From positions 1-61,021 of IMG/VR virus record IMGVR_UViG_3300007276_000003: DNA of 61,021 bases; one strand, given 5' to 3'. This stretch comes from a virus (lineage: Duplodnaviria > Caudoviricetes). Both the position numbers and the translations under genes were made by a program. Below the pieces are notes generated by a model, which worked only from the letters and a program-made list of their open reading frames with translations, was not told the origin of the DNA and made no database searches. Shown piece after piece: positions 1-61,021 of this stretch (positions are counted from its first letter, which is position 1; each line of letters opens with the position of its first letter).

Positions 1-50
1 TAAACAGTATGTAAATGTTAAGCAAAGAAAAATCAATTCTCTTTACATAA
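1..50. repeat. Terminal direct repeat, copy 1 (circular assembly overlap)
   Basis: TAAACAGTATG...CTTTACATAA is identical to 60972-61021; the helicase ORF reads through it in frame. Confidence 0.95.
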
Positions 51-736
51 ACGATTACCACGATGGTCATCAAAAGATTATTGATGAGATGAAACCATAT
101 ACTATTTCTTACTCACAAAAAGAAGCAGGGTTTAAGGTACAAACCAAAGAACATATATTACAGGTAGAACTTGAACCTCTTACTTATAAGATTGCATCTA
201 ACTTAAAAAGAGATAGAGTTGTTGAAGGTAAAGATGAAGTTATACTTGGGGATACACCTGTAAAACTTATGATGAAGTTACATCAATTGTATTCCGGTAC
301 TATAAAATTTGAATCAGGAAACTCTACCGTTTTAGATTTATCTAAAGCTAATTTTATTAAAGAAAAATTTAAAGAAAAAAAGATTGGAATATTCTATAAG
401 TTTAAAGAAGAATTAAATGCTTTAATTAAAGTATTTGGAAAAGATAATTTAACCACAGAACTAAAAGAATTTAATGACACAAGTAAGTCTATAGCCTTAC
501 AAATTGTATCAGGTCGTGAGGGTATATCCTTACGAAAAGCAGATGCACTTGTGTATTATAATATAGATTTTTCTGCCACATCTTATTGGCAAAGCCGAGA
601 TAGAATGACAACTAAAGATAGATTAAAATCAGATGTTTATTGGATATTCTCTAAGGGTGGAATAGAAAAGGATATATATAAAGCCGTATCAAAGAAGAAG
701 GACTTCACGGTTAATCATTTTAAAAAAATACTATGA
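1..736 (+). CDS. SF2 (SNF2-like) helicase, C-terminal part; the gene starts at 60232 or 60466 and crosses the junction
   Basis: Helicase C-terminal motifs SGREGISL and YWQSRDR; in frame with the end-of-window ORF. Confidence 0.85.
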   Translation, partial: KQYVNVKQRKINSLYINDYHDGHQKIIDEMKPYTISYSQKEAGFKVQTKEHILQVELEPLTYKIASNLKRDRVVEGKDEVILGDTPVKLMMKLHQLYSGTIKFESGNSTVLDLSKANFIKEKFKEKKIGIFYKFKEELNALIKVFGKDNLTTELKEFNDTSKSIALQIVSGREGISLRKADALVYYNIDFSATSYWQSRDRMTTKDRLKSDVYWIFSKGGIEKDIYKAVSKKKDFTVNHFKKIL

Positions 737-1146
737 GTAAAACATTTGAAACTGAAGAAGACCTAAAGAGAGAACACTTAGCTATTGCTTTGTTCTGCAA
801 AAAGTTTCTTGCAAAATGGGAGAAGCTAGAAAAATATGATATAGATTATAAGATAACAAGAGGTGATAGAGTTTGCTATGTTGAAGTAAAAGGGAGAAAC
901 AGAACTGTGTTAGATGCATATCCACTTCCACTTGCTGCTAGAAAAATGGTGAAGCTTGTAGACAAAGGTGAACAATCAATTGTAATATGGGATTGTTATG
1001 ATGGATTAATTTATGGCAATACAAAGAACCTTATTGCAAAAGCTACTATCGGTGGGAGAAAACCAAGACCGGGTTCTGCTAATGATAAAGAGTTAATGTT
1101 ATACTATTATGAGCAGGATGAGTTGTATACCATAAAGAAAGATTAA
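733..1146 (+). CDS. PD-(D/E)XK nuclease-like protein
   Basis: IDY...YVEVKGR motif. Confidence 0.6.
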   Translation: MSKTFETEEDLKREHLAIALFCKKFLAKWEKLEKYDIDYKITRGDRVCYVEVKGRNRTVLDAYPLPLAARKMVKLVDKGEQSIVIWDCYDGLIYGNTKNLIAKATIGGRKPRPGSANDKELMLYYYEQDELYTIKKD

Positions 1147-1147
1147 T

Positions 1148-1155
1148 TATATTTG
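1148..1155 (+). promoter_or_regulatory. Bacteroidota-type -7 element
   Basis: TATATTTG ending 4 nt before the ATG at 1160 (possibly a leaderless transcript). Confidence 0.45.
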
Positions 1156-1159
1156 CCTT

Positions 1160-1366
1160 ATGAGGTTCGTTAAGTTTTTACTTATTTGGATTAGTCAAAA
1201 TTTAGCTATACCTTTTTGGGTGGTAGGACATATTCATTTGTCCATACATAACTTTCACGACCTATATGAAGTTATATGTTCAGTAGGTTTAAATATAGTA
1301 GTGGCAGTTGGATTTATTTTAGATTACTTAAATGACAGAACAACAGATACAGACAAAAAGAATTAA
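1160..1366 (+). CDS. Small membrane protein
   Basis: Two hydrophobic segments. Confidence 0.55.
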   Translation: MRFVKFLLIWISQNLAIPFWVVGHIHLSIHNFHDLYEVICSVGLNIVVAVGFILDYLNDRTTDTDKKN

Positions 1367-1571
1367 AGAACTAGAGTCTGAGGGTTATTATGTAATCAAG
1401 TTAATAAAAACAAACAAGAATGGTATACCCGACATTATAGCTATACCACCTAATTCTAATGTAATCTTTAGTGAAGTAAAAACACCAAAGGGTAAGGTGT
1501 CAAAGCTTCAAGAATATAGATTAAAAGAATTAGATGACTATGGATTTAGAACTGAAGTATACAGAGGATAA
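1332..1571 (+). CDS. VRR-NUC domain nuclease
   Basis: E-x-x-I-Q, GIPD, EVK...G.VS.LQ pattern. Confidence 0.85.
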   Translation: MTEQQIQTKRIKELESEGYYVIKLIKTNKNGIPDIIAIPPNSNVIFSEVKTPKGKVSKLQEYRLKELDDYGFRTEVYRG

Positions 1572-1941
1572 GTTTCAATACGAAATTGATGAATACTTTT
1601 TCTCACAATTAGATGTGTTCACTTTAGATGAAGCATCAATGATGGTTGGTCAAGTACTAGCTATCATAACAGAGTTACCTGACAAGAAGGGGTGGAGTCA
1701 GGAAGTTGCAGGTGTATTAAAGTCATACACTCACAACAAAGAGCCTTTGTTTTTTAAGGTTGAATACTTAAAAGAAGAAGGACATATCCCCATACTAGTA
1801 GATATAAATGAAATAGAAGTAGACGAATACCTAGACTTTATAATAGATAATAAATCAATCAAATCATATGTTAATGAGCAAAGAATTAAAGACCTTATAT
1901 GTGAAAGAGGAGCACTTCTCTCACCTAAACGAGATAGTTAA
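1534..1941 (+). CDS. Hypothetical protein
   Basis: Tightly packed ORF in the operon. Confidence 0.55.
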   Translation: MTMDLELKYTEDKFQYEIDEYFFSQLDVFTLDEASMMVGQVLAIITELPDKKGWSQEVAGVLKSYTHNKEPLFFKVEYLKEEGHIPILVDINEIEVDEYLDFIIDNKSIKSYVNEQRIKDLICERGALLSPKRDS

Positions 1942-2416
1942 AATAATCACAGGTGTAGAGGTCCGGAAGAACAGGAGCCGAATACAACACATTGTAGATT
2001 CCAAGATGATATTTTCAAATATCTTACACGAAAGAGGATATGGATGTAGCATCATAGCAAGATACCTTGTTATGAATCACGCAACAGTATTACATTACTT
2101 CAAAAGATTTCCTTGGTACTTACAAACTGATGCTATCCTTCGTAACAAGTATGAAAGAATTAAATCAGAGTTCAATAAAGAGTATGACCCCGTTTATTAT
2201 TTGTCAGAAAATGAACTAAAAAAAGAAGTTTTTTCTTTGAGATTTGAAAATAAAGAATTATCTTCGGAATTAAAGAAGGTTAAGAGTCGAGTAAAAGAAC
2301 TAACCTCAATCGAAGAAAGATTCTCAGACATATTTAAAATGGTTAAAGAAAGAACCAAGGATGGGAAAGAGCAGGAGGTATTAAAAAAATTAAATGCTAT
2401 ATACAATGGTATATAA
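1874..2416 (+). CDS. DnaA C-terminal-like HTH protein with a coiled-coil tail
   Basis: SR...IVDSKMIF...IARYLVMNHATVLH resembles DnaA domain IV (DHTTVLH). Confidence 0.65.
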   Translation: MSKELKTLYVKEEHFSHLNEIVKIITGVEVRKNRSRIQHIVDSKMIFSNILHERGYGCSIIARYLVMNHATVLHYFKRFPWYLQTDAILRNKYERIKSEFNKEYDPVYYLSENELKKEVFSLRFENKELSSELKKVKSRVKELTSIEERFSDIFKMVKERTKDGKEQEVLKKLNAIYNGI

Positions 2417-2654
2417 TCAAGAAGAGGTAGATAAAATAATAGGATACAAATCTTTATCTGTAAGAAATAAAACAGATAGGTTATTAAAGATGGACTGTTC
2501 AATGTATGCTCACCTTGGAACCGACTCTAGTAAAAAAGATAGAGATGAAGTTAAGAAGGCTTCAAGAAAAATTTATACTGCAATCAAATCAATAAATCAT
2601 AATATGGGAACCTTGTTTCTACAATGTATGGACAAGGAGATAACAAGAGAATAA
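2394..2654 (+). CDS. Hypothetical protein
   Basis: ORF in operon context. Confidence 0.55.
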   Translation: MLYTMVYNQEEVDKIIGYKSLSVRNKTDRLLKMDCSMYAHLGTDSSKKDRDEVKKASRKIYTAIKSINHNMGTLFLQCMDKEITRE

Positions 2655-2659
2655 ACTAA

Positions 2660-2854
2660 ATGCCACAAGAGCCGTCAGCCTACGACAAAGAACGTATTGC
2701 TCACATCAATTTTTTGATGGACAATATTCACGGCTCTACTTCCGAAATTTACGAAGCATTAGTAGACAGAGATTTCGCTACTTTAAAAATTGAAATTAAA
2801 CAATTGATGTCATCCCTTAAAGACATTCTAGAATCAACAGAGGATGATATATGA
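2660..2854 (+). CDS. Hypothetical protein
   Basis: ORF in operon context. Confidence 0.55.
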   Translation: MPQEPSAYDKERIAHINFLMDNIHGSTSEIYEALVDRDFATLKIEIKQLMSSLKDILESTEDDI

Positions 2855-3281
2855 GTACAGTCAGTTTGCTAGTGAGCAACAGTTATTTGACTTCATTAAA
2901 AAATATTTTATAAAAGACTTATTACCTACAAAACAATCAGCAGCACGTTATGACTGCTATTCTCAAAACTATAAAATGGATGTTGAGTTAAAGTGTAGGA
3001 GAAAACATTATGATGAGTTGATTATAGAGAAGGGAAAGTATGATGCGTTAATGGATAGGTGTGAGTTGTTTGGAACAACACCTGTATATATAAACTCCAC
3101 ACCTGAAGGTGTTTGGGGTTTTTATTTGGAAAGACATAATATGATATGGGAGTTTAAGGACTTACCTAAACAAACAGATTTCTCAGATAGAAAAACCATA
3201 TCAAAAGAAATAGGCTACCTAAAAGTATCAGAAGGTGTAGACCTAGTCCTTCTTCTTTCGTCTTCTTCTTCGACCTTTTGA
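2844..3281 (+). CDS. PD-(D/E)XK nuclease-like protein
   Basis: RYDC...VELKCR motif. Confidence 0.55.
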   Translation: MIYEYSQFASEQQLFDFIKKYFIKDLLPTKQSAARYDCYSQNYKMDVELKCRRKHYDELIIEKGKYDALMDRCELFGTTPVYINSTPEGVWGFYLERHNMIWEFKDLPKQTDFSDRKTISKEIGYLKVSEGVDLVLLLSSSSSTF

Positions 3282-3395
3282 TAGCTTTGATTTTTTAAAT
3301 CCATCAGTAGCATAGTATAGTTTTACCTGTTTGTCAGTAAAGACTTTACCACTTGGACTTACGTTTTTATTTGGACCTACTTTTTTGAATGGCAT
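3243..3395 (-). CDS. Small basic protein (50 aa), not in ORF track
   Basis: Hand translation MPFKKVGPNKNVSPSGKVFTDKQVKLYYATDGFKKSKLSKGRRRRRKKKD, directly downstream of the giant gene. Confidence 0.65.
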   Translation of the reverse strand: MPFKKVGPNKNVSPSGKVFTDKQVKLYYATDGFKKSKLSKGRRRRRKKKD

Positions 3396-3406
3396 AATAT
3401 ATTTTT

Positions 3407-6400
3407 TTAATCAAACCCTCCTTCAAAACCTTTACTGTCAAAGGAGTTGTTTTTAAAACCTGCATTGTTAAATCCACCTGATGAATTAAAACCTGCAGCT
3501 TTCTTTTTATCTTCCCTAGCTTTCTTTTCTTTTTCTTTCTGAATCTTTTTATAGAAATCATCCATAGTTTGTTCAGATTTTCCTGAACCTTTTTTCTTAG
3601 GACCTTCTATTTGATAGTTAGAATAATTTAGTAATCTCATAATCATTTTTCCTAAGTCTACTTCATCACCCATCTTTGAATAGTTATCAAAAAACTTTGC
3701 TATAGTTGGCATTGGTAATCCTGTTAGGGTGGCTAGTTCTAGGTAAGCATCTCTATATGCTTTTGCTTTCTTCTCCTCATCCTTAAACTTACCTGCTCTC
3801 ATAAAGTCCTTAGCAATACCATTGGCAATTTGTATAATACCAACTGTCTTTGCTTGACTACCTGCCCAAGGCTTATCTTGGAATGCATCGGCTGCAGTTT
3901 GTACAACCTCACCAATTATAAATAAAGCATTGAGGTTACCAATAATTCCTGCTCTGTACAAATCTTCATCGTCATCATCTCTCCAACCTCTTAGTATTCC
4001 CGGTAATCCCATTGCTACATATTGGAATAGTGTAGGCATAAAAACGTGGTACATTATAAATGTTCTAATATTCTCCCCAAAGGTTCCTTTATAAGCCTGA
4101 CCTGACATTGCTCGGTACAAGTTTCTTACGGCTATTATTTCTTTTCTTAAATACTGCTTAGGTGTAGTTAAGAACATATTCATTGCTCTTGTTATTGGGT
4201 CACCTGTTTGTAGGTAATCCTTATCCTGTAAGTCACCTGACTGCTGAGTTCTTTTTGTATCTCTCTCAAACTTTCTAATAGCTATATCAATAGCCTCTTG
4301 CTCAGTCTTACCCTGCTTCAATGCTTGTGCTTTGTAATAAGAGTAGTTGGGTAAACCACCTAGCATAATTGCACCTCTATCACCAAGCTTTGTAGTATAC
4401 ATTGCAAAGTTTACCAACCAATCTTTTGTAGGTCTAGGAACAAACTCTTTCATCTTAGCATCAGTATAAGTTTCGATTGCTCTCATAATGCTTTGATTGT
4501 TTCTGTCTTTCATATAAACAGAATTTTCCGTAACCTCTTTCCAAACTTTTAGTTGTTGTGTTTTATTCTTCGCTGCATATAACAACCAATTCTTGATTCC
4601 AATATCATTAGCATATGTAAATGTAGACGTTAACTGCTTGATTGTAATTACAGGACTCAATGCAAGTCTAGATAGGATGAATACGTTATTCATTCCATTA
4701 ATAATTTTTGCTCTGATACCTGACTGCTGACCCTGAGAAGCTACCTTCTGAATCATATCTTTTACAAAGGTATATATCTCAGAACCGTGTATATCTGTTA
4801 TAGCACCTTTAACATACCTGTTAGTAAAGAACTTATCCATATCCCTTATGGTTTCTCCATAAGCTGCGAAGTATTCCATATCATTGATGTATGTGTTTAA
4901 TACATCCATCATATTCATAGCCTGAATAGGAAGATTACTATTTTGTCTAACCTTTGTAGCACCTGCACCTACTGCAGTCTTATACATATTACCCTGACCA
5001 AGTAAATTTATTACTTCAATCTCACTTTCAGGAACACCATCTCTGTATATAGTTCCTGCATAATACTTGTTCCAAGGAAGGTCAGTTCTATATAATTTCT
5101 TATACGTTTTATTATACTCCTCATATAGGGCAGGATATAATACTTCAACTTGCCAATCAGCAACCTCTTTTACTTTAGGGTCTAGCTTTGCTTCAAGTTC
5201 TTTCATTACTCTTGCAGCATTAGCTTCATTAGCTTTTTGCTTACGTTTCTTTTCTGCAGCAGTATCATCTTTATTGATTACCTCAACACCCCACATTTCG
5301 GGATTAGCAAATGATGACCTGTTAGCAGGGTCCTTATACATATTATAGAGGTATGCAATTTGGTCTTGACTAATTGGTTCAAGCATAATACCATCGTGTA
5401 ACTCAATACCTAAATCTTGTTGCATTCTATTATCTCTAGAAACTTTCTTCCATTTCTTTCCATATGTTTCATATAGATACCCTGCAATGATAGATTCAAC
5501 CTCCATCATTCTCATCTTAAATCTTCTAGAGGATTCATCTACTCTTTCGGTAAACATTTCATTTAGTCTACCACCAAACATTTCACCCGGAAGTTTATCT
5601 AATCTATCCATTAGACCATCCATAGCTTCAGCACTACCAAAAGTATAATTACCAAGCTTAGTAAACATATTAGAGAAGAATCTTCTTACTACATTTTGTG
5701 TAGCCTTCTTTCTTTTTTCATCTGCCTTCCTTTGTTTCTTTCTATTGTTAAGATTTGTCTTAGCATCAGGGTCAGACATATCAACTCTATCTCCTGTGAT
5801 AGCTTCATAACCTTTCTCAAACTGTTCGTTATAATATTGATGTTGTCTTAAAAGTTCTTCTTGAAGCAATGACCTACCAAATGTAATCATCTCTTCAAGT
5901 GTTGAATAGATACCATCTAACTCTGTAACCTTATTTGGATTAGAGTTCTCCATTAACATTGCATTGTTATACTGCATAGCTAATTGAAGGTCAACCATTT
6001 CTTCTCTTTGTTCTACAGTCTGCTGAGTTTCTTGAGCCAACTCATTAAACCTTTCTAGAAGTTTCATATTCACCTCACCTATTTGCTCGGCAGTAGCCTT
6101 TGGTCCAACAAGGTTTGACTTTATTTTATCTATTCTTTTTCTAACCTCATCAACAATCTTCTTTGGTTTTAATCTATTGTTTTCAACTGCTTGATACTTA
6201 CCATTAAGAACACCATCAATTTTTTTCTGAAGTGATTTAATGTTTGTTTCAATAACGAAGTCTGTTACTTCCTGAAGAATGTTTTCAATATTCTTTTCAG
6301 TAGCTTTATTTACTTTATCAATTAACTTTATTACATCACCTTTACGATATAATTCTTTAGGTAAAGATTTACGAATGAAGTTTCTTACTTCAGTCTTTAT

Positions 6401-9400
6401 CTTCTGTAAGTCTTTTGCACCCTTTCTTCTTTGACGTAAGAATAATCTAGCTTGAGCAATCTTTGTACCTAAATTTTGTGATGGTCTAATACCAATACTG
6501 CTTTGTAAATCACTAAGCATCTGTGCTTGTTGTGTAGATATACCTTTTGTTTTAGCATCAGCTTCAGCTATGTATTCTTTCTGCTGCTCTAAGAACTCAA
6601 TGGTCTTATCAAGTATCTGTTGTTCAGATAGTTTATTTTTTCTTTTGTTGTTACTCTTCTGAAGTTTCTTTCTGTAAGCATCTACCTTTTGATACAATGC
6701 CAACCCTACTTGAGCACCACCCTTGACGTTACCAAAACTCTTTGGCATTTGGTCAAACAAGTCTACATCTAAAGCCATCAATTGGTTTACAAGTTTTGCA
6801 GGAAACTTCTTAACTCTAACTAAGAAGTCTTTAATCACATCATCTCTAAAGTTATTTCTTCTAGCCTCTAAGATGTATGACTCAATATCTTTTTGTTGTC
6901 TGCCTTTATTCTTGTAAGGATTAATTTTATAACCTCTTGAATTTGTCAAGTAGTATGAACCACCTCTACCGTATTGGTCAACTCTAGATTGCTTTACACC
7001 AATACCCGGTGGTAAATCTTTTTTTAATCTATAGAGGTCAACTTGTTTTGGTAAGAAGCCATAGATATTCATACCATAGTATTGAGCAATTTGCTCAACC
7101 GACTTTTGTTGTCTACCCCTTGGTTTAGATTGTGTGTCATCTATTTTCTCAACGATAATACCTCTGTTACCAAAAGTATTTTTCTTGTATACATTTACTT
7201 TATCGCCAAGTAAATCTTGTACATACTCCACAAGTTCATTACCATCAAAACCTTTTTGGTACACATCCACTACCTCTCCACCTTTTTTTCTTTTGATGAT
7301 ATAGCTTTTATCTTCAGGACCCTTTTCAAAGTTCTTAGCATTTGCTATATCACCTTTGAATCCTCGTGAACTAATTACTGCAACACCACCCGGCTTTAGG
7401 TTTTCATATATATCTTCTACAATAAAATCTCGTACATCTTTTGGCACAACATTGAGTACATTTAATGATACAATAGCATCGTATTGTTTATTAATGTCAC
7501 TAGCCTTTGTATAGGTAACAGGTGTTTTACCCTTCCATCTTTCAGGGTTTAGTTCATATGAATCAACCTCAGTTCCTAATACCTGTGACATTGCATCAGT
7601 ACCAAGACCAAGACCTGCACCATAATCTAATACTTCACCTTCAATCTCAAGGTCATTAACTATGTTTGCAGCCTTAACATAACTACCTGTAGTTGTAGCT
7701 ACCTGCGTAGTTCCTGAAGACTTAGATAATGCCTTGTCTATTTTTTGTTGTCTTTGTTTTCTTGATGTAACTTTTTTAACTCCTGAACCATAAGGTGCTA
7801 CCTTTTGACTAGTAGTAGTTCTAGGTCTACCCTCCATTGAATCCCTCATTTCTTTAGGCATCAATTCAAATGCATCAATCTTAGTATCAGGGATACCAAC
7901 TACATCACCTAAAATATTATTGCTATAGGTTGAATGGTTAGAACCTTCCTGTACTCCTGTTGGTTTTAAGACCAACATAATATCGTTCTGTTTAAAATCA
8001 TTCTCTTTATAGAAACCATCTCTCATAGAGTTGGGGTCTATAAATCCATCTAAACTTTTAACTAGCTTATGATATTCTGTATTTGTAGTTTTTTCTTGAG
8101 CAATATGTGCAATCAAAAAGTTTTTTCTAACTGAACCATCAGCCTCTTTTATGGATTCCCAACTGTCATATTCTGTAAGTACATCCTTAACTCCCTTTAC
8201 GGGTTTAGTTTTTAATGCTTTCTTTTTAAAGGTGGCATAGTCCCCTAGTTTATTTGTATATGCATCATATACTTTTTTATTAAATAAGTGACTCTTTGTA
8301 GGTGAACCACTAATAATAAATATATAATCAGAGTTCTTTATATTCTTTTCTAGTTTAGCCACAGGAAAGCTACTTGCCCAAGCAACACCTTCTTGTTGTA
8401 AAGCATAACTTGGTCCTGCATCAATATCCATCTCGGCATCTAAACCTAGTTGGTCTGCCACCCAAAACCAAACCTTTTGGTCGTTCTCAGCTATCTCGTC
8501 TATCAATGCATCAATGTCAATTTTATTTGCAGAAGTGATTAATGATAGTGGATATGAATCTTTAAAGTTTAACTTCTGTTGTTTCCCTTTTGGTTTAACA
8601 ATGGTAGTTGGGTTACCTACAGGGTTTGTTCCATTATCTAGTTCCTCTAATGTAGCAATGTCAGACTCTTCAATAACCTCACCCTTTCTAGTTTTTCTTG
8701 ATATAACATTTAATAAGTCAATAACATCAGCATCTTTTGCACCAAAGTCATTCCCTATCTCAATACCAAATTTTCTTGCAATACTTTTTAAGAACTCTAC
8801 AATTACATTCTTAGATGGTTTATCAAGTTGTCTGTATTCAGATGAAAGTATACCAACTAACTCAGCTAGTCTTTCTTCATTTTGGAACTCACCTTCATAC
8901 CCTTGAGCAAATGCTTCAATTCTTTTTCCAAGTGCACTATCTTTTGGTACAACTTTTTGTACAGATAATACCATCTGTTCTGCTGCCCTTGCAATGGCAG
9001 GGTCAGTCTTAACCTTTTCCATTAAGACTGCGTGGAATATTTCGTGTGGTACTGTAGTTTTTGTAGCCTTGGATAGGTTGATATGAATAGTGGTATTATC
9101 AGGGTTATACTCTGCTCTACCATCACCAAGCTTTGCATATTTTAAATATTGCTCGTTAGTTTCGTGCATAACAATTCTAACATTAGGCAATACTTTTGAT
9201 ATAGCTTTTGCTCCAAGGTCAGCTATTTTAATTACACTACTTCTAAATGGATTAGTATTTTTAGAACCATCCTCACTTCTATTCAATGCAATGTTTTGTC
9301 CTTTAACCTCAGAACTATCTTCTGTTTCATTAAAGAATGAATCAATGTCGCTTTGCTCTTCCACAGTTACATTGCCCGGCTTGTTAACAGATTGATTGTC

Positions 9401-12106
9401 AACTACCTCACCATCTTGGAACTCATTAATTTTTTGTTCAGAAGTTTTATCTTGTTGTTGTTGCGTAGCAACTTCACCAACTAAAGATGATAACCTATCA
9501 TTAACTTTGTTTAATAACTCTTGCTTTGGTTTAGACAGTACATTGTCTTGAGTTTTAATTTCTGATTCAAGAGATTCTTTTTGAAAGATTAGTTGTAAAG
9601 CTTCTTTTCTTTGGTTAGTATTATATTCACTAGGTATTCTTGGTAGTATACCTTGTAATCTTTTTACTAAAGCTAATTCTTCTTGTGCTTCCCTTTTTGT
9701 TTTAGGGTCATTTGAATCAGCTATTTTTTGTTTGAGTTTGGTAACATACATCTTAGTGTAGTTCTCGTCTTTTGACATAGACTCAAACATTTCATATATC
9801 CTGTTGTCAAGCTTTTGTGCTTGTAATCCTGATACTGCATTGGCAACTGCACCCGGTGTACCTAATATGAAACCACCTACTGCCTCTTGCATACCTGCTC
9901 TGTTTACTTGAGCAATCCAATCCTGCCAAGTTTCAGGAGTTTGGAACATCTCCTTACCTTTGACATCATTGTAAATATCTTTTATAGTTATCTCTGCTGC
10001 TTCTTGTAATGCACCTGTTTCATATTCTGCCAAACCACCTGCACCAACAGTAAGCAATCCTCTTGCCATCATTGATTCTACATCTTGTCTGATAAATTCA
10101 CCAAATGATTTTGCAGTTGTATTTTTTGTAGACTTTTTTAATGCTCTACTAACTACGCTATTTAATAAACCCTTTTGACCAATTACGTTTCTAAAACCAA
10201 TTGCTTCTAGAGTACCTACTGCTACACCAATAGGAACGGCAACCATAGACTTTTCACTTTCAGTTACGTTATCGAAAGCTGCATTCTCTTCCATCTCCTC
10301 ATAAACGTGGTCTGTAACTTGTGCATACATCTGTGCAGTACGTTGTGCCCATCCTGCAGGACTAGAGCCACCTATCATAGCAGGTAGTGATTCTGTTAAT
10401 CCAAGTAATGCACCACCCCAAAATGATTCTTTTGCAGTATCACTCCATTGCTTAGTGGTATTGTCGCTACCTAATACTTCTCTCATCCCTCTACGACCTG
10501 CATCTAACATTCCTAATGTTACATCAGTTCCTTGAGCAGTTGCAGAGAATGGGTTTCTATATCTACCTTCTACTGCTTGGTCATAAGATTCAAATTCTTT
10601 GATTCCCTTACGAGCCAAGTCCATAACCTTTGCGTTTGCTTTATCAAACTCAGTTTCTTCAACTATAGGTATATTAAAAGCACTCGAACCTATTCTAGTA
10701 GCCATTGCTCCTTGTAGAATTTTTTCTCCAAGAAACTTCATATCGTTAGAATCACCACCAAGTTCTTCTATCAATTGTTCTTTACTTAGGTCATACACAC
10801 TTGGTAAAGTTTCTAGTGGTATCATTTTAGGTGTTCCTAACTCAGGGTCTAACACCTCTATCATACCATCTTTTACCCTACCTTCAGGATAAGTTTCTCT
10901 AAACTTACCCTCTTCAAATGAACCATTTTCTAATGCAACTCTAGCTATCTCTTCTTTATAATTCTTTTCACCCATACCTCTATTAGGTGTAAAGTAAGTA
11001 GCAGCATCAGTCATAGTATTCATTGCCGTAGTTCCAAATCTAGCAGCACCATCTAACAATGCATTAACAAATGCACCACCCGGTGCACCTTGTTCAGAAG
11101 CCATCTCATAATACTCACCTGCCATTTGGTCAAGCTTCTGTCCCTTTCTCTCAAAGTCTTTGTTTTGTTTTTTTAAATCTTCTAAAACTTTATTAGAAGC
11201 TTCTTTCGCTGAAACCCATTTGTCAAAGTTGGCTTTTAAAACAGGGTCAGCATTCAACTGTGCCTTAGTTACATTAGCAAAGTTTTTTTTGTATAGAAGG
11301 TCTAGTTTGTTTTTGTATAAAGCATACTGTTTTAAATTTGACTCAAACTCTTTTGATTCTTGATTAAAAGCTTTTACTGTATTAATAATCTGCTTTTCAT
11401 TATCTATCTTCCTTTTGTTTTCAATGATAGCAGTAGATTCGTCTATGATGACTTGGTTCTCTGCTTTATTTTCTCTTAGGAATTTTTGCAAAGCTTCAGC
11501 CTCACCTTTCTCTCCCCAAAAAGGGTCAAGGTTGGTATAGTGTTCGTTGCCATTTGCAGCCTTAACTTTCATACCATCACCTATCCCTGTTTCAGCAAAG
11601 GTGAATCCGTAATCATTAAATTGGTAGTTAAGTTTTGGAACTACATACTCTTCCTCATAATCTATAAGGTCTTTGTTAACACCTGCCATTGACTCTTCAA
11701 AAAAGTCAGCAGGTTGCTCGTCTAAAAGAGTACCATCATAAGGATTTTTTTCAACTATCGGAGTACCATCTTCCGATAAAGAGTCTGATTCGGGAGAAGG
11801 AGCAAAGGATTCCGGAGTATTCGGAAGTGCGAACTCTTCGGATACCAAACTTTCGGGTTCGTCTTTTTTTTTTACTTGCTCTACTGCTTCATCAACCAAC
11901 GTATCTCCACCTACGGCTCCACCAAAACCAACGAGAGTTTTGAATTGTTCCACATCTTTTGAGTAGCCATCACTTTGAGCAAGACCATACATAGTAGTTA
12001 ATGCCTTCTCATCTTCACTTAAAAGCTTTTTAAAATCATCAAATGTTTTACTATAGCCATCACCTTGTGCAAGTACATATAGTTGTTGTAATGCTTTTTC
12101 GTTCAT
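3407..12106 (-). CDS. Giant polyvalent putative ejection/internal virion protein with zincin metallopeptidase and SAM-dependent methyltransferase domains
   Basis: 2899 aa; HEIFH at 9032-9046; MTase motifs VLDYGAGLG, YDAIVSLNVLNVV, LKPGG; last large gene of the structural operon. Confidence 0.75.
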   Translation of the reverse strand: MNEKALQQLYVLAQGDGYSKTFDDFKKLLSEDEKALTTMYGLAQSDGYSKDVEQFKTLVGFGGAVGGDTLVDEAVEQVKKKDEPESLVSEEFALPNTPESFAPSPESDSLSEDGTPIVEKNPYDGTLLDEQPADFFEESMAGVNKDLIDYEEEYVVPKLNYQFNDYGFTFAETGIGDGMKVKAANGNEHYTNLDPFWGEKGEAEALQKFLRENKAENQVIIDESTAIIENKRKIDNEKQIINTVKAFNQESKEFESNLKQYALYKNKLDLLYKKNFANVTKAQLNADPVLKANFDKWVSAKEASNKVLEDLKKQNKDFERKGQKLDQMAGEYYEMASEQGAPGGAFVNALLDGAARFGTTAMNTMTDAATYFTPNRGMGEKNYKEEIARVALENGSFEEGKFRETYPEGRVKDGMIEVLDPELGTPKMIPLETLPSVYDLSKEQLIEELGGDSNDMKFLGEKILQGAMATRIGSSAFNIPIVEETEFDKANAKVMDLARKGIKEFESYDQAVEGRYRNPFSATAQGTDVTLGMLDAGRRGMREVLGSDNTTKQWSDTAKESFWGGALLGLTESLPAMIGGSSPAGWAQRTAQMYAQVTDHVYEEMEENAAFDNVTESEKSMVAVPIGVAVGTLEAIGFRNVIGQKGLLNSVVSRALKKSTKNTTAKSFGEFIRQDVESMMARGLLTVGAGGLAEYETGALQEAAEITIKDIYNDVKGKEMFQTPETWQDWIAQVNRAGMQEAVGGFILGTPGAVANAVSGLQAQKLDNRIYEMFESMSKDENYTKMYVTKLKQKIADSNDPKTKREAQEELALVKRLQGILPRIPSEYNTNQRKEALQLIFQKESLESEIKTQDNVLSKPKQELLNKVNDRLSSLVGEVATQQQQDKTSEQKINEFQDGEVVDNQSVNKPGNVTVEEQSDIDSFFNETEDSSEVKGQNIALNRSEDGSKNTNPFRSSVIKIADLGAKAISKVLPNVRIVMHETNEQYLKYAKLGDGRAEYNPDNTTIHINLSKATKTTVPHEIFHAVLMEKVKTDPAIARAAEQMVLSVQKVVPKDSALGKRIEAFAQGYEGEFQNEERLAELVGILSSEYRQLDKPSKNVIVEFLKSIARKFGIEIGNDFGAKDADVIDLLNVISRKTRKGEVIEESDIATLEELDNGTNPVGNPTTIVKPKGKQQKLNFKDSYPLSLITSANKIDIDALIDEIAENDQKVWFWVADQLGLDAEMDIDAGPSYALQQEGVAWASSFPVAKLEKNIKNSDYIFIISGSPTKSHLFNKKVYDAYTNKLGDYATFKKKALKTKPVKGVKDVLTEYDSWESIKEADGSVRKNFLIAHIAQEKTTNTEYHKLVKSLDGFIDPNSMRDGFYKENDFKQNDIMLVLKPTGVQEGSNHSTYSNNILGDVVGIPDTKIDAFELMPKEMRDSMEGRPRTTTSQKVAPYGSGVKKVTSRKQRQQKIDKALSKSSGTTQVATTTGSYVKAANIVNDLEIEGEVLDYGAGLGLGTDAMSQVLGTEVDSYELNPERWKGKTPVTYTKASDINKQYDAIVSLNVLNVVPKDVRDFIVEDIYENLKPGGVAVISSRGFKGDIANAKNFEKGPEDKSYIIKRKKGGEVVDVYQKGFDGNELVEYVQDLLGDKVNVYKKNTFGNRGIIVEKIDDTQSKPRGRQQKSVEQIAQYYGMNIYGFLPKQVDLYRLKKDLPPGIGVKQSRVDQYGRGGSYYLTNSRGYKINPYKNKGRQQKDIESYILEARRNNFRDDVIKDFLVRVKKFPAKLVNQLMALDVDLFDQMPKSFGNVKGGAQVGLALYQKVDAYRKKLQKSNNKRKNKLSEQQILDKTIEFLEQQKEYIAEADAKTKGISTQQAQMLSDLQSSIGIRPSQNLGTKIAQARLFLRQRRKGAKDLQKIKTEVRNFIRKSLPKELYRKGDVIKLIDKVNKATEKNIENILQEVTDFVIETNIKSLQKKIDGVLNGKYQAVENNRLKPKKIVDEVRKRIDKIKSNLVGPKATAEQIGEVNMKLLERFNELAQETQQTVEQREEMVDLQLAMQYNNAMLMENSNPNKVTELDGIYSTLEEMITFGRSLLQEELLRQHQYYNEQFEKGYEAITGDRVDMSDPDAKTNLNNRKKQRKADEKRKKATQNVVRRFFSNMFTKLGNYTFGSAEAMDGLMDRLDKLPGEMFGGRLNEMFTERVDESSRRFKMRMMEVESIIAGYLYETYGKKWKKVSRDNRMQQDLGIELHDGIMLEPISQDQIAYLYNMYKDPANRSSFANPEMWGVEVINKDDTAAEKKRKQKANEANAARVMKELEAKLDPKVKEVADWQVEVLYPALYEEYNKTYKKLYRTDLPWNKYYAGTIYRDGVPESEIEVINLLGQGNMYKTAVGAGATKVRQNSNLPIQAMNMMDVLNTYINDMEYFAAYGETIRDMDKFFTNRYVKGAITDIHGSEIYTFVKDMIQKVASQGQQSGIRAKIINGMNNVFILSRLALSPVITIKQLTSTFTYANDIGIKNWLLYAAKNKTQQLKVWKEVTENSVYMKDRNNQSIMRAIETYTDAKMKEFVPRPTKDWLVNFAMYTTKLGDRGAIMLGGLPNYSYYKAQALKQGKTEQEAIDIAIRKFERDTKRTQQSGDLQDKDYLQTGDPITRAMNMFLTTPKQYLRKEIIAVRNLYRAMSGQAYKGTFGENIRTFIMYHVFMPTLFQYVAMGLPGILRGWRDDDDEDLYRAGIIGNLNALFIIGEVVQTAADAFQDKPWAGSQAKTVGIIQIANGIAKDFMRAGKFKDEEKKAKAYRDAYLELATLTGLPMPTIAKFFDNYSKMGDEVDLGKMIMRLLNYSNYQIEGPKKKGSGKSEQTMDDFYKKIQKEKEKKAREDKKKAAGFNSSGGFNNAGFKNNSFDSKGFEGGFD

Positions 12107-12118
12107 CCTTAGTTCTAA

Positions 12119-14059
12119 TTAATATTCTGACATTCCACCACCACCTGTATTAGCTTTCCCTGATGCTTCAAAATTCTTAGCTGCATCTTCAGTTCCGTTG
12201 GATATAATCCAATCTCTCAATACTTGTGCATCAGCGTAGTCACTATTTGCACCATAGTTGGTATAGAAATTTTGCGTTGCTCCATTAGGTGCAGTAATTG
12301 TTACTTTGTTATATCCACTATTTGGAATTGTAACAGTAAATCCAAGTGCACCAAAGTCTGCTGAGAAGTCTGCAGCAAATTGGTCATCAGTCTTATTTGT
12401 TATATAATTACCTACAACTTTTTTACCTACATAAGTATTGGCTTTTTCCTGAGGAGTAAGTTTCTTATCAAGTTGTACTCCTGTTCCTGTTGGGTCAGTA
12501 TAATTCCAATCATCACCCATATTGCTATATCCACCTGCTGCATCCTCAATATCTCTAGGGTCAGTCACACCGTGAATTGCTACACCTGCTAATGCCCAAT
12601 CTTCTTGAGTAGGTTCAGTCCCTTTCTTAGCTATGAATATACCATTGTCCCCTGTTTTGTTTTTTCTATCATCAAGATAAATAACTTCAAGCCTTGAGTC
12701 ACCGTTACTATCAGTAATAAACTTCATATCCGTTATCCCCTTAGCCTCAGTTGCAGGGTCTTTAAGTATAGCATCTAGTATGTTTTCTCTTTGACCTGCA
12801 TCAGTTTCTTTAAATACATTCATCCATTGAGTTACTGCTGATTTTTCATCTTTGTCTTTATCACCTCTGTTATAAACATATTCAGGTGCATACCCATCTC
12901 TTTTACCTTCTTTCTCTCTAAATACTGCTTCTTGTTTCTCAGTATAATTTAAACCTATATCTATCTGTGATTCAAATGCTCTTTCAGCAACTGCTAGTTG
13001 GTCATCTGTTAATTTAAACTTGGGATTACCATTTTCAGTTGTTACTAAAATAACTTTTGCTTTTTCTTCTTCAGACAAAGCATCATAGTCTGCTTGAGTC
13101 TTACCTTCAGCATCTCCAAGAATATAAGTACTATATCCACCAACGTGGTCAAACAACATTGAAGCTGCATTACTTCCACTTGCTTCAGGAGATAGTTGAG
13201 ATTTTACATAGTTCATTTGTGCCTCTCTATATAGGCTAAGAGTTTTTAAATCAGCAACCTCAACACCTGTTAAAGTTGACATTTGTGCTAGTTGGTCATC
13301 TGTTAGTTCTGACATAGAACCACCCGGTCTTAATTTTTGTGTTACATCACTAATAGTAATTAATACATCAGCAGTTAATTTATTTCCTACATCTTCAAAT
13401 GCTGCTCTCTCATCTTTACCTAATGACTTTAACCACTTGTCAGATGCACCCATCATATCAAATTCCCTAGTGTCTGACTTTAATCTTTTTTGTAATGCAA
13501 ATGCAGTAGTTGAACTTTTTAATTTACCGTCTGCATCCATAACTCCAATACCCATCATCCCTGTATCAGGATTTATAGTTACTTCGTGGTTTGCTAAGTT
13601 ACCTAATCCCTCAATAGAAGCCATAAGTTCTGCTTCTAGTCCTGACAATCTTTCACCCGGAGGTGTGCCGTCTGCCATAAGTTCCATTTTTCTTTGGTAC
13701 TCATCTTGATAACCTTGTGCTAAACCATATAGTTGGTCTGTTCCGTCAACAAGATTTTGTTGCATTATGGTATATCTTTTAGGGTCAAGCTGACCTGACT
13801 TCAATAAAGTCAATTGCATTAATGCTTGTTTCTGTAGTTTATCTGCACCATCTAACGCAAATGTATTAGCTAAACCAAAGTCACCTTGAGGTGTATTATT
13901 TAATACTTCTTGGTATGCTCTAGATGCTTCATCTATTGCCTTCTTTTTTTCACCTCTTACTCGTACCTCTTCCTGCAAAACATTAGAAAAATTCTTTCCA
14001 ACTTCTGCCCAATTTATTTGGTCTTCTACTTTTCTTTCAACGTATTTATATGCAGTCAT
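12119..14059 (-). CDS. Putative internal virion/ejection protein
   Basis: 646 aa; lies between the tail genes and the giant gene, as in podoviruses. Confidence 0.5.
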   Translation of the reverse strand: MTAYKYVERKVEDQINWAEVGKNFSNVLQEEVRVRGEKKKAIDEASRAYQEVLNNTPQGDFGLANTFALDGADKLQKQALMQLTLLKSGQLDPKRYTIMQQNLVDGTDQLYGLAQGYQDEYQRKMELMADGTPPGERLSGLEAELMASIEGLGNLANHEVTINPDTGMMGIGVMDADGKLKSSTTAFALQKRLKSDTREFDMMGASDKWLKSLGKDERAAFEDVGNKLTADVLITISDVTQKLRPGGSMSELTDDQLAQMSTLTGVEVADLKTLSLYREAQMNYVKSQLSPEASGSNAASMLFDHVGGYSTYILGDAEGKTQADYDALSEEEKAKVILVTTENGNPKFKLTDDQLAVAERAFESQIDIGLNYTEKQEAVFREKEGKRDGYAPEYVYNRGDKDKDEKSAVTQWMNVFKETDAGQRENILDAILKDPATEAKGITDMKFITDSNGDSRLEVIYLDDRKNKTGDNGIFIAKKGTEPTQEDWALAGVAIHGVTDPRDIEDAAGGYSNMGDDWNYTDPTGTGVQLDKKLTPQEKANTYVGKKVVGNYITNKTDDQFAADFSADFGALGFTVTIPNSGYNKVTITAPNGATQNFYTNYGANSDYADAQVLRDWIISNGTEDAAKNFEASGKANTGGGGMSEY

Positions 14060-14062
14060 CTA

Positions 14063-14851
14063 TTATTGATTTAAGATATTAAAGGGGTCGTTATATTGGT
14101 TTACATAACTATCACTTTGAAACAACATTGATTCCTGTCCCGGAGTCATTCCTCTTTTAAACTGCCTGAACTGCTTATTGGTTAAATTATTTAGGTCGCT
14201 AAAATTTGTTAGGTTACCTAAAGAACCATCACCTTTTTGGTTAAATGTAGCTATGTCTAAACCTGTAACTCCACCTGCTGCAGATTTTTGAGCAGCAGTT
14301 CTTTGTGGAAATAATGGAGCCAATTGAATTGCTGATTGTGCTGCAGCTACTGTAGATTGAATACCTTGTTGTTTTGCTGCCTCTGCTCTAGCTTGTGCAT
14401 CTGCTGCTTTTTGCTGATTACCTGCAACCTCTTCTAGGTCTAAAGCCACATCTAAATCTCTTAGTCTTCCTTCTTCTTCTAATACTGCATTTTCAATATT
14501 AGTTAATTCATCAGCCATAGCAGTTCTTACTCCTGCTTGTCCTTGTTGTTGTGCAGCATATACTCTACCTGCAGTTGCTGCAGAACCTCTTTCGCTTTCA
14601 ATACCTGCCTCTGTTGCTTGTGCACCTGCACTAAGTAATGCTTCTCTTTCTAAATCGTAAGCTTCTTTTTTTACAGACATTTGTTCTGCAAAGTTTACGT
14701 CTAATTTTTTTCTAGCCTGAGCCATTGCCTTGGCTGCATCTTGTTCAGCTTGTGCTTGAAGTTTTCTTTGTTTTGAGGCTTGAGAAAAAGATGCACCTGC
14801 ACTAACTCCTGCGATAACTAAACCCCCTATTGCTGCCGTTGCTACTGCCAT
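14063..14851 (-). CDS. Putative ejection protein
   Basis: Gly/Ala hydrophobic N-terminus and Ala/Gln-rich helices. Confidence 0.55.
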   Translation of the reverse strand: MAVATAAIGGLVIAGVSAGASFSQASKQRKLQAQAEQDAAKAMAQARKKLDVNFAEQMSVKKEAYDLEREALLSAGAQATEAGIESERGSAATAGRVYAAQQQGQAGVRTAMADELTNIENAVLEEEGRLRDLDVALDLEEVAGNQQKAADAQARAEAAKQQGIQSTVAAAQSAIQLAPLFPQRTAAQKSAAGGVTGLDIATFNQKGDGSLGNLTNFSDLNNLTNKQFRQFKRGMTPGQESMLFQSDSYVNQYNDPFNILNQ

Positions 14852-14852
14852 A

Positions 14853-15266
14853 TTATAATATTTTTATCATTTCTTGTGTATATGAATCTGCCTTTTGATA
14901 GCCTAATGTTTCATATGTATCTTGTAGTGCTTTATGTTTAATCAAAGCATAACAATATTTAGCATCTAAATTCTTACACAAATTAGTTAATGTTTCAATT
15001 AACAACCCTATAGCATTAGTTCTGTGAGGTTTTTTTCTGTATTCTTTATTAGATACAATCCAATCTACCCAAGCCACCTTAGAGTTAGTCATATAAACAA
15101 ATCCTGCACATATTGGTGTGCCGTCTTCATCTAGTACCATCATACCACCTTTGCCATTGTCAGGAAGGAAATCTCTTGTTGGTGCTTTCCACCCCCAATC
15201 TTTCCACCATTTTACAAGGTAGGTATTATAATCGTCTAATTCAAGTGGTCTAACGTCAAAAGTCAT
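14853..15266 (-). CDS. GNAT-fold acetyltransferase-like protein
   Basis: Beta-strand pattern and terminal YETLGY motif; precedes the ejection genes. Confidence 0.55.
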   Translation of the reverse strand: MTFDVRPLELDDYNTYLVKWWKDWGWKAPTRDFLPDNGKGGMMVLDEDGTPICAGFVYMTNSKVAWVDWIVSNKEYRKKPHRTNAIGLLIETLTNLCKNLDAKYCYALIKHKALQDTYETLGYQKADSYTQEMIKIL

Positions 15267-15275
15267 TATACTTCA

Positions 15276-15283
15276 CAAAGATA
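15276..15283 (-). promoter_or_regulatory. Bacteroidota-type -7 element
   Basis: TATCTTTG on the minus strand upstream of 15266. Confidence 0.55.
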
Positions 15284-15289
15284 CTAAAA

Positions 15290-16111
15290 TTAAGGGAATG
15301 ATTTCATTACTTCACTTTCAACTGCAAACAGTTCTACTTTACTAGTATTGTTATTGATTAAGCTAAATACTGCATAATGTCCCAATATTCCGTGAGATTC
15401 TGCAACCGAACTTTTTATGTATAAAATATATTCTGTTTGTGTTGGTGGAACTTGAGCACCACCTATAAGAGTATTTACTATAATTTCATTAACACCATTA
15501 GGCAAATCAATATTTACAGATACAATTTGACCCATTAATTGTGGTGTAGTTCCAAAGTAAAGCATATCACCTATACTTATAATACTACCAATAGATACAC
15601 TAGTAGAAAATCTAACTAAATTTTGTCCTGCTTGTGGTGTATCAATAAGAATGTTTGAACTTGTAGCAATGCCATTTAATGAACGTAATGCATATTGATT
15701 TGCATTTGCAGGACTAGCAAGTGTTTGACCGGAGTTTCTTATAAAAGCAAAATAAGCTTGTTCTTTTTTCTCATAATAATCTGCATCTATAAACCCTGTG
15801 TCTTGTAAATCACTTTTAACTGTAGTTGTCCAAGAATCATCTCCTTCAAGATTCATAGTTTTAAATAATTTATTTTCTAAAGGTTGCTCATTAAAAACAG
15901 ACTCAACCTTAGAAGGATAATTAACACCATAGTATTGGTTTCTAGTTTCGTTAGTATTGTGACGAAAAACATTACCCCCTTTGAACGTATAAAAATAATT
16001 GTTCATACCTATCATCCAATCAGGATTATAGGAATAAAAAGATGGAAATCCTTTTACACCACTATCATAACTTAGTGTATAATTTACATTTTTATCTACT
16101 TGATTACTCAT
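15290..16111 (-). CDS. Tail structural protein
   Basis: Beta-rich protein in the tail module. Confidence 0.55.
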   Translation of the reverse strand: MSNQVDKNVNYTLSYDSGVKGFPSFYSYNPDWMIGMNNYFYTFKGGNVFRHNTNETRNQYYGVNYPSKVESVFNEQPLENKLFKTMNLEGDDSWTTTVKSDLQDTGFIDADYYEKKEQAYFAFIRNSGQTLASPANANQYALRSLNGIATSSNILIDTPQAGQNLVRFSTSVSIGSIISIGDMLYFGTTPQLMGQIVSVNIDLPNGVNEIIVNTLIGGAQVPPTQTEYILYIKSSVAESHGILGHYAVFSLINNNTSKVELFAVESEVMKSFP

Positions 16112-16123
16112 ATATTATTTTTT

Positions 16124-17284
16124 TTATGGACAATGAACTGTATCAGCACAATCATAATCTATAAATCCTTCTTGTACTGCATTTGTATATGTTCCTGAAC
16201 CCATATTAGTTATAGTTCCACAATAAACTTGTGCTTCTATTTGGAATGTAGTTTGGTTAATTCTTTTGTATTGAATTACTTCTCCTACACTATTTGTACC
16301 AAATCTATCATTAAATGTATATAGATTTTGATTAGTACAGTCTTGTACCGTAATATGATTACAACTATTTTGTTTGTTTATTACTACACCTCTAGGACCT
16401 ACCTCGTATGTGTATCCAAAAGGAGAACCATACCATCCTGCAGTAGCAGGTGTTGCACCATCGTGGTCTACAAATATATAGTCATTGATTCTAATATCAT
16501 TCTGTGCAGTTCCTGCAACAGGAACGTGATGAATAGCAGAGTTTAATTGTGCCGTACAAGCAGCCGAACTACTACTTTGAGGTGAAGTAGAAATTATTTG
16601 GTTTAAAGCAGTAGGGCATTGAACATTAAAGTTCCAAGCCGTACTATTACAAGGTCCAATAAAAGTAAAGTTTACTATGGCAGGACTTGCATTTGGTTTA
16701 GGAATAACCATAACACAATCACCCGGCTGACCGGCAGTCAACTGAGATTGACCTGATTGTATTTGAATAGTAGTAGGCTGATTAGTATTTACAAATTGAT
16801 TACCTATATATTGAAATACAGGTAAGTTAGGATATGTACCACCACCTGCAGTTCCACAATCTGAACCTGTAGAACCTATATAAGTAGGAACTCCCGGAAT
16901 TGTACTTTCAAGTAAACCAAACTGAGGAGAACTAACTGTGTTATAAACCACTCCATCATAAATTGCCATTATACCATCAGGTACACCTATAGGGTCAAAC
17001 TCAATAATTATAGCACCTGTATCGGCTGCAGTACCACCTACATCCATATCTAATTGATAAACACCCTGTGCTCCGTTCCCATTAATCTGTGTTCCACAAG
17101 GTGTTGCACAACTAGGACACGGTTGAGGAGGGAGTAGGTAACAATTAGAACCATTAAAAACTTGCTCTCTTGAGGTTATTCCATCGGAATAAAACCCTGC
17201 AGTTGCACAAATAGTTAAAGCAGCATCATCATATACTGCAGTTGCATTATTTAAAGTTGTTCCGTCTATATAAAAATTACTCAT
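16124..17284 (-). CDS. Cys/Gly/Thr-rich structural protein
   Basis: Composition and position in the tail module. Confidence 0.5.
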   Translation of the reverse strand: MSNFYIDGTTLNNATAVYDDAALTICATAGFYSDGITSREQVFNGSNCYLLPPQPCPSCATPCGTQINGNGAQGVYQLDMDVGGTAADTGAIIIEFDPIGVPDGIMAIYDGVVYNTVSSPQFGLLESTIPGVPTYIGSTGSDCGTAGGGTYPNLPVFQYIGNQFVNTNQPTTIQIQSGQSQLTAGQPGDCVMVIPKPNASPAIVNFTFIGPCNSTAWNFNVQCPTALNQIISTSPQSSSSAACTAQLNSAIHHVPVAGTAQNDIRINDYIFVDHDGATPATAGWYGSPFGYTYEVGPRGVVINKQNSCNHITVQDCTNQNLYTFNDRFGTNSVGEVIQYKRINQTTFQIEAQVYCGTITNMGSGTYTNAVQEGFIDYDCADTVHCP

Positions 17285-17295
17285 AATATTTAATT

Positions 17296-20200
17296 TTAAG
17301 TTGGTGTTTCATCACAGTTACAACAAGAATCAGCTAGTGTACCTCTTCTACACAAATCAATTAACGTAGGAGTTCTATAGTCATATATAATATATAAATA
17401 TTGTTCACTACCACTAGGTACTGTAAAGTCTGCTTTATAGTAATCAGGAGCCAATGAAGAATCTATAGGAGATGCAACACTAGAAGCTGCAATAGCTTGA
17501 GCAACTGCTTGAGGTGTATTAGCATATAATGTATTACTTCTTAGGTATCTAAACTTATTAGTATTAATATCAAAAGTTGCATCATCCTGACTGTACTTAT
17601 TGAATGCCATTGTTACAGTAGAACCGTCAGGAGGTATACTTCCAACACCCTGAACACCTGCAGTTATTTGGTAATAACTAACAACAGGATTACCTGCTCC
17701 TGATAAGAATGTTACTGCTTGAGAATTAACAGGTGATATATACCCATTTTGTTCCCAATTAAAATCGTTATGAATGGTATCGTCTGAATCCAAATCACTA
17801 GTAGCACATATATAAACTACACTCATTTGTTTTTCTTCAGGACAGTTAACTGTAAATTCAATCTCTACACTTCCTGAACTTACAACCTGCAAATCAAATG
17901 TTGTTGTATTTGCTAAACTTTTATTAAAGGTTAAAGTACCTGATGTTGAAACAGGACCTGTTGTAAATGCCACACCATTGTAAGTTGCAGTTAAAACCAC
18001 ATTCCCTGTAATGTTTATAATACTGTAGTCTATGTTTACATCACCTACAGTAGTTCCCAACTCATAACATTTTTCTAATTCATTATTTAGTTGAACTAAA
18101 TACTGACCTGTTATACCACATTCTATACAAACTTCTTCTATAGGTAGTGATATATTATTAGCAGCTAAAACAAACTCATTCATATACGGGTCATAACCTC
18201 CTAGTTTTTGAGTATCAACCTGAGTATTAAATAAATCTCTAAACCAACTACGCATACCAAAAGAAGATATTACCATCAAAGAATCATTGGTATAACTTGT
18301 ACCACTAAGCATTAGCACTACTCCTCTTTTAGCATCAGTAAAATATTTTTCAGGACCCCATTGAACAAAGCTTTCAGGGTTGTTACTTATACCAAATTCT
18401 TCAATCCTAGCTATCTGCGTTCCCAAAACTTCAGGAACAGACTGCAATAAATTTCCTGTACCTGCATCCGATAATAAATTTTTACCTGACAATACATAAG
18501 ATATTTTATCTTCTTGTAATGTTAATACATCTGTTTCTCTAGCAAACATCTTTTCAATAGGACCAAAAGATTCTTCTAAAGCTTTAAAGTTTAGGAGTCC
18601 TCCGTTAAACTCGTTTAGTCTATTAATATTAGACTCATCATTAAATACCCCACTATATGTTATGTCTGCAAATCTTCTTATTTCTTGATAATCTAAAGCT
18701 TGGGTAGATGTTACCCTATTCCCAAATATTAATTGTTTACCAAGTAGACTATCTCTTATTTTGTAACTTTCTACACCATTACCAAAAGAATAACAGTTGA
18801 ATAAACCTGTATTAACTATCCCTGCTTGTGTTGCAGTTTGAGGTTGAATGTCTGTAACGTGACTTCCTTGTGGCACAGGCTGAGAATCAATAGTAATATT
18901 TGCAGGGTCAACAGGTGGTGTTGTAGCACTTGTTGTCATAGTACCACAACTTCCAAAAATTTCAGTAATTGTTTGAGCAGGGTTACATACTATTTGTTGC
19001 CCTATACCATTAAGGTCTACATAGTTAAAAGCAATTGGACTTGGTTCATCTGTGTCTACACTTATATCAAAAGAACAAGTGGTTGAATTTGTTACAATTG
19101 GAAAAGAATCAGCACCTTCATACCAAATATCCGGTGAAGAATCAATTGGTTCTGACTCAAATACAATAGTATCTTCTGCTCTAAATACTGTAATTTTTAT
19201 TCTAGCAAGTGACCTTTGTTTTTTTGTTCTACTACAGGCTCTTGTTCCTCTTACGAGAAACAGTAATTGATTGGTTGTATTGTTTCTGTAAAACTGATAA
19301 TAGTTTGTACATAAGTCTTGTGGTATATCACTTGTACTATCACCTAAATCACTTTCAAGTAATGTAGATAAATAAGTGTTTGCCGGTGGACAAGAATTAT
19401 CTCCTGCAAAACCAACTCCATTATCTAAAGTATCTCCAATGTTATCACCATTAAACCAATCTGCAAAATTATCATAATCACTACTTGCAGCATATGTTTC
19501 TTCTAACTCGTATGTTCTTCTTTCACAAGCATTATTACCATCCCCTCTACCAATTCTTCTAAAATAAAAATCAAATACAATTCTAGAACCTGCAGGTATA
19601 TCGTAGTCTGTAAAAGATGAACCCGGTATGTTAGGGTCTGCTCCACTTAGGTTTACAGGATATTTAACTAATGGATAGTGGTCTTTTCTGTCTGCCGTTG
19701 TTTGTCTTTTTCCAAAGTCTACAACTGCACCTTCATCTACTTCAGCATTAAACTGAGTAGTGTTAATTTTCATATACGTTCCTGATGGTTGAGGAACATA
19801 CTCATCAGCACCACCACCCTCTACAGGAATCTCTAAAAAGTCTGCAGTCTTTGATTCTTTTTCTAATACTGTAGCAGTTACACATCGAGTTAATGGACCA
19901 TCTGTATCTGTCTTAACTATTAATCTTTGACCCTCAGTAATTTTAGAAGAGTTTTCACCTTCTAACAAAAAGTAAGCTGCAGAAGAGTTTGGGTCTTCAA
20001 AAAATATATTAGTATAAACTGTTTCGTATTTTTCTTTATCAGGCTTTACAACAAACTTATATCTTTTTGCCCAAGCCGGAGCAATTTGCGAAGTTGGTAA
20101 AGTTACTTGAATACTATTTTTAAAGTAAGACATTCCACAGGGAAAGTGCTCAGTATTGTTAAGGCTAACTAAAGTAGGTGTTGCTCTATTAAACTCATCC

Positions 20201-21981
20201 ATATACACCATACCAACTTCATAACCTCTATTACTATGAAGACTTTCGCCAACTCCAATTTTAGCATACACAACTTCTCCAAATGTAATTTCATAATATT
20301 CATATACATTCTGAGTAGGTGTAGCTACATCATCTACAAATTGTACTGCAGGTAACTTTAGTCCAATGGTATTAGAACCCGGACTAGTTACAATTTCGAT
20401 TGGTTGAGGTCCACCTGAACTTATACCACCATCATACTTGTTTAGTAAATCTAAATCAGAAGGTATACTACAGTAGAACACATCAGTAAATGAAGTTCCA
20501 TTACAAGAATTATTTTCAGGGTCTGCTGCATCTTGTAAAGGTTTAATGTTACTAAGAGTACCAACTTGGTCTTGAAAACTCTGACTTGTTGCATATTCGT
20601 AAACACTACTAAAATTTTGATTTACATTAAATATATATCCTATTTCTAATTCAGGACTTGTTTCAGTAGGAAACGGTGCAGTACCATTAAACGATTCGTG
20701 CTTATATTTTAAAGTAACCTGAATTGCTGCACCTGAAATTAATTCAATGTCACTTGGAAAGTCTATATCAAATTGTCCAACTGAAGTATTACTAGGTCCT
20801 ATGGTGTAGTTTACTGAAGATGTACTATCATCTACATCTTTTAAACCAATGTCATCATTAGTTTGAGTAGTAAAGAATGTCAGTCTTGTTGGATTTCCTT
20901 GATAGTCAATCAAATCATAACCTTCAACATAATTACCATACATTAATCTATTACCCATTAATGTTTGTGCCTTAGCTAATCTAGGAACATTATCAAATAA
21001 TCTTAATATTTCAGCTTCAGGAAGAATTGTAAATATCTTACTGTTAGTAAAAGTATATGTATAATCTTGATTGTTGTTGTATGCGTTTTCTGTTTTGTCT
21101 AGTTTCTCTATAATTTTTACAACATTACTATCGTTATCTTTAAACAATAGGTCTATACCTTTTACTAATGGACCACCTGAATTAAAAGTAATCTCAGCAG
21201 TATTAGTAAAGTTTATCATACCCTCATTCAAATAACTATCAGGAGAGAAAGTAAAACCACCGGGAGTAAATGCTGCAGTTGAAAACTGAGATGTAGCAGA
21301 ATACTCATCATCGTTATATTTATATCTATAGCCAAAGCAAAGAAACCTATCTTCCATATATGTAGACTCTCCTGCCGTAGCAAGTAATCTGACATTAGGA
21401 GAAGTAGTAGGTGGTTTTTTAATAACCATAATTTCATCATATGTGAAACCATCTAAACCATTTGCAGGGTCACCATAATTAAATGTTACATTAATTTTTC
21501 TTGGAGGATTTATATTGTCTGTAAAAAATAAAAGTCTATTATCTACAAAGTCAACACCTGTTATAAGATAATCAGGGTCAAAGTTTAATGTTGTTTTAGT
21601 TCCTGAACCATCATCAACACTTATAACGTGATATGTAACTGCTTGTGAAATTGTATTATAAGAACAAATCATATCAACAATACCTACAGGAGCACCTGCA
21701 CCCTCAAAGGTTGGGTCGTGTACAAACCAATAAATAGTTTCATTAGCACTATCATCATAGGCTCCAATACAACGAGCAGCAGTACTTAGTGGTGTACCAT
21801 TATATCTTAACGTAGTAAGTTTGTCATTACCCTTAGAGTTTTCAATAACTCCAATCTCTGCTCCTTCAGTAGAACCCATACGAACATTTAATGCATCAAC
21901 GTACTCCCCGTTTGGAACGAGTCGTTCATCAACCATTTTATTCATTTTGCCCTGCGTAAAGTTTCTTGTCGTGTTCGCCAT
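17296..21981 (-). CDS. Tail stabilization/nozzle protein
   Basis: 1561 aa; N-terminal GKMNKMVDERLVPNGEYVDALNVR and GNRLMYGNY, typical of Bacteroidota podovirus/crAss-like stabilization proteins. Confidence 0.7.
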   Translation of the reverse strand: MANTTRNFTQGKMNKMVDERLVPNGEYVDALNVRMGSTEGAEIGVIENSKGNDKLTTLRYNGTPLSTAARCIGAYDDSANETIYWFVHDPTFEGAGAPVGIVDMICSYNTISQAVTYHVISVDDGSGTKTTLNFDPDYLITGVDFVDNRLLFFTDNINPPRKINVTFNYGDPANGLDGFTYDEIMVIKKPPTTSPNVRLLATAGESTYMEDRFLCFGYRYKYNDDEYSATSQFSTAAFTPGGFTFSPDSYLNEGMINFTNTAEITFNSGGPLVKGIDLLFKDNDSNVVKIIEKLDKTENAYNNNQDYTYTFTNSKIFTILPEAEILRLFDNVPRLAKAQTLMGNRLMYGNYVEGYDLIDYQGNPTRLTFFTTQTNDDIGLKDVDDSTSSVNYTIGPSNTSVGQFDIDFPSDIELISGAAIQVTLKYKHESFNGTAPFPTETSPELEIGYIFNVNQNFSSVYEYATSQSFQDQVGTLSNIKPLQDAADPENNSCNGTSFTDVFYCSIPSDLDLLNKYDGGISSGGPQPIEIVTSPGSNTIGLKLPAVQFVDDVATPTQNVYEYYEITFGEVVYAKIGVGESLHSNRGYEVGMVYMDEFNRATPTLVSLNNTEHFPCGMSYFKNSIQVTLPTSQIAPAWAKRYKFVVKPDKEKYETVYTNIFFEDPNSSAAYFLLEGENSSKITEGQRLIVKTDTDGPLTRCVTATVLEKESKTADFLEIPVEGGGADEYVPQPSGTYMKINTTQFNAEVDEGAVVDFGKRQTTADRKDHYPLVKYPVNLSGADPNIPGSSFTDYDIPAGSRIVFDFYFRRIGRGDGNNACERRTYELEETYAASSDYDNFADWFNGDNIGDTLDNGVGFAGDNSCPPANTYLSTLLESDLGDSTSDIPQDLCTNYYQFYRNNTTNQLLFLVRGTRACSRTKKQRSLARIKITVFRAEDTIVFESEPIDSSPDIWYEGADSFPIVTNSTTCSFDISVDTDEPSPIAFNYVDLNGIGQQIVCNPAQTITEIFGSCGTMTTSATTPPVDPANITIDSQPVPQGSHVTDIQPQTATQAGIVNTGLFNCYSFGNGVESYKIRDSLLGKQLIFGNRVTSTQALDYQEIRRFADITYSGVFNDESNINRLNEFNGGLLNFKALEESFGPIEKMFARETDVLTLQEDKISYVLSGKNLLSDAGTGNLLQSVPEVLGTQIARIEEFGISNNPESFVQWGPEKYFTDAKRGVVLMLSGTSYTNDSLMVISSFGMRSWFRDLFNTQVDTQKLGGYDPYMNEFVLAANNISLPIEEVCIECGITGQYLVQLNNELEKCYELGTTVGDVNIDYSIINITGNVVLTATYNGVAFTTGPVSTSGTLTFNKSLANTTTFDLQVVSSGSVEIEFTVNCPEEKQMSVVYICATSDLDSDDTIHNDFNWEQNGYISPVNSQAVTFLSGAGNPVVSYYQITAGVQGVGSIPPDGSTVTMAFNKYSQDDATFDINTNKFRYLRSNTLYANTPQAVAQAIAASSVASPIDSSLAPDYYKADFTVPSGSEQYLYIIYDYRTPTLIDLCRRGTLADSCCNCDETPT

Positions 21982-21982
21982 A

Positions 21983-22906
21983 TTACTTAATCCACTTATC
22001 TCTACCCCTCATATTCATTAATAATCTTCCGGGGTGTATGTTACTTATTCTAATTTTTGCATTTCTTAATAGTGCTGCACTTTTCTTTCTAAGTCTTGCT
22101 ACTATATATTCCTGAACTCCTACTTTAGAGCCAAGAATTGCGTATTCAATAGATGCATAAATGTAATCTTCAAATAGTTTGTTTACTTGTACCAAACCAT
22201 CATTACCATTTTCCATACCATCAGAAACATATTCAAGTATTATCAATTCATTTTGCACACCTGAACTAAAATTAATTACACCACCTTTAGGGTTTATCTT
22301 AAAAGTAGGATTTGCATTAGCAGTTTCTGTATTTAATCCATAACGTGCACCAATGCCATATTCAAAATACCAATTACCATCACAACAATATCCGGACTTG
22401 CCATACATTTTTGAGTTTTGGTTTAGATATATTGATTGTTTACCACCTCTAATTCTTTCGTAGTCAATAGTAGAATTTTGTGGAGATAAAGCATTACCAT
22501 CAATGTCAAATAATATTCTACAATCATTATCTTGCAGGTAAGCACTTGACCAATTAGTTTGTATATTTTCTGTCAAAGGTTTTAGTAAACCATTTTGATA
22601 TAAAGAAACTCTTACCCAATTAACGTAGTCAGATGGTAAAACATATCTTAGTGTATCACATACATTTAATTCTAAGATTTTAATTTCTTTAAAGGCATCA
22701 TAGTTTAATTCTTGTATTGCACGTTTTGCGTGAAATAGAACCTTGTATCTTTCTTCATTATTAACAAGACTGTGGTTTCCTGAATACATTAACATAAAGT
22801 TGTTAACTATATCTTCTAAAGAAACATATTGATAAGAACCCCAATTTGCATTCTCAGGTTGTTGTCCACCATTCTCGTAATATTGATATTGAGTTATATA
22901 AGCCAT
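21983..22906 (-). CDS. Tail tubular/adaptor (ring) protein
   Basis: LPSDYVNWVRV motif; position after the capsid gene. Confidence 0.6.
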   Translation of the reverse strand: MAYITQYQYYENGGQQPENANWGSYQYVSLEDIVNNFMLMYSGNHSLVNNEERYKVLFHAKRAIQELNYDAFKEIKILELNVCDTLRYVLPSDYVNWVRVSLYQNGLLKPLTENIQTNWSSAYLQDNDCRILFDIDGNALSPQNSTIDYERIRGGKQSIYLNQNSKMYGKSGYCCDGNWYFEYGIGARYGLNTETANANPTFKINPKGGVINFSSGVQNELIILEYVSDGMENGNDGLVQVNKLFEDYIYASIEYAILGSKVGVQEYIVARLRKKSAALLRNAKIRISNIHPGRLLMNMRGRDKWIK

Positions 22907-22908
22907 AA

Positions 22909-23877
22909 TTATCTTTCTGTTGTTGTGTTAGCAGTTTCTTGTGCCTGTCCAAATTGTACTGAACTCACCTCTCTAATTGACATACCTGCATACTGTAATA
23001 TTTTATTTACTAAATTAACCTCATCATCCAAAGGCAGTTCAAAGTCTTGATAGTCTGCAGCACTTTGGTCAAACGAAGGTTCACCACCCGGTAAATCAAC
23101 ATATGTCCATTTAGGTGGTCTAGGAAATCTAATGTATTGACATTGTACTGAACCGTACTTATCTATAGTATCAGGATATAAAACTAGATTTGGTTCTTGA
23201 TGTGAGTAAGCCGGAAACATTAAATTAGGAGCAGTAAGTATTGAGTTATTTAACATAGTTATTTTACTGTTCGTAACCTTTTCAGCTTCCTTAATAGGCT
23301 TAGTTGAATATATCAAATACTGCATTTGTGGGTTTATAAAACTATCAAATGGATTTCCATTGTAGTCAACTAAGGTTAACTCAGTTTCACTAACAACTAC
23401 ACTTACATAACCAACCTCAGGTGGGTTAGCTGAAAGATTTACCACTATATCATTTACTTGTACACCACTAGCAATAAAGGTTGCAGTATTATCAATTAAA
23501 GATTGTATCTGCAAAGCAGTATTGGTACTACTAGCAAGTAGCTTTGAATATATAAGTACTTTATTTAAAAGATAATAGCTATCACCCGTAGTAGTTAAAC
23601 TAGGTGTAAAAAATCTATTACTATACTGATGCGATAAAAATTTTGTTTCAGAAAACGTATTTATTACTTCCTCTAATCCTTTCGTTATATCAGCATACCC
23701 TGTCCCTGATTGACGAGCATTTTCTTTTTGTAATTGATAATTGTACTGATAAAAATAATTTTCAAATAAATCTAACTGTGCTTGTTTAGCATATAAGTTA
23801 AAGTCAGATGGGGATATGTAACCATAATTATTTTTATTCAGAACAGACATTACCGTTTGTCTAACTGAATTTATCAT
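22909..23877 (-). CDS. Tail tubular/adaptor (ring) protein
   Basis: NKNNYGYISPSDFN...AQ and YIRFP motifs; position. Confidence 0.6.
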   Translation of the reverse strand: MINSVRQTVMSVLNKNNYGYISPSDFNLYAKQAQLDLFENYFYQYNYQLQKENARQSGTGYADITKGLEEVINTFSETKFLSHQYSNRFFTPSLTTTGDSYYLLNKVLIYSKLLASSTNTALQIQSLIDNTATFIASGVQVNDIVVNLSANPPEVGYVSVVVSETELTLVDYNGNPFDSFINPQMQYLIYSTKPIKEAEKVTNSKITMLNNSILTAPNLMFPAYSHQEPNLVLYPDTIDKYGSVQCQYIRFPRPPKWTYVDLPGGEPSFDQSAADYQDFELPLDDEVNLVNKILQYAGMSIREVSSVQFGQAQETANTTTER

Positions 23878-23892
23878 CTGTTTTCTTTTTTA

Positions 23893-23900
23893 CAAAGATA
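23893..23900 (-). promoter_or_regulatory. Bacteroidota-type -7 element
   Basis: TATCTTTG upstream of 23877, just after a terminator. Confidence 0.55.
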
Positions 23901-23903
23901 ATG

Positions 23904-23937
23904 AAAAAAAAAGACCCCTTCGTTTTTAGAAGAGGTC
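23904..23937 (-). terminator. Rho-independent terminator
   Basis: GACCCCTTC/GAAGAGGTC stem with A9 on the plus strand (U-tract on minus). Confidence 0.7.
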
Positions 23938-23971
23938 CTTAATTTAGTATAGGTTAAGTTCTATTTTCTAA

Positions 23972-24724
23972 CTAATCTAATAAAGATTCTAAGTGTTGTA
24001 GAACCTCAACCCCATCATCTGATTGCATATATTGACAAACTATATCAAGAGCCTCTTCTCCAAACGGTACATTAAGCAATTTGGTTTTATTAGATGCAGT
24101 ATTAAACCATACCTCTTTCCCACTTTTTCTATAGCCTAAAAGTCCATTGTCAAAGAATCTCTGTACAGTTCCCATAAGTTTTAAATCAGGGTCTTTAATT
24201 ACATCTAAGAAATCTGAAGGATTGGTTTTAGCATAAACTAAAATATCTCTTTTCATCTCTGCAGTAGAAACTTTAGATGTATCAGTATTAAATAGTACTC
24301 TACATACATTTTCTAGCTGCTCTAATGATAGTTTTTTAGCTTCAACTAATGCATCAGCTTCAACCAAAAGTGCATCTACTTCTGCTGCTGCATCTTTGCT
24401 TTCGTCAATCTCAGTAAATGTTTTACCATTTAAAGTATGATAGTGTAAAAACTTTTGTAGTATTTGATTTTCTTTAGGTACATATAAAAAACCATCTTCA
24501 AAAATAATTGGTTCTAGAACCACATTTTTATCTTGCTCATCTCTGAAACAAGAGTTTTGGTTTCTTGCATATCTAAGTTCACGGTTCTCACCTGTGCTCT
24601 CATCAAAATGTAATAAAGGAAATCTTCTTGAATGTTTTGTTGGTAGCATATAAGTGAGAGGTGCTACTCCTCTTGTTAGCTTGTAGCTTTTGTCTACAAA
24701 CTTTTGTTGCTTATTTTTTTTCAT
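23972..24724 (-). CDS. Hypothetical protein downstream of the capsid gene
   Basis: 250-aa ORF. Confidence 0.6.
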   Translation of the reverse strand: MKKNKQQKFVDKSYKLTRGVAPLTYMLPTKHSRRFPLLHFDESTGENRELRYARNQNSCFRDEQDKNVVLEPIIFEDGFLYVPKENQILQKFLHYHTLNGKTFTEIDESKDAAAEVDALLVEADALVEAKKLSLEQLENVCRVLFNTDTSKVSTAEMKRDILVYAKTNPSDFLDVIKDPDLKLMGTVQRFFDNGLLGYRKSGKEVWFNTASNKTKLLNVPFGEEALDIVCQYMQSDDGVEVLQHLESLLD

Positions 24725-24747
24725 TGTATTTAAAATTAAATTAAAGT

Positions 24748-24776
24748 AAAAAAAGGGGGGAGAAAACTCCCCCCTT
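24748..24776 (-). terminator. Rho-independent terminator after the capsid gene
   Basis: AAGGGGGGAG-AAAA-CTCCCCCCTT stem-loop with an A-run. Confidence 0.85.
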
Positions 24777-24790
24777 AATAGTTATCTATC

Positions 24791-26224
24791 TTATGCTTGG
24801 AATAAGAAGAAGTTGTTAGCACCTAAAGTACATACTGCTCTTTCAGATAAGAAGTGAACTTCCATAGCATCTTTGCTAGAAGTTCTTGCTCCACCTGCAG
24901 AACCTGTAATCCAAGTTTTGTAACGTCTGTCTTCTGTTTCTGAAGCTCTATATCTAACGTGCAAGAATGGTCTTTTTGCATTCTTACCTAGGATTTGGTC
25001 ATATACTGAAGTAGAACCGGCAGGAACTAAAAGTCCATTAATTCTACCTGACCCTGCACCTGCAGGTAAACCACCCCTCATTGTTGGGTCGTTCAAGTAT
25101 TTCCAATCAGACTTATAGAAGTCGTAACCTCTTCTAAATCCTGTGAATCCTAAGTTAAGTGCCATTTCTCTCTCATTGTCAAATAGACCATAAGAAACAC
25201 CACCTGCTGCATTAGAAGATTGCTCAGAAAGCATATCGTCAATGTCAAAAGAGAAATCTCTATCAACAAATACAACATTCTCTTCGATAGCACCTTGCTT
25301 GTCTAACCTTGAAATAATAGTATCCCATTGGTCTAATTGGTCAGGGTTACCACCTGCCCACACATTACCTCTCTGTCCAACAACATAGAAGATTCCTTCA
25401 GAACCTTTGTTACCGTAATCAGGGTTAACTGCAGGATTGATAGCACCACCATTAGCCTCAGCAGGAACTGCTTCAATCATAGCCGTTTCTAGGTAGTCAT
25501 CGAATCTCAATCTAGTTTCGTGCTCAGACTTCAAATACCATAGGTATCCGTTAGCACCATTCTCAGTAGTTACTTCTACCCATCCAATTTGAGCCATATC
25601 AGAACCTGATACCTCATACTTATCTTTAATGATAATTGGAGAGTTCTCGAAGATTAGGTCGTCAGCTTCTAAGCTTCCAATCATTCCGTCAGTTCCTTTT
25701 TTAAATTCAGAACCGTAGATGAAAACTGTGAACTTCTTACCTGCACCTGCTACAGGAATACCGTCTGCAGGATAAAATGCTACATCGAAAGTGAAGTTAG
25801 TTAAATCAACTGCAGTTACGATTCCTTTTACAGAACCACCACCTGCGTTGTCACTAATCATTACTGTCTGACCTTTTCTAATAGCAATACTATTAGTAGC
25901 ACCGAAAGCAGGGTTACCTGCATCGTTTACAGTAAAAGTAGCTTCGTCAGCATTAATTACTGCTGCCGTAGTACAATCTACATATTTAGTATGCAATCTT
26001 CCTTGTTCTGCCCATTTAATAAGGTCAGAGTTAGATGGCATTTCTGCTCCTACCATTCTTAGGAAGGAACTAATTGTTCTATTACCGTATCTTTCAAATT
26101 CTTTTTCATAAGTATCAGGTAGATACTGATTCAAGAAGTCGAAATTGGTAATATAGTTTGATGCAACCGGCACTTGTTGTGCTGATGGTTGTAAATCAAA
26201 ACCGGGTACACTTTGTACACTCAT
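24791..26224 (-). CDS. Major capsid protein
   Basis: 477 aa after scaffold and portal, followed by a strong terminator; WAEQGRLH motif. Confidence 0.8.
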   Translation of the reverse strand: MSVQSVPGFDLQPSAQQVPVASNYITNFDFLNQYLPDTYEKEFERYGNRTISSFLRMVGAEMPSNSDLIKWAEQGRLHTKYVDCTTAAVINADEATFTVNDAGNPAFGATNSIAIRKGQTVMISDNAGGGSVKGIVTAVDLTNFTFDVAFYPADGIPVAGAGKKFTVFIYGSEFKKGTDGMIGSLEADDLIFENSPIIIKDKYEVSGSDMAQIGWVEVTTENGANGYLWYLKSEHETRLRFDDYLETAMIEAVPAEANGGAINPAVNPDYGNKGSEGIFYVVGQRGNVWAGGNPDQLDQWDTIISRLDKQGAIEENVVFVDRDFSFDIDDMLSEQSSNAAGGVSYGLFDNEREMALNLGFTGFRRGYDFYKSDWKYLNDPTMRGGLPAGAGSGRINGLLVPAGSTSVYDQILGKNAKRPFLHVRYRASETEDRRYKTWITGSAGGARTSSKDAMEVHFLSERAVCTLGANNFFLFQA

Positions 26225-26250
26225 AATTTCTAATTTTTTAAGTTTAACAT

Positions 26251-27399
26251 TTATTTATTTTTACTTCTAATCCGTAGACCACTTCTACTTGGTGGTGTTA
26301 CAGATTTGATTTGCAAACCGTTGGTTGACTTAGTTACTTCAGGAGCAGTACGAGTTGACATATTTACATTTTTCAACTTCTTCATAGTTTCATCTGCTGC
26401 TGCAGATTTCCCTTGCTCATAAAAAAACTTTGCAAACTTTTCGGGATGCATCGCCATTGCTAGTGACCTGTGGTATCCTGCTGCATCTTCCAACTCCCCA
26501 TTTTCTCCTAAGAATTTTTTTACAAAATTCTGTGGATTGTTTTGAAGGGACTTGAGTTCTGTAGCATCACCCGGAGCAAAACTAAATTTCTTGTCATCTA
26601 ACGTAAACTCAAAACCTTTGAACTCACTAAACAAATCATTCGTCTTCTTGTCATACAACTCTCTCAAACGAGATTGTTGTTCCTGAACTGTCTTCGCTTC
26701 AGCTATATATTTACGATAGTCTTCCAATTCTTTTGCTGACTCAGAACTTGTCAAGTTATCTCCCCTTGACTCAAGAGGAACTTTATATAGTTCTTGTTGC
26801 TTCGCAAAAAAATCTTTGGCTTTCGCAATAGTTTTTTTCTTTGCTAATTTAATTTTTCTTATTTGCTTTTCATCATCAAGTTCTTCGTCAAATGAATAAT
26901 CCTCCATAAGGTGGTTTATGTCATCTGCATCTAAACCTTTTTCAGTTGCAGTAAGATATTCTCTTAGCAATCTATCAGGTTCCATTTCATCGTAATTCTT
27001 TTGCATTTGAGCAAAGTCATCGAATCCACGACCTGTTTCTTTTTTATACTTTAGATACTTAGCTACATCTTCAGGTAGAGGTTCTTCCTCTCTCTGTTGA
27101 TTTAACTCGTCAAGAGATTTAATCTCTTTACCGTATCTGTTTCCAATAAATTTAAGAACGTCTTCCTCTTTTAACTCTGAGGATTGAGTTTCAATTTCTT
27201 CTTTTACTTCAGGTGTATCTTTTACTTCTGTTTTTTCTTCAGGAGTAATTTCTTCTTTTAATTGTACCTGTTGTGTTTCAACTTTTTCTACAGGAGGTGT
27301 ATCACTAAGTTTCTCTTCGTGCTTCTCCAATAGTTTGTTTTCAATTTCTTGTACTGACTTCTGTTCAGTACCTTCTACTGCTTTAACTTTTATTTCCAT
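26251..27399 (-). CDS. Putative scaffolding protein
   Basis: Acidic, helical, between portal and capsid genes. Confidence 0.6.
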   Translation of the reverse strand: MEIKVKAVEGTEQKSVQEIENKLLEKHEEKLSDTPPVEKVETQQVQLKEEITPEEKTEVKDTPEVKEEIETQSSELKEEDVLKFIGNRYGKEIKSLDELNQQREEEPLPEDVAKYLKYKKETGRGFDDFAQMQKNYDEMEPDRLLREYLTATEKGLDADDINHLMEDYSFDEELDDEKQIRKIKLAKKKTIAKAKDFFAKQQELYKVPLESRGDNLTSSESAKELEDYRKYIAEAKTVQEQQSRLRELYDKKTNDLFSEFKGFEFTLDDKKFSFAPGDATELKSLQNNPQNFVKKFLGENGELEDAAGYHRSLAMAMHPEKFAKFFYEQGKSAAADETMKKLKNVNMSTRTAPEVTKSTNGLQIKSVTPPSRSGLRIRSKNK

Positions 27400-27422
27400 A
27401 TTATATTAAATTTAATTTTATA

Positions 27423-27430
27423 CAAAGTTA
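27423..27430 (-). promoter_or_regulatory. Bacteroidota-type -7 element
   Basis: TAACTTTG upstream of 27399. Confidence 0.55.
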
Positions 27431-27457
27431 CACAAAAAATCATATAGTTTTAGACAA

Positions 27458-29893
27458 TTATCTAGGCTCAAACTCTGCTAAATCAAAACCATCTAAACTA
27501 TCTTCATTAGATTCAAAATTAATCGGAGGTAGATTGTTCTTTCTCTGATTAATCATTTTTGATTGCTCAGTATTAGCTTGACTAATTCTTTGTGCTTTCT
27601 TATCTTCCTTAGCATTCTCTCTATTAGCCAACCCTTGATTATTTAGTTTAGCTAACTCAACATTAAGTTGAAACTCTTTATCCATTAATTGAGATTTCAA
27701 CATAGCTTCGTTTTTCATCTTCTCAATTTCAAATGCAATATCAGCTTGTCTGTATTCCATCTTAGCCTGAGTTTCCATTTGAATCTTTTGAACCTCTTGT
27801 TGTTGTTTCATTTCCTGCTGCTTCAATATTTGCTGAGATTGCATAGCTTGTTGTTGCATTTGCATCTTCTCTTCTCTTTCTTGTTTTCCAATCCTCTTCA
27901 TTTTTAAAAGTTGGTTGGCAAGTTTAAGATTTTTTACTTCACGAATGTCAATAGCATCCTCCAAATTAATATCACCCTTGGATAAAGCCATTTGGATATT
28001 TTGCTCCAACTGTTGTTTTTGCTCTTCATCAGGAGATAGTTCAATGAATATACCGAAGTCATATATGTATAAGTCATTAATATCATTAAGTATTGATACA
28101 TTGTATTTACCAATTTGATTGACAAACTCTTCTTTAAAATCTGCATATTCTAAAATATCAGCAACTCTATAAGTTAATGCTTCTGCTAAACTTCTATATA
28201 TATATAAGCTACCATCTAATATATGTCTAGTAGCTACATTAGAATTTAACGCAGCAAGTTTTTGTAAACCAACCAAGGAATTAGGGTCAGGACTAGAGCC
28301 ATCTCTAGCTTCATTTAATCCTGTTACATTTCTTATTTGATTTAAGTAATGATTATAATTACTAATAAGCATTTGAGTTTTACTAGCACCTGAACTTGAT
28401 TGTAATTCCTTAATAGGTATTCTAGCTTGATTAAAGTCACCCTCTTGTGTGTAACTTCTACCAATTACAGAACCTGTTTGAAAATATAATCTTAATGCAT
28501 CTTCAGGATTATAGGCATTACCCGTACCTACATCAACCTCATTTAAACCATCAGCATCAATAAACACACCATCAGGTACAACTCTAGAAATTACTTGTTG
28601 TAGTTTTAGGTGAGTTATTTGAATTAAATCTGCAAATGGAATCATTCTTCTTACTAGAGATTCAATAGCACCTTTATACATTCTAGGTGCAGCAGCTACA
28701 TAATTTGGTATTGCGTGTTGCGTAGCTGATTGTGGTCTAACCATATTCTCCATAAGTTTCCATTGGAGAATTATGTTCGTACCCATTACCATTACACCTT
28801 CATACCATACGTCAATAGTTTTTTCAACCTTCTCAAAATTTTGTTCTTCCTGCATTTCAACAGGTGGATTAAATGAGTCATCTTTTTCAATCATACTCAT
28901 ATTACCATTATCCTTTACTTTTCTTTTATAAACAACTTTTTTAGTTGTTTTATAATTAAAGTACATTAAGGTTGCAGTATCTCTATAAAAAATATCATTC
29001 TCATAAAACTGTGCAGTATTATAATAATCATACCAACTTTGTGAATACTGTGATATTTCTTCTAAGTCTTCATTAGTTAATGATGTGTCAATCTTTTTAA
29101 GTTCAATGATTGGAACTGTTTTAATTTCCCCCCAATAAAAACAATCTTTAAAATATGGGTCTTCTGTATAACTGTATACTATATTAGCAGGGTCTACATA
29201 TTTTATATTAACACCATCACCCGGTAAGAACTCGTGCTTTGCACAAGAAATACCTAAAACAGTCATATCGTAGTCTAATCTTTTTCTAATGTCATTGTAT
29301 TTGTTTTGTTCAAACAAAGTACTAATGGCTTCTTCTTCAGCTATTTCAATTGCAGGTTTATAATTTAACTGCATAAATAACTTTAATTCTTCATCTGTAT
29401 TTGGCAACTCATCGGGTTCTACAGTAAAAGGATTTGCTCCTGTTTTCTGTTGGATAGTTTCGAGCATAGGCTTTGCAGCCATTTGCCCTTCAATCATAGT
29501 TTGATATTTACTTCTTTTTGATTGTGATATTGCATCTTGTGCATAAGCTTTAACGTGGAACTCTCTGTCCTGTAAACCATTTACAACAATATCAACAAAC
29601 TTTGGTAGTATTGGAACAGGTGTCCAATCTAAATTTAGATAAGATAAGTCACCGTCAATTGCTAATTCGTTTTTGTATTTTCCTATTGATTGTTCTCCTC
29701 TCGCATATAACCTTAAACGATTGAAGTCCCTCCATTGATTATAATATCTACATTGATTTCCGTCTTTTTTAAACCATTCATATTGAATTGCTTGACCAAT
29801 TTGTAACCCAAATTCGACTGTTTCTTTTTCTGAATCTGACACAAACTGACTAGGAAAACCTGCAGATGATATGTTTATATTTACTTTCTTCAT
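27458..29893 (-). CDS. Portal protein
   Basis: 811 aa directly after the terminase; Gln-rich C-terminal coiled coil as in P22-like portals. Confidence 0.8.
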   Translation of the reverse strand: MKKVNINISSAGFPSQFVSDSEKETVEFGLQIGQAIQYEWFKKDGNQCRYYNQWRDFNRLRLYARGEQSIGKYKNELAIDGDLSYLNLDWTPVPILPKFVDIVVNGLQDREFHVKAYAQDAISQSKRSKYQTMIEGQMAAKPMLETIQQKTGANPFTVEPDELPNTDEELKLFMQLNYKPAIEIAEEEAISTLFEQNKYNDIRKRLDYDMTVLGISCAKHEFLPGDGVNIKYVDPANIVYSYTEDPYFKDCFYWGEIKTVPIIELKKIDTSLTNEDLEEISQYSQSWYDYYNTAQFYENDIFYRDTATLMYFNYKTTKKVVYKRKVKDNGNMSMIEKDDSFNPPVEMQEEQNFEKVEKTIDVWYEGVMVMGTNIILQWKLMENMVRPQSATQHAIPNYVAAAPRMYKGAIESLVRRMIPFADLIQITHLKLQQVISRVVPDGVFIDADGLNEVDVGTGNAYNPEDALRLYFQTGSVIGRSYTQEGDFNQARIPIKELQSSSGASKTQMLISNYNHYLNQIRNVTGLNEARDGSSPDPNSLVGLQKLAALNSNVATRHILDGSLYIYRSLAEALTYRVADILEYADFKEEFVNQIGKYNVSILNDINDLYIYDFGIFIELSPDEEQKQQLEQNIQMALSKGDINLEDAIDIREVKNLKLANQLLKMKRIGKQEREEKMQMQQQAMQSQQILKQQEMKQQQEVQKIQMETQAKMEYRQADIAFEIEKMKNEAMLKSQLMDKEFQLNVELAKLNNQGLANRENAKEDKKAQRISQANTEQSKMINQRKNNLPPINFESNEDSLDGFDLAEFEPR

Positions 29894-32118
29894 CTGATAA
29901 TTTCGCTATATTTACCCTTATTAGTATACCTTGCAAAGTTAACCTTTATTTTTGAAAGTTTTTTCTCAGGTAAATAAAGATGTTTTTGTGTTGCCATTAT
30001 AGCCAAACCTGAACTAATAGCAGCATCAAACTTAGTTCGATTACTTATATCAAACTTTGCCCAATCCTCTAAAGTTCTAGTAAAAACCATATCACCCATT
30101 TCTAAATTATCTTTCATACCAATATGGTTTTCAATATAAGATTCAATAGCTGATGCGTGTGCTTGTTTTACATCTTCACTTGAGTTAGGTATACCTCCTA
30201 ATTCTCTTTCAGTTTTAGATAACTTTATATAAGCTTTATCAGGTCTATTCATACAGAAATTTCTGTACCCCCTGTTTTTAAAATGATACAATAATCTTGG
30301 CTTATTATTTTCTATTAAAATAGGCATCCCATAAAACACACAAGCCATTAAAACATCTTCAAAGAATATTTCTGCAGTCTGTGGTCTAGCAATATATTCA
30401 AGAAAAAATTCATTACTTGGTGCTTCATCCATATTAAACATAGTCTTTCCGTGTAATGCTCCATTAGAACCACCACCACCAACTACTCCTGATATGTCAT
30501 AACTGTCACATCCAAAAGCACCGATATGTTCATTGCCGGGATACTTGTTACCCTTTCGTATTACAACATTATTTTGTAACACACTATTAGGTGTCCAAGA
30601 AACAAAGAATCTACCCCTATTATCAGGAGAGAATATAACCTTAGTATCTTTAACACCATTTAACCAACGTAGATTTCCACGAGTAACGTGATGGTCTAGA
30701 ATGATAGAATCATTGTAATCTATTTGTTGGTATATTCTTGTAAGATTAAATATTGATTGTTTACTTTCATCTCTGAATGCGTGAGATTCACTTCTAGGAA
30801 ATTGTCTGTAGTATTCGTTAAGTGCATCAGGGTCATTCTTTAATGACTCAACTTCTGCTTCCCAATAGTTTACTGCACCTTGATAAATGTTTTCTCCATC
30901 AATACCTCTAACTTCTTGCTTGGGTGTTTCAAATACAGGCATTCCATATATATCTATGAAGCCTTCCATATTCCATTCCATAGGGATGAAAAGTGAATAC
31001 ATACCACTTTTAGTTTGACCATTTGCGTTTCGTGATAACACATTAGAGTCATTATATAATTTTTTAAAATTACTACCCCCTTTATCTAATGCATTAGAGG
31101 TGGAACCCATCATACATTTACCTATAATTTTACTTCCAAGACGTAAACAAGTTTTGGTTACTCTCCAATTATTTAAAATGTTGTTAGGTTTAATCCATTT
31201 ACCACTTTCATCGTGAACTAAAAGTAAAAGCTTTTCACCATCATAAGAGTTGTCATCTGTGTTCTTCCAATCTATTGTAGTATCTAACCCATACATTTCA
31301 TCTTGAGTTGTTTCATACATATTCTTTTTTGTAATCTTAGCTGCCGGAATCCTAAAAGCTAATTCTGTTTTAGGTTTATCCATACCATCCATTATGGGTT
31401 TAAAAAAGAACGGAAGTCTACTATTGATTGGAACAACTTTATCAGTAAACATTTTCTTAGCATCTGAACCGGTCTTTGATAGTATGCCAACTCTAGAATC
31501 TTTAACTAAGGTTCCTGTATTTACACATTCAGAAGATGACATAAAAGAAAATCCTGAACGTCTTATCTTTAAATAAATCATTCCAAAACTTCTCTTGTCT
31601 GCTTTACAAGCTTCCCAAAACAAAAACAATATTCTATTTGCTTCTCTAAAGTCAGGGTATCCCACATCAATACTTGTCCATTGTAAGTACATATAATGTG
31701 CACCTGTTATATAAACGGGTTTACCATTAGACATATACCAAAAACCTGATTCTCTTCTGTCAAACTCCTCTTCAATATAACCAACCCACCTGTCTTTAAA
31801 ATCTGAAGACATTTCATCCCATTGAAATATAGATTGTATTTTAGATAGAGCCTTAGGTAGTTCTGTTCTTTCCCAATATTGTTCTTGCTTCTTTTTATTT
31901 CTAGAATAAATATCTTTTGGTGGTTTAGGTAATGCTATACGAAGACCTTGAATCTCTATAACATCTTCTATCTGTCCGGTCTTAGATATAACAATAAAAT
32001 CATACTTAGGGTTATAGCCATATTTCCACGTTTTAGCCTTGTTCTTAGACGTTAAAACATTTTTTGGTACAACACCCTCAAGTATGTTATATAAGTTATT
32101 TAGACCTTCTTTCTGCAA
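29890..32118 (-). CDS. terL: Terminase large subunit
   Basis: Walker A-like KIRRSGFS, Walker B LLVHDESGK, nuclease GCDSYD and ENNK. Confidence 0.9.
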   Translation of the reverse strand: MQKEGLNNLYNILEGVVPKNVLTSKNKAKTWKYGYNPKYDFIVISKTGQIEDVIEIQGLRIALPKPPKDIYSRNKKKQEQYWERTELPKALSKIQSIFQWDEMSSDFKDRWVGYIEEEFDRRESGFWYMSNGKPVYITGAHYMYLQWTSIDVGYPDFREANRILFLFWEACKADKRSFGMIYLKIRRSGFSFMSSSECVNTGTLVKDSRVGILSKTGSDAKKMFTDKVVPINSRLPFFFKPIMDGMDKPKTELAFRIPAAKITKKNMYETTQDEMYGLDTTIDWKNTDDNSYDGEKLLLLVHDESGKWIKPNNILNNWRVTKTCLRLGSKIIGKCMMGSTSNALDKGGSNFKKLYNDSNVLSRNANGQTKSGMYSLFIPMEWNMEGFIDIYGMPVFETPKQEVRGIDGENIYQGAVNYWEAEVESLKNDPDALNEYYRQFPRSESHAFRDESKQSIFNLTRIYQQIDYNDSIILDHHVTRGNLRWLNGVKDTKVIFSPDNRGRFFVSWTPNSVLQNNVVIRKGNKYPGNEHIGAFGCDSYDISGVVGGGGSNGALHGKTMFNMDEAPSNEFFLEYIARPQTAEIFFEDVLMACVFYGMPILIENNKPRLLYHFKNRGYRNFCMNRPDKAYIKLSKTERELGGIPNSSEDVKQAHASAIESYIENHIGMKDNLEMGDMVFTRTLEDWAKFDISNRTKFDAAISSGLAIMATQKHLYLPEKKLSKIKVNFARYTNKGKYSEIIR

Positions 32119-32377
32119 ATCCTTGTTTTGTATCTGTTTTATTAATTCCTTTTTCTAAAGAATCTATAGCTTCTCTTTCTGCTTCAATACGATTAAGTAT
32201 TTCAAATGCATCAAAGATAGCTAACTTCTTAGTTGCTGCTGCGTTCTTTAATCTATCGGCAGATAAATCACTTTCAGGGTCGTGATTAATAATAGTTTCC
32301 TTCGCTATCTTTATCAGTTGCTCTACTGCCCTGTGACCTGCCTCTATTATTTTTAATTTTATTTCTTTTGAACTCAT
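32096..32377 (-). CDS. Possible terminase small subunit
   Basis: Small helical protein overlapping the start of terL; positional evidence only. Confidence 0.4.
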   Translation of the reverse strand: MSSKEIKLKIIEAGHRAVEQLIKIAKETIINHDPESDLSADRLKNAAATKKLAIFDAFEILNRIEAEREAIDSLEKGINKTDTKQGFAERRSK

Positions 32378-32445
32378 TTCTAATTCTTTTGGTTTTTTTT
32401 AGTGGATAGTCTTGCTCATCTATCCCATCCATCCAATCCCATTCT

Positions 32446-33018
32446 CTACTCATTTTTATAAAACATTACATAGACTATTCTGCCTTCTTGCCAACTTTCA
32501 TTTGGATATTTACTATGAAAATAATTACAAGGATAAGATATAAGTCTATTAGGTTTGTATCCCACAACACTTTTTAAATTCCATTTACTTAAATCATTTG
32601 AATCTTCTTTTAATATACTATCAAACTCTTCATCCGAAATATTGCTTGGCATAGTTTCACCCATAGTTGAATGCTCCCAAAAAGCAGTTCCGTGTAATTC
32701 TTTCATAGTTGACTTTGATAAATAAAGTACTAATGCTCTATCAGGTTTTTCATTATTAATAATTGTATCTGCGTGAATCCTCCAATCTTTATCTACTTCA
32801 TTGTTAGATATTCTAAAAAAACTTAATATCTTTCTTATTGGTTTATTTTCTGCAACAGACAATTCAAAAGATACAATATCATCAAAAGATTCAGAACTAT
32901 CCCAAACCCAAAAACTTTTATCACCTGTGTCAACTTCTCTATAATCTGTTGAATTTAAATAATCCATTAACTGATTATATACATTGTCACTTAAAAAATT
33001 ATCTTTTATATAAATCAT
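32446..33018 (-). CDS. 2OG-Fe(II) oxygenase superfamily protein
   Basis: IHAD (HxD), VLYLS, GTAF, NRL...FHS, distal R. Confidence 0.8.
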   Translation of the reverse strand: MIYIKDNFLSDNVYNQLMDYLNSTDYREVDTGDKSFWVWDSSESFDDIVSFELSVAENKPIRKILSFFRISNNEVDKDWRIHADTIINNEKPDRALVLYLSKSTMKELHGTAFWEHSTMGETMPSNISDEEFDSILKEDSNDLSKWNLKSVVGYKPNRLISYPCNYFHSKYPNESWQEGRIVYVMFYKNE

Positions 33019-33578
33019 AGAACCATTGTTATTTGGTGGTCATACATTCTATATAATTTTTCTCCATCAACATTAAACTCATATTCAGAGTCAGGTTTAA
33101 ATGAAACTCTATCTCCTTGACTAATGCCTTTACTCATTAAATAATTATTAGGATATTTCATTTCACCCACTAATGGCTCTTCTTTTGTATTTTTATAAAT
33201 ATACGAATCTTCTTTTGATACGGGTTTTACAAAACAATACCTATCAACTGCATTCCATTGTATACCATTATGATACATATAAAACTGTTCAGGTTCTACA
33301 AAAAATAAATCATCTTTAAAAAAGCTTCTACCACTTCTTTGTCTACCCTTCATATCATTGTAGTACTTAAAAACATTATGATGTACTAACAAAAAATCTC
33401 CCACCTTTATTGGACCTTTATATCCAAGGGGGAGTTCTATAACTTCAGCTTTACGATTTGAAAATCTAGCATCTTCCAAAGAAGTGCTTACGATAAAATC
33501 TATTCCACCAATACTTTTAGTATTATTATACCTTTTACCCTTTACAGGTTTGGTAATAAATGCAAACGGTGATTTCAT
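33015..33578 (-). CDS. Tandem GroES-like fold protein
   Basis: IKVGDFLLV and GISQGDRVSF...VDGEKLYRM...I resemble GroES strands. Confidence 0.55.
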   Translation of the reverse strand: MKSPFAFITKPVKGKRYNNTKSIGGIDFIVSTSLEDARFSNRKAEVIELPLGYKGPIKVGDFLLVHHNVFKYYNDMKGRQRSGRSFFKDDLFFVEPEQFYMYHNGIQWNAVDRYCFVKPVSKEDSYIYKNTKEEPLVGEMKYPNNYLMSKGISQGDRVSFKPDSEYEFNVDGEKLYRMYDHQITMVL

Positions 33579-33586
33579 AATTTAAT

Positions 33587-33772
33587 TTATGAGCCACAAC
33601 CAATACAATCTATATATGAATCAGTTGGCTTGACTCCATTTAATTTCATTTTAATATTATGGATTTTATCTGCAAGTTCCATTTCTTGCTCGAATGTTAG
33701 ATTAGGCTGCTTCTTTTGTTCCGTATAAATTTCAAGTTCCTCTTGTAATTGTTGATTAGCTAAATCTGACAT
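33587..33772 (-). CDS. Small protein ending in CIGCGS
   Basis: ORF in operon with a terminal CxxC. Confidence 0.55.
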   Translation of the reverse strand: MSDLANQQLQEELEIYTEQKKQPNLTFEQEMELADKIHNIKMKLNGVKPTDSYIDCIGCGS

Positions 33773-34000
33773 TTATAAAAAATTTATATTATACTCAATA
33801 GATACAGGCATTGTGGATGTAAACTCTTTCCATAATACAATTTCACCATCATTAATTATATAAATCAATATTGATTCTTTTTCTATATCAAACTTTATTA
33901 AATGAATAGAATAACTACCATTAAGAACAGGTTGCCCTACTATATAATGCATTGCACCTGATTTATAGTCAGGACCAATTGAAATCTTTCTAATATCCAT
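33773..34000 (-). CDS. Hypothetical protein
   Basis: ORF in operon context. Confidence 0.6.
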   Translation of the reverse strand: MDIRKISIGPDYKSGAMHYIVGQPVLNGSYSIHLIKFDIEKESILIYIINDGEIVLWKEFTSTMPVSIEYNINFL

Positions 34001-36165
34001 TACGTTAATTTATGAATAGCAATCCACGAACTTGGTGCATCAGGCATAGTTGCTACACCTGTTGATGTTGGTTTTGCTACTGTTTGTTGAGTAGACGTTG
34101 TTGCGAGTAACTGCATTCTGACATTATCAACTACAGTATTTACAGGGAAACTAACTTCCCAACCTGAAGGTACTGTATCATTTATTTGGTGAATCCAAGT
34201 TTGTAAATAAGGAGTACCACCTAGTGTTGCAGTAAAAGCAGCGTATTGATTTATAGAATCATTATTAGTCATATTAACACCCATATTAACAATGTAATTT
34301 CCGGGGACATTAAATATAACATCTCCTGAGGCAGTTATTGTGACTTCAGAAGTTGTTTGTCCTTTACCAAAAACTATTATCGTTTGTACTCCCCGTGCAA
34401 TTAATTGATTAGCCGTTTCACTATCTTCAATAACCTTATTCATCTGAAAAGGTGTACTGTTAACTGTAACTGCACCTATACCTGAAGGGGGACTAATACT
34501 TACATTTGTTCCCGGAACAATTTGAGTTACTCCTCCACCTCCTGAAGAAACTTCCCATTGTGTTTGAACCTCTGAACCATTAATACTTTTAACTGCTAAT
34601 ACTTGAGATTGTAGAGTTGGTAATGTTTCAGGTAAAATTATTTCTTGTTTTACACCCTGAGCAGGAGCCAATAAAGTCATTGTTTCAGGACTACCTTTTC
34701 CTGCACCTGTTTCTAGTTCAATCTTACCACCTAAATTTACACCATCTCCTTCAATCCTTAAACACCCTTCTTGGCTTGTTGGAGCAGCAGATTTACCCAA
34801 TGTTAGTTTAGCAGAACTTGAATCAAAAGTTAATCCTACATAAGCACCAAATGAACCATTATCATTAAATTGAATTTGTGTGTTAGAACCTGCAGGACTT
34901 CCTGTTCCACCTGCAAAATTAATTATAGTTGGACTACTAGAATTATCCATAGTAACACCTGAACCTGTAAACTCAAACAATCCTGATTCTGTAGTATTGC
35001 CAACCTTAATGCTATTTACTGTAGGAGATGTTTGAGCACTTATAGTTAAAGTTTTAACACCCTGTGCATCAGTATTTACTGAACCTGATAGACCTGAACC
35101 TATTGTTACTTTTTCACTCCAATATCCTGATTGAGTATCTGCTGCATCATATTTGAATTTATCATCAGCACCTCCACCACCTGATGGGGTATCTATCCAA
35201 TTTAATTGACCGTTACCATCGTTTTCTAAAATTTGTTGTGCTCCACCCTGCTTTGTTGGAAAGTGTATATAATAATCACTACTTGCATTTGCCTCAGTAG
35301 AACCTGCTAAGTGTACATAATTACCTGCTCGATGTTCTAATGCTGCATTACCATAATTAATAGCATCACCTAGACCATAAGTATCGAGAGTTACCTGACC
35401 GGCTTTCTCTTTTCCACCAAGAGTATGTTCTGAAAAATTAGTACCCAATACATAAGTATTGTATTGATTCCCTTCAAACACACCACCTGTTCCGTGATAC
35501 TGAACATCTTGAGGTGCACCTCCCGGTGTACCACCACCACCTGATGCTACAACTTCAATTTGTTCATTTCCACCTGCATTTACTTTAGTTAGGGTAATAT
35601 TAGCACCTGCAACTAATTTATTTTCTAAAAAATCAGTTGTTGTATCTGCTGATGATATTTTTACTTTTTCATCAGAGCCACCACCACTTCCATTGGAAGC
35701 TGCAGTAATAATACCTTGGTCATTAACAGTTATGTCAGCATTGGTATAAGAACCTGATACTGCTTGATTATTTAAGTTAAATTCAAAAGTACCGGGGGTA
35801 CTTCCTTGAATAACTAAATCATTAGACTTAAATGTTAATTGGTTTTGGGTTTCATCTATGGATTCGGTTAAACCTGAATTACCTGTTACATCAAATTTAC
35901 TTAATCCACCACCACCAATAGCTGAACCATCAATAGTTATGTCAGTACCGGAAGCACTAATAGTAATGCCTCCTGTACCTAGTAAAGTAAGTTCTCCTGT
36001 TAGTGTGTTTAAAGATTGCACAGAACTACCACCTCCCGGAACCAATGCAATAATATCACCAATAGTATAGTTTTGAGTTAAGTTGGCATCATCTACGTTA
36101 GTACCAATAACTTTATCCTCTAGGGTTGGTTGTGCATCAATTGCATAGGTTTTAATTCGTGCCAT
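34000..36165 (-). CDS. Tail fibre protein
   Basis: Gly/Thr/Ser-rich, with fibre repeats (VQSLN, ITVNDQGIITAAS) and a beta-rich tip. Confidence 0.75.
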   Translation of the reverse strand: MARIKTYAIDAQPTLEDKVIGTNVDDANLTQNYTIGDIIALVPGGGSSVQSLNTLTGELTLLGTGGITISASGTDITIDGSAIGGGGLSKFDVTGNSGLTESIDETQNQLTFKSNDLVIQGSTPGTFEFNLNNQAVSGSYTNADITVNDQGIITAASNGSGGGSDEKVKISSADTTTDFLENKLVAGANITLTKVNAGGNEQIEVVASGGGGTPGGAPQDVQYHGTGGVFEGNQYNTYVLGTNFSEHTLGGKEKAGQVTLDTYGLGDAINYGNAALEHRAGNYVHLAGSTEANASSDYYIHFPTKQGGAQQILENDGNGQLNWIDTPSGGGGADDKFKYDAADTQSGYWSEKVTIGSGLSGSVNTDAQGVKTLTISAQTSPTVNSIKVGNTTESGLFEFTGSGVTMDNSSSPTIINFAGGTGSPAGSNTQIQFNDNGSFGAYVGLTFDSSSAKLTLGKSAAPTSQEGCLRIEGDGVNLGGKIELETGAGKGSPETMTLLAPAQGVKQEIILPETLPTLQSQVLAVKSINGSEVQTQWEVSSGGGGVTQIVPGTNVSISPPSGIGAVTVNSTPFQMNKVIEDSETANQLIARGVQTIIVFGKGQTTSEVTITASGDVIFNVPGNYIVNMGVNMTNNDSINQYAAFTATLGGTPYLQTWIHQINDTVPSGWEVSFPVNTVVDNVRMQLLATTSTQQTVAKPTSTGVATMPDAPSSWIAIHKLT

Positions 36166-36179
36166 ATTTTCTGTTCTAG

Positions 36180-36428
36180 TTATTCAACTTTTTCAAGTTC
36201 TTTCTTTTTTATTTCTCCTGTCTTAACATCTATCTGAGCATCGACTCCATATTTGTCAGACAACTTTTTTTCTACTGCTGCGTAGTCTACTTTAAGTTCA
36301 TCAATCTTTTTAATGATTGTAACTTTTTGCAATTCAGCATCACCTAGTTGCATTTTTAATTGATTAAAAGCATTCAGCATAGTTTGTACTGAAGTCAGTT
36401 CATCTTTAGTTAATTTCTTTTTTGCCAT
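36180..36428 (-). CDS. Small coiled-coil protein (possible fibre chaperone)
   Basis: Coiled coil plus KYG...IDVKTGEI; lies among fibre genes. Confidence 0.5.
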   Translation of the reverse strand: MAKKKLTKDELTSVQTMLNAFNQLKMQLGDAELQKVTIIKKIDELKVDYAAVEKKLSDKYGVDAQIDVKTGEIKKKELEKVE

Positions 36429-36461
36429 TTTAATAAAATTTAATTATGATTTATATAATTA

Positions 36462-36469
36462 CAAAGATA
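36462..36469 (-). promoter_or_regulatory. Bacteroidota-type -7 element
   Basis: TATCTTTG upstream of 36428. Confidence 0.55.
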
Positions 36470-36482
36470 GTAAAATTTTCAT

Positions 36483-38267
36483 TTACCCCTCGCATAGCAT
36501 AACCGAGAATTGACGACCATCGGCAAGAGTAAAAGTTGCACATCTTGTTTTGCCGGTATCTACGTCTACCCTTTGTATAGTTGTGTCTTTGCCACCATCA
36601 ATACTTACAGGAAATTGTGGTCCTGTTGGTCCCGTTGGTCCTTCCGGTCCTGTTGGTCCTTGTGGACCTGTAGCACCTGTGTTACCTTTAGCACCTGCAG
36701 GTCCTTGTGGACCTGTAGCACCCGTAGAACCCGTTGCTCCTTTTGGACCTTCAGGTCCTTGTGGTCCAACACCTCCTGTACTACCTGTATCTCCTTTAGG
36801 TCCTTGCGACCCTGTATCTCCTTTAGGTCCCTCATCTCCTTGGTCACCTTTCGGACCTTGGGGTCCAACACCTCCTGTTGACCCTGTATCACCTTTAGGT
36901 CCCTGTGGACCTACTCCTCCGGTTGCACCGGTATCTCCCTTAGGTCCTTGTGGTCCAACACCACCGGTATCTCCGGTTTTCCCTTGTGGTCCTTCCGGTC
37001 CTTCAGGTCCTTGTGGACCCGTACTTCCGGTATCTCCCTTAGGACCTTCCGGTCCTGTTGCTCCAATATCTCCTTTTGCTCCCTGTGGTCCGGTGGCTCC
37101 TGTGTCCCCTGTTTTACCCTGTGGTCCCTCAGGTCCCTCCGGTCCTTGAGGTCCGGTACTTCCGGTATCCCCTTTTGCTCCTTGAGGTCCGGTACTTCCG
37201 GTATCTCCTTTTGCTCCTTGAGGACCTTGTGGTCCTGTCAAACCTATATCACCTTGAGGTCCTTTTGGTCCCTCCGGTCCGGTACTACCTGTATCTCCTT
37301 TTGGACCTTGAGGTCCCGTAGCACCTGTATCACCTGTATCTCCTTTCGGACCTTGTGGACCCTCCGGTCCTTCAGGTCCCGTAGCACCTGTATTTCCTTT
37401 TGAACCTGTATCTCCTTTTGGACCTTGAGGTCCTGTAGAACCCGTGTCACCTTTTGCACCTGCCGGACCTTGTGGTCCAATAGGTCCCGTAGCACCTGTG
37501 TCACCGGTCTTACCCTGAGGACCTTCCGGTCCCTCAGGACCTGTTGCTCCTGTGTCGCCCTTAACTCCTTGAGGACCTTGAGAACCTGTATCCCCCTTTG
37601 GACCTTGAGAACCTGTATCCCCCTTTGGTCCTTCAGGACCTTCCGGTCCTTGTGGTCCTTCAGGACCCGTTGGTCCTGTAGCACCTGTATTTCCTGTTTT
37701 TCCTTGAGGACCTTCATCACCTTGGTCGCCCTTTGGACCTTGAGGACCTGTTGCTCCCGTTAATCCAATGGGTCCTTGAGCACCGGTATCTCCCTTTACT
37801 CCTTGGTCACCTTGCTTACCTTGAGGACCTTCAGGACCTGTTGGTCCTGTAGCACCGGTATCTCCCTTATCACCCTTACCTCCCTGAGGTCCTTGAGGAC
37901 CTTCGGGACCTTCGGGACCTTCGGGACCGGTCAATCCTATTGGTCCTTGTGGACCCGTTGAACCGGTGTCACCTTTGTCACCTTTATCTCCTGTTTTTCC
38001 TTGTGGACCTTGTGGACCGGTTGCTCCCGTTAAACCAATAGGACCCTGAGGTCCTGTTGCTCCGGTATCACCCGTATCACCTTTCGGACCCTGAGGTCCG
38101 GTATTAGTTGGCATAGTAACTGAGTTACCATCACTAATACTAAGTGTTTGTCCGTTAACTGTTAATGATTGTTTTGGGATAAAAGCACCGGTATCCAAAC
38201 TCACCCCATCAACTTTTATGTCGGTAGAAACTGAGATAGGTTCCTTAAACTCAATGTATGATGCCAT
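36483..38267 (-). CDS. Collagen-like (Gly-X-Y) fibre protein
   Basis: About 495 aa of G-X-Y triplets (GPQ, GPK, GPE, GDT, GAT). Confidence 0.92.
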
Positions 38268-38270
38268 TTA

Positions 38271-40381
38271 TTAGCCTATTTTTTGAATCATATAATTTAA
38301 TGCTGATGCTCCCGGATTCTTAGCTACTGAAATATCTACAATGTTTGTAGTGCTTCTAGCAATTTTTACTTCCACATTATCATATGGAGATGTATTACTA
38401 TAAACTTGAACCATAACATTTCTTGTTCCAAAGTTGTGAGTAATTTGCCAACTTGTAGCATTTCCGATTGTACCTGTTTTTTCTCTTGCAGTTTGACAAG
38501 AAACAACTTCTGTACAGAAGTTCTGAACTTGTGATGCAGCAATATCAATAGTAACATCTGCTGCTGCCGTAACAAGACCTTTATCGTCTACAGTTATTTG
38601 TGATACTGTATCTTTTTTTCCGTATGTTGCTGCTTTTACTCCTGAAGCCGGTATGCTTACTGCTCCTGCAGTTACACTTAGTCCACCTGCAGTTGGGAAG
38701 TTAGCAATACCTTGAACCGTTGCAGTTGCAACATCAATGTTTTTGTTAATCTCTGTCCAATCTGCTGCACTTGTAGGATTATCTTGATTAGCAATAATTA
38801 AATCACCAACCTCTAAAGCAGGGTTCCAAAAGTTTGCAGGTACACCTGTACCGGCTTTGGTTACTGCATAAGTAAATCCTTTTTTAATTGAAGTTCCTGT
38901 TGGTGCTGCAGTTGATGCATCATATCCACCTTGATAGATTAATGAACCTGAACCTGCAAATGTAGTATCTACATAATTTTTTGAAGCTGCATCTTGTGCT
39001 GCCGTTGGTCAGCCATATCAACAATCTTCTTGCCATTCATATCCAAGTCGGCAGTCGGATTAGCAAAGTCATTTAGTTTAATATCACCAATAACAACTTG
39101 ACCATTTAAACTACTAAAGCATCCTGCTAAAGTATCTCTAGTTGGGTCTATATCACCTTTTGGTGGGTCTAGTTCACATAGGTCTAGGTTTATTGTTACA
39201 TTACCTGTAGCACTTGCTACCGTATCAATACCTACTGAACCTGCAATAGTTACTGTATCACCATCTGCAATACCTTGTGCAGTACCGGTATCACCTGTAA
39301 TTTTAAAGCCATCCATTGTTCCCGGTGCACTTCCGTTAGTAACAGATGTAATGTGACCCGTTGCATTTGTAATAATTTGTGACGGGTATGTATATGTACC
39401 TGCAGTTCCAAAAGCATCGTGGTTTATAGTTACTGTATCGTTAGCACTTACTGTTCCTGTAAGAGCAGTACCACCACTAATTGTAACTGTATCACCATCA
39501 CTAACTGTTTCTGCAGTACCACCGTCTGATGCTAAATCAAACGAAGACATTGTTCCTGCTCCACCTGTAGATGCTGCAGTTACTCTACCTTGAGCATCTA
39601 CGGTAATGTTGGCTGAAGTAAATGAACCTACGTTTGAATTTACTGAAGGCATTTCAATATCAACCGTTAAAGGAGTAGATGTAGCAACAGTTAATGTTGA
39701 AGACGTGAACGCAACCGTGTTTCCTGAAGCTACAGAAAATGGATTTTTTCCATCTGTAATATCAAATCCTGCGAATCCTGAAGGAATAGTTGCCCAAGTT
39801 CCATCTCCCTTTAAATACTTTACATTGTCTGCTGCTGCCGGTGCAGGTACTGCACCTTTAGTTCCTGCAGTTGTTCCGTTTGCACCTGTAAAGTCATTAA
39901 TACTAATAGCCGGTGAAGTACCTCCACTTGAAACTATTGGAGCAGTTCCTGACACTCCTGTTACTGTACCTGTGTTAGCAGTAAAAGGTAAGTCTTGTAC
40001 GGATGCATAATTAACAACACTCTTTGAATCTGAATAAATAATGTGTGCCTCTAAAGGAACAGGTGTATTTGATAAATTAGTTGCTGCAAGAATAAGGTTA
40101 TTTGCTGATGCTCCATAATCAGGACTAATTGTTATTGCACCTGTTGAGGAAGATGCAGTAAGACCTTTACCTGCAGATATACTTGTTACACCACCTTGAC
40201 CATCTAACTCTACCCAAGCTTTATTTACATCGTCATAATACTTTATTGTACCTGCCTGTGAATCGTAAACGATTTGACCCCCACCCAAATTGGATGCCGG
40301 AGTACCTGCTGAACTTTGCAATAAAACATTTTGGATTTCTAGTCCCGTTAAGTCTATCGCATCTAAAAATTTTATTGCCAT
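38271..40381 (-). pseudogene. Tail fibre protein interrupted by a single-base frameshift at about 39007 (about 703 aa if restored)
   Basis: Adding one base restores MADPTAAQDAASKNYVD, and the frame then stays open to TAA at 38271-38273. Confidence 0.8.
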
Positions 40382-40404
40382 AATTTCTTTTTTTTTTAAT
40401 TTTT

Positions 40405-41139
40405 TTAGTTACAATAAGCTTGACCTGAAAATGGTGCAGCAAATGTAACTGTTACTCTGTTTTTATTAATATAATCTACTCTGCCAAATACTTCTTCGTT
40501 GAATGAATTTACTGCAGTCACCGAAGGGAACTTGTTTAAATTGTGTGTAATGTCCCATTGGAAGATTGGTGTTCCTTGCGTAAAAACAAAAGTTTTATCA
40601 CCTGTACTAGCCGATGGATTCCATTGCAACAAAGATATAAAATATTCTTGATTTTTTTCAAGAGCACCTTCACCTGCAATAAGGGTCACACCAATGGTAT
40701 GAAATTGAGGAGTTGAGTATAAAGTTGAAGAATCCCAATCATAAACTCCAAACTTGCTTACATCTTTAGTGTTGGTTATCAAAACCTGAGAACCAATTAA
40801 ACTAGTATAAAAACTTGAAATGTCTGTGGGAGTTCCTTGACTCACATATTGTAAACTAAAATCACTCAATACAAACTCAGTTACTTGGTCAAAGTCAATG
40901 CTATTTCCTACCGGTGGGTCAAAAGATATTGTACCCTTTTCTAAGGTTGGTTTCTCTGCAGTTAATACTTGAAACTTAAATCTTATTGTTTGTTGGTCTA
41001 TTGCAGAAGATTCGTTTATATAATGTACTACCTCATTTACGGAAAAGTTTTTTGTCCCTCCTGTAGATGAATCAGTACCAATCATTTTATCTCCTCCCCT
41101 GACGTGAGTATCTATAGGATATGATATGAGTCTAGACAT
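40405..41139 (-). CDS. Fibre adaptor/structural protein
   Basis: N-terminus similar to that of 34000..36165; C-terminal WDITHNL domain. Confidence 0.6.
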   Translation of the reverse strand: MSRLISYPIDTHVRGGDKMIGTDSSTGGTKNFSVNEVVHYINESSAIDQQTIRFKFQVLTAEKPTLEKGTISFDPPVGNSIDFDQVTEFVLSDFSLQYVSQGTPTDISSFYTSLIGSQVLITNTKDVSKFGVYDWDSSTLYSTPQFHTIGVTLIAGEGALEKNQEYFISLLQWNPSASTGDKTFVFTQGTPIFQWDITHNLNKFPSVTAVNSFNEEVFGRVDYINKNRVTVTFAAPFSGQAYCN

Positions 41140-41163
41140 TAATTGCTGAGTTTTTTATAAATA

Positions 41164-41171
41164 CAAAGGTA
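41164..41171 (-). promoter_or_regulatory. Bacteroidota-type -7 element
   Basis: TACCTTTG upstream of 41139. Confidence 0.5.
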
Positions 41172-41189
41172 CTGAAATTATTTGATGGT

Positions 41190-41585
41190 TTATTTTTTAG
41201 TTTCGGAATAAGACTTCATCATTTTCTCGCCTGTTCTCCCGATAACATAACCACCAATACCTATTTGTAAAAGGTTCCAAAACTCATTTTCTAATTCAGG
41301 TATTTTTAAATCGAATAAGGGAGCAACAAACTTTACATAGATTACTATAAAACCAAAAGCTAACATTAATATTGGTCGCCAACTTCTTTGTAACCAATTA
41401 CCTTTTGCTTCTGCAACTATGATTTCTGTTTGCATTTTTTGCAATTCTAATTCCTTCTGAATTAAAATTTGCTTGATAGCATTTTCTGCTAAAATCTTTT
41501 CTTCTTTAGATGTGAAGAGTTTGTCAAGACCTCCCATTATGTCTTTAACTACACTACCTCCGAACCATTCAACAATTTTTTTCAT
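41190..41585 (-). CDS. Holin (3TM/GTA-holin-like)
   Basis: WLQRSWRP plus transmembrane helices and GGYVIGR; adjacent to the amidase. Confidence 0.75.
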   Translation of the reverse strand: MKKIVEWFGGSVVKDIMGGLDKLFTSKEEKILAENAIKQILIQKELELQKMQTEIIVAEAKGNWLQRSWRPILMLAFGFIVIYVKFVAPLFDLKIPELENEFWNLLQIGIGGYVIGRTGEKMMKSYSETKK

Positions 41586-42006
41586 ATTCCATTTCGCTTA
41601 TGTACCTATACTCTTCGGTAGCATCAAAACTTGGACAAGCTTTATTAGCAAAATCTCTATGACCGTGCACTACACTATCAGTATGTATGGCTTTTAAAGT
41701 TAGTAATAAGGACTCAAGACTGTCCACTTGTTCTTGAGTTCTAGTATCTTTTGGAGTCTTTCCGTCAGACTCAACACCCCCGATATAACAAATTCCCAAA
41801 CTGCTTTTATTGTACTGTTTACAATGAGCACCGGGAACATTATCTTCTCTTCCTTTTTTAATTGTACCGTCTAAATACACGATGTAGTGGTATCCCACAT
41901 CTCTCCATCCTCTTCCGTTAACGTGCCAATCTCTTATTGTATCTATTGTGATGTGTTGACCTTCACGAGTTGCAGAGCAATGTACTATGAGTTTATCAAT
42001 CTTCAT
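41569..42006 (-). CDS. Endolysin, N-acetylmuramoyl-L-alanine amidase (T7 lysozyme-like)
   Basis: IVHCSAT, GYHY, GAHC, GICYIGG, GHRD, KACPSF. Confidence 0.93.
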   Translation of the reverse strand: MKIDKLIVHCSATREGQHITIDTIRDWHVNGRGWRDVGYHYIVYLDGTIKKGREDNVPGAHCKQYNKSSLGICYIGGVESDGKTPKDTRTQEQVDSLESLLLTLKAIHTDSVVHGHRDFANKACPSFDATEEYRYISEMEYEKNC

Positions 42007-42175
42007 TCTTTTTTTTAGACTCCTTGTTTAGTAAGTACCATCTTTGAGCCGTGTATCCAACTGAGAGGAAAAGCAAAGTAATCTTTAATATCATATCTAT
42101 ATGCGACATCGAAATCGCAAAAGTACCTATATTCAATAAGTACATTTTTATGTCACCCATCCAATTATTTATCAT
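41996..42175 (-). CDS. Small membrane protein (59 aa, holin/antiholin candidate), not in ORF track
   Basis: MINNWMGDIKMYLLNIGTFAISMSHIDMILKITLLFLSVGYTAQRWYLLNKESKKKNED; overlaps the amidase start. Confidence 0.6.
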   Translation of the reverse strand: MINNWMGDIKMYLLNIGTFAISMSHIDMILKITLLFLSVGYTAQRWYLLNKESKKKNED

Positions 42176-42251
42176 TACTAATGTAGTTATACATTATCGT
42201 TACGTCATCACCCAATGTAGATGATATAGTCCAATAGCTATTAATTTTCAT
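42165..42251 (-). CDS. 28-aa peptide
   Basis: MKINSYWTISSTLGDDVTIMYNYISNDK fills the intergenic gap. Confidence 0.35.
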   Translation of the reverse strand: MKINSYWTISSTLGDDVTIMYNYISNDK

Positions 42252-42282
42252 ATTTTGATTGTTATGCCGATTGTTATTTTCA

Positions 42283-42786
42283 TTATCCCCAAAGTGCTAT
42301 GATTTCTTTTGCATCAGTACCTGTTCCATAAACTTTCTTTACTTGTACAGGAAAGAATCCTACAGGAACATTTTGAAATGTTACAGTTGAACCTGATATA
42401 GTATCAACTTTTAAATTTCCACTCACACCAACATACAATACACAACCGTTATTTGCATTTGGATAACTACCATCAACAGGGTTTGCTTTATAAACTATAA
42501 AGTTTTCAGTACCTCCTACGTTTTTAAAAATATCTGCGTTTAAGACAAGTGTCGTTTCATCCACAACAAGGATTACAGTAGCTGCTTCTCCTGTCGTAGT
42601 ATTATAAACTATATCTAATTCTCTTACTCTATCTTTAACAAATGCAGTTGCAGATGTTGCAATTAGTTTATCAGTACTTACTGAATCACTAACCCCTTGA
42701 GATACTATATTTGTATAAGGTATATTACAGTTATCAGATACGATTACTTCTAAAGCTTCATAGCCTTGTAAAATGTTGTGTGCCAT
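42283..42786 (-). CDS. Putative structural protein
   Basis: C-terminal LYVGVSGNLKV...VKKVYGTGT beta domain. Confidence 0.5.
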   Translation of the reverse strand: MAHNILQGYEALEVIVSDNCNIPYTNIVSQGVSDSVSTDKLIATSATAFVKDRVRELDIVYNTTTGEAATVILVVDETTLVLNADIFKNVGGTENFIVYKANPVDGSYPNANNGCVLYVGVSGNLKVDTISGSTVTFQNVPVGFFPVQVKKVYGTGTDAKEIIALWG

Positions 42787-42791
42787 AATTA

Positions 42792-42947
42792 TTATTTTTT
42801 ATAAGGAAATTTTTCGTTTAATATTTTTTTCCTTGCTCCACACCCACAGTCTTTTTTTAATGCTTTGGCTCCTGCCTCAACAATTTTTTTGATTCCGGTT
42901 GCAGTTGTTATTTTTTCTATACTATCTCCTAATCCTTTTGATTTCAT
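42792..42947 (-). CDS. Small protein (51 aa), not in ORF track
   Basis: MKSKGLGDSIEKITTATGIKK...DCGCGARKKILN. Confidence 0.7.
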   Translation of the reverse strand: MKSKGLGDSIEKITTATGIKKIVEAGAKALKKDCGCGARKKILNEKFPYKK

Positions 42948-42952
42948 TTTGA

Positions 42953-43093
42953 TTATTTTTTACACATACATTGTGCAACAGGACATTCGTTTACATCAAT
43001 GATTAATTTTGAAACTAGCCAATTCCATTTGCAACAAAGTTTACACCAAACCTTTTGCATCCACATTCCTAACCTTACAAATAACTTACCCAT
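42953..43093 (-). CDS. Small Cys/Trp-rich protein (46 aa), not in ORF track
   Basis: MGKLFVRLGMWMQKVWCKLCCKWNWLVSKLIIDVNECPVAQCMCKK; abuts its neighbours. Confidence 0.6.
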   Translation of the reverse strand: MGKLFVRLGMWMQKVWCKLCCKWNWLVSKLIIDVNECPVAQCMCKK

Positions 43094-43094
43094 C

Positions 43095-43298
43095 TTAGAA
43101 GTTGTGCTTTGTTACTTTTAGATTGTTTGAATGGTAGCATCCTTGTGCTGAAGATTTGTTTCCTGAATATGCTTTCTTGCCATAAGCTTTTTCCATACCT
43201 TTAGATTCATCTCTTCTTGATTTCATAGACTGAGATTTTTTTCCATTTCTCATTCCCATTGACTCATCGAGTCTTGAATTATAACCTTGCTTTTTCAT
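43095..43298 (-). CDS. Small basic protein
   Basis: K/R/S-rich. Confidence 0.65.
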   Translation of the reverse strand: MKKQGYNSRLDESMGMRNGKKSQSMKSRRDESKGMEKAYGKKAYSGNKSSAQGCYHSNNLKVTKHNF

Positions 43299-43316
43299 AT
43301 TATTATTATTAATTAA

Positions 43317-43559
43317 TTATAAAAATCTTGGGTTCTTTGAAGAACCATACTTACTTGCCTTTGGTTTTTTAGTAGTTGCTTTCTTTACAGTTGTTCCAAC
43401 TTTCTTAGCAACTTTCTTTACACCCTTACCTACTGACGATACAGCATTTTTTACAGGGGAATTTGTTTTCTTTCTAATCAGTCCACCTTTAGCCATTTTT
43501 CTTTTTGACCCTAAGCCTCCTGCTTTCTTTCTAGTATGTACTTTTTTACCGTATGCCAT
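43317..43559 (-). CDS. Small highly basic protein
   Basis: Lys-rich with no acidic residues. Confidence 0.6.
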   Translation of the reverse strand: MAYGKKVHTRKKAGGLGSKRKMAKGGLIRKKTNSPVKNAVSSVGKGVKKVAKKVGTTVKKATTKKPKASKYGSSKNPRFL

Positions 43560-43577
43560 TGTTCTAAATTTATTTTA

Positions 43578-43585
43578 CAAATATA
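43578..43585 (-). promoter_or_regulatory. Bacteroidota-type -7 element
   Basis: TATATTTG upstream of 43559. Confidence 0.5.
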
Positions 43586-43879
43586 CTAATATTTTCCTTG
43601 CCTATTTTTTGGTGAGGACTTAGTGCTTCCACCCTTACCTGCCCAAAGTTTTTTACAACTCCAATACCTAGCAGTTAGTTTTGATTTAGCAGTTCCACAT
43701 TTATGTCTTGCCTTAAAAGATTTTCTCGCTTTAGAAGAATAATTATGCCCATATCCTTTTGCTCCAAAGTGAATTAACTTCTCTCTTCCGTTCTCACAAG
43801 CCTTAACCATTTTCTTTTTACCCGGTCTTGTACTTGGTCTAACGACATTGCACTTCATATTTTTTTTACTTACTGCCAC
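43586..43879 (-). CDS. Basic phage protein (RKSFKARHKC...ARYWSC type)
   Basis: Motif recalled as recurrent in aquatic phage genomes; function unknown. Confidence 0.7.
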   Translation of the reverse strand: MAVSKKNMKCNVVRPSTRPGKKKMVKACENGREKLIHFGAKGYGHNYSSKARKSFKARHKCGTAKSKLTARYWSCKKLWAGKGGSTKSSPKNRQGKY

Positions 43880-44373
43880 TACTTTTTATTTTTCTTAGTA
43901 AGGCTTTTAAGTTTAGCTAAAGCACTTTGAACTTTAGTTTTACCTTTTACAGTATTTTCTTTTGTTCTTTTTACTTTGTCTGCTTTTTTTCTTGGTGCAG
44001 GTCTTGAACCTGATTTCTTTACATCAACATTTGTTTTTCTACCTGTCTTAGTATTAAAGGTGGTAGTTTTAGTTTTAGTAATTCCTTTTCTTTTTGTAGT
44101 AACAGTCTTCTTAGCTTTCTCACCACTTTGCTCAACCTTTACAGTTCTCTTTGGTCCTGCTTTTACTGCAGCTTTGCTTTTATCAATTTTAGCTTGACCT
44201 CTTGCAGATAGTCCCGGTTTATTTAAAATTTCTCCGGCACGAACTTGTCTTTTGCCTTTGGCTTCTTTCTTCTTTAACCTAACTGCTCTTTTTTTATTTC
44301 TTAGGTTTTGTGTAGCTTCTGACTTTTTAGTTCTTCCTGCTACTCTTTGTGCTTTGGTTCTTCCTGTTGGCAT
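43879..44373 (-). CDS. Highly basic protein with histone H1-like composition
   Basis: K/R/T/A-rich, 164 aa. Confidence 0.65.
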   Translation of the reverse strand: MPTGRTKAQRVAGRTKKSEATQNLRNKKRAVRLKKKEAKGKRQVRAGEILNKPGLSARGQAKIDKSKAAVKAGPKRTVKVEQSGEKAKKTVTTKRKGITKTKTTTFNTKTGRKTNVDVKKSGSRPAPRKKADKVKRTKENTVKGKTKVQSALAKLKSLTKKNKK

Positions 44374-44468
44374 AATATTTATTATTAGTTTTTATATCTT
44401 TAATTGTAGCTACCCAATCTTTAGGCAGTCTATTTCGGTTGTATTGGTCAATTAACCATCTATCACTT

Positions 44469-44741
44469 CTATTTTCTTTTTCTACTGTGTGCTGCACTTT
44501 TAATTAACCTTTCTTCCATTTTCGCAACCTTAATTTTAAGATTGGTGTTTTCTATAATTAGTTCTTCAATCTTTAATTCTAAAGAATCAATCTTGTCTTT
44601 TAACTCTGTAATTATCTTTAAAGATAATTGGTCAAGCTTATCTCCCTCTCTTTCATTTTGGTCCATCTTCTTTTTGATTATAGACCAAATCTCTTTTACA
44701 CCAAAAGCAGACAACAATGCTATGAGTAATCCTTCATCCAC
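44469..44741 (-). CDS. Membrane-anchored coiled-coil protein
   Basis: N-terminal hydrophobic helix plus leucine heptads. Confidence 0.6.
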   Translation of the reverse strand: MDEGLLIALLSAFGVKEIWSIIKKKMDQNEREGDKLDQLSLKIITELKDKIDSLELKIEELIIENTNLKIKVAKMEERLIKSAAHSRKRK

Positions 44742-45109
44742 TATGCCCTTCTAGTTCTTTTACGAACTGCACTTACTTTTCTTCCTCCTGCACCTTGCTT
44801 ACCTATTCTAGCTTTCTCTCTTTGTTTAGAAGCTAATTTACTTCTAGACATTTCCGATTTAGTAACCGGAGTTTTTTTAGAAACTCTTTTAGATGGTCTA
44901 CAGTATTCACTTCTACCACCTGTTCCACAAGGTTTGCCTGTTCTAGTATCTACCCATTTTTCTTTTCCCCATCGTTTGAGATTAGAACCGGCTTCAGATT
45001 TTTTTACTTTACCTTTCTTTTTCCTACACTTTGCAGTAGCCTGTGCTGCTCTAGCCGACCACTTGCCGTAGCTTCTCATTACCTTTCTATAACACGCATC
45101 TTTTGGCAT
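44741..45109 (-). CDS. Basic phage protein (LKRWGKEKWVD...YCRP type)
   Basis: Motif recalled as recurrent in phages; function unknown. Confidence 0.7.
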   Translation of the reverse strand: MPKDACYRKVMRSYGKWSARAAQATAKCRKKKGKVKKSEAGSNLKRWGKEKWVDTRTGKPCGTGGRSEYCRPSKRVSKKTPVTKSEMSRSKLASKQREKARIGKQGAGGRKVSAVRKRTRRA

Positions 45110-45231
45110 TACCTTCCTTGTCCTCTATATTTTTTTTTGTACTTTACTTGACCTTTACTAGCATTCTTATTATGAGAATGAGATTTACGTTTTGTTTTAA
45201 CGTAAGTAGATACATTTGCTTTTCGTGCCAT
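45109..45231 (-). CDS. 40-aa basic peptide ending KKYRGQGR, not in ORF track
   Basis: MARKANVSTYVKTKRKSHSHNKNASKGQVKYKKKYRGQGR; stop/start overlaps on both sides. Confidence 0.7.
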   Translation of the reverse strand: MARKANVSTYVKTKRKSHSHNKNASKGQVKYKKKYRGQGR

Positions 45232-45482
45232 TAGCCTCTAGTACTTCTATTGTTTTTCTTTCTGTGTAATCTCATTTTACTACCTTTCAAATGAGCACCA
45301 CCAAATGTTAGATTACCACCTGATGAAACTTTTCTTTCACCACCTTCTTTCTTTTTCCAAACTGCAACATCCTTAGGTTTAAAAGTACTTAGGTCAGGTG
45401 TGGTATTTTTTTTAGCATCACCTTTTTTGTATACTTTATTTTCTTTTTTAGTTGTAGTTTTAGTATTACCTCCTTTATCCAT
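45231..45482 (-). CDS. Small basic protein
   Basis: Lys-rich; first gene after the minus-strand promoter. Confidence 0.55.
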   Translation of the reverse strand: MDKGGNTKTTTKKENKVYKKGDAKKNTTPDLSTFKPKDVAVWKKKEGGERKVSSGGNLTFGGAHLKGSKMRLHRKKNNRSTRG

Positions 45483-45490
45483 AATAAATG

Positions 45491-45509
45491 TATCTTTGCT
45501 ACAAAGATA
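45491..45509. promoter_or_regulatory. Face-to-face pair of -7 elements
   Basis: TATCTTTG-CTA-CAAAGATA, a perfect inverted repeat between divergent genes. Confidence 0.7.
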
Positions 45510-45523
45510 TTAAATTTAATTCA

Positions 45524-45952
45524 ATGGTTGATTACCTTAAATATTGGAGGGTAGTTCGTTATTTCATCAAGGCTAAGTATGGATTAAGCCAAGCTGATTT
45601 AGACATTATACTGTTTCTTCGTTCCGAAAAATATTTTTCAAAAGATGACTTTGACGAGTTCAATGAACTTGTTAGTTGGGATAAAAATAGATTTGAGAAT
45701 CTTCGCAAAGAAGGTTGGATAGATTCTTTTAGGAAACGTAAAGGTAAACGGAAAGCATTATACCAATTATCATATAAAGCACAGAGGGTAGTTACCTCTA
45801 TATATAAAAAACTAGAGGGTGAAGAGATACCTGAAAGTAAATCTTCTAACCCTCTATTTCTAAAAAATGTTTCCTATAATGATAAGGTTTATAGGAACTA
45901 CATTAAAAAACTAAACAAGTCTATTCGACAACAACAACATCTCTCTCAGTAA
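45524..45952 (+). CDS. Winged-helix (MarR-like) DNA-binding protein
   Basis: YGLSQADLDIILFL...LRKEGWI...LYQLSYKA; ATG at 45524 preferred because it lies downstream of the promoter. Confidence 0.6.
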   Translation: MVDYLKYWRVVRYFIKAKYGLSQADLDIILFLRSEKYFSKDDFDEFNELVSWDKNRFENLRKEGWIDSFRKRKGKRKALYQLSYKAQRVVTSIYKKLEGEEIPESKSSNPLFLKNVSYNDKVYRNYIKKLNKSIRQQQHLSQ

Positions 45953-46178
45953 TTACAGTATATAAAATATCCTGAATCATCATAGAGTATCCTGCACGAG
46001 AATCATAATAGATGGTGTCGTTTGGTTCTATATTATTTACATCAGTACCTGATGCATTAACAGTTCCTTTCCTGTATCTAATATTATCTACATCGTCTGC
46101 AGACAATAAAATACCTGATTCTGTTTTAACCTCTTCCTTTACCGGAGTCAGTAGTATGTACTTTCCTATTGGCTTCAT
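45921..46178 (-). CDS. groES: Co-chaperonin GroES (Cpn10)
   Basis: MKPIGKYILL...KTESGILL...GTV...ITERDVV. Confidence 0.88.
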   Translation of the reverse strand: MKPIGKYILLTPVKEEVKTESGILLSADDVDNIRYRKGTVNASGTDVNNIEPNDTIYYDSRAGYSMMIQDILYTVITERDVVVVE

Positions 46179-46308
46179 AATATTTTTCGCTTTCGGTTTG
46201 GTTGAGGTTCTTAACGTAGTAACCTTCTTTCTTTAAAAGTCTAATAGCTTTTTGAATTTCTTCTTCCTTCATTCGGAAGTGGTGAAATATTTGATTATCT
46301 ATTGGCAT
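46126..46308 (-). CDS. Hypothetical protein between groEL and groES
   Basis: Fills the gap; amphipathic helix. Confidence 0.5.
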   Translation of the reverse strand: MPIDNQIFHHFRMKEEEIQKAIRLLKKEGYYVKNLNQTESEKYYEANRKVHTTDSGKGRG

Positions 46309-46323
46309 TGTATTAGTATTAAA

Positions 46324-47904
46324 TTAATTATTATCTTCATAAGTTCGTGCCATTGTTATAATAGCATTAGTTGATAGCAATGTTATTGCAACCGATACTG
46401 CATTCTGAAGTGCTGACCTTGTAACTTTCAATGGGTCTATAATACCCATCTCATACATATCACCATACTCATCATTCTTTACGTCATACCCTGCGTTAGC
46501 AGGGTCGGTTATTTTAAATTCGTATCCTTCATAATCTTTACCTGCATTTTTCCAAATTTGTTTTAATGGAGATTGTAAAGCTTGTTTTAGAATTTGTTTA
46601 GATACCGTAGAATCATCCAACTCCATTGATTCTCTTAATAAAGCAAGACCACCTCCGGGAATAATACCTTCTTCTAAGGCTGAACGTACTGCACAGACTG
46701 CATCATCAACACGGTCATACAGTTCCTTCTGTTCCAAATCTGTGTTACCCCCGACAAAGATGACCCCTACACCACCTTTGAGAGAGGCAATCCTGCTAAG
46801 TATAAATTCCTTGTCTTCTTTTTTAGTTGCATTTTTATGAGCATCTTGAAGTTCCTTAATTCTATTTTTAATTTCTTCTGAATCTTTGGTATTTTTTATG
46901 ATGACAGATGAGTCACGACCAACTATCACCTTGGAGCAATGACCCAAATCGTTTACTGTCATCAATGACAAATCATCTCCTGTCTTCTCACTAAAGTAAG
47001 TAGCACCCACACTAACTGCAATATCTTGCATTAGTTCGTGTTGCTTGTATCCAAAGTTTGGTGGAGGAACCACACAAATCTTTAGACTGTTCTTCATTAC
47101 ATTAGCTGCAAGAGTATTGACTACGTTAGTAGACGTTGGTGCAATAATTAAAAGCTTTTTGTTTTCCTGTATAACAGGTTTTAAAACTGCTTCTATATTT
47201 AAAATGTTTTCTATTGGAGCATCACTAACTAATATGTGACAGTCTTCCAATATACATTCATCTTTCTTTTGGTTGTTTACAAACAATGGACTTAGGTATC
47301 CTCTGTCTACTTTTAATCCATTTGTATAATCATAATATGTTTCTGAAGTTTCAGATTTGTCAACTGCTACGATACCGTGCTTTCCTACCTTCTTATAAAC
47401 CTCAGCAATAATAGAACCGAGCACCTCATCATTATTTGCTGATATTGTGGCTACGTCTTTCAACACCTTAGTAGAAACTTTCTTGGCTTTAGCCTTCAGG
47501 TTAGAAACAATCAGATTGGTATCCTCTACCAAATCTCTCAAGACTTGAGTTTTGTTTTCTTTAATATACTCTGTTCCTGCTTCAACTAATGCTTCAGTTA
47601 AAACAATTGCAGTTGTAGTTCCATCACCGGCATTAGATGCAGTACGTTCTGCAGCCTCTTTCATAATACGAACTGCTAAGTGTTCTGTTGGGTCTAGCAA
47701 CGAAACAGACTTAGCAACTGTCACTCCATCTTTGGTGACTGTTATTCCGTGTGTGTGTTGTGGTGATTCTATTAATACAGTTTGACCTGATGGTCCAAGT
47801 GTGGACTTAACTGCTTTGGCTATTTTTTCGATTCCTTTGAAAAGCTTATCTCTGCCCTCTTGGTCGAACAATAGATTCTTAGGGGTGTATCCTAGTTCTG
47901 ACAT
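46324..47904 (-). CDS. groEL: Chaperonin GroEL (Cpn60)
   Basis: TLGP, TKDGVTVA, AGDGTTT, GIIPGGG, GIIDPLKVTRSAL. Confidence 0.97.
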   Translation of the reverse strand: MSELGYTPKNLLFDQEGRDKLFKGIEKIAKAVKSTLGPSGQTVLIESPQHTHGITVTKDGVTVAKSVSLLDPTEHLAVRIMKEAAERTASNAGDGTTTAIVLTEALVEAGTEYIKENKTQVLRDLVEDTNLIVSNLKAKAKKVSTKVLKDVATISANNDEVLGSIIAEVYKKVGKHGIVAVDKSETSETYYDYTNGLKVDRGYLSPLFVNNQKKDECILEDCHILVSDAPIENILNIEAVLKPVIQENKKLLIIAPTSTNVVNTLAANVMKNSLKICVVPPPNFGYKQHELMQDIAVSVGATYFSEKTGDDLSLMTVNDLGHCSKVIVGRDSSVIIKNTKDSEEIKNRIKELQDAHKNATKKEDKEFILSRIASLKGGVGVIFVGGNTDLEQKELYDRVDDAVCAVRSALEEGIIPGGGLALLRESMELDDSTVSKQILKQALQSPLKQIWKNAGKDYEGYEFKITDPANAGYDVKNDEYGDMYEMGIIDPLKVTRSALQNAVSVAITLLSTNAIITMARTYEDNN

Positions 47905-47926
47905 ATTATAATAAATTTAATTTAGT

Positions 47927-47934
47927 CAAAGATA
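47927..47934 (-). promoter_or_regulatory. Bacteroidota-type -7 element
   Basis: TATCTTTG upstream of groEL. Confidence 0.6.
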
Positions 47935-48008
47935 CGAATTTATTTTATCTTAGCACTATCACTCTTTATGTTTAACTTTCGTCTAATTCCGTTTTATTGT
48001 TCTCTATA

Positions 48009-48032
48009 TAGTAGTAGTAGTAGTAGTAGTAG
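48009..48032. repeat. (TAG)8 microsatellite
   Basis: Eight perfect trinucleotide units. Confidence 0.9.
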
Positions 48033-48065
48033 AAATAAAATTAACCCTTGTAATTTTGGATTTAA

Positions 48066-48176
48066 AATCGACATAATCGACATAGTATTGATTATCAATA
48101 AGTTAGCTTTTAATAATCGACATATAATTGTCATAGAAACGACATAAGTAAAAAAAATAATATTAATATTGACATA
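48066..48176 (+). repeat. Iteron-like array A (AATCGACATA units)
   Basis: Three perfect and three degenerate copies around TGATTATCAATAAGTTA. Confidence 0.75.
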
Positions 48177-48177
48177 T

Positions 48178-48251
48178 GCACCTATAGCTTAATTGGATAA
48201 AGCAACTGCCTTCTAAGCAGTAGAGTCTAGGTTCGAGTCCTAGTAGGTGTA
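48178..48251 (+). tRNA. tRNA-Arg(UCU)
   Basis: Acceptor GCACCTA/TAGGTGT, anticodon arm ACTGC-CTTCTAA-GCAGT, T-loop GGTTCGAGTCC; CCA not encoded. Confidence 0.93.
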
Positions 48252-48252
48252 C

Positions 48253-48281
48253 AAAAAAAAAGAGGAACACTAAGTTCCTCT
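48253..48281 (-). terminator. Rho-independent terminator
   Basis: AGAGGAAC/GTTCCTCT stem with an A-run. Confidence 0.65.
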
Positions 48282-48308
48282 CCTTCCAATCAATCAAATC
48301 AAAATCAA

Positions 48309-48536
48309 CTACATTCTGTAGAAGTTCTTTCGACCTTCTGCAAGGTCAATACCGTCTGCATACATATCTACTTTCTTTGCTCTTCGCATAGACTTGCGTA
48401 GCATAGCTGCTTGTTCTATTCCTGAGATACCATCGGGTCTGTCATTAATGAGTCTACCTTTCTCAACTCTTAATCCACCCATACTTTGAAATTTCATATT
48501 CATTTTCATATCTATTGCTTTTGAACAAAGATACAA
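48309..48536 (-). CDS. Hypothetical protein (true start probably near 48510)
   Basis: ORF followed by a terminator; TATCTTTG at 48526-48533 lies upstream of the internal ATG. Confidence 0.6.
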   Translation of the reverse strand: MYLCSKAIDMKMNMKFQSMGGLRVEKGRLINDRPDGISGIEQAAMLRKSMRRAKKVDMYADGIDLAEGRKNFYRM

Positions 48537-48942
48537 AAATTTTTTAGATGTCTATAGTATTTAGGTTATATGACGTTGTACGCAATGTACCCCCTATCCG
48601 AAAGTGATATTTTTTTTGTCTGACAATTTGATTTTGAAATCTGCCGTTGGACTTTTTTAGCTTTTTTCTAGCAGGGTAGTACTGCTAACCTGTTAGCTAT
48701 TGTGATGTTGACAGGACTGCCTACCTGCAGTCCTTTCATCTGTCGTTATCCTGTCCTTATCTGACCTTCCCCTACCCCCACACCCCCACATCCCCAACTA
48801 AACTTCAATCAAACAGAGAGAGATTGAAGGTAGCCTCAGCAGGGTTGTAAGATTGGGTAAACAATTCAACGTAATTTAGACTGATGTAACTTACTGATAC
48901 TCAGCGAGTTTAAAACTAAAATGAAAAAAAACTAAAAAAATG

Positions 48943-48973
48943 TTTGGTAGTTAAAAGAATTAGACTAAATTTG
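48943..48973 (+). promoter_or_regulatory. Early promoter (-33 TTTG, -7 TAAATTTG)
   Basis: Bacteroidota consensus with a 19-nt spacer, upstream of the ardC-like gene. Confidence 0.8.
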
Positions 48974-49003
48974 TACCTGAATTATTAATTAAATATATAT
49001 CAA

Positions 49004-49936
49004 ATGAAAAATCAAAATGACATTTACTCTAGGATTAATGACCTAGTAATCGAGGGACTAACCAAGGAAGGTATGCAATGGTTCAAGCCTTGGAAAGGTG
49101 GACAAGAGAACGCACCTTTTAACCTGCACACTAAGAGATATTACAACGGGTTTAACATCTTTATGTTGAACTTTGTAATGAGAAGCGAAGGTTACGAGCA
49201 TAACCAATGGATGACCTTTAAGCAAATCTCTGAGAAGGGTGGCAAGGTTATCAAAGGTAGCAAGTCAACAGAAGTTTACTTTTGGCAGATAGGTTACTTC
49301 GACAACAAGACAGGTAAATTTGTTCCTGCTAAACTTATCAAGACTATTAATGTTTCAGAGCAATTTGAAGGTAAGGATAGATACAGAAAAACATTTTCTG
49401 TAAGGTTTTACAAAGTGTTCAACGTAGCACAGACTGAAGGCATTGAGCCAATGGTTAAAGAAGAGGTTGTAACTGATGTAGTTAATGAGCCTAATGAAGT
49501 TGCTGAGGCTCTAGTAAAAAGCTATGTAGAAAAGCAAAACGGATTTAAGATTATGCACAGAGAGAACTCTGCATACTACTCACCTACTAGAGATATAGTT
49601 AATATGCCAATGCTAGAAACATTTGTTGATGCTGATAGCTACTACAAGACTTTGTTTCACGAGTTAGCACATAGTACAGGTCACAAGTCAAGATTGAATC
49701 GTAAGTCAATGACTGAGATTTCACATTGGGGTGACAATACCTATGCTAAGGAAGAGTTAGTTGCTGAGATTAGTTCTTGGTACTTAGTCGGTCTGTTAGG
49801 ACTTAATCCACAGGACAATGAAGTTAACTCTCAAGCCTATATCAAAGGGTGGTGCAAGAGTCTTAAAGATAAGCCTAGCGAATGTGTGTTTGCTATGCAA
49901 CAAGCAACCAAGGTTGTAGACTACCTTCAGCAGTAG
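49004..49936 (+). CDS. ardC: ArdC-like antirestriction protein (ssDNA-binding domain plus zincin metallopeptidase)
   Basis: WFKPW, YNGFN, WMTFKQ, VFNVAQ, AYYSP, HELAHSTGH, YAKEELVAE. Confidence 0.9.
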   Translation: MKNQNDIYSRINDLVIEGLTKEGMQWFKPWKGGQENAPFNLHTKRYYNGFNIFMLNFVMRSEGYEHNQWMTFKQISEKGGKVIKGSKSTEVYFWQIGYFDNKTGKFVPAKLIKTINVSEQFEGKDRYRKTFSVRFYKVFNVAQTEGIEPMVKEEVVTDVVNEPNEVAEALVKSYVEKQNGFKIMHRENSAYYSPTRDIVNMPMLETFVDADSYYKTLFHELAHSTGHKSRLNRKSMTEISHWGDNTYAKEELVAEISSWYLVGLLGLNPQDNEVNSQAYIKGWCKSLKDKPSECVFAMQQATKVVDYLQQ

Positions 49937-49952
49937 TCTTAACCGACACCAA

Positions 49953-50014
49953 CACCAACCTCACTTCAGCAACGGAGTGGGGATTTGGTGGTAGATAACA
50001 ATTATTAATTAAAT
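49953..50014 (+). promoter_or_regulatory. Leader hairpin plus AT-rich translation initiation region, copy 1
   Basis: CACCAA-CCTCACTTC...GGAGTGGGG-ATTTGGTG, then AACAATTATTAATTAAAT. Confidence 0.55.
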
Positions 50015-50023
50015 CAATTTAAA

Positions 50024-51172
50024 ATGACAAAATCAAATTTAACATTCCAAGATATAGATTGGAAAAACCATTCTGCTCTTGGTGAGCAGGGTGTTCAAGG
50101 TACGTTGACCATTGGTCAATATGAACTATCAGTTGTAGCAGGTGAAGGTCTGTATTCAACTGCAGGTAAGGAGAGTTTCTACAAGCCTTGTAGAGCAGGT
50201 TATTATATCTCATTTGAGGTGGCAGTCTTTCAAGATGTTACTGAAGGTGAAGGTCAAGAGTTTACCAATAAGTTTTTCTATGGTGATTTTGAAACCAATG
50301 ATAATGTTTTAGGATGGCAAAGTAAGTGGCAAATCAATAACCTAATCAAACGCATTGAGGACTCATTGAAGACTGTTAAAATAGACTTCAATAATTCATA
50401 TGAACAAGAAGAGGTTACTGATGAGTTCAAAGAGAAATGGGTAGACATAGAGCCATTGGATACCAACAACAATCTTAAAACTATAAAAGAAATAGCTGAG
50501 TCAGGTAAAAAGATTAACCAAGAACAAGACCTTAAATATCAAGAATTTGTTAATGCAGGTTGGACTGAGGGTGATAATCTAAAGCTAGAAAAAGATTGGA
50601 GAGAAACAGAACATAGTTTTATAATAGGTGACACTAAGTATATTATTACTGTTCATAGTGAAGATGTTTATGTTAAAGTTAAATTCCTCAAGTACAAGAA
50701 TAGTTATGATGTTGAAACACCATATTTAAAATGGGTATGGACTTCACCTACTGATGCTTATGGTAGTGGTTGGAGAAGTTCTAAGAACGGCAAGTATACT
50801 AGCTATTCAATTGTTGGTAGTGAAAGACAATACTCAGCCAAAGGATTACTTAAAAAGGTTGCTGAGGTAAACAAAGAAAGCCAATGGAACTTTGATGCAT
50901 ACATCAAACAAAGACAAGCATTTAACAAGGCTAAGGAGTTGTTGCAAGAGAAGTATCCAAAAGCAACTGTAAAGAAAGGTTATACAAGATATGACCACAC
51001 CTTCAGAAAGATAGACTTAGTGTTTAAATCAGGAAGTACCTTACATTTTTATGTATGTGACTATGGAGATACTCTGCTTAAATTAGATAAGGTTATCGAC
51101 ACACAAAAATTAACCTATGACAATTGGGAAGGTTGGGCAGACAGATTTAATAATCAAAAAGGAAAAGTATGA
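50024..51172 (+). CDS. Hypothetical early protein
   Basis: 382-aa ORF. Confidence 0.65.
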   Translation: MTKSNLTFQDIDWKNHSALGEQGVQGTLTIGQYELSVVAGEGLYSTAGKESFYKPCRAGYYISFEVAVFQDVTEGEGQEFTNKFFYGDFETNDNVLGWQSKWQINNLIKRIEDSLKTVKIDFNNSYEQEEVTDEFKEKWVDIEPLDTNNNLKTIKEIAESGKKINQEQDLKYQEFVNAGWTEGDNLKLEKDWRETEHSFIIGDTKYIITVHSEDVYVKVKFLKYKNSYDVETPYLKWVWTSPTDAYGSGWRSSKNGKYTSYSIVGSERQYSAKGLLKKVAEVNKESQWNFDAYIKQRQAFNKAKELLQEKYPKATVKKGYTRYDHTFRKIDLVFKSGSTLHFYVCDYGDTLLKLDKVIDTQKLTYDNWEGWADRFNNQKGKV

Positions 51173-51723
51173 AGACAGTAGTAGCTAAACTAATCCTTGG
51201 AGTTCCTGTAACTCTAGGGATTGGTATGGCTTTCGGATTGAAAGACCATACCCCTGTGAGTGAGCAGAAACAAATCATAGAACAAGTCGTAGATAGTCTA
51301 GAGCAAACAAAGGATACCATACCTATAATTAAATACAGGACTCTGAATTGGGATGACTTTTTAGAAACTATAATATGGGTAGAAAGCAGAGGTCAAGACT
51401 CAGCATATAATCCTGAAGAAAATGCAGTAGGAGTTTTACAAATCAGACCGATTATGGTTAGAGAAGTAAACAGAGTTTTAAGAAAGCATAAGTCTGATTT
51501 AAGATTTACTTTGGAAGATAGATGGGACAGACAAAAGTCAATTGATATGTTTGAAATAATGGCTGAAGAAGTTTACTGTTGTATCGGTATATCATTTAGA
51601 GAGTATTGTGAAGTCGTTGCAAGAAAATGGAATGGTGGTGGTCGTGGTCACAAAAAGAAAGCCACGTTAGAATATTGGCAGAGGATAGAAAATAAAATGA
51701 ATCAAATAAATTTGGAATTGTAA
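51169..51723 (+). CDS. Membrane-anchored lysozyme-fold/transglycosylase-like protein
   Basis: N-terminal TM helix; IIWVES, AVGVLQI, WNGG. Confidence 0.7.
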   Translation: MKTVVAKLILGVPVTLGIGMAFGLKDHTPVSEQKQIIEQVVDSLEQTKDTIPIIKYRTLNWDDFLETIIWVESRGQDSAYNPEENAVGVLQIRPIMVREVNRVLRKHKSDLRFTLEDRWDRQKSIDMFEIMAEEVYCCIGISFREYCEVVARKWNGGGRGHKKKATLEYWQRIENKMNQINLEL

Positions 51724-51742
51724 AAGATTTAGACTATATTTG
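51711..51742 (+). promoter_or_regulatory. Early promoter (-33 TTTG, -7 TATATTTG)
   Basis: 20-nt spacer; near-copy of the 48943 promoter. Confidence 0.8.
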
Positions 51743-51805
51743 TACCAAGTTATTAAGAAACACTAGGTAATAATTAATAATTCATTGTGGGTGACCTAGC
51801 ATCCC

Positions 51806-51866
51806 CACCAAGCTGACCTTGAGATAGTGGTCGGCTTTTGGTGGTGAAAACAATTATTAATTAAAT
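51806..51866 (+). promoter_or_regulatory. Leader hairpin plus AT-rich translation initiation region, copy 2
   Basis: CACCAA-GCTGACC...GGTCGGC-TTTTGGTG, then AACAATTATTAATTAAAT. Confidence 0.55.
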
Positions 51867-51874
51867 TAAATCAA

Positions 51875-52096
51875 ATGAAAAAATCAATTTTAATTATTCA
51901 AAAGAGTCTAATGACTTTAACCTCATTGTTCGTGTGGACAATGATAGTCCGATTATTAATTCACATTTTAACGAATGATATAACCTTGTCTGTAGCAAGT
52001 GTTGTGTCCTTTACTATTGTTAGTTTGTTTGTAGGTTTCTTAATCTATGCATCAGCTAGTTTATTGTTAGAAGTGTTAAAATCTAAAGAACTTTAA
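51875..52096 (+). CDS. Small two-TM membrane protein
   Basis: Two hydrophobic helices. Confidence 0.6.
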   Translation: MKKSILIIQKSLMTLTSLFVWTMIVRLLIHILTNDITLSVASVVSFTIVSLFVGFLIYASASLLLEVLKSKEL

Positions 52097-52098
52097 TT

Positions 52099-52434
52099 AT
52101 GGGATATAGAAGTCAAGTTTACGTTGGAGTTCCACCAACAAAAGGTAAAGAGTTAGAAAGTTTTGAGTGGGAGTATGGAACAACACACAAATCCACCTCA
52201 ACCTTTCTAGATTTATTCAAACCTGTCAAAAGAAATTCTGATGAGGGAATGTATATCTATATGGGTGATTGGCTCAAGTGGTATGAAGGATACAAAGATG
52301 TTGATGCTATCACAAATTTTGTAGAAGAGTGTGAAGGTTTTATTGTAGCCATTGGTGAAGATGAAGCTATTCATTCAGCAACAGGAGAATACTACGAGTA
52401 CATTGATATAAGAACGCAAGTAGATATATTATGA
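52099..52434 (+). CDS. Hypothetical protein (MGYRS...KWY type)
   Basis: ORF in the early operon. Confidence 0.65.
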   Translation: MGYRSQVYVGVPPTKGKELESFEWEYGTTHKSTSTFLDLFKPVKRNSDEGMYIYMGDWLKWYEGYKDVDAITNFVEECEGFIVAIGEDEAIHSATGEYYEYIDIRTQVDIL

Positions 52435-52997
52435 GTTATAAAGTCACATTAGAATTTCAAACAGGTAGACCATCCTACGGCAATAGCCGTGGGACTTGGT
52501 CAATGACTAAAGAGTTTAACGACCTTAAACATTGCGATAACTTTATTAAATATATAGAGAGAACAAAAAGCTATATGCTTGATGAAGTATTTTATGAAGG
52601 TGGCTATCCTTTCAAAGAAGGAGATGACTATTGGGTAATTGAAGACAACACAATTGTGTGGTCGTGTTGGGATGAAATCTCAGAGCAGTTATTTGATAAG
52701 AATAGAATCTACTTTACATCCTTCAATGATGCTGAGAAATACGCAGAAGGAATGAAGAACGTAAAGGTTATAAGTCTAGGAGAAAAGTTTTATTACAAGG
52801 CAGTTAGAGTTCCTGACTTTGATATGGTGGGTTGTCCACAGTATGGAGAAACACCATACGGAGTATGTCTTGATGTATACCACGAGAACGGAGAGTTCTG
52901 TGAGAGTGGTCACGATTGGTCATACTTCAGCACAGAAGCTGAAGCTGAGGAGTATGTAAATAAATTTAATAATAAATATAAAAAATCAATTCAATGA
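52431..52997 (+). CDS. Hypothetical protein
   Basis: ATGA start/stop overlaps. Confidence 0.6.
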   Translation: MSYKVTLEFQTGRPSYGNSRGTWSMTKEFNDLKHCDNFIKYIERTKSYMLDEVFYEGGYPFKEGDDYWVIEDNTIVWSCWDEISEQLFDKNRIYFTSFNDAEKYAEGMKNVKVISLGEKFYYKAVRVPDFDMVGCPQYGETPYGVCLDVYHENGEFCESGHDWSYFSTEAEAEEYVNKFNNKYKKSIQ

Positions 52998-53455
52998 AAA
53001 AAATAGATATTGAAAGTGCCAAGGCTTTTATGGAAGCTAGAAAGTTCAAGACAAGTAATACAGAGGTTGTGGTACTGCCTAACGTAACTGTATTAAAGCT
53101 ATTCGGAAATGAAATAGCATATAGATATAATTGTCCTGATAAAATTTTATCAATCACAAATTGTGGTTGGAAAACTAAGACAACTAAATCAAGATTAAAC
53201 GCAATACTAATACACTATGATAGTGTTATATTTCAAAGACAAAAAAAGTGGTACTTAAATCTTGGTGATTCAGAGTTTGAATGGGATGGAGAATTAATTG
53301 ATGTTAATATGCTACAAAACAAATATATTTGTGGTAGTTGTGGCGAGTATACCAATCAATATGTTTACTCTGAACAAAGAGATATAGATGAATGTCCAAC
53401 CTGTTACGATATAAACTCTCAGATGTTTATTGGCTCAACAAAAAAAGCAATGTAA
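52994..53455 (+). CDS. Hypothetical protein with a C-terminal Zn-ribbon
   Basis: GWKTKTTKSRLNA; CGSC...CPTC. Confidence 0.6.
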   Translation: MKKIDIESAKAFMEARKFKTSNTEVVVLPNVTVLKLFGNEIAYRYNCPDKILSITNCGWKTKTTKSRLNAILIHYDSVIFQRQKKWYLNLGDSEFEWDGELIDVNMLQNKYICGSCGEYTNQYVYSEQRDIDECPTCYDINSQMFIGSTKKAM

Positions 53456-53456
53456 T

Positions 53457-53726
53457 ATGATAACAATTAAGCAACTTAAAAGCATAGCATTTGATATAAA
53501 GTCAGATGATTCTTGGGTGAATGATAGTCATTCAAGTGCAGAGTATAAAGGAATCTGTGATGGATTGAATAGATTAATTAATCACCTTGAAGAAATTGAA
53601 TGTGAAGAATGTAAGAAAGATGAAACCGAATGGTTGAATAATTTTGCTGATTATATTCAAGACATTAAGCCTAATATATATAATGAAGCCTGTGAATACG
53701 CAGATAAACTTGAAGAAGATGAGTAA
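53457..53726 (+). CDS. Hypothetical protein
   Basis: ORF, using the ATG at 53457. Confidence 0.55.
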   Translation: MITIKQLKSIAFDIKSDDSWVNDSHSSAEYKGICDGLNRLINHLEEIECEECKKDETEWLNNFADYIQDIKPNIYNEACEYADKLEEDE

Positions 53727-54024
53727 AATATATATAACAAAGAAAGATAAATTCGTTTGGTTAGATGTAACCAAAAGATGTAAGTCATCAATGACTACAC
53801 TAGAACTAAATCAAGCACACGAATTGTACGCAGTTAATCCTGATGATGTTGACTACTTGATTGAGGATACCGATATGATACCAACTCTAATTAAACAGGG
53901 TTGTAGAATATGTATTGAGGTGGGACATCTTCCAAAAGAATATAAACCAAAGAACTCTTGGAAGGATACAGACAAAGAACTTATCAATGGATATTGGTAT
54001 GTGAAAATGGCTGATATTAATTAG
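53719..54024 (+). CDS. Hypothetical protein
   Basis: ORF, using the ATG at 53719. Confidence 0.55.
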   Translation: MSKIYITKKDKFVWLDVTKRCKSSMTTLELNQAHELYAVNPDDVDYLIEDTDMIPTLIKQGCRICIEVGHLPKEYKPKNSWKDTDKELINGYWYVKMADIN

Positions 54025-54074
54025 GTTAAGTCTAATTAAATTATTATTTTAGTATAAATTAAAAACACAATTAA

Positions 54075-54449
54075 ATGAAAAATTTATTGCACATTCAACG
54101 TGAACATTTGCTTTCACTAAAACTAGACAAAGGCTCTGATAATAAAGAAGCCATTCAAAAAATTCAACAAGCATACGATAACAATACTTATGGTGCTAAA
54201 GAATACAAAACCACAAGAATCAAACTAAAGAGGGATGAGTTCCTTGAAAGGTTTGCTAACCCACCATCACTACATAAAGATTGTATTGAAATATATACAT
54301 ACTTAGGTGGGATGTTCATCCAAGTAATTAAGGATGGGAAAGAAAAGAAACATTGTTGGGATAATGGTGATGACAATTCAAAAACTATGAAGTCACTAGC
54401 ATCATTAGAAAAACATATGTGTGAAGTAATCTTTGATAGTTCTTATTAA
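54075..54449 (+). CDS. Hypothetical protein
   Basis: ORF with an AT-rich leader. Confidence 0.6.
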   Translation: MKNLLHIQREHLLSLKLDKGSDNKEAIQKIQQAYDNNTYGAKEYKTTRIKLKRDEFLERFANPPSLHKDCIEIYTYLGGMFIQVIKDGKEKKHCWDNGDDNSKTMKSLASLEKHMCEVIFDSSY

Positions 54450-54450
54450 T

Positions 54451-54744
54451 ATGAAAAGTACAGAAGAATTAATCAAGGAAGTTGGCAGAGAAGTAGTGAT
54501 GTTATTACTAGAAAAGAACAAAGCCTATGGTGATACTGCTAATAAACCACCAAAAATATTTTCCAAACTCTCAGCAAAGGAGGGTATATTAGCTAGGATA
54601 GATGACAAATTAAGCAGGATAAAAACTGTAGGTCTGAACGACAAGACAGAAGATACTCTGCTAGATTTAATAGGTTATCTTATTTTATATAGAGTGCAAG
54701 ACAAAAAAGAAATTGCACAAAATTTGGAAAAGAATAAGAAATAA
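54451..54744 (+). CDS. Nucleotide-modification-associated domain protein (DUF1599-like, dNTP pyrophosphatase fold)
   Basis: KNKAYGD...RIDDKLSRI...DTLLDLIGY. Confidence 0.75.
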   Translation: MKSTEELIKEVGREVVMLLLEKNKAYGDTANKPPKIFSKLSAKEGILARIDDKLSRIKTVGLNDKTEDTLLDLIGYLILYRVQDKKEIAQNLEKNKK

Positions 54745-54754
54745 ATTATATTTG
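54723..54754 (+). promoter_or_regulatory. Promoter (-33 TTTG, -7 TATATTTG)
   Basis: 20-nt spacer, upstream of the recombination/replication operon. Confidence 0.75.
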
Positions 54755-54779
54755 CAGTCAATCAATTAAATTAAATTAT

Positions 54780-54983
54780 ATGTCAAAATCAAAAAAAGTT
54801 TTCACGGAGATTCGTGAAAGAGAAGTTCTGCAGGAAGAATTAATGCAGACTTATGAGGCAAAAGAAATTGAATCAGTTTCTGCTTCGCAACGTGAAGTGT
54901 TAAATGAAATCTTTGAGGCTTGGGGAGAAATCTTTGGAGTCAAAGATGTAAAATCAAAATCAAATGAAGACGAAAATTTTTAA
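54780..54983 (+). CDS. Hypothetical protein
   Basis: ORF after the promoter. Confidence 0.55.
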   Translation: MSKSKKVFTEIREREVLQEELMQTYEAKEIESVSASQREVLNEIFEAWGEIFGVKDVKSKSNEDENF

Positions 54984-55260
54984 TGTTTATGTAGACAAAG
55001 TCTGCTACATCTTTGGAATAGAAAAGGAAATGCTTTTTACTAAAACAAAACGAAGAGATGTAGTAGATGCAAGGCAGTTACTTTATTACTTATGTTCTGA
55101 AAGACCTATGCGATTAGTATATATACAAGAGTATATGGCAGAGAATGGTTACGAAATAAATCATAGTTCAATTCATCACGGAATCGCACAAGTAAAAGAT
55201 AAACTGTTAACCGATAAAGATTACATAGAAACTTTAGAGTCTATCACGAATGAAGCATAG
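54964..55260 (+). CDS. DnaA C-terminal-like HTH protein
   Basis: KRRDVVDARQLLYYLC...NHSSIHHG resembles DnaA domain IV. Confidence 0.75.
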   Translation: MKTKIFNVYVDKVCYIFGIEKEMLFTKTKRRDVVDARQLLYYLCSERPMRLVYIQEYMAENGYEINHSSIHHGIAQVKDKLLTDKDYIETLESITNEA

Positions 55261-55708
55261 CCTCGAACAAGTATTTCAGCAGTCTAAACTTGATGACTAT
55301 GCCGTTACTTTAGATGGTGATGGATATGAGTCTAGGATGGTCTATGGAATTAAGATAGTTCGTGACAATGAAACCAAATCTATTCAACTATTAAATACTA
55401 TGGTTGGTGGCGATTATTACAGAGAACTACCCCACAATCAGTTGGAGGTTTTTTTAGATAAAGGTTGGAGAATTGGAGTTTATGTTGTAGCTTTGTCTAA
55501 CTATCGTTCAAAACTTATTCTTATTGAACAGAAAATTCATAGAGTAATGAACGGTAATAAATCAGAGAAGCAGATAAAATCCTTGAAAGGTCAACGGACT
55601 AGGATAATGAATCAGTACACAGAAATTAATCAGAAGTTTAATCAATTAAATTTAAATCAAAATGGCAACGAAGTCAACAACAACAAAGAGGAAGCAGACA
55701 ACCTTTGA
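55250..55708 (+). CDS. Hypothetical protein
   Basis: ORF in operon context. Confidence 0.55.
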   Translation: MKHSLEQVFQQSKLDDYAVTLDGDGYESRMVYGIKIVRDNETKSIQLLNTMVGGDYYRELPHNQLEVFLDKGWRIGVYVVALSNYRSKLILIEQKIHRVMNGNKSEKQIKSLKGQRTRIMNQYTEINQKFNQLNLNQNGNEVNNNKEEADNL

Positions 55709-56300
55709 AAAATTATCTGCAGTCAACGTAAACAAATATGTTGAGAAGAAAAACAATCTAACCTACTTGTCTTGGGCATATGCTTGGGCAGAAACTAAGA
55801 AGCATTGTCCTGATGCTAGATATGAAATCTTAGACACAGAGTATGATGATGCTATAGGTTTTATGTGCCACACACAAGTAACAATTGAAGGAGAAACATT
55901 ATCAATGTGGTTACCTGTAATGGATAGTAAGAATCAAGCAATGAAAAAGCAAATGTATTCTTATACTACAAGGTATGGTGAGAAGCAAGTTGCACAAGCA
56001 ACTACAACAGACATCAATAAAACTATTATGAGATGTCTTACTAAAAACTTAGCAATGTTTGGTCTAGGTATTTATATTTACGCAGGTGAGGATATGCCAA
56101 TGGAAGATGATAAGGTTGTAAAGACTACATCATCAAACGATAAGCCAACATTAGAAGTTGGTGATGCTAAGTGGGATGCAATGGCTAAGTTCTGTACAGA
56201 AAACAAAGCACTTGGCTACAAGAAACTTTGTGATAAGATAGGAACTAAGTATACTCTTAGTGCAGGTGTTAAGAATGAAATTAAAAATCTTATCAAATGA
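55662..56300 (+). CDS. Single-strand annealing protein (Sak/Rad52-like, DUF1071-type)
   Basis: LTYLSWAYAW, MWLPVMD, RCLTKNLAMFGLGIYIYAGED. Confidence 0.88.
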   Translation: MATKSTTTKRKQTTFEKLSAVNVNKYVEKKNNLTYLSWAYAWAETKKHCPDARYEILDTEYDDAIGFMCHTQVTIEGETLSMWLPVMDSKNQAMKKQMYSYTTRYGEKQVAQATTTDINKTIMRCLTKNLAMFGLGIYIYAGEDMPMEDDKVVKTTSSNDKPTLEVGDAKWDAMAKFCTENKALGYKKLCDKIGTKYTLSAGVKNEIKNLIK

Positions 56301-57019
56301 AAGAAGTAATAGAAAAACTAAAAGATGATGTTCAATATTACGGTAGTTTTGGTAAGCAGTATTTATCAAACTCTGATATTGGAACTCTATTAAATAATCC
56401 TAGAGAGTTTAGACAACCTCAGGATGATAACGTAAACTTTCATAAAGGTAGATACTTTCATCAGCTTATTCTTGAGCCTGAGAAAGCAAAAGAAACTAAG
56501 TTCATAGAAGTATCATCTAGAAATACTAAAGCATATAAAGAACAGGCAACTAATGGAATCATTATGCTTCGTAAAGAAGGTATTGAAATTGAAGAGTGTG
56601 TTCAAGCTATGATGGGTAACCTTCCATTCTTTGAAGGTATCAGAGAAGAAGGTAGTGAATATGAAGTACCTGCAGTAAAAGAAATACACGGTTTTACTTG
56701 GAAAGGAAAGGCAGATATTGTTTGTCCTAATCAATTAATTGATTTGAAAACGACAGGTTCAATCTCAGATTTTAAGTGGTCAGCACGAAAATATAATTAC
56801 GACAGTCAATGTTTTATATATCAGCAGTTGTTTGGTAAGCCATTAGTATTTTATGTGGTTGATAAAACATCTAAGCAACTAGGTATATTTAAGCCATCAC
56901 AAGACTTCATTGATAGAGGTGAACAAAAAGTAATCAAGGCATTAGAAGTGTATAAGAATTTCTTTGGAGATAATCCTAAGTATGATATAAATGAATACTA
57001 TGTTGAAGAGATTCTTTAA
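56297..57019 (+). CDS. PD-(D/E)XK exonuclease (RecE/DUF3799-like)
   Basis: LSNSDI, KGKAD, IDLKTT, YNYDSQ. Confidence 0.82.
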   Translation: MKEVIEKLKDDVQYYGSFGKQYLSNSDIGTLLNNPREFRQPQDDNVNFHKGRYFHQLILEPEKAKETKFIEVSSRNTKAYKEQATNGIIMLRKEGIEIEECVQAMMGNLPFFEGIREEGSEYEVPAVKEIHGFTWKGKADIVCPNQLIDLKTTGSISDFKWSARKYNYDSQCFIYQQLFGKPLVFYVVDKTSKQLGIFKPSQDFIDRGEQKVIKALEVYKNFFGDNPKYDINEYYVEEIL

Positions 57020-57143
57020 TAAGGTAACTAAAAGACAAGTGTTATGGTTTCAAGTTCCAATGAACTGTAAGACTCGTAGAGAAAAGGATTTCCTAATCTC
57101 AGATTTATTAAATCAATTGGAGCAAAAAATTAAAATCAAGTAA
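57000..57143 (+). CDS. 47-aa hypothetical protein, not in ORF track
   Basis: MLKRFFNKVTKRQVLWFQVPMNCKTRREKDFLISDLLNQLEQKIKIK fills the gap. Confidence 0.45.
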   Translation: MLKRFFNKVTKRQVLWFQVPMNCKTRREKDFLISDLLNQLEQKIKIK

Positions 57144-57145
57144 AA

Positions 57146-57421
57146 ATGGCAGAAGAAAAAATCTTTGCAGATGGTTTCTCATTTAAGAGAAACGACAACG
57201 CACCCGAATTTGTGGTGGGTAAAATGTCCATCAAGATGGATGAAGCTATAGCTTTTGTAAAAGCTAACGCAAAAAATGGTTGGGTAAACCTAGATATTAA
57301 ACAAGCAAAAGGAGGAAACTACTATTGCGAGTTGGATACTTGGGTAGCAAAACCAAAGTCAGAACCAAAAGCTGAACCTGTTCAAGCAGATACATCTAGT
57401 GGTGAAGACTTACCATTTTAA
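57146..57421 (+). CDS. Putative single-stranded DNA-binding protein
   Basis: Small beta domain with an acidic tail ending EDLPF. Confidence 0.65.
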   Translation: MAEEKIFADGFSFKRNDNAPEFVVGKMSIKMDEAIAFVKANAKNGWVNLDIKQAKGGNYYCELDTWVAKPKSEPKAEPVQADTSSGEDLPF

Positions 57422-57442
57422 TAATTGTTTTGTGTGTGAATT

Positions 57443-57470
57443 GGGGAAGGATTTACCTTCCCCTTTTTTT
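57443..57470 (+). terminator. Rho-independent terminator
   Basis: GGGGAAGG-ATTTA-CCTTCCCC followed by T7. Confidence 0.85.
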
Positions 57471-57478
57471 ACTCAAGC

Positions 57479-57638
57479 AATGTCAATAATTATGTTAATA
57501 TATAAATCTATATAATACTTTATATAATTTTTTTTCTTCCTGTATTACGAGAAAAAAATCAGCATAATCGACATAAGACTGATAATCAATAAGTTACAAA
57601 ATCAAAATCGACATAAAACCGACATAAAAATGACATCA
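57479..57638 (+). repeat. Iteron-like array B, candidate replication origin
   Basis: AT-rich tract, then AATCGACATA-type repeats around TGATAATCAATAAGTTA, running into the primase start. Confidence 0.7.
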
Positions 57639-60047
57639 AAAGTTACAATCTTTCAAAACATTAAAGAAACTGATACACCTTTCCATAGAGAAGTAGGTGT
57701 TATACTTGAGAGAATAAAGAATGGTTCATCTAAAAAATTGGTGAAGAACATTCGGACTACCAAAGATAAAAACGAAAGAAACGAACTCAAGAAAAAACTA
57801 CCTGCCTTATGTTTCTCAGGTGTATTCAATAAAAGAAAAGACTCAGCATTGGTTGAGCATTCAGGTCTAATATGCTTAGACTTTGATGGATACGAAAAAC
57901 AAAAGTTACTATTAGAACATAAAGAAAAACTTACAAAGGATTCTTATGTGTATTCTGTATTCATATCACCATCAGGTAATGGATTAAAAGTATTAGTAAA
58001 GATACCTGCCAACCCTGACAATCACGTTAACTACTTCAACTCATTAGAAAAATACTTTGACTCACCATACTTTGATAAGATGTGTAAGAATGTATCAAGA
58101 GTATGTTACGAATCTTATGACCCATTAATTTATACAAACGAGAACTCAAAACTATGGGATACCATATCAGAAAAAGAATACAATGAAGTTGATTCATATC
58201 AAGACCCACCAACCATACCAATCACAGATGAGAATAAAGTGGTGGATATTCTAGTAAAGTGGTGGGCAAAAAAATATCCTATGGTTGAGGGACAAAGAAA
58301 CCAAAACTGTTTTGTTCTTGCTATGGCTTTTAATGATTATGGAATAAACAAATCTTTAGCAGGTTATGTATTAAATAACTATGCTACCAAATCATTTAAT
58401 CAGGCTGAGATTACAAGAACAATTGATTCAGCTTATGCTAATACTCAGAACTTTAATACAAAGTATTATGAGGATGATGAAAAGGTTCAATCAATAAAAG
58501 ATAAAATAAGGAGGGGTGTATCAAAAAAAGAAATACGTCACCAACTAAACGAGGCAGGGGTTGATGGCGAAGCTATTACATCTGTCATATCTAGGATTGA
58601 AAAGGAACAATCTAAACAAACCTTTTGGGAAAAGAATGAGAAAGGAACTATAAAGATTATACATTTTTCTTTTAAGAAATTCTTAGAAGAGAATGGATTT
58701 TACAAGTACTGTCCTGAAGGAGGTAAGAACTATGTGTTTGTAAAGGTTACCAATAATCTTATTGACCATACTTCTGAAAAAGAAATCAAAGACTTTATAT
58801 TAAACTACCTACAAGAGGTTGATGATTTAAGTATATACAATCACTTTGCAGACCACGTTAGGTACTTTCGTGAGGAGTTCCTTACCCTACTATCAACTAT
58901 AGATATTTACTTCATTGAGGACTCTAAGGATTCGGCTTACTTATATTATCAAAACTGTGCAGTAAGAATATCTAAAGATTTAATAGAACCGATAGACTAT
59001 TTAGATTTAGGTGGATACGTTTGGAAAGACCATATTATAAATAGAAAGTTTAAAGTATGTGATGAACATCAATGTGACTTCTCAAAATTTATAGGCAACA
59101 TATGTGGTAATGATGAGGCAAGAATTAAAACCCTTGAATCTACCATAGGATTTATGATGCACGGTTACAAAAACCTAAGCTATTGCCCTGCAGTTATTTT
59201 AAATGATGAGGTTATATCTGATAATCCTGAAGGTGGTACAGGTAAAGGCTTGTTTATGAATGCACTTAGTCAAATGAAAAAGTTAGTAGTCATAGATGGT
59301 AAAGCTTTTGCTTTTGAGAAATCATTTCCATATCAATTAGTTTCTGCAGATACTCAGATACTATGCTTTGATGATGTGAAGAAACACTTTGACTTTGAGA
59401 GATTGTTTAGTGTGGTAACTGAAGGGTTAACTCTTGAAAAGAAAAACAAAGATGCTATCAAGATACCATTTAGTAAGTCACCTAAGATTGGAATCACAAC
59501 TAACTATGCAATAAAAGGTTCAGGTAATTCTTTTGCTCGTAGAAAATGGGAGATTGAACTTCACCAATACTATACCAAAACATATACACCAATGGATGAG
59601 TTCGGTAAACACTTCTTTGCTGAATGGGATGAAGATGAATGGTGTTTGTTTGACAACTTTATGACTTCTTGTTTGCAAGATTACCTGAGTACAGGTTTAG
59701 TTAAGAGTAAGTTTGTCAACCTACAAATTAGACAGTTGTCAGCAGAAACTTCACACGACTTTATTGAGTGGTGTGGACTAGTACAAGGTCATAAGAAAAA
59801 TGAAATTATTAAAATAAATGAAAGGTTAATAAAGCAAGACTTATACTTTGAATTTATATCTGAGTATCCTGACTATGGTCCAAAAGCTAAGATGACTATT
59901 AGTAGAACTAGATTTTACAGATGGCTTGTAGCTTATGGTACTCACCTTACAGGAATAAAACCTGAGGAAGGAAGAGATATGTCAGGAAGATGGATTAGAA
60001 TTAGACCCAAGCACGAAGCAGAAACACAAGCGAACTTGGAACTATGA
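57630..60047 (+). CDS. Primase-helicase (BT4734/VirE-N-like primase, PriCT-like linker, P-loop helicase)
   Basis: ICLDFD, FISPSGNGLK, GQRNQ, Walker A GGTGKG, CFDD, ITTN. Confidence 0.85.
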   Translation: MTSKVTIFQNIKETDTPFHREVGVILERIKNGSSKKLVKNIRTTKDKNERNELKKKLPALCFSGVFNKRKDSALVEHSGLICLDFDGYEKQKLLLEHKEKLTKDSYVYSVFISPSGNGLKVLVKIPANPDNHVNYFNSLEKYFDSPYFDKMCKNVSRVCYESYDPLIYTNENSKLWDTISEKEYNEVDSYQDPPTIPITDENKVVDILVKWWAKKYPMVEGQRNQNCFVLAMAFNDYGINKSLAGYVLNNYATKSFNQAEITRTIDSAYANTQNFNTKYYEDDEKVQSIKDKIRRGVSKKEIRHQLNEAGVDGEAITSVISRIEKEQSKQTFWEKNEKGTIKIIHFSFKKFLEENGFYKYCPEGGKNYVFVKVTNNLIDHTSEKEIKDFILNYLQEVDDLSIYNHFADHVRYFREEFLTLLSTIDIYFIEDSKDSAYLYYQNCAVRISKDLIEPIDYLDLGGYVWKDHIINRKFKVCDEHQCDFSKFIGNICGNDEARIKTLESTIGFMMHGYKNLSYCPAVILNDEVISDNPEGGTGKGLFMNALSQMKKLVVIDGKAFAFEKSFPYQLVSADTQILCFDDVKKHFDFERLFSVVTEGLTLEKKNKDAIKIPFSKSPKIGITTNYAIKGSGNSFARRKWEIELHQYYTKTYTPMDEFGKHFFAEWDEDEWCLFDNFMTSCLQDYLSTGLVKSKFVNLQIRQLSAETSHDFIEWCGLVQGHKKNEIIKINERLIKQDLYFEFISEYPDYGPKAKMTISRTRFYRWLVAYGTHLTGIKPEEGRDMSGRWIRIRPKHEAETQANLEL

Positions 60048-60271
60048 CAGAACAAACCTTACACTATGCTATGGTGAACTCCTTTAATATTATAATCCTT
60101 GGTTATGATTGGGAAGAAATTATAGATGGTAGGTATCCATACTTTGCACACAACATTGCAAAGAGAGTTCCAAATAAAAAAGAAATAAATAACATATTAA
60201 AGTACTTCATTGAGGTAGAGGATTATGAAAAATGTATAGCCATAAAAACATATATAAAGGAACAGGGGTAG
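60044..60271 (+). CDS. Hypothetical protein with a UVR-like tail
   Basis: YFIEVEDYEKC. Confidence 0.55.
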   Translation: MTEQTLHYAMVNSFNIIILGYDWEEIIDGRYPYFAHNIAKRVPNKKEINNILKYFIEVEDYEKCIAIKTYIKEQG

Positions 60272-61021
60272 TAGAAAGAACCCTTGGATATTCCAACGAA
60301 CAAATGTATAAACAATGTAAATTGTTTTATGATATAGTATTCAAAACTAAAAAGGTAAAACAAGGAAGGGGAAAGAACGCAAAGTTTGTAGACAAAAGAG
60401 TATATGAAAACGATTATGCGATAGAGGAGAGAGCCTTGAAAAGTTTAGAATATTATAAAATAAAAATGGAAAACGATACAGAAATAAAGTTCAGGGATTA
60501 TCAAAAAAAGATTATAGTAAAAGGTTCAGAGATATTAATATTAAATAATTTTCTGTACCTAACAATGGAAGTAAGAACAGGTAAGACACTAACAAGCTTA
60601 GGTATAGCAAGATTAATGAATAAAAAAAGTGTACTGTTTGTTTCAAAAAAGAAAGCACTTAGTAGTATCAATGATGATTACCTTGCGTTGAAACCTGACT
60701 ATGACATTACTATAATTAATTATGAATCCTTACATAAGATTGAAACTAATGATTTTGATTTAGTAATCTTAGATGAGGCACATAGTATGGGTGCGTTTCC
60801 TAAACCTAGCAGAAGAGCAAAGCAGGTAAAAGAACTGTTAAGGGTTAACAATCCAAATGTAATTCTTCTTTCAGGTACACCAACCCCTGAATCATACAGT
60901 CAAATGTATCATCAGGTATATGGGATAAAGGGAAATCCCTTTTCCGGCTTTGTAAACTTTTATAAGTTTTCTAAACAGTATGTAAATGTTAAGCAAAGAA
61001 AAATCAATTCTCTTTACATAA
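60232..61021 (+). CDS. SF2 helicase, N-terminal part (continues to 736; about 491 aa in total), not in ORF track
   Basis: FRDYQ, VRTGKT, NYESL, ILDEAH, LSGTP; open frame from ATG 60232 (alternative start 60466). Confidence 0.88.
   Translation, partial: MYSHKNIYKGTGVVERTLGYSNEQMYKQCKLFYDIVFKTKKVKQGRGKNAKFVDKRVYENDYAIEERALKSLEYYKIKMENDTEIKFRDYQKKIIVKGSEILILNNFLYLTMEVRTGKTLTSLGIARLMNKKSVLFVSKKKALSSINDDYLALKPDYDITIINYESLHKIETNDFDLVILDEAHSMGAFPKPSRRAKQVKELLRVNNPNVILLSGTPTPESYSQMYHQVYGIKGNPFSGFVNFYKFSKQYVNVKQRKINSLYI
60972..61021. repeat. Terminal direct repeat, copy 2
   Basis: Identical to 1-50. Confidence 0.95.

Follow-up and report, generated by a model that had tools for sequence, protein, structure and literature searches.

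RNA-virus polyproteins are processed by 3C/3CL proteases, which cut after Gln, and MARTX toxins are self-processing multi-effector proteins with an embedded cysteine protease domain and with effector modules that are shuffled between strains. For the polyvalent proteins it has been proposed that metallopeptidases (MPTases) process the polypeptide and release its domains by autoproteolysis (Iyer, Burroughs, Anand, de Souza and Aravind, 2017; PMC5512222). In the available text of that paper the word "linker" is absent and "cleavage site" is confined to the reference list, so that it names no processing site. According to the same text, N4 vRNAP, ArdC and TraC1 bear an MPTase and are transferred full-length with the DNA, so that bearing one is no sign in itself that a protein is processed; P1 DdrB (DdrB/DarB system), another MPTase-bearing protein that is delivered with the DNA, is cut down to 76 kDa before it is packaged (PMC5512222). 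Large phage cargo proteins have been described in crAss001, where gp45-gp50 are encoded after the muzzle gene, are stored in capsid and tail and leave the virion before the DNA does (Bayfield et al., 2023; PMC10172136). The virion protein gp47 of phi24B has 2811 aa and combines LPD5, LPD1 and LPD38 with a MuF-C metallopeptidase; virion proteomics detected it and an ejection function was proposed, its peptidase was assigned a cell-wall role, and the accessible part of that report mentions no processing of gp47 (10.64898/2026.04.10.717836).

The window considered here, 61,021 nt in length, is a complete phage genome, the virus record being complete and bearing direct terminal repeats. The final gene of its virion module, the minus-strand ORF at 3407..12106, encodes a protein of 2899 aa (P0001) in which several unrelated domains are joined in one polypeptide: a zincin-like domain, a module termed B, a class I methyltransferase (MTase), a small module D and large end regions. 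As judged from sequence, P0001 is somewhat more probably than otherwise a polyvalent polyprotein of the cargo type, encoded by a crAss-like marine podophage, that would be cut at its junction sites, most likely by the embedded zincin.

The giant gene and its modules

Terminase, portal and virion proteins are encoded upstream of the giant ORF on the same strand. Four genes upstream of it, a 273-aa protein (15290-16111) matches crAss_MUZ_C (PF25729) at 63.9 bits, the match being to the C-terminal domain alone. A BFVD search gave a weak match to a crAss-like "structural protein" (E 0.016), and relatives of P0001 also carry the label "structural protein" by annotation. The N-terminal region (aa 1-939; 9290..12106, minus strand) is conserved in most homologues, modules N1 and N2 being present in most of the 120 giant homologues analysed. 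Acidic in composition (a net charge of about -51 across aa 1-959), it opens with two copies of a repeat of about 30 aa (EKAL..Y.LAQ.DGYSK..F) and contains a single hydrophobic stretch at aa 620-638. The C-terminal part (aa 1740-2899; 3410..6889, minus strand) is likewise conserved, begins with a basic and largely helical segment and has a hydrophobic stretch at aa 2721-2739; aa 1861-2834 align with a "structural protein" of Tenacibaculum phage Gundel_1 (22% identity, E 2e-27).

Module A, the zincin-like domain, occupies aa 940-1174 (8585..9289, minus strand), with a folded part at about aa 955-1137 according to invariant columns and the AlphaFold (AF2) model. The sequence-only reading had noted an HEIFH string at about aa 1021; it lies at aa 1021-1025 (9032..9046, minus strand), is the sole HExxH of P0001, and its H, E and H are invariant across sets of 52 and 29 aligned sequences. 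In the latter set the invariant residues of the module are H981, H1021, E1022, H1025, E1077, E1078 and E1082. HEIFH falls within a predicted helix (residues 79-93 of model 1), and E1077, E1078 and E1082 lie on a helix downstream, where one of them may provide the third zinc ligand (gluzincin type). The best VIA-align match of the model is PPEP-2 (6fpc; Z 6.9, rmsd 4.1, 142 aligned residues), followed by lethal factor and collagenases (Z 5.4-5.8), and the MuF-C protein of phage phi191, a relative of phi24B, is a structural match of the zincin plus B model (E 2.3e-3). The same model searched with Foldseek against the PDB gave nothing at E<=0.001 and weak zincin matches, the best at E 0.087; phmmer with the zincin segment against PDB sequences gave no meaningful match. 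The Pfam family MPTase-PolyVal (PF18818) does not match P0001 at E<=0.1, nor aa 950-1173 alone at E<=1. The domain is present in every family member examined, and with its invariant HExxH, downstream Glu and modelled zincin-like fold it is the most likely candidate protease. A complex predicted for aa 949-1164 plus Zn with the linker between the MTase and module D (aa 1646-1687) scored 0.26 (mark 0.32) and was counted neither way.

Module B (aa 1179-1451; 7754..8572, minus strand) is the most conserved part of P0001, with strings such as WFWVADQLG, DAGPS, ISGSP and NHSTY. It is nearly always found downstream of the zincin at a fixed spacing, the HExxH standing 133-175 aa ahead of its start in 22 of 24 proteins. 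Pfam searched at E<=1 returned nothing for module B, module D or the zincin segment, and a protein atlas placed module B in unnamed viral clusters alone (at 0.89). A PUA-like fold (PH1033, YTH) was considered for it, the scores (Z 5.5-6.0) being too weak to name a fold. Free-standing module B proteins of about 281-299 aa are known. Six of them (281-299 aa) span aa 1178/1185 to 1446/1450 of P0001, and free-standing MTases span aa 1456/1464 to 1630/1655; none of these proteins carries the junction motif described below. A search of viral contigs with free-standing module B recovered a family member as its sole find. Being strongly conserved, without an assigned family and also encoded on its own, module B is a target worth study in itself.

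Module C (aa 1456-1664; 7115..7741, minus strand) is a class I SAM-dependent methyltransferase by both Pfam (Methyltransf_23 at aa 1489-1580, 28.8 bits against a cut-off of 27) and Foldseek (small-molecule and N-methyltransferases, top E 2.4e-8, probability 1.00). Module D (aa 1669-1735; 6902..7102, minus strand) is a small, basic module of 67 aa without a Pfam match. Modules of about 270, 205 and 65 aa had been described between the motifs, in agreement with the 273, 209 and 67 aa of B, C and D.

The junction motif and the exchange of cassettes

The string [RK]QQK occurs in P0001 exactly four times (aa 1175, 1452, 1665 and 1736), each time between two modules: KQQK at aa 1175-1178 (8573..8584) between the zincin and module B, after a conserved G.PT.I..P and with an equivalent site in homologues; RQQK at aa 1452-1455 (7742..7753) between module B and the MTase; RQQK at aa 1665-1668 (7103..7114) between the MTase and module D; and RQQK at aa 1736-1739 (6890..6901) between module D and the C-terminal part, all on the minus strand. 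The coordinates given earlier for these motifs are correct, the five-residue form used there starting from the G or Q in front. The protein has no [RK]QQ string beyond these four sites, which also account for four of its five QQK strings, and each site is preceded by a basic stretch (KPKG-, SRKQ-, KPRG-, KNKG-). A chance origin was set aside by shuffling, as none of 5000 shuffled versions of P0001 reached four motifs (mean 0.12; mean 0.024 when shuffling was restricted to aa 1100-1800). Among ORFs of at least 80 aa in the 61-kb window there is a single [RK]QQ[KR] outside P0001, a KQQK at aa 5-8 of ORF 23972-24724, which is a chance-level count by a rough composition estimate. An AT-hook-like DNA-binding linker was also set aside, the AT-hook core (R-G-R-P) being absent.

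Each motif had been placed in a basic linker by the sequence-only reading, which suggested structure prediction as a means to map the module borders. In the AlphaFold models this description fits three of the four sites, which sit in low-pLDDT dips separating confident domains: pLDDT is below 50 at aa 1440-1456 (model 1) or 1440-1452 (model 2) near site 2, at aa 1658-1666 (model residues 219-227) near site 3 and at aa 1734-1738 (model residues 295-299) near site 4. Site 1 departs from it: KQQK 1175 (model residues 236-239) lies inside an ordered, confidently modelled segment (pLDDT block of about 89, AF2), and the low-confidence linker near the junction of zincin and module B is aa 1138-1160.

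A search yielded 701 giant homologues. In the 120 analysed by module, B (present in 107), the MTase (in 24, as a swappable cassette) and D (in 41) come and go independently, giving 19 architectures. The expectation that domains would be gained or lost exactly at motif copies is borne out: R.Q/KQQ lies within 15 aa of 275 of the 341 distinct module boundaries (random windows, 3.9%), and the stricter [RK]QQ[KR] is found at 165 of the 341 (random windows, 0.78%). About 30 of the 66 boundaries without R.Q/KQQ show, on counting, RQ[SRN]K variants or a motif clipped at the edge of the stretch searched. Of 180 internal BLAST HSP end-points, 59 are no more than 8 aa away from a motif (7.7% expected); as a breakpoint test these end-points are blurred by gapped extension, and module-wise boundaries were used instead. 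In 111 homologues, the region from the zincin to module E holds 170 strict motifs where 2.3 would be expected, and the remainder of the same proteins holds 9 where 12.1 would be expected. Since the motif is not depleted outside the region from zincin to E, there is no sign of site avoidance.

Further cassettes found in homologues, namely ART, GNAT and LPD23, are each flanked by two motif copies. In homologue P0025, seven RKQK sites separate B, ART-PolyVal (30.3 bits, just below the cut-off of 31.2), a 17-aa spacer, a 179-aa segment, D and GNAT. Tandem sites 2-17 aa apart occur in some homologues. LPD23 is present in P0008, P0029, P0038 and P0081 and LPD38 in P0121; such polyvalent-type domains (LPDs, ART-PolyVal) are found in homologues and not in P0001, and a DUF3293/SAM-lyase-like domain also occurs among the homologues. 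At the boundaries of the MTase module in proteins that lack modules A and B, the motif was found in 3 of 57 cases, and those three resemble fragments of family members. The motif thus belongs to the polyprotein context and not to the MTase module itself.

The core proposed earlier, (R/K)QQK, does not extend to the wider family, where the conserved core is [RK]-x-Q. Lineage variants include RKQK (seven copies), REQK, RGQR, ERFQ, IKAQK and IQDRD, and several junctions of one protein change variant together. This was examined in 61 distinct giant ORFs retrieved via module B alone: an identical string of at least four residues stands on both sides of B in 15 of the 61 (control 0.6%), and one of at least three residues in 33 (control 8%), with lineage-specific strings such as NIERFQ, IQDRD, IKAQK, ERKKQ, PKPRQ and PRQRK. 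In 13 of the 15 genes compared, synonymous differences separate the motif copies; this points to selection at the protein level, and a DNA-level repeat was set aside on account of this variation. The four copies in P0001 differ in their Gly and Lys codons, and in two ORFs (L078 and L080) identical 27-nt copies flank module B. Some lineages lack [RK]-x-Q at the junction of A and B (P0087 type, SQKGEAIEF). In the distant relatives Elemo (3667 aa), Gundel_1 gp74 and CRP-738 gp40 no clear repeated motif was found, and the motif grammar is therefore a property of the P0001 family and not of all polyvalent proteins.

Proposed processing and alternative explanations

Because a motif is present at every junction and modules are swapped exactly there, the junction motifs are probably cutting sites from which separate effector proteins would be released. 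This reading gains indirect support from the concerted variants, from the synonymous differences and from the free-standing B and MTase proteins whose ends coincide with motif borders. The sequence-only reading, of a cleavage or cassette-junction signal in a virion-delivered effector system that would act at DNA entry, is supported in part, as the motif does mark the borders between modules. As deduced from sequence, the cleavage, its enzyme and timing, packaging and ejection, and the functions of the modules may be pictured as follows. Two large conserved ends (aa 1-939 and 1740-2899) would flank the zincin, its constant partner B and variable effector cassettes, which in P0001 would be the SAM methyltransferase and the 67-aa module. 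The basic-Gln site at each junction (an [RK]-x-Q family core, KQQK/RQQK here) would serve as a proteolytic processing site for a protease of the phage itself, the HEIFH zincin within P0001 being the likeliest, acting during or after virion assembly or else after ejection. The products would be of about 129 kDa (N-terminal region plus zincin), 31 kDa (B), 23 kDa (MTase), 8 kDa (D) and 128 kDa (C-terminal part). As the sites lie in linkers, they would also be places where cassettes can be exchanged harmlessly.

Several other explanations have been weighed. The linkers may stay uncut, the basic-Gln strings having another role in the intact protein, such as binding to packaged DNA, portal or tail channel, or pacing unfolding and threading during ejection. 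The motifs are indeed basic and in flexible linkers, N4 vRNAP and ArdC are delivered uncut despite their MPTase (PMC5512222), and crAss001 cargo is thought to cross the tail partly unfolded, proteolysis going unmentioned in the available account (PMC10172136). However, generic binding to DNA or channel does not predict an exact lineage string (NIERFQ, IQDRD, IKAQK) with a conserved Gln at each junction, and neither closely spaced tandem sites nor free-standing homologues that end at motif borders would be anticipated if the linkers remained intact, which makes this explanation unlikely. Very improbable is the proposal that the motifs are mere recombination scars or DNA-level junction signals (microhomology) without a function in the protein. 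Cassette exchange exactly at the motifs would suit it, and the identical 27-nt direct repeats around module B in L078 and L080 fit DNA-level homogenisation; against it, 13 of 15 genes keep the peptide while the copies differ synonymously, Gly and Lys are encoded differently among the four copies in the window, the same MTase module occurs in other proteins without the motif, and the flanks that change in concert are those of module B, a constant module and not an inserted cassette.

The identity of the protease is a separate matter. The motifs might be cut by another enzyme (of the host, the ArdC-like MPTase of the phage or an unrecognised virion protease), with the zincin directed at peptidoglycan or host proteins. 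There is no direct link between the HEIFH domain and the sites; the genome encodes a second zincin, an ArdC-N plus MPTase-PolyVal protein (ORF 49004-49936, plus strand; E 6e-33, MPTase-PolyVal at 114 bits); and the metallopeptidase of the giant phi24B virion protein has been suggested to act at the cell wall (10.64898/2026.04.10.717836). Yet neither of two complete relative genomes contains the ArdC-like gene, and in the one whose record holds L012 the giant protein has four RQQK sites; Pfam revealed no further protease besides the ArdC-like MPTase in the 45 ORFs of at least 100 aa that were scanned. Within the genome the site is almost confined to P0001, the zincin accompanies it throughout the family members examined, and a host protease would leave unexplained a lineage-by-lineage switch at all junctions of one protein. 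Cutting by an enzyme other than the zincin is accordingly considered improbable.

The preferred reading, cleavage by the embedded zincin, can be extended to a broader hypothesis to which about an even chance is given: that in a large family of podophages from marine and fresh waters the ejected effectors are encoded together, in a single polyprotein that processes itself, in which zincin and site co-evolve and site-bounded cassettes plug in and out by recombination within linkers, to be released separately. This hypothesis is directly testable because it comes with exact candidate sites, natural lineage variants and a constant protease partner, module B.

Comparison with known systems

Polyvalent zincins were proposed in 2017 to free other domains, and in the papers open to search neither the site nor a test on phage cargo is present. 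In the main text of these papers no description of such a junction site in polyvalent proteins was found, and "RQQK" had no match in the phage literature searched. P0001 resembles the polyvalent proteins, as far as these are covered by the available text of Iyer et al., in being a giant multidomain protein with a zincin-like HExxH and effector domains, and its homologues carry ART-PolyVal, LPD23, LPD38 and GNAT; it differs in that its zincin lacks a Pfam MPTase-PolyVal match and its family has a defined, repeated and co-varying junction motif. For P1 DdrB/DarB, N4 vRNAP, ArdC and TraC1 the same text reports no recurring site between several cassettes, unlike the P0001 family. What is new here for the processing of polyvalent proteins would be the exact candidate sites, their natural lineage variants and the constant partner module B.

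Among virion cargo proteins, the likeness to those of crAss001 is drawn from gene context, as the P0001 gene follows that of the crAss_MUZ_C protein; the crAss001 cargo is spread over several genes, with no proteolysis mentioned in the part of that work available, whereas P0001 is one ORF whose product would be cut into pieces. Both phi24B gp47 and P0001 are giant polyvalent-type proteins, gp47 having been seen in virions according to the accessible report and P0001 being predicted from its gene.

If correct, the proposal would give polyvalent proteins their first defined cleavage grammar, and by a simple rule thousands of giant "hypothetical" phage proteins could be divided into working units. 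The effector repertoire of uncultured phages could then be read from sequence directly via the sites, yielding a catalogue of anti-defence cassettes (MTase, ART, GNAT, SAM-lyase-like, LPDs) together with an explanation of their exchange. By analogy with MARTX toxins and RNA-virus polyproteins, P0001 would be a single translation product that contains its own protease, has a short site in each linker between modules and is built of shuffled modules, its cleavage being putative; unlike these systems its protease class is zincin, there is no sequence relationship and the biological setting is different. On these terms, the P0001 family would represent among DNA phages what polyprotein processing is in RNA viruses, and would likewise be a counterpart of the MARTX toxins.

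The giant protein and its genomic setting

The sequence-only reading had placed four [RK]QQK motifs downstream of a HEIFH in one giant protein, bracketing modules that include a methyltransferase, and this description holds, coordinates included. The ORF (window 3407-12106, minus strand) encodes P0001, a protein of 2899 aa in which HEIFH (aa 1021) is the sole HExxH and the motifs lie at aa 1175, 1452, 1665 and 1736, bracketing modules of 273 (B), 209 (C) and 67 aa (D) between a zincin-like domain (A) and the C-terminal part (E). All four [RK]QQ strings of the protein belong to these sites, and shuffled sequences (n = 5000) contained 0.12 motifs on average and never reached four. Pfam and a fold match (Foldseek E 2.4e-8) both identify the 209-aa module as a SAM methyltransferase (MTase). 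At the extreme N-terminus (window about 11930-12097, minus strand; aa 4-59) a tandem repeat of about 30 aa occurs in two copies (EKAL..Y.LAQ.DGYSK..F..L); it is conserved in the homologue consensus and could be a packaging or docking signal.

The virus record is complete (61,021 bp, with direct terminal repeats) and the P0001 gene is the final one in a minus-strand run of virion genes that also encodes the large terminase, the portal and several 'virion structural proteins'. Another product of this run, 273 aa long (window 15290-16111, minus strand), matches the C-terminal muzzle domain of crassviruses (PF25729, 63.9 bits), which suggests a crAss-like tail in this 61-kb marine phage; the complete crAss001 muzzle protein is much bigger. 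According to the available text on crAss001 (PMC10172136), the muzzle gene is followed by genes for cargo proteins, which are kept in the capsid and tail before being ejected. Among isolated phages, relatives exist for parts of P0001 only: the zincin has a match in the 3667-aa 'structural protein' of Elemo phages (Flavobacterium), the MTase in phages of Roseobacter, Microcystis and Mycobacterium, and the C-terminal third in a protein of Tenacibaculum phage Gundel_1 that is likewise labelled 'structural protein'. Because pieces of P0001 match those isolates, a flavobacterial host is likely. Structural neighbours in BFVD are giant proteins of uncultured, Elemo and crAss-like phages. Gene order and the 'structural protein' labels of the relatives suggest that P0001 may be packaged and ejected; the term 'mass spectrometry' does not occur in the available text of Bartlau et al. 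(PMC8776804).

The genome also encodes GroEL (Cpn60; window 46324-47904, minus strand; PHROG E 1e-138) and a GroES-like co-chaperonin (window 33015-33578, minus strand), and chaperonin cpn10 is listed among the core genes of flavobacterial 'Pervagoviridae' in that same text (PMC8776804). A GC spike at window 36001-38000 (48% vs about 33% elsewhere) coincides with a collagen-repeat tail-fibre-like protein (window 36483-38267, minus strand; Pfam Collagen, 239 bits). Amid the plus-strand early and replication genes lies that of a separate 310-aa protein with an ArdC N-terminal domain and an MPTase-PolyVal zincin (window 49004-49936, plus strand; E 9e-26 and 6e-33). The only other [RK]QQ[KR] in the ORFs of the genome is in MKKNKQQKF (window 24701-24712, minus strand; aa 5-8 of ORF 23972-24724), the N-terminus of a 250-aa protein adjoining the likely capsid gene; by a rough composition estimate this genome-wide count is at chance level.

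Predicted structure and module junctions

Structures were predicted for aa 940-1456 and aa 1440-1900 from alignments of 28 and 27 homologues, respectively (mean pLDDT 76 and 80). In the first model HEIFH sits within a domain of helices and strands; confidence then drops at aa 1138-1160 and is high over module B, and the model ends in a disordered tail (aa 1440-1456) that contains RQQK 1452. In the second, pLDDT falls below 50 at three places only (aa 1440-1452, 1658-1666 and 1734-1738), which are the positions of motifs 2, 3 and 4. The proposed location of the motifs in linkers is thus supported for these three but not for motif 1 (KQQK 1175), which follows the invariant stretch G.PT.I..P and is predicted in an ordered segment beside module B (pLDDT about 89), some 15 residues past the low-confidence dip. 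Residues H981, H1021, E1022, H1025, E1077, E1078 and E1082 are invariant in the homologue alignments. In structure the first domain is closest to the Pro-Pro endopeptidase PPEP-2 (Z 6.9, rmsd 4.1, 142 residues), with lethal factor and collagenases next. Foldseek yielded only weak matches in the PDB, and the Pfam MPTase-PolyVal profile gave no hit; our confidence in calling this domain zincin-like is moderate. Within P0001, conservation is highest in module B (WFWVADQLG, DAGPS, ISGSP, NHSTY), which matched no family.

A search with aa 960-1800 returned 701 giant proteins (E<=0.001). The best 120 of these display 19 architectures by module-wise BLAST, with B (107/120), MTase (24/120) and D (41/120) each present independently of the others; each module aligns out to its motif-defined limits, and what lies between neighbouring modules is the motif or one of its variants. 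Of 341 distinct module boundaries, R.Q or KQQ occurs in a window of 15 aa at 275 (random windows: 3.9%) and [RK]QQ[KR] at 165 (random windows: 0.78%); many of the 66 boundaries missed by the first pattern read RQSK, RQRK or RQNK. Strict motifs are concentrated between the zincin and the C-terminal part (170 observed vs 2.3 expected; elsewhere 9 vs 12.1). Foreign cassettes are flanked by motif copies on both sides: in homologue P0025 seven RKQK sites part B, an ART-PolyVal domain, a 17-aa spacer, a 179-aa segment, D and a GNAT domain, and P0008, P0040, P0088 and others show comparable behaviour. Site pairs just 2-17 residues apart (P0105, P0109 and P0110, KRQQKIERQQR; P0008 aa 1565-1581 and 1911-1930; P0025 aa 1699-1723) may represent spacer peptides or cassette slots that have lost their content. 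The spacing between HExxH and B is fixed: in 22/24 shorter proteins HExxH precedes the start of B by 133-175 aa.

Some lineages have additional sites. An RQQK precedes the zincin domain in P0084, P0091 and P0093, about 78 aa ahead of HExxH (NLSINRQQKD; NRSED in P0001), and another (P0045 aa 2505) lies ahead of a C-terminal low-complexity tail, hinting at further cuts there. The family fragment P0130 carries a DUF3293/S-adenosylmethionine-lyase-like cassette (aa 453-523; E 1.8e-15 and 1e-5), likely an anti-restriction module.

Outside the family the modules occur largely without the motif. The MTase is common in multidomain proteins that lack zincin and B, and only 3/57 of its boundaries there carry R.Q/KQQ, these three being apparently fragments of family members. 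Free-standing B proteins (n = 6, 281-299 aa) align from aa 1178/1185 to 1446/1450 of P0001 and free-standing MTases (205-217 aa) from 1456/1464 to 1630/1655, and the motif is absent from all those compared. The modules are thus autonomous units that naturally begin and end where the motifs lie. One free-standing B (284 aa; locus L023 4965-5819, plus strand, on a 74.7-kb contig) is surrounded by small early-type genes with no zincin nearby, so module B seemingly works alone in some phages.

An independent sample was obtained by searching metagenome contigs with free-standing B proteins only; 80 of 134 confirmed loci were kept, 5 with free-standing B and 75 with a larger B-bearing ORF, most >2000 aa. 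An identical string of at least four residues occurs on both flanks of B in 15/61 distinct giant ORFs (control 0.6%), and of at least three in 33/61 (control 8%). The strings are lineage-specific (NIERFQ, IQDRD, IKAQK in three copies, ERKKQ, PKPRQ, PRQRK, KPQKGRQQK) and share the core basic residue-any residue-Gln. Comparison of these sequences therefore establishes a junction signal; (R/K)QQK is its form at all four junctions of P0001, but the signal common to the wider family is this core within lineage-variable strings.

Proposed processing sites and alternative explanations

The motif copies of a gene differ synonymously in 13/15 genes checked, and the four in the window use different Gly and Lys codons, and flank strings recur within a protein; conservation at the junctions therefore concerns the peptide rather than the DNA, and the junctions change together within each protein. 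It is very improbable that the motifs are mere recombination scars: loci L078 and L080 do carry identical 27-nt direct repeats, encoding KPQKGRQQK, on both flanks of B, but the synonymous differences in the other genes argue against this explanation. Sites at each junction, lying in linkers, conserved as peptides and changing in concert, in one family with an invariant HExxH, are the pattern expected if a co-evolving protease were to read a short site at every junction of a polyprotein. The embedded zincin is the simplest candidate, because it is always present and no other protease was recognised in 45 scanned ORFs of the genome, the ArdC-like zincin apart. Cutting by some other enzyme is improbable, since the ArdC-like gene, found in one close relative, is missing from 2/2 complete relative genomes, and a giant protein bearing four RQQK sites is encoded in one of these two.

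Linkers that stay uncut and serve some other role are a somewhat less improbable alternative, and several MPTase-bearing proteins are delivered uncut according to the available text of PMC5512222. Against processing also count the predicted order of site 1, the moderate zincin assignment, the absence of motif avoidance in the rest of these proteins, the missing core at A|B in some lineages and the lack of a repeated motif in distant relatives. On balance, we consider it fairly probable that the junction motifs are processing sites cut by the embedded zincin. The sequence-only interpretation is thus borne out in part: sequence comparison demonstrates the junction signal, and cleavage, the cutting enzyme and ejection are inferences.

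Relation to known systems

P0001 belongs functionally among the phage-type polyvalent proteins of Iyer et al. (2017), and its homologues likewise carry LPD23, LPD38 and ART-PolyVal. The available text of that study (PMC5512222) proposes MPTase-mediated processing but without specifying a site; the word 'linker' is absent from it, and 'cleavage site' appears only in its reference list. The polyvalent class and the self-processing idea are therefore already known. A description of such a junction motif was not found in the literature searched (subscription journals and supplements lay outside it), and the defined, co-varying junction grammar bounding swappable cassettes is, as far as we found, new; it makes the self-processing idea testable. 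In RNA-virus polyproteins and MARTX toxins junction sites are read by a protease, and P0001 would follow the same logic.
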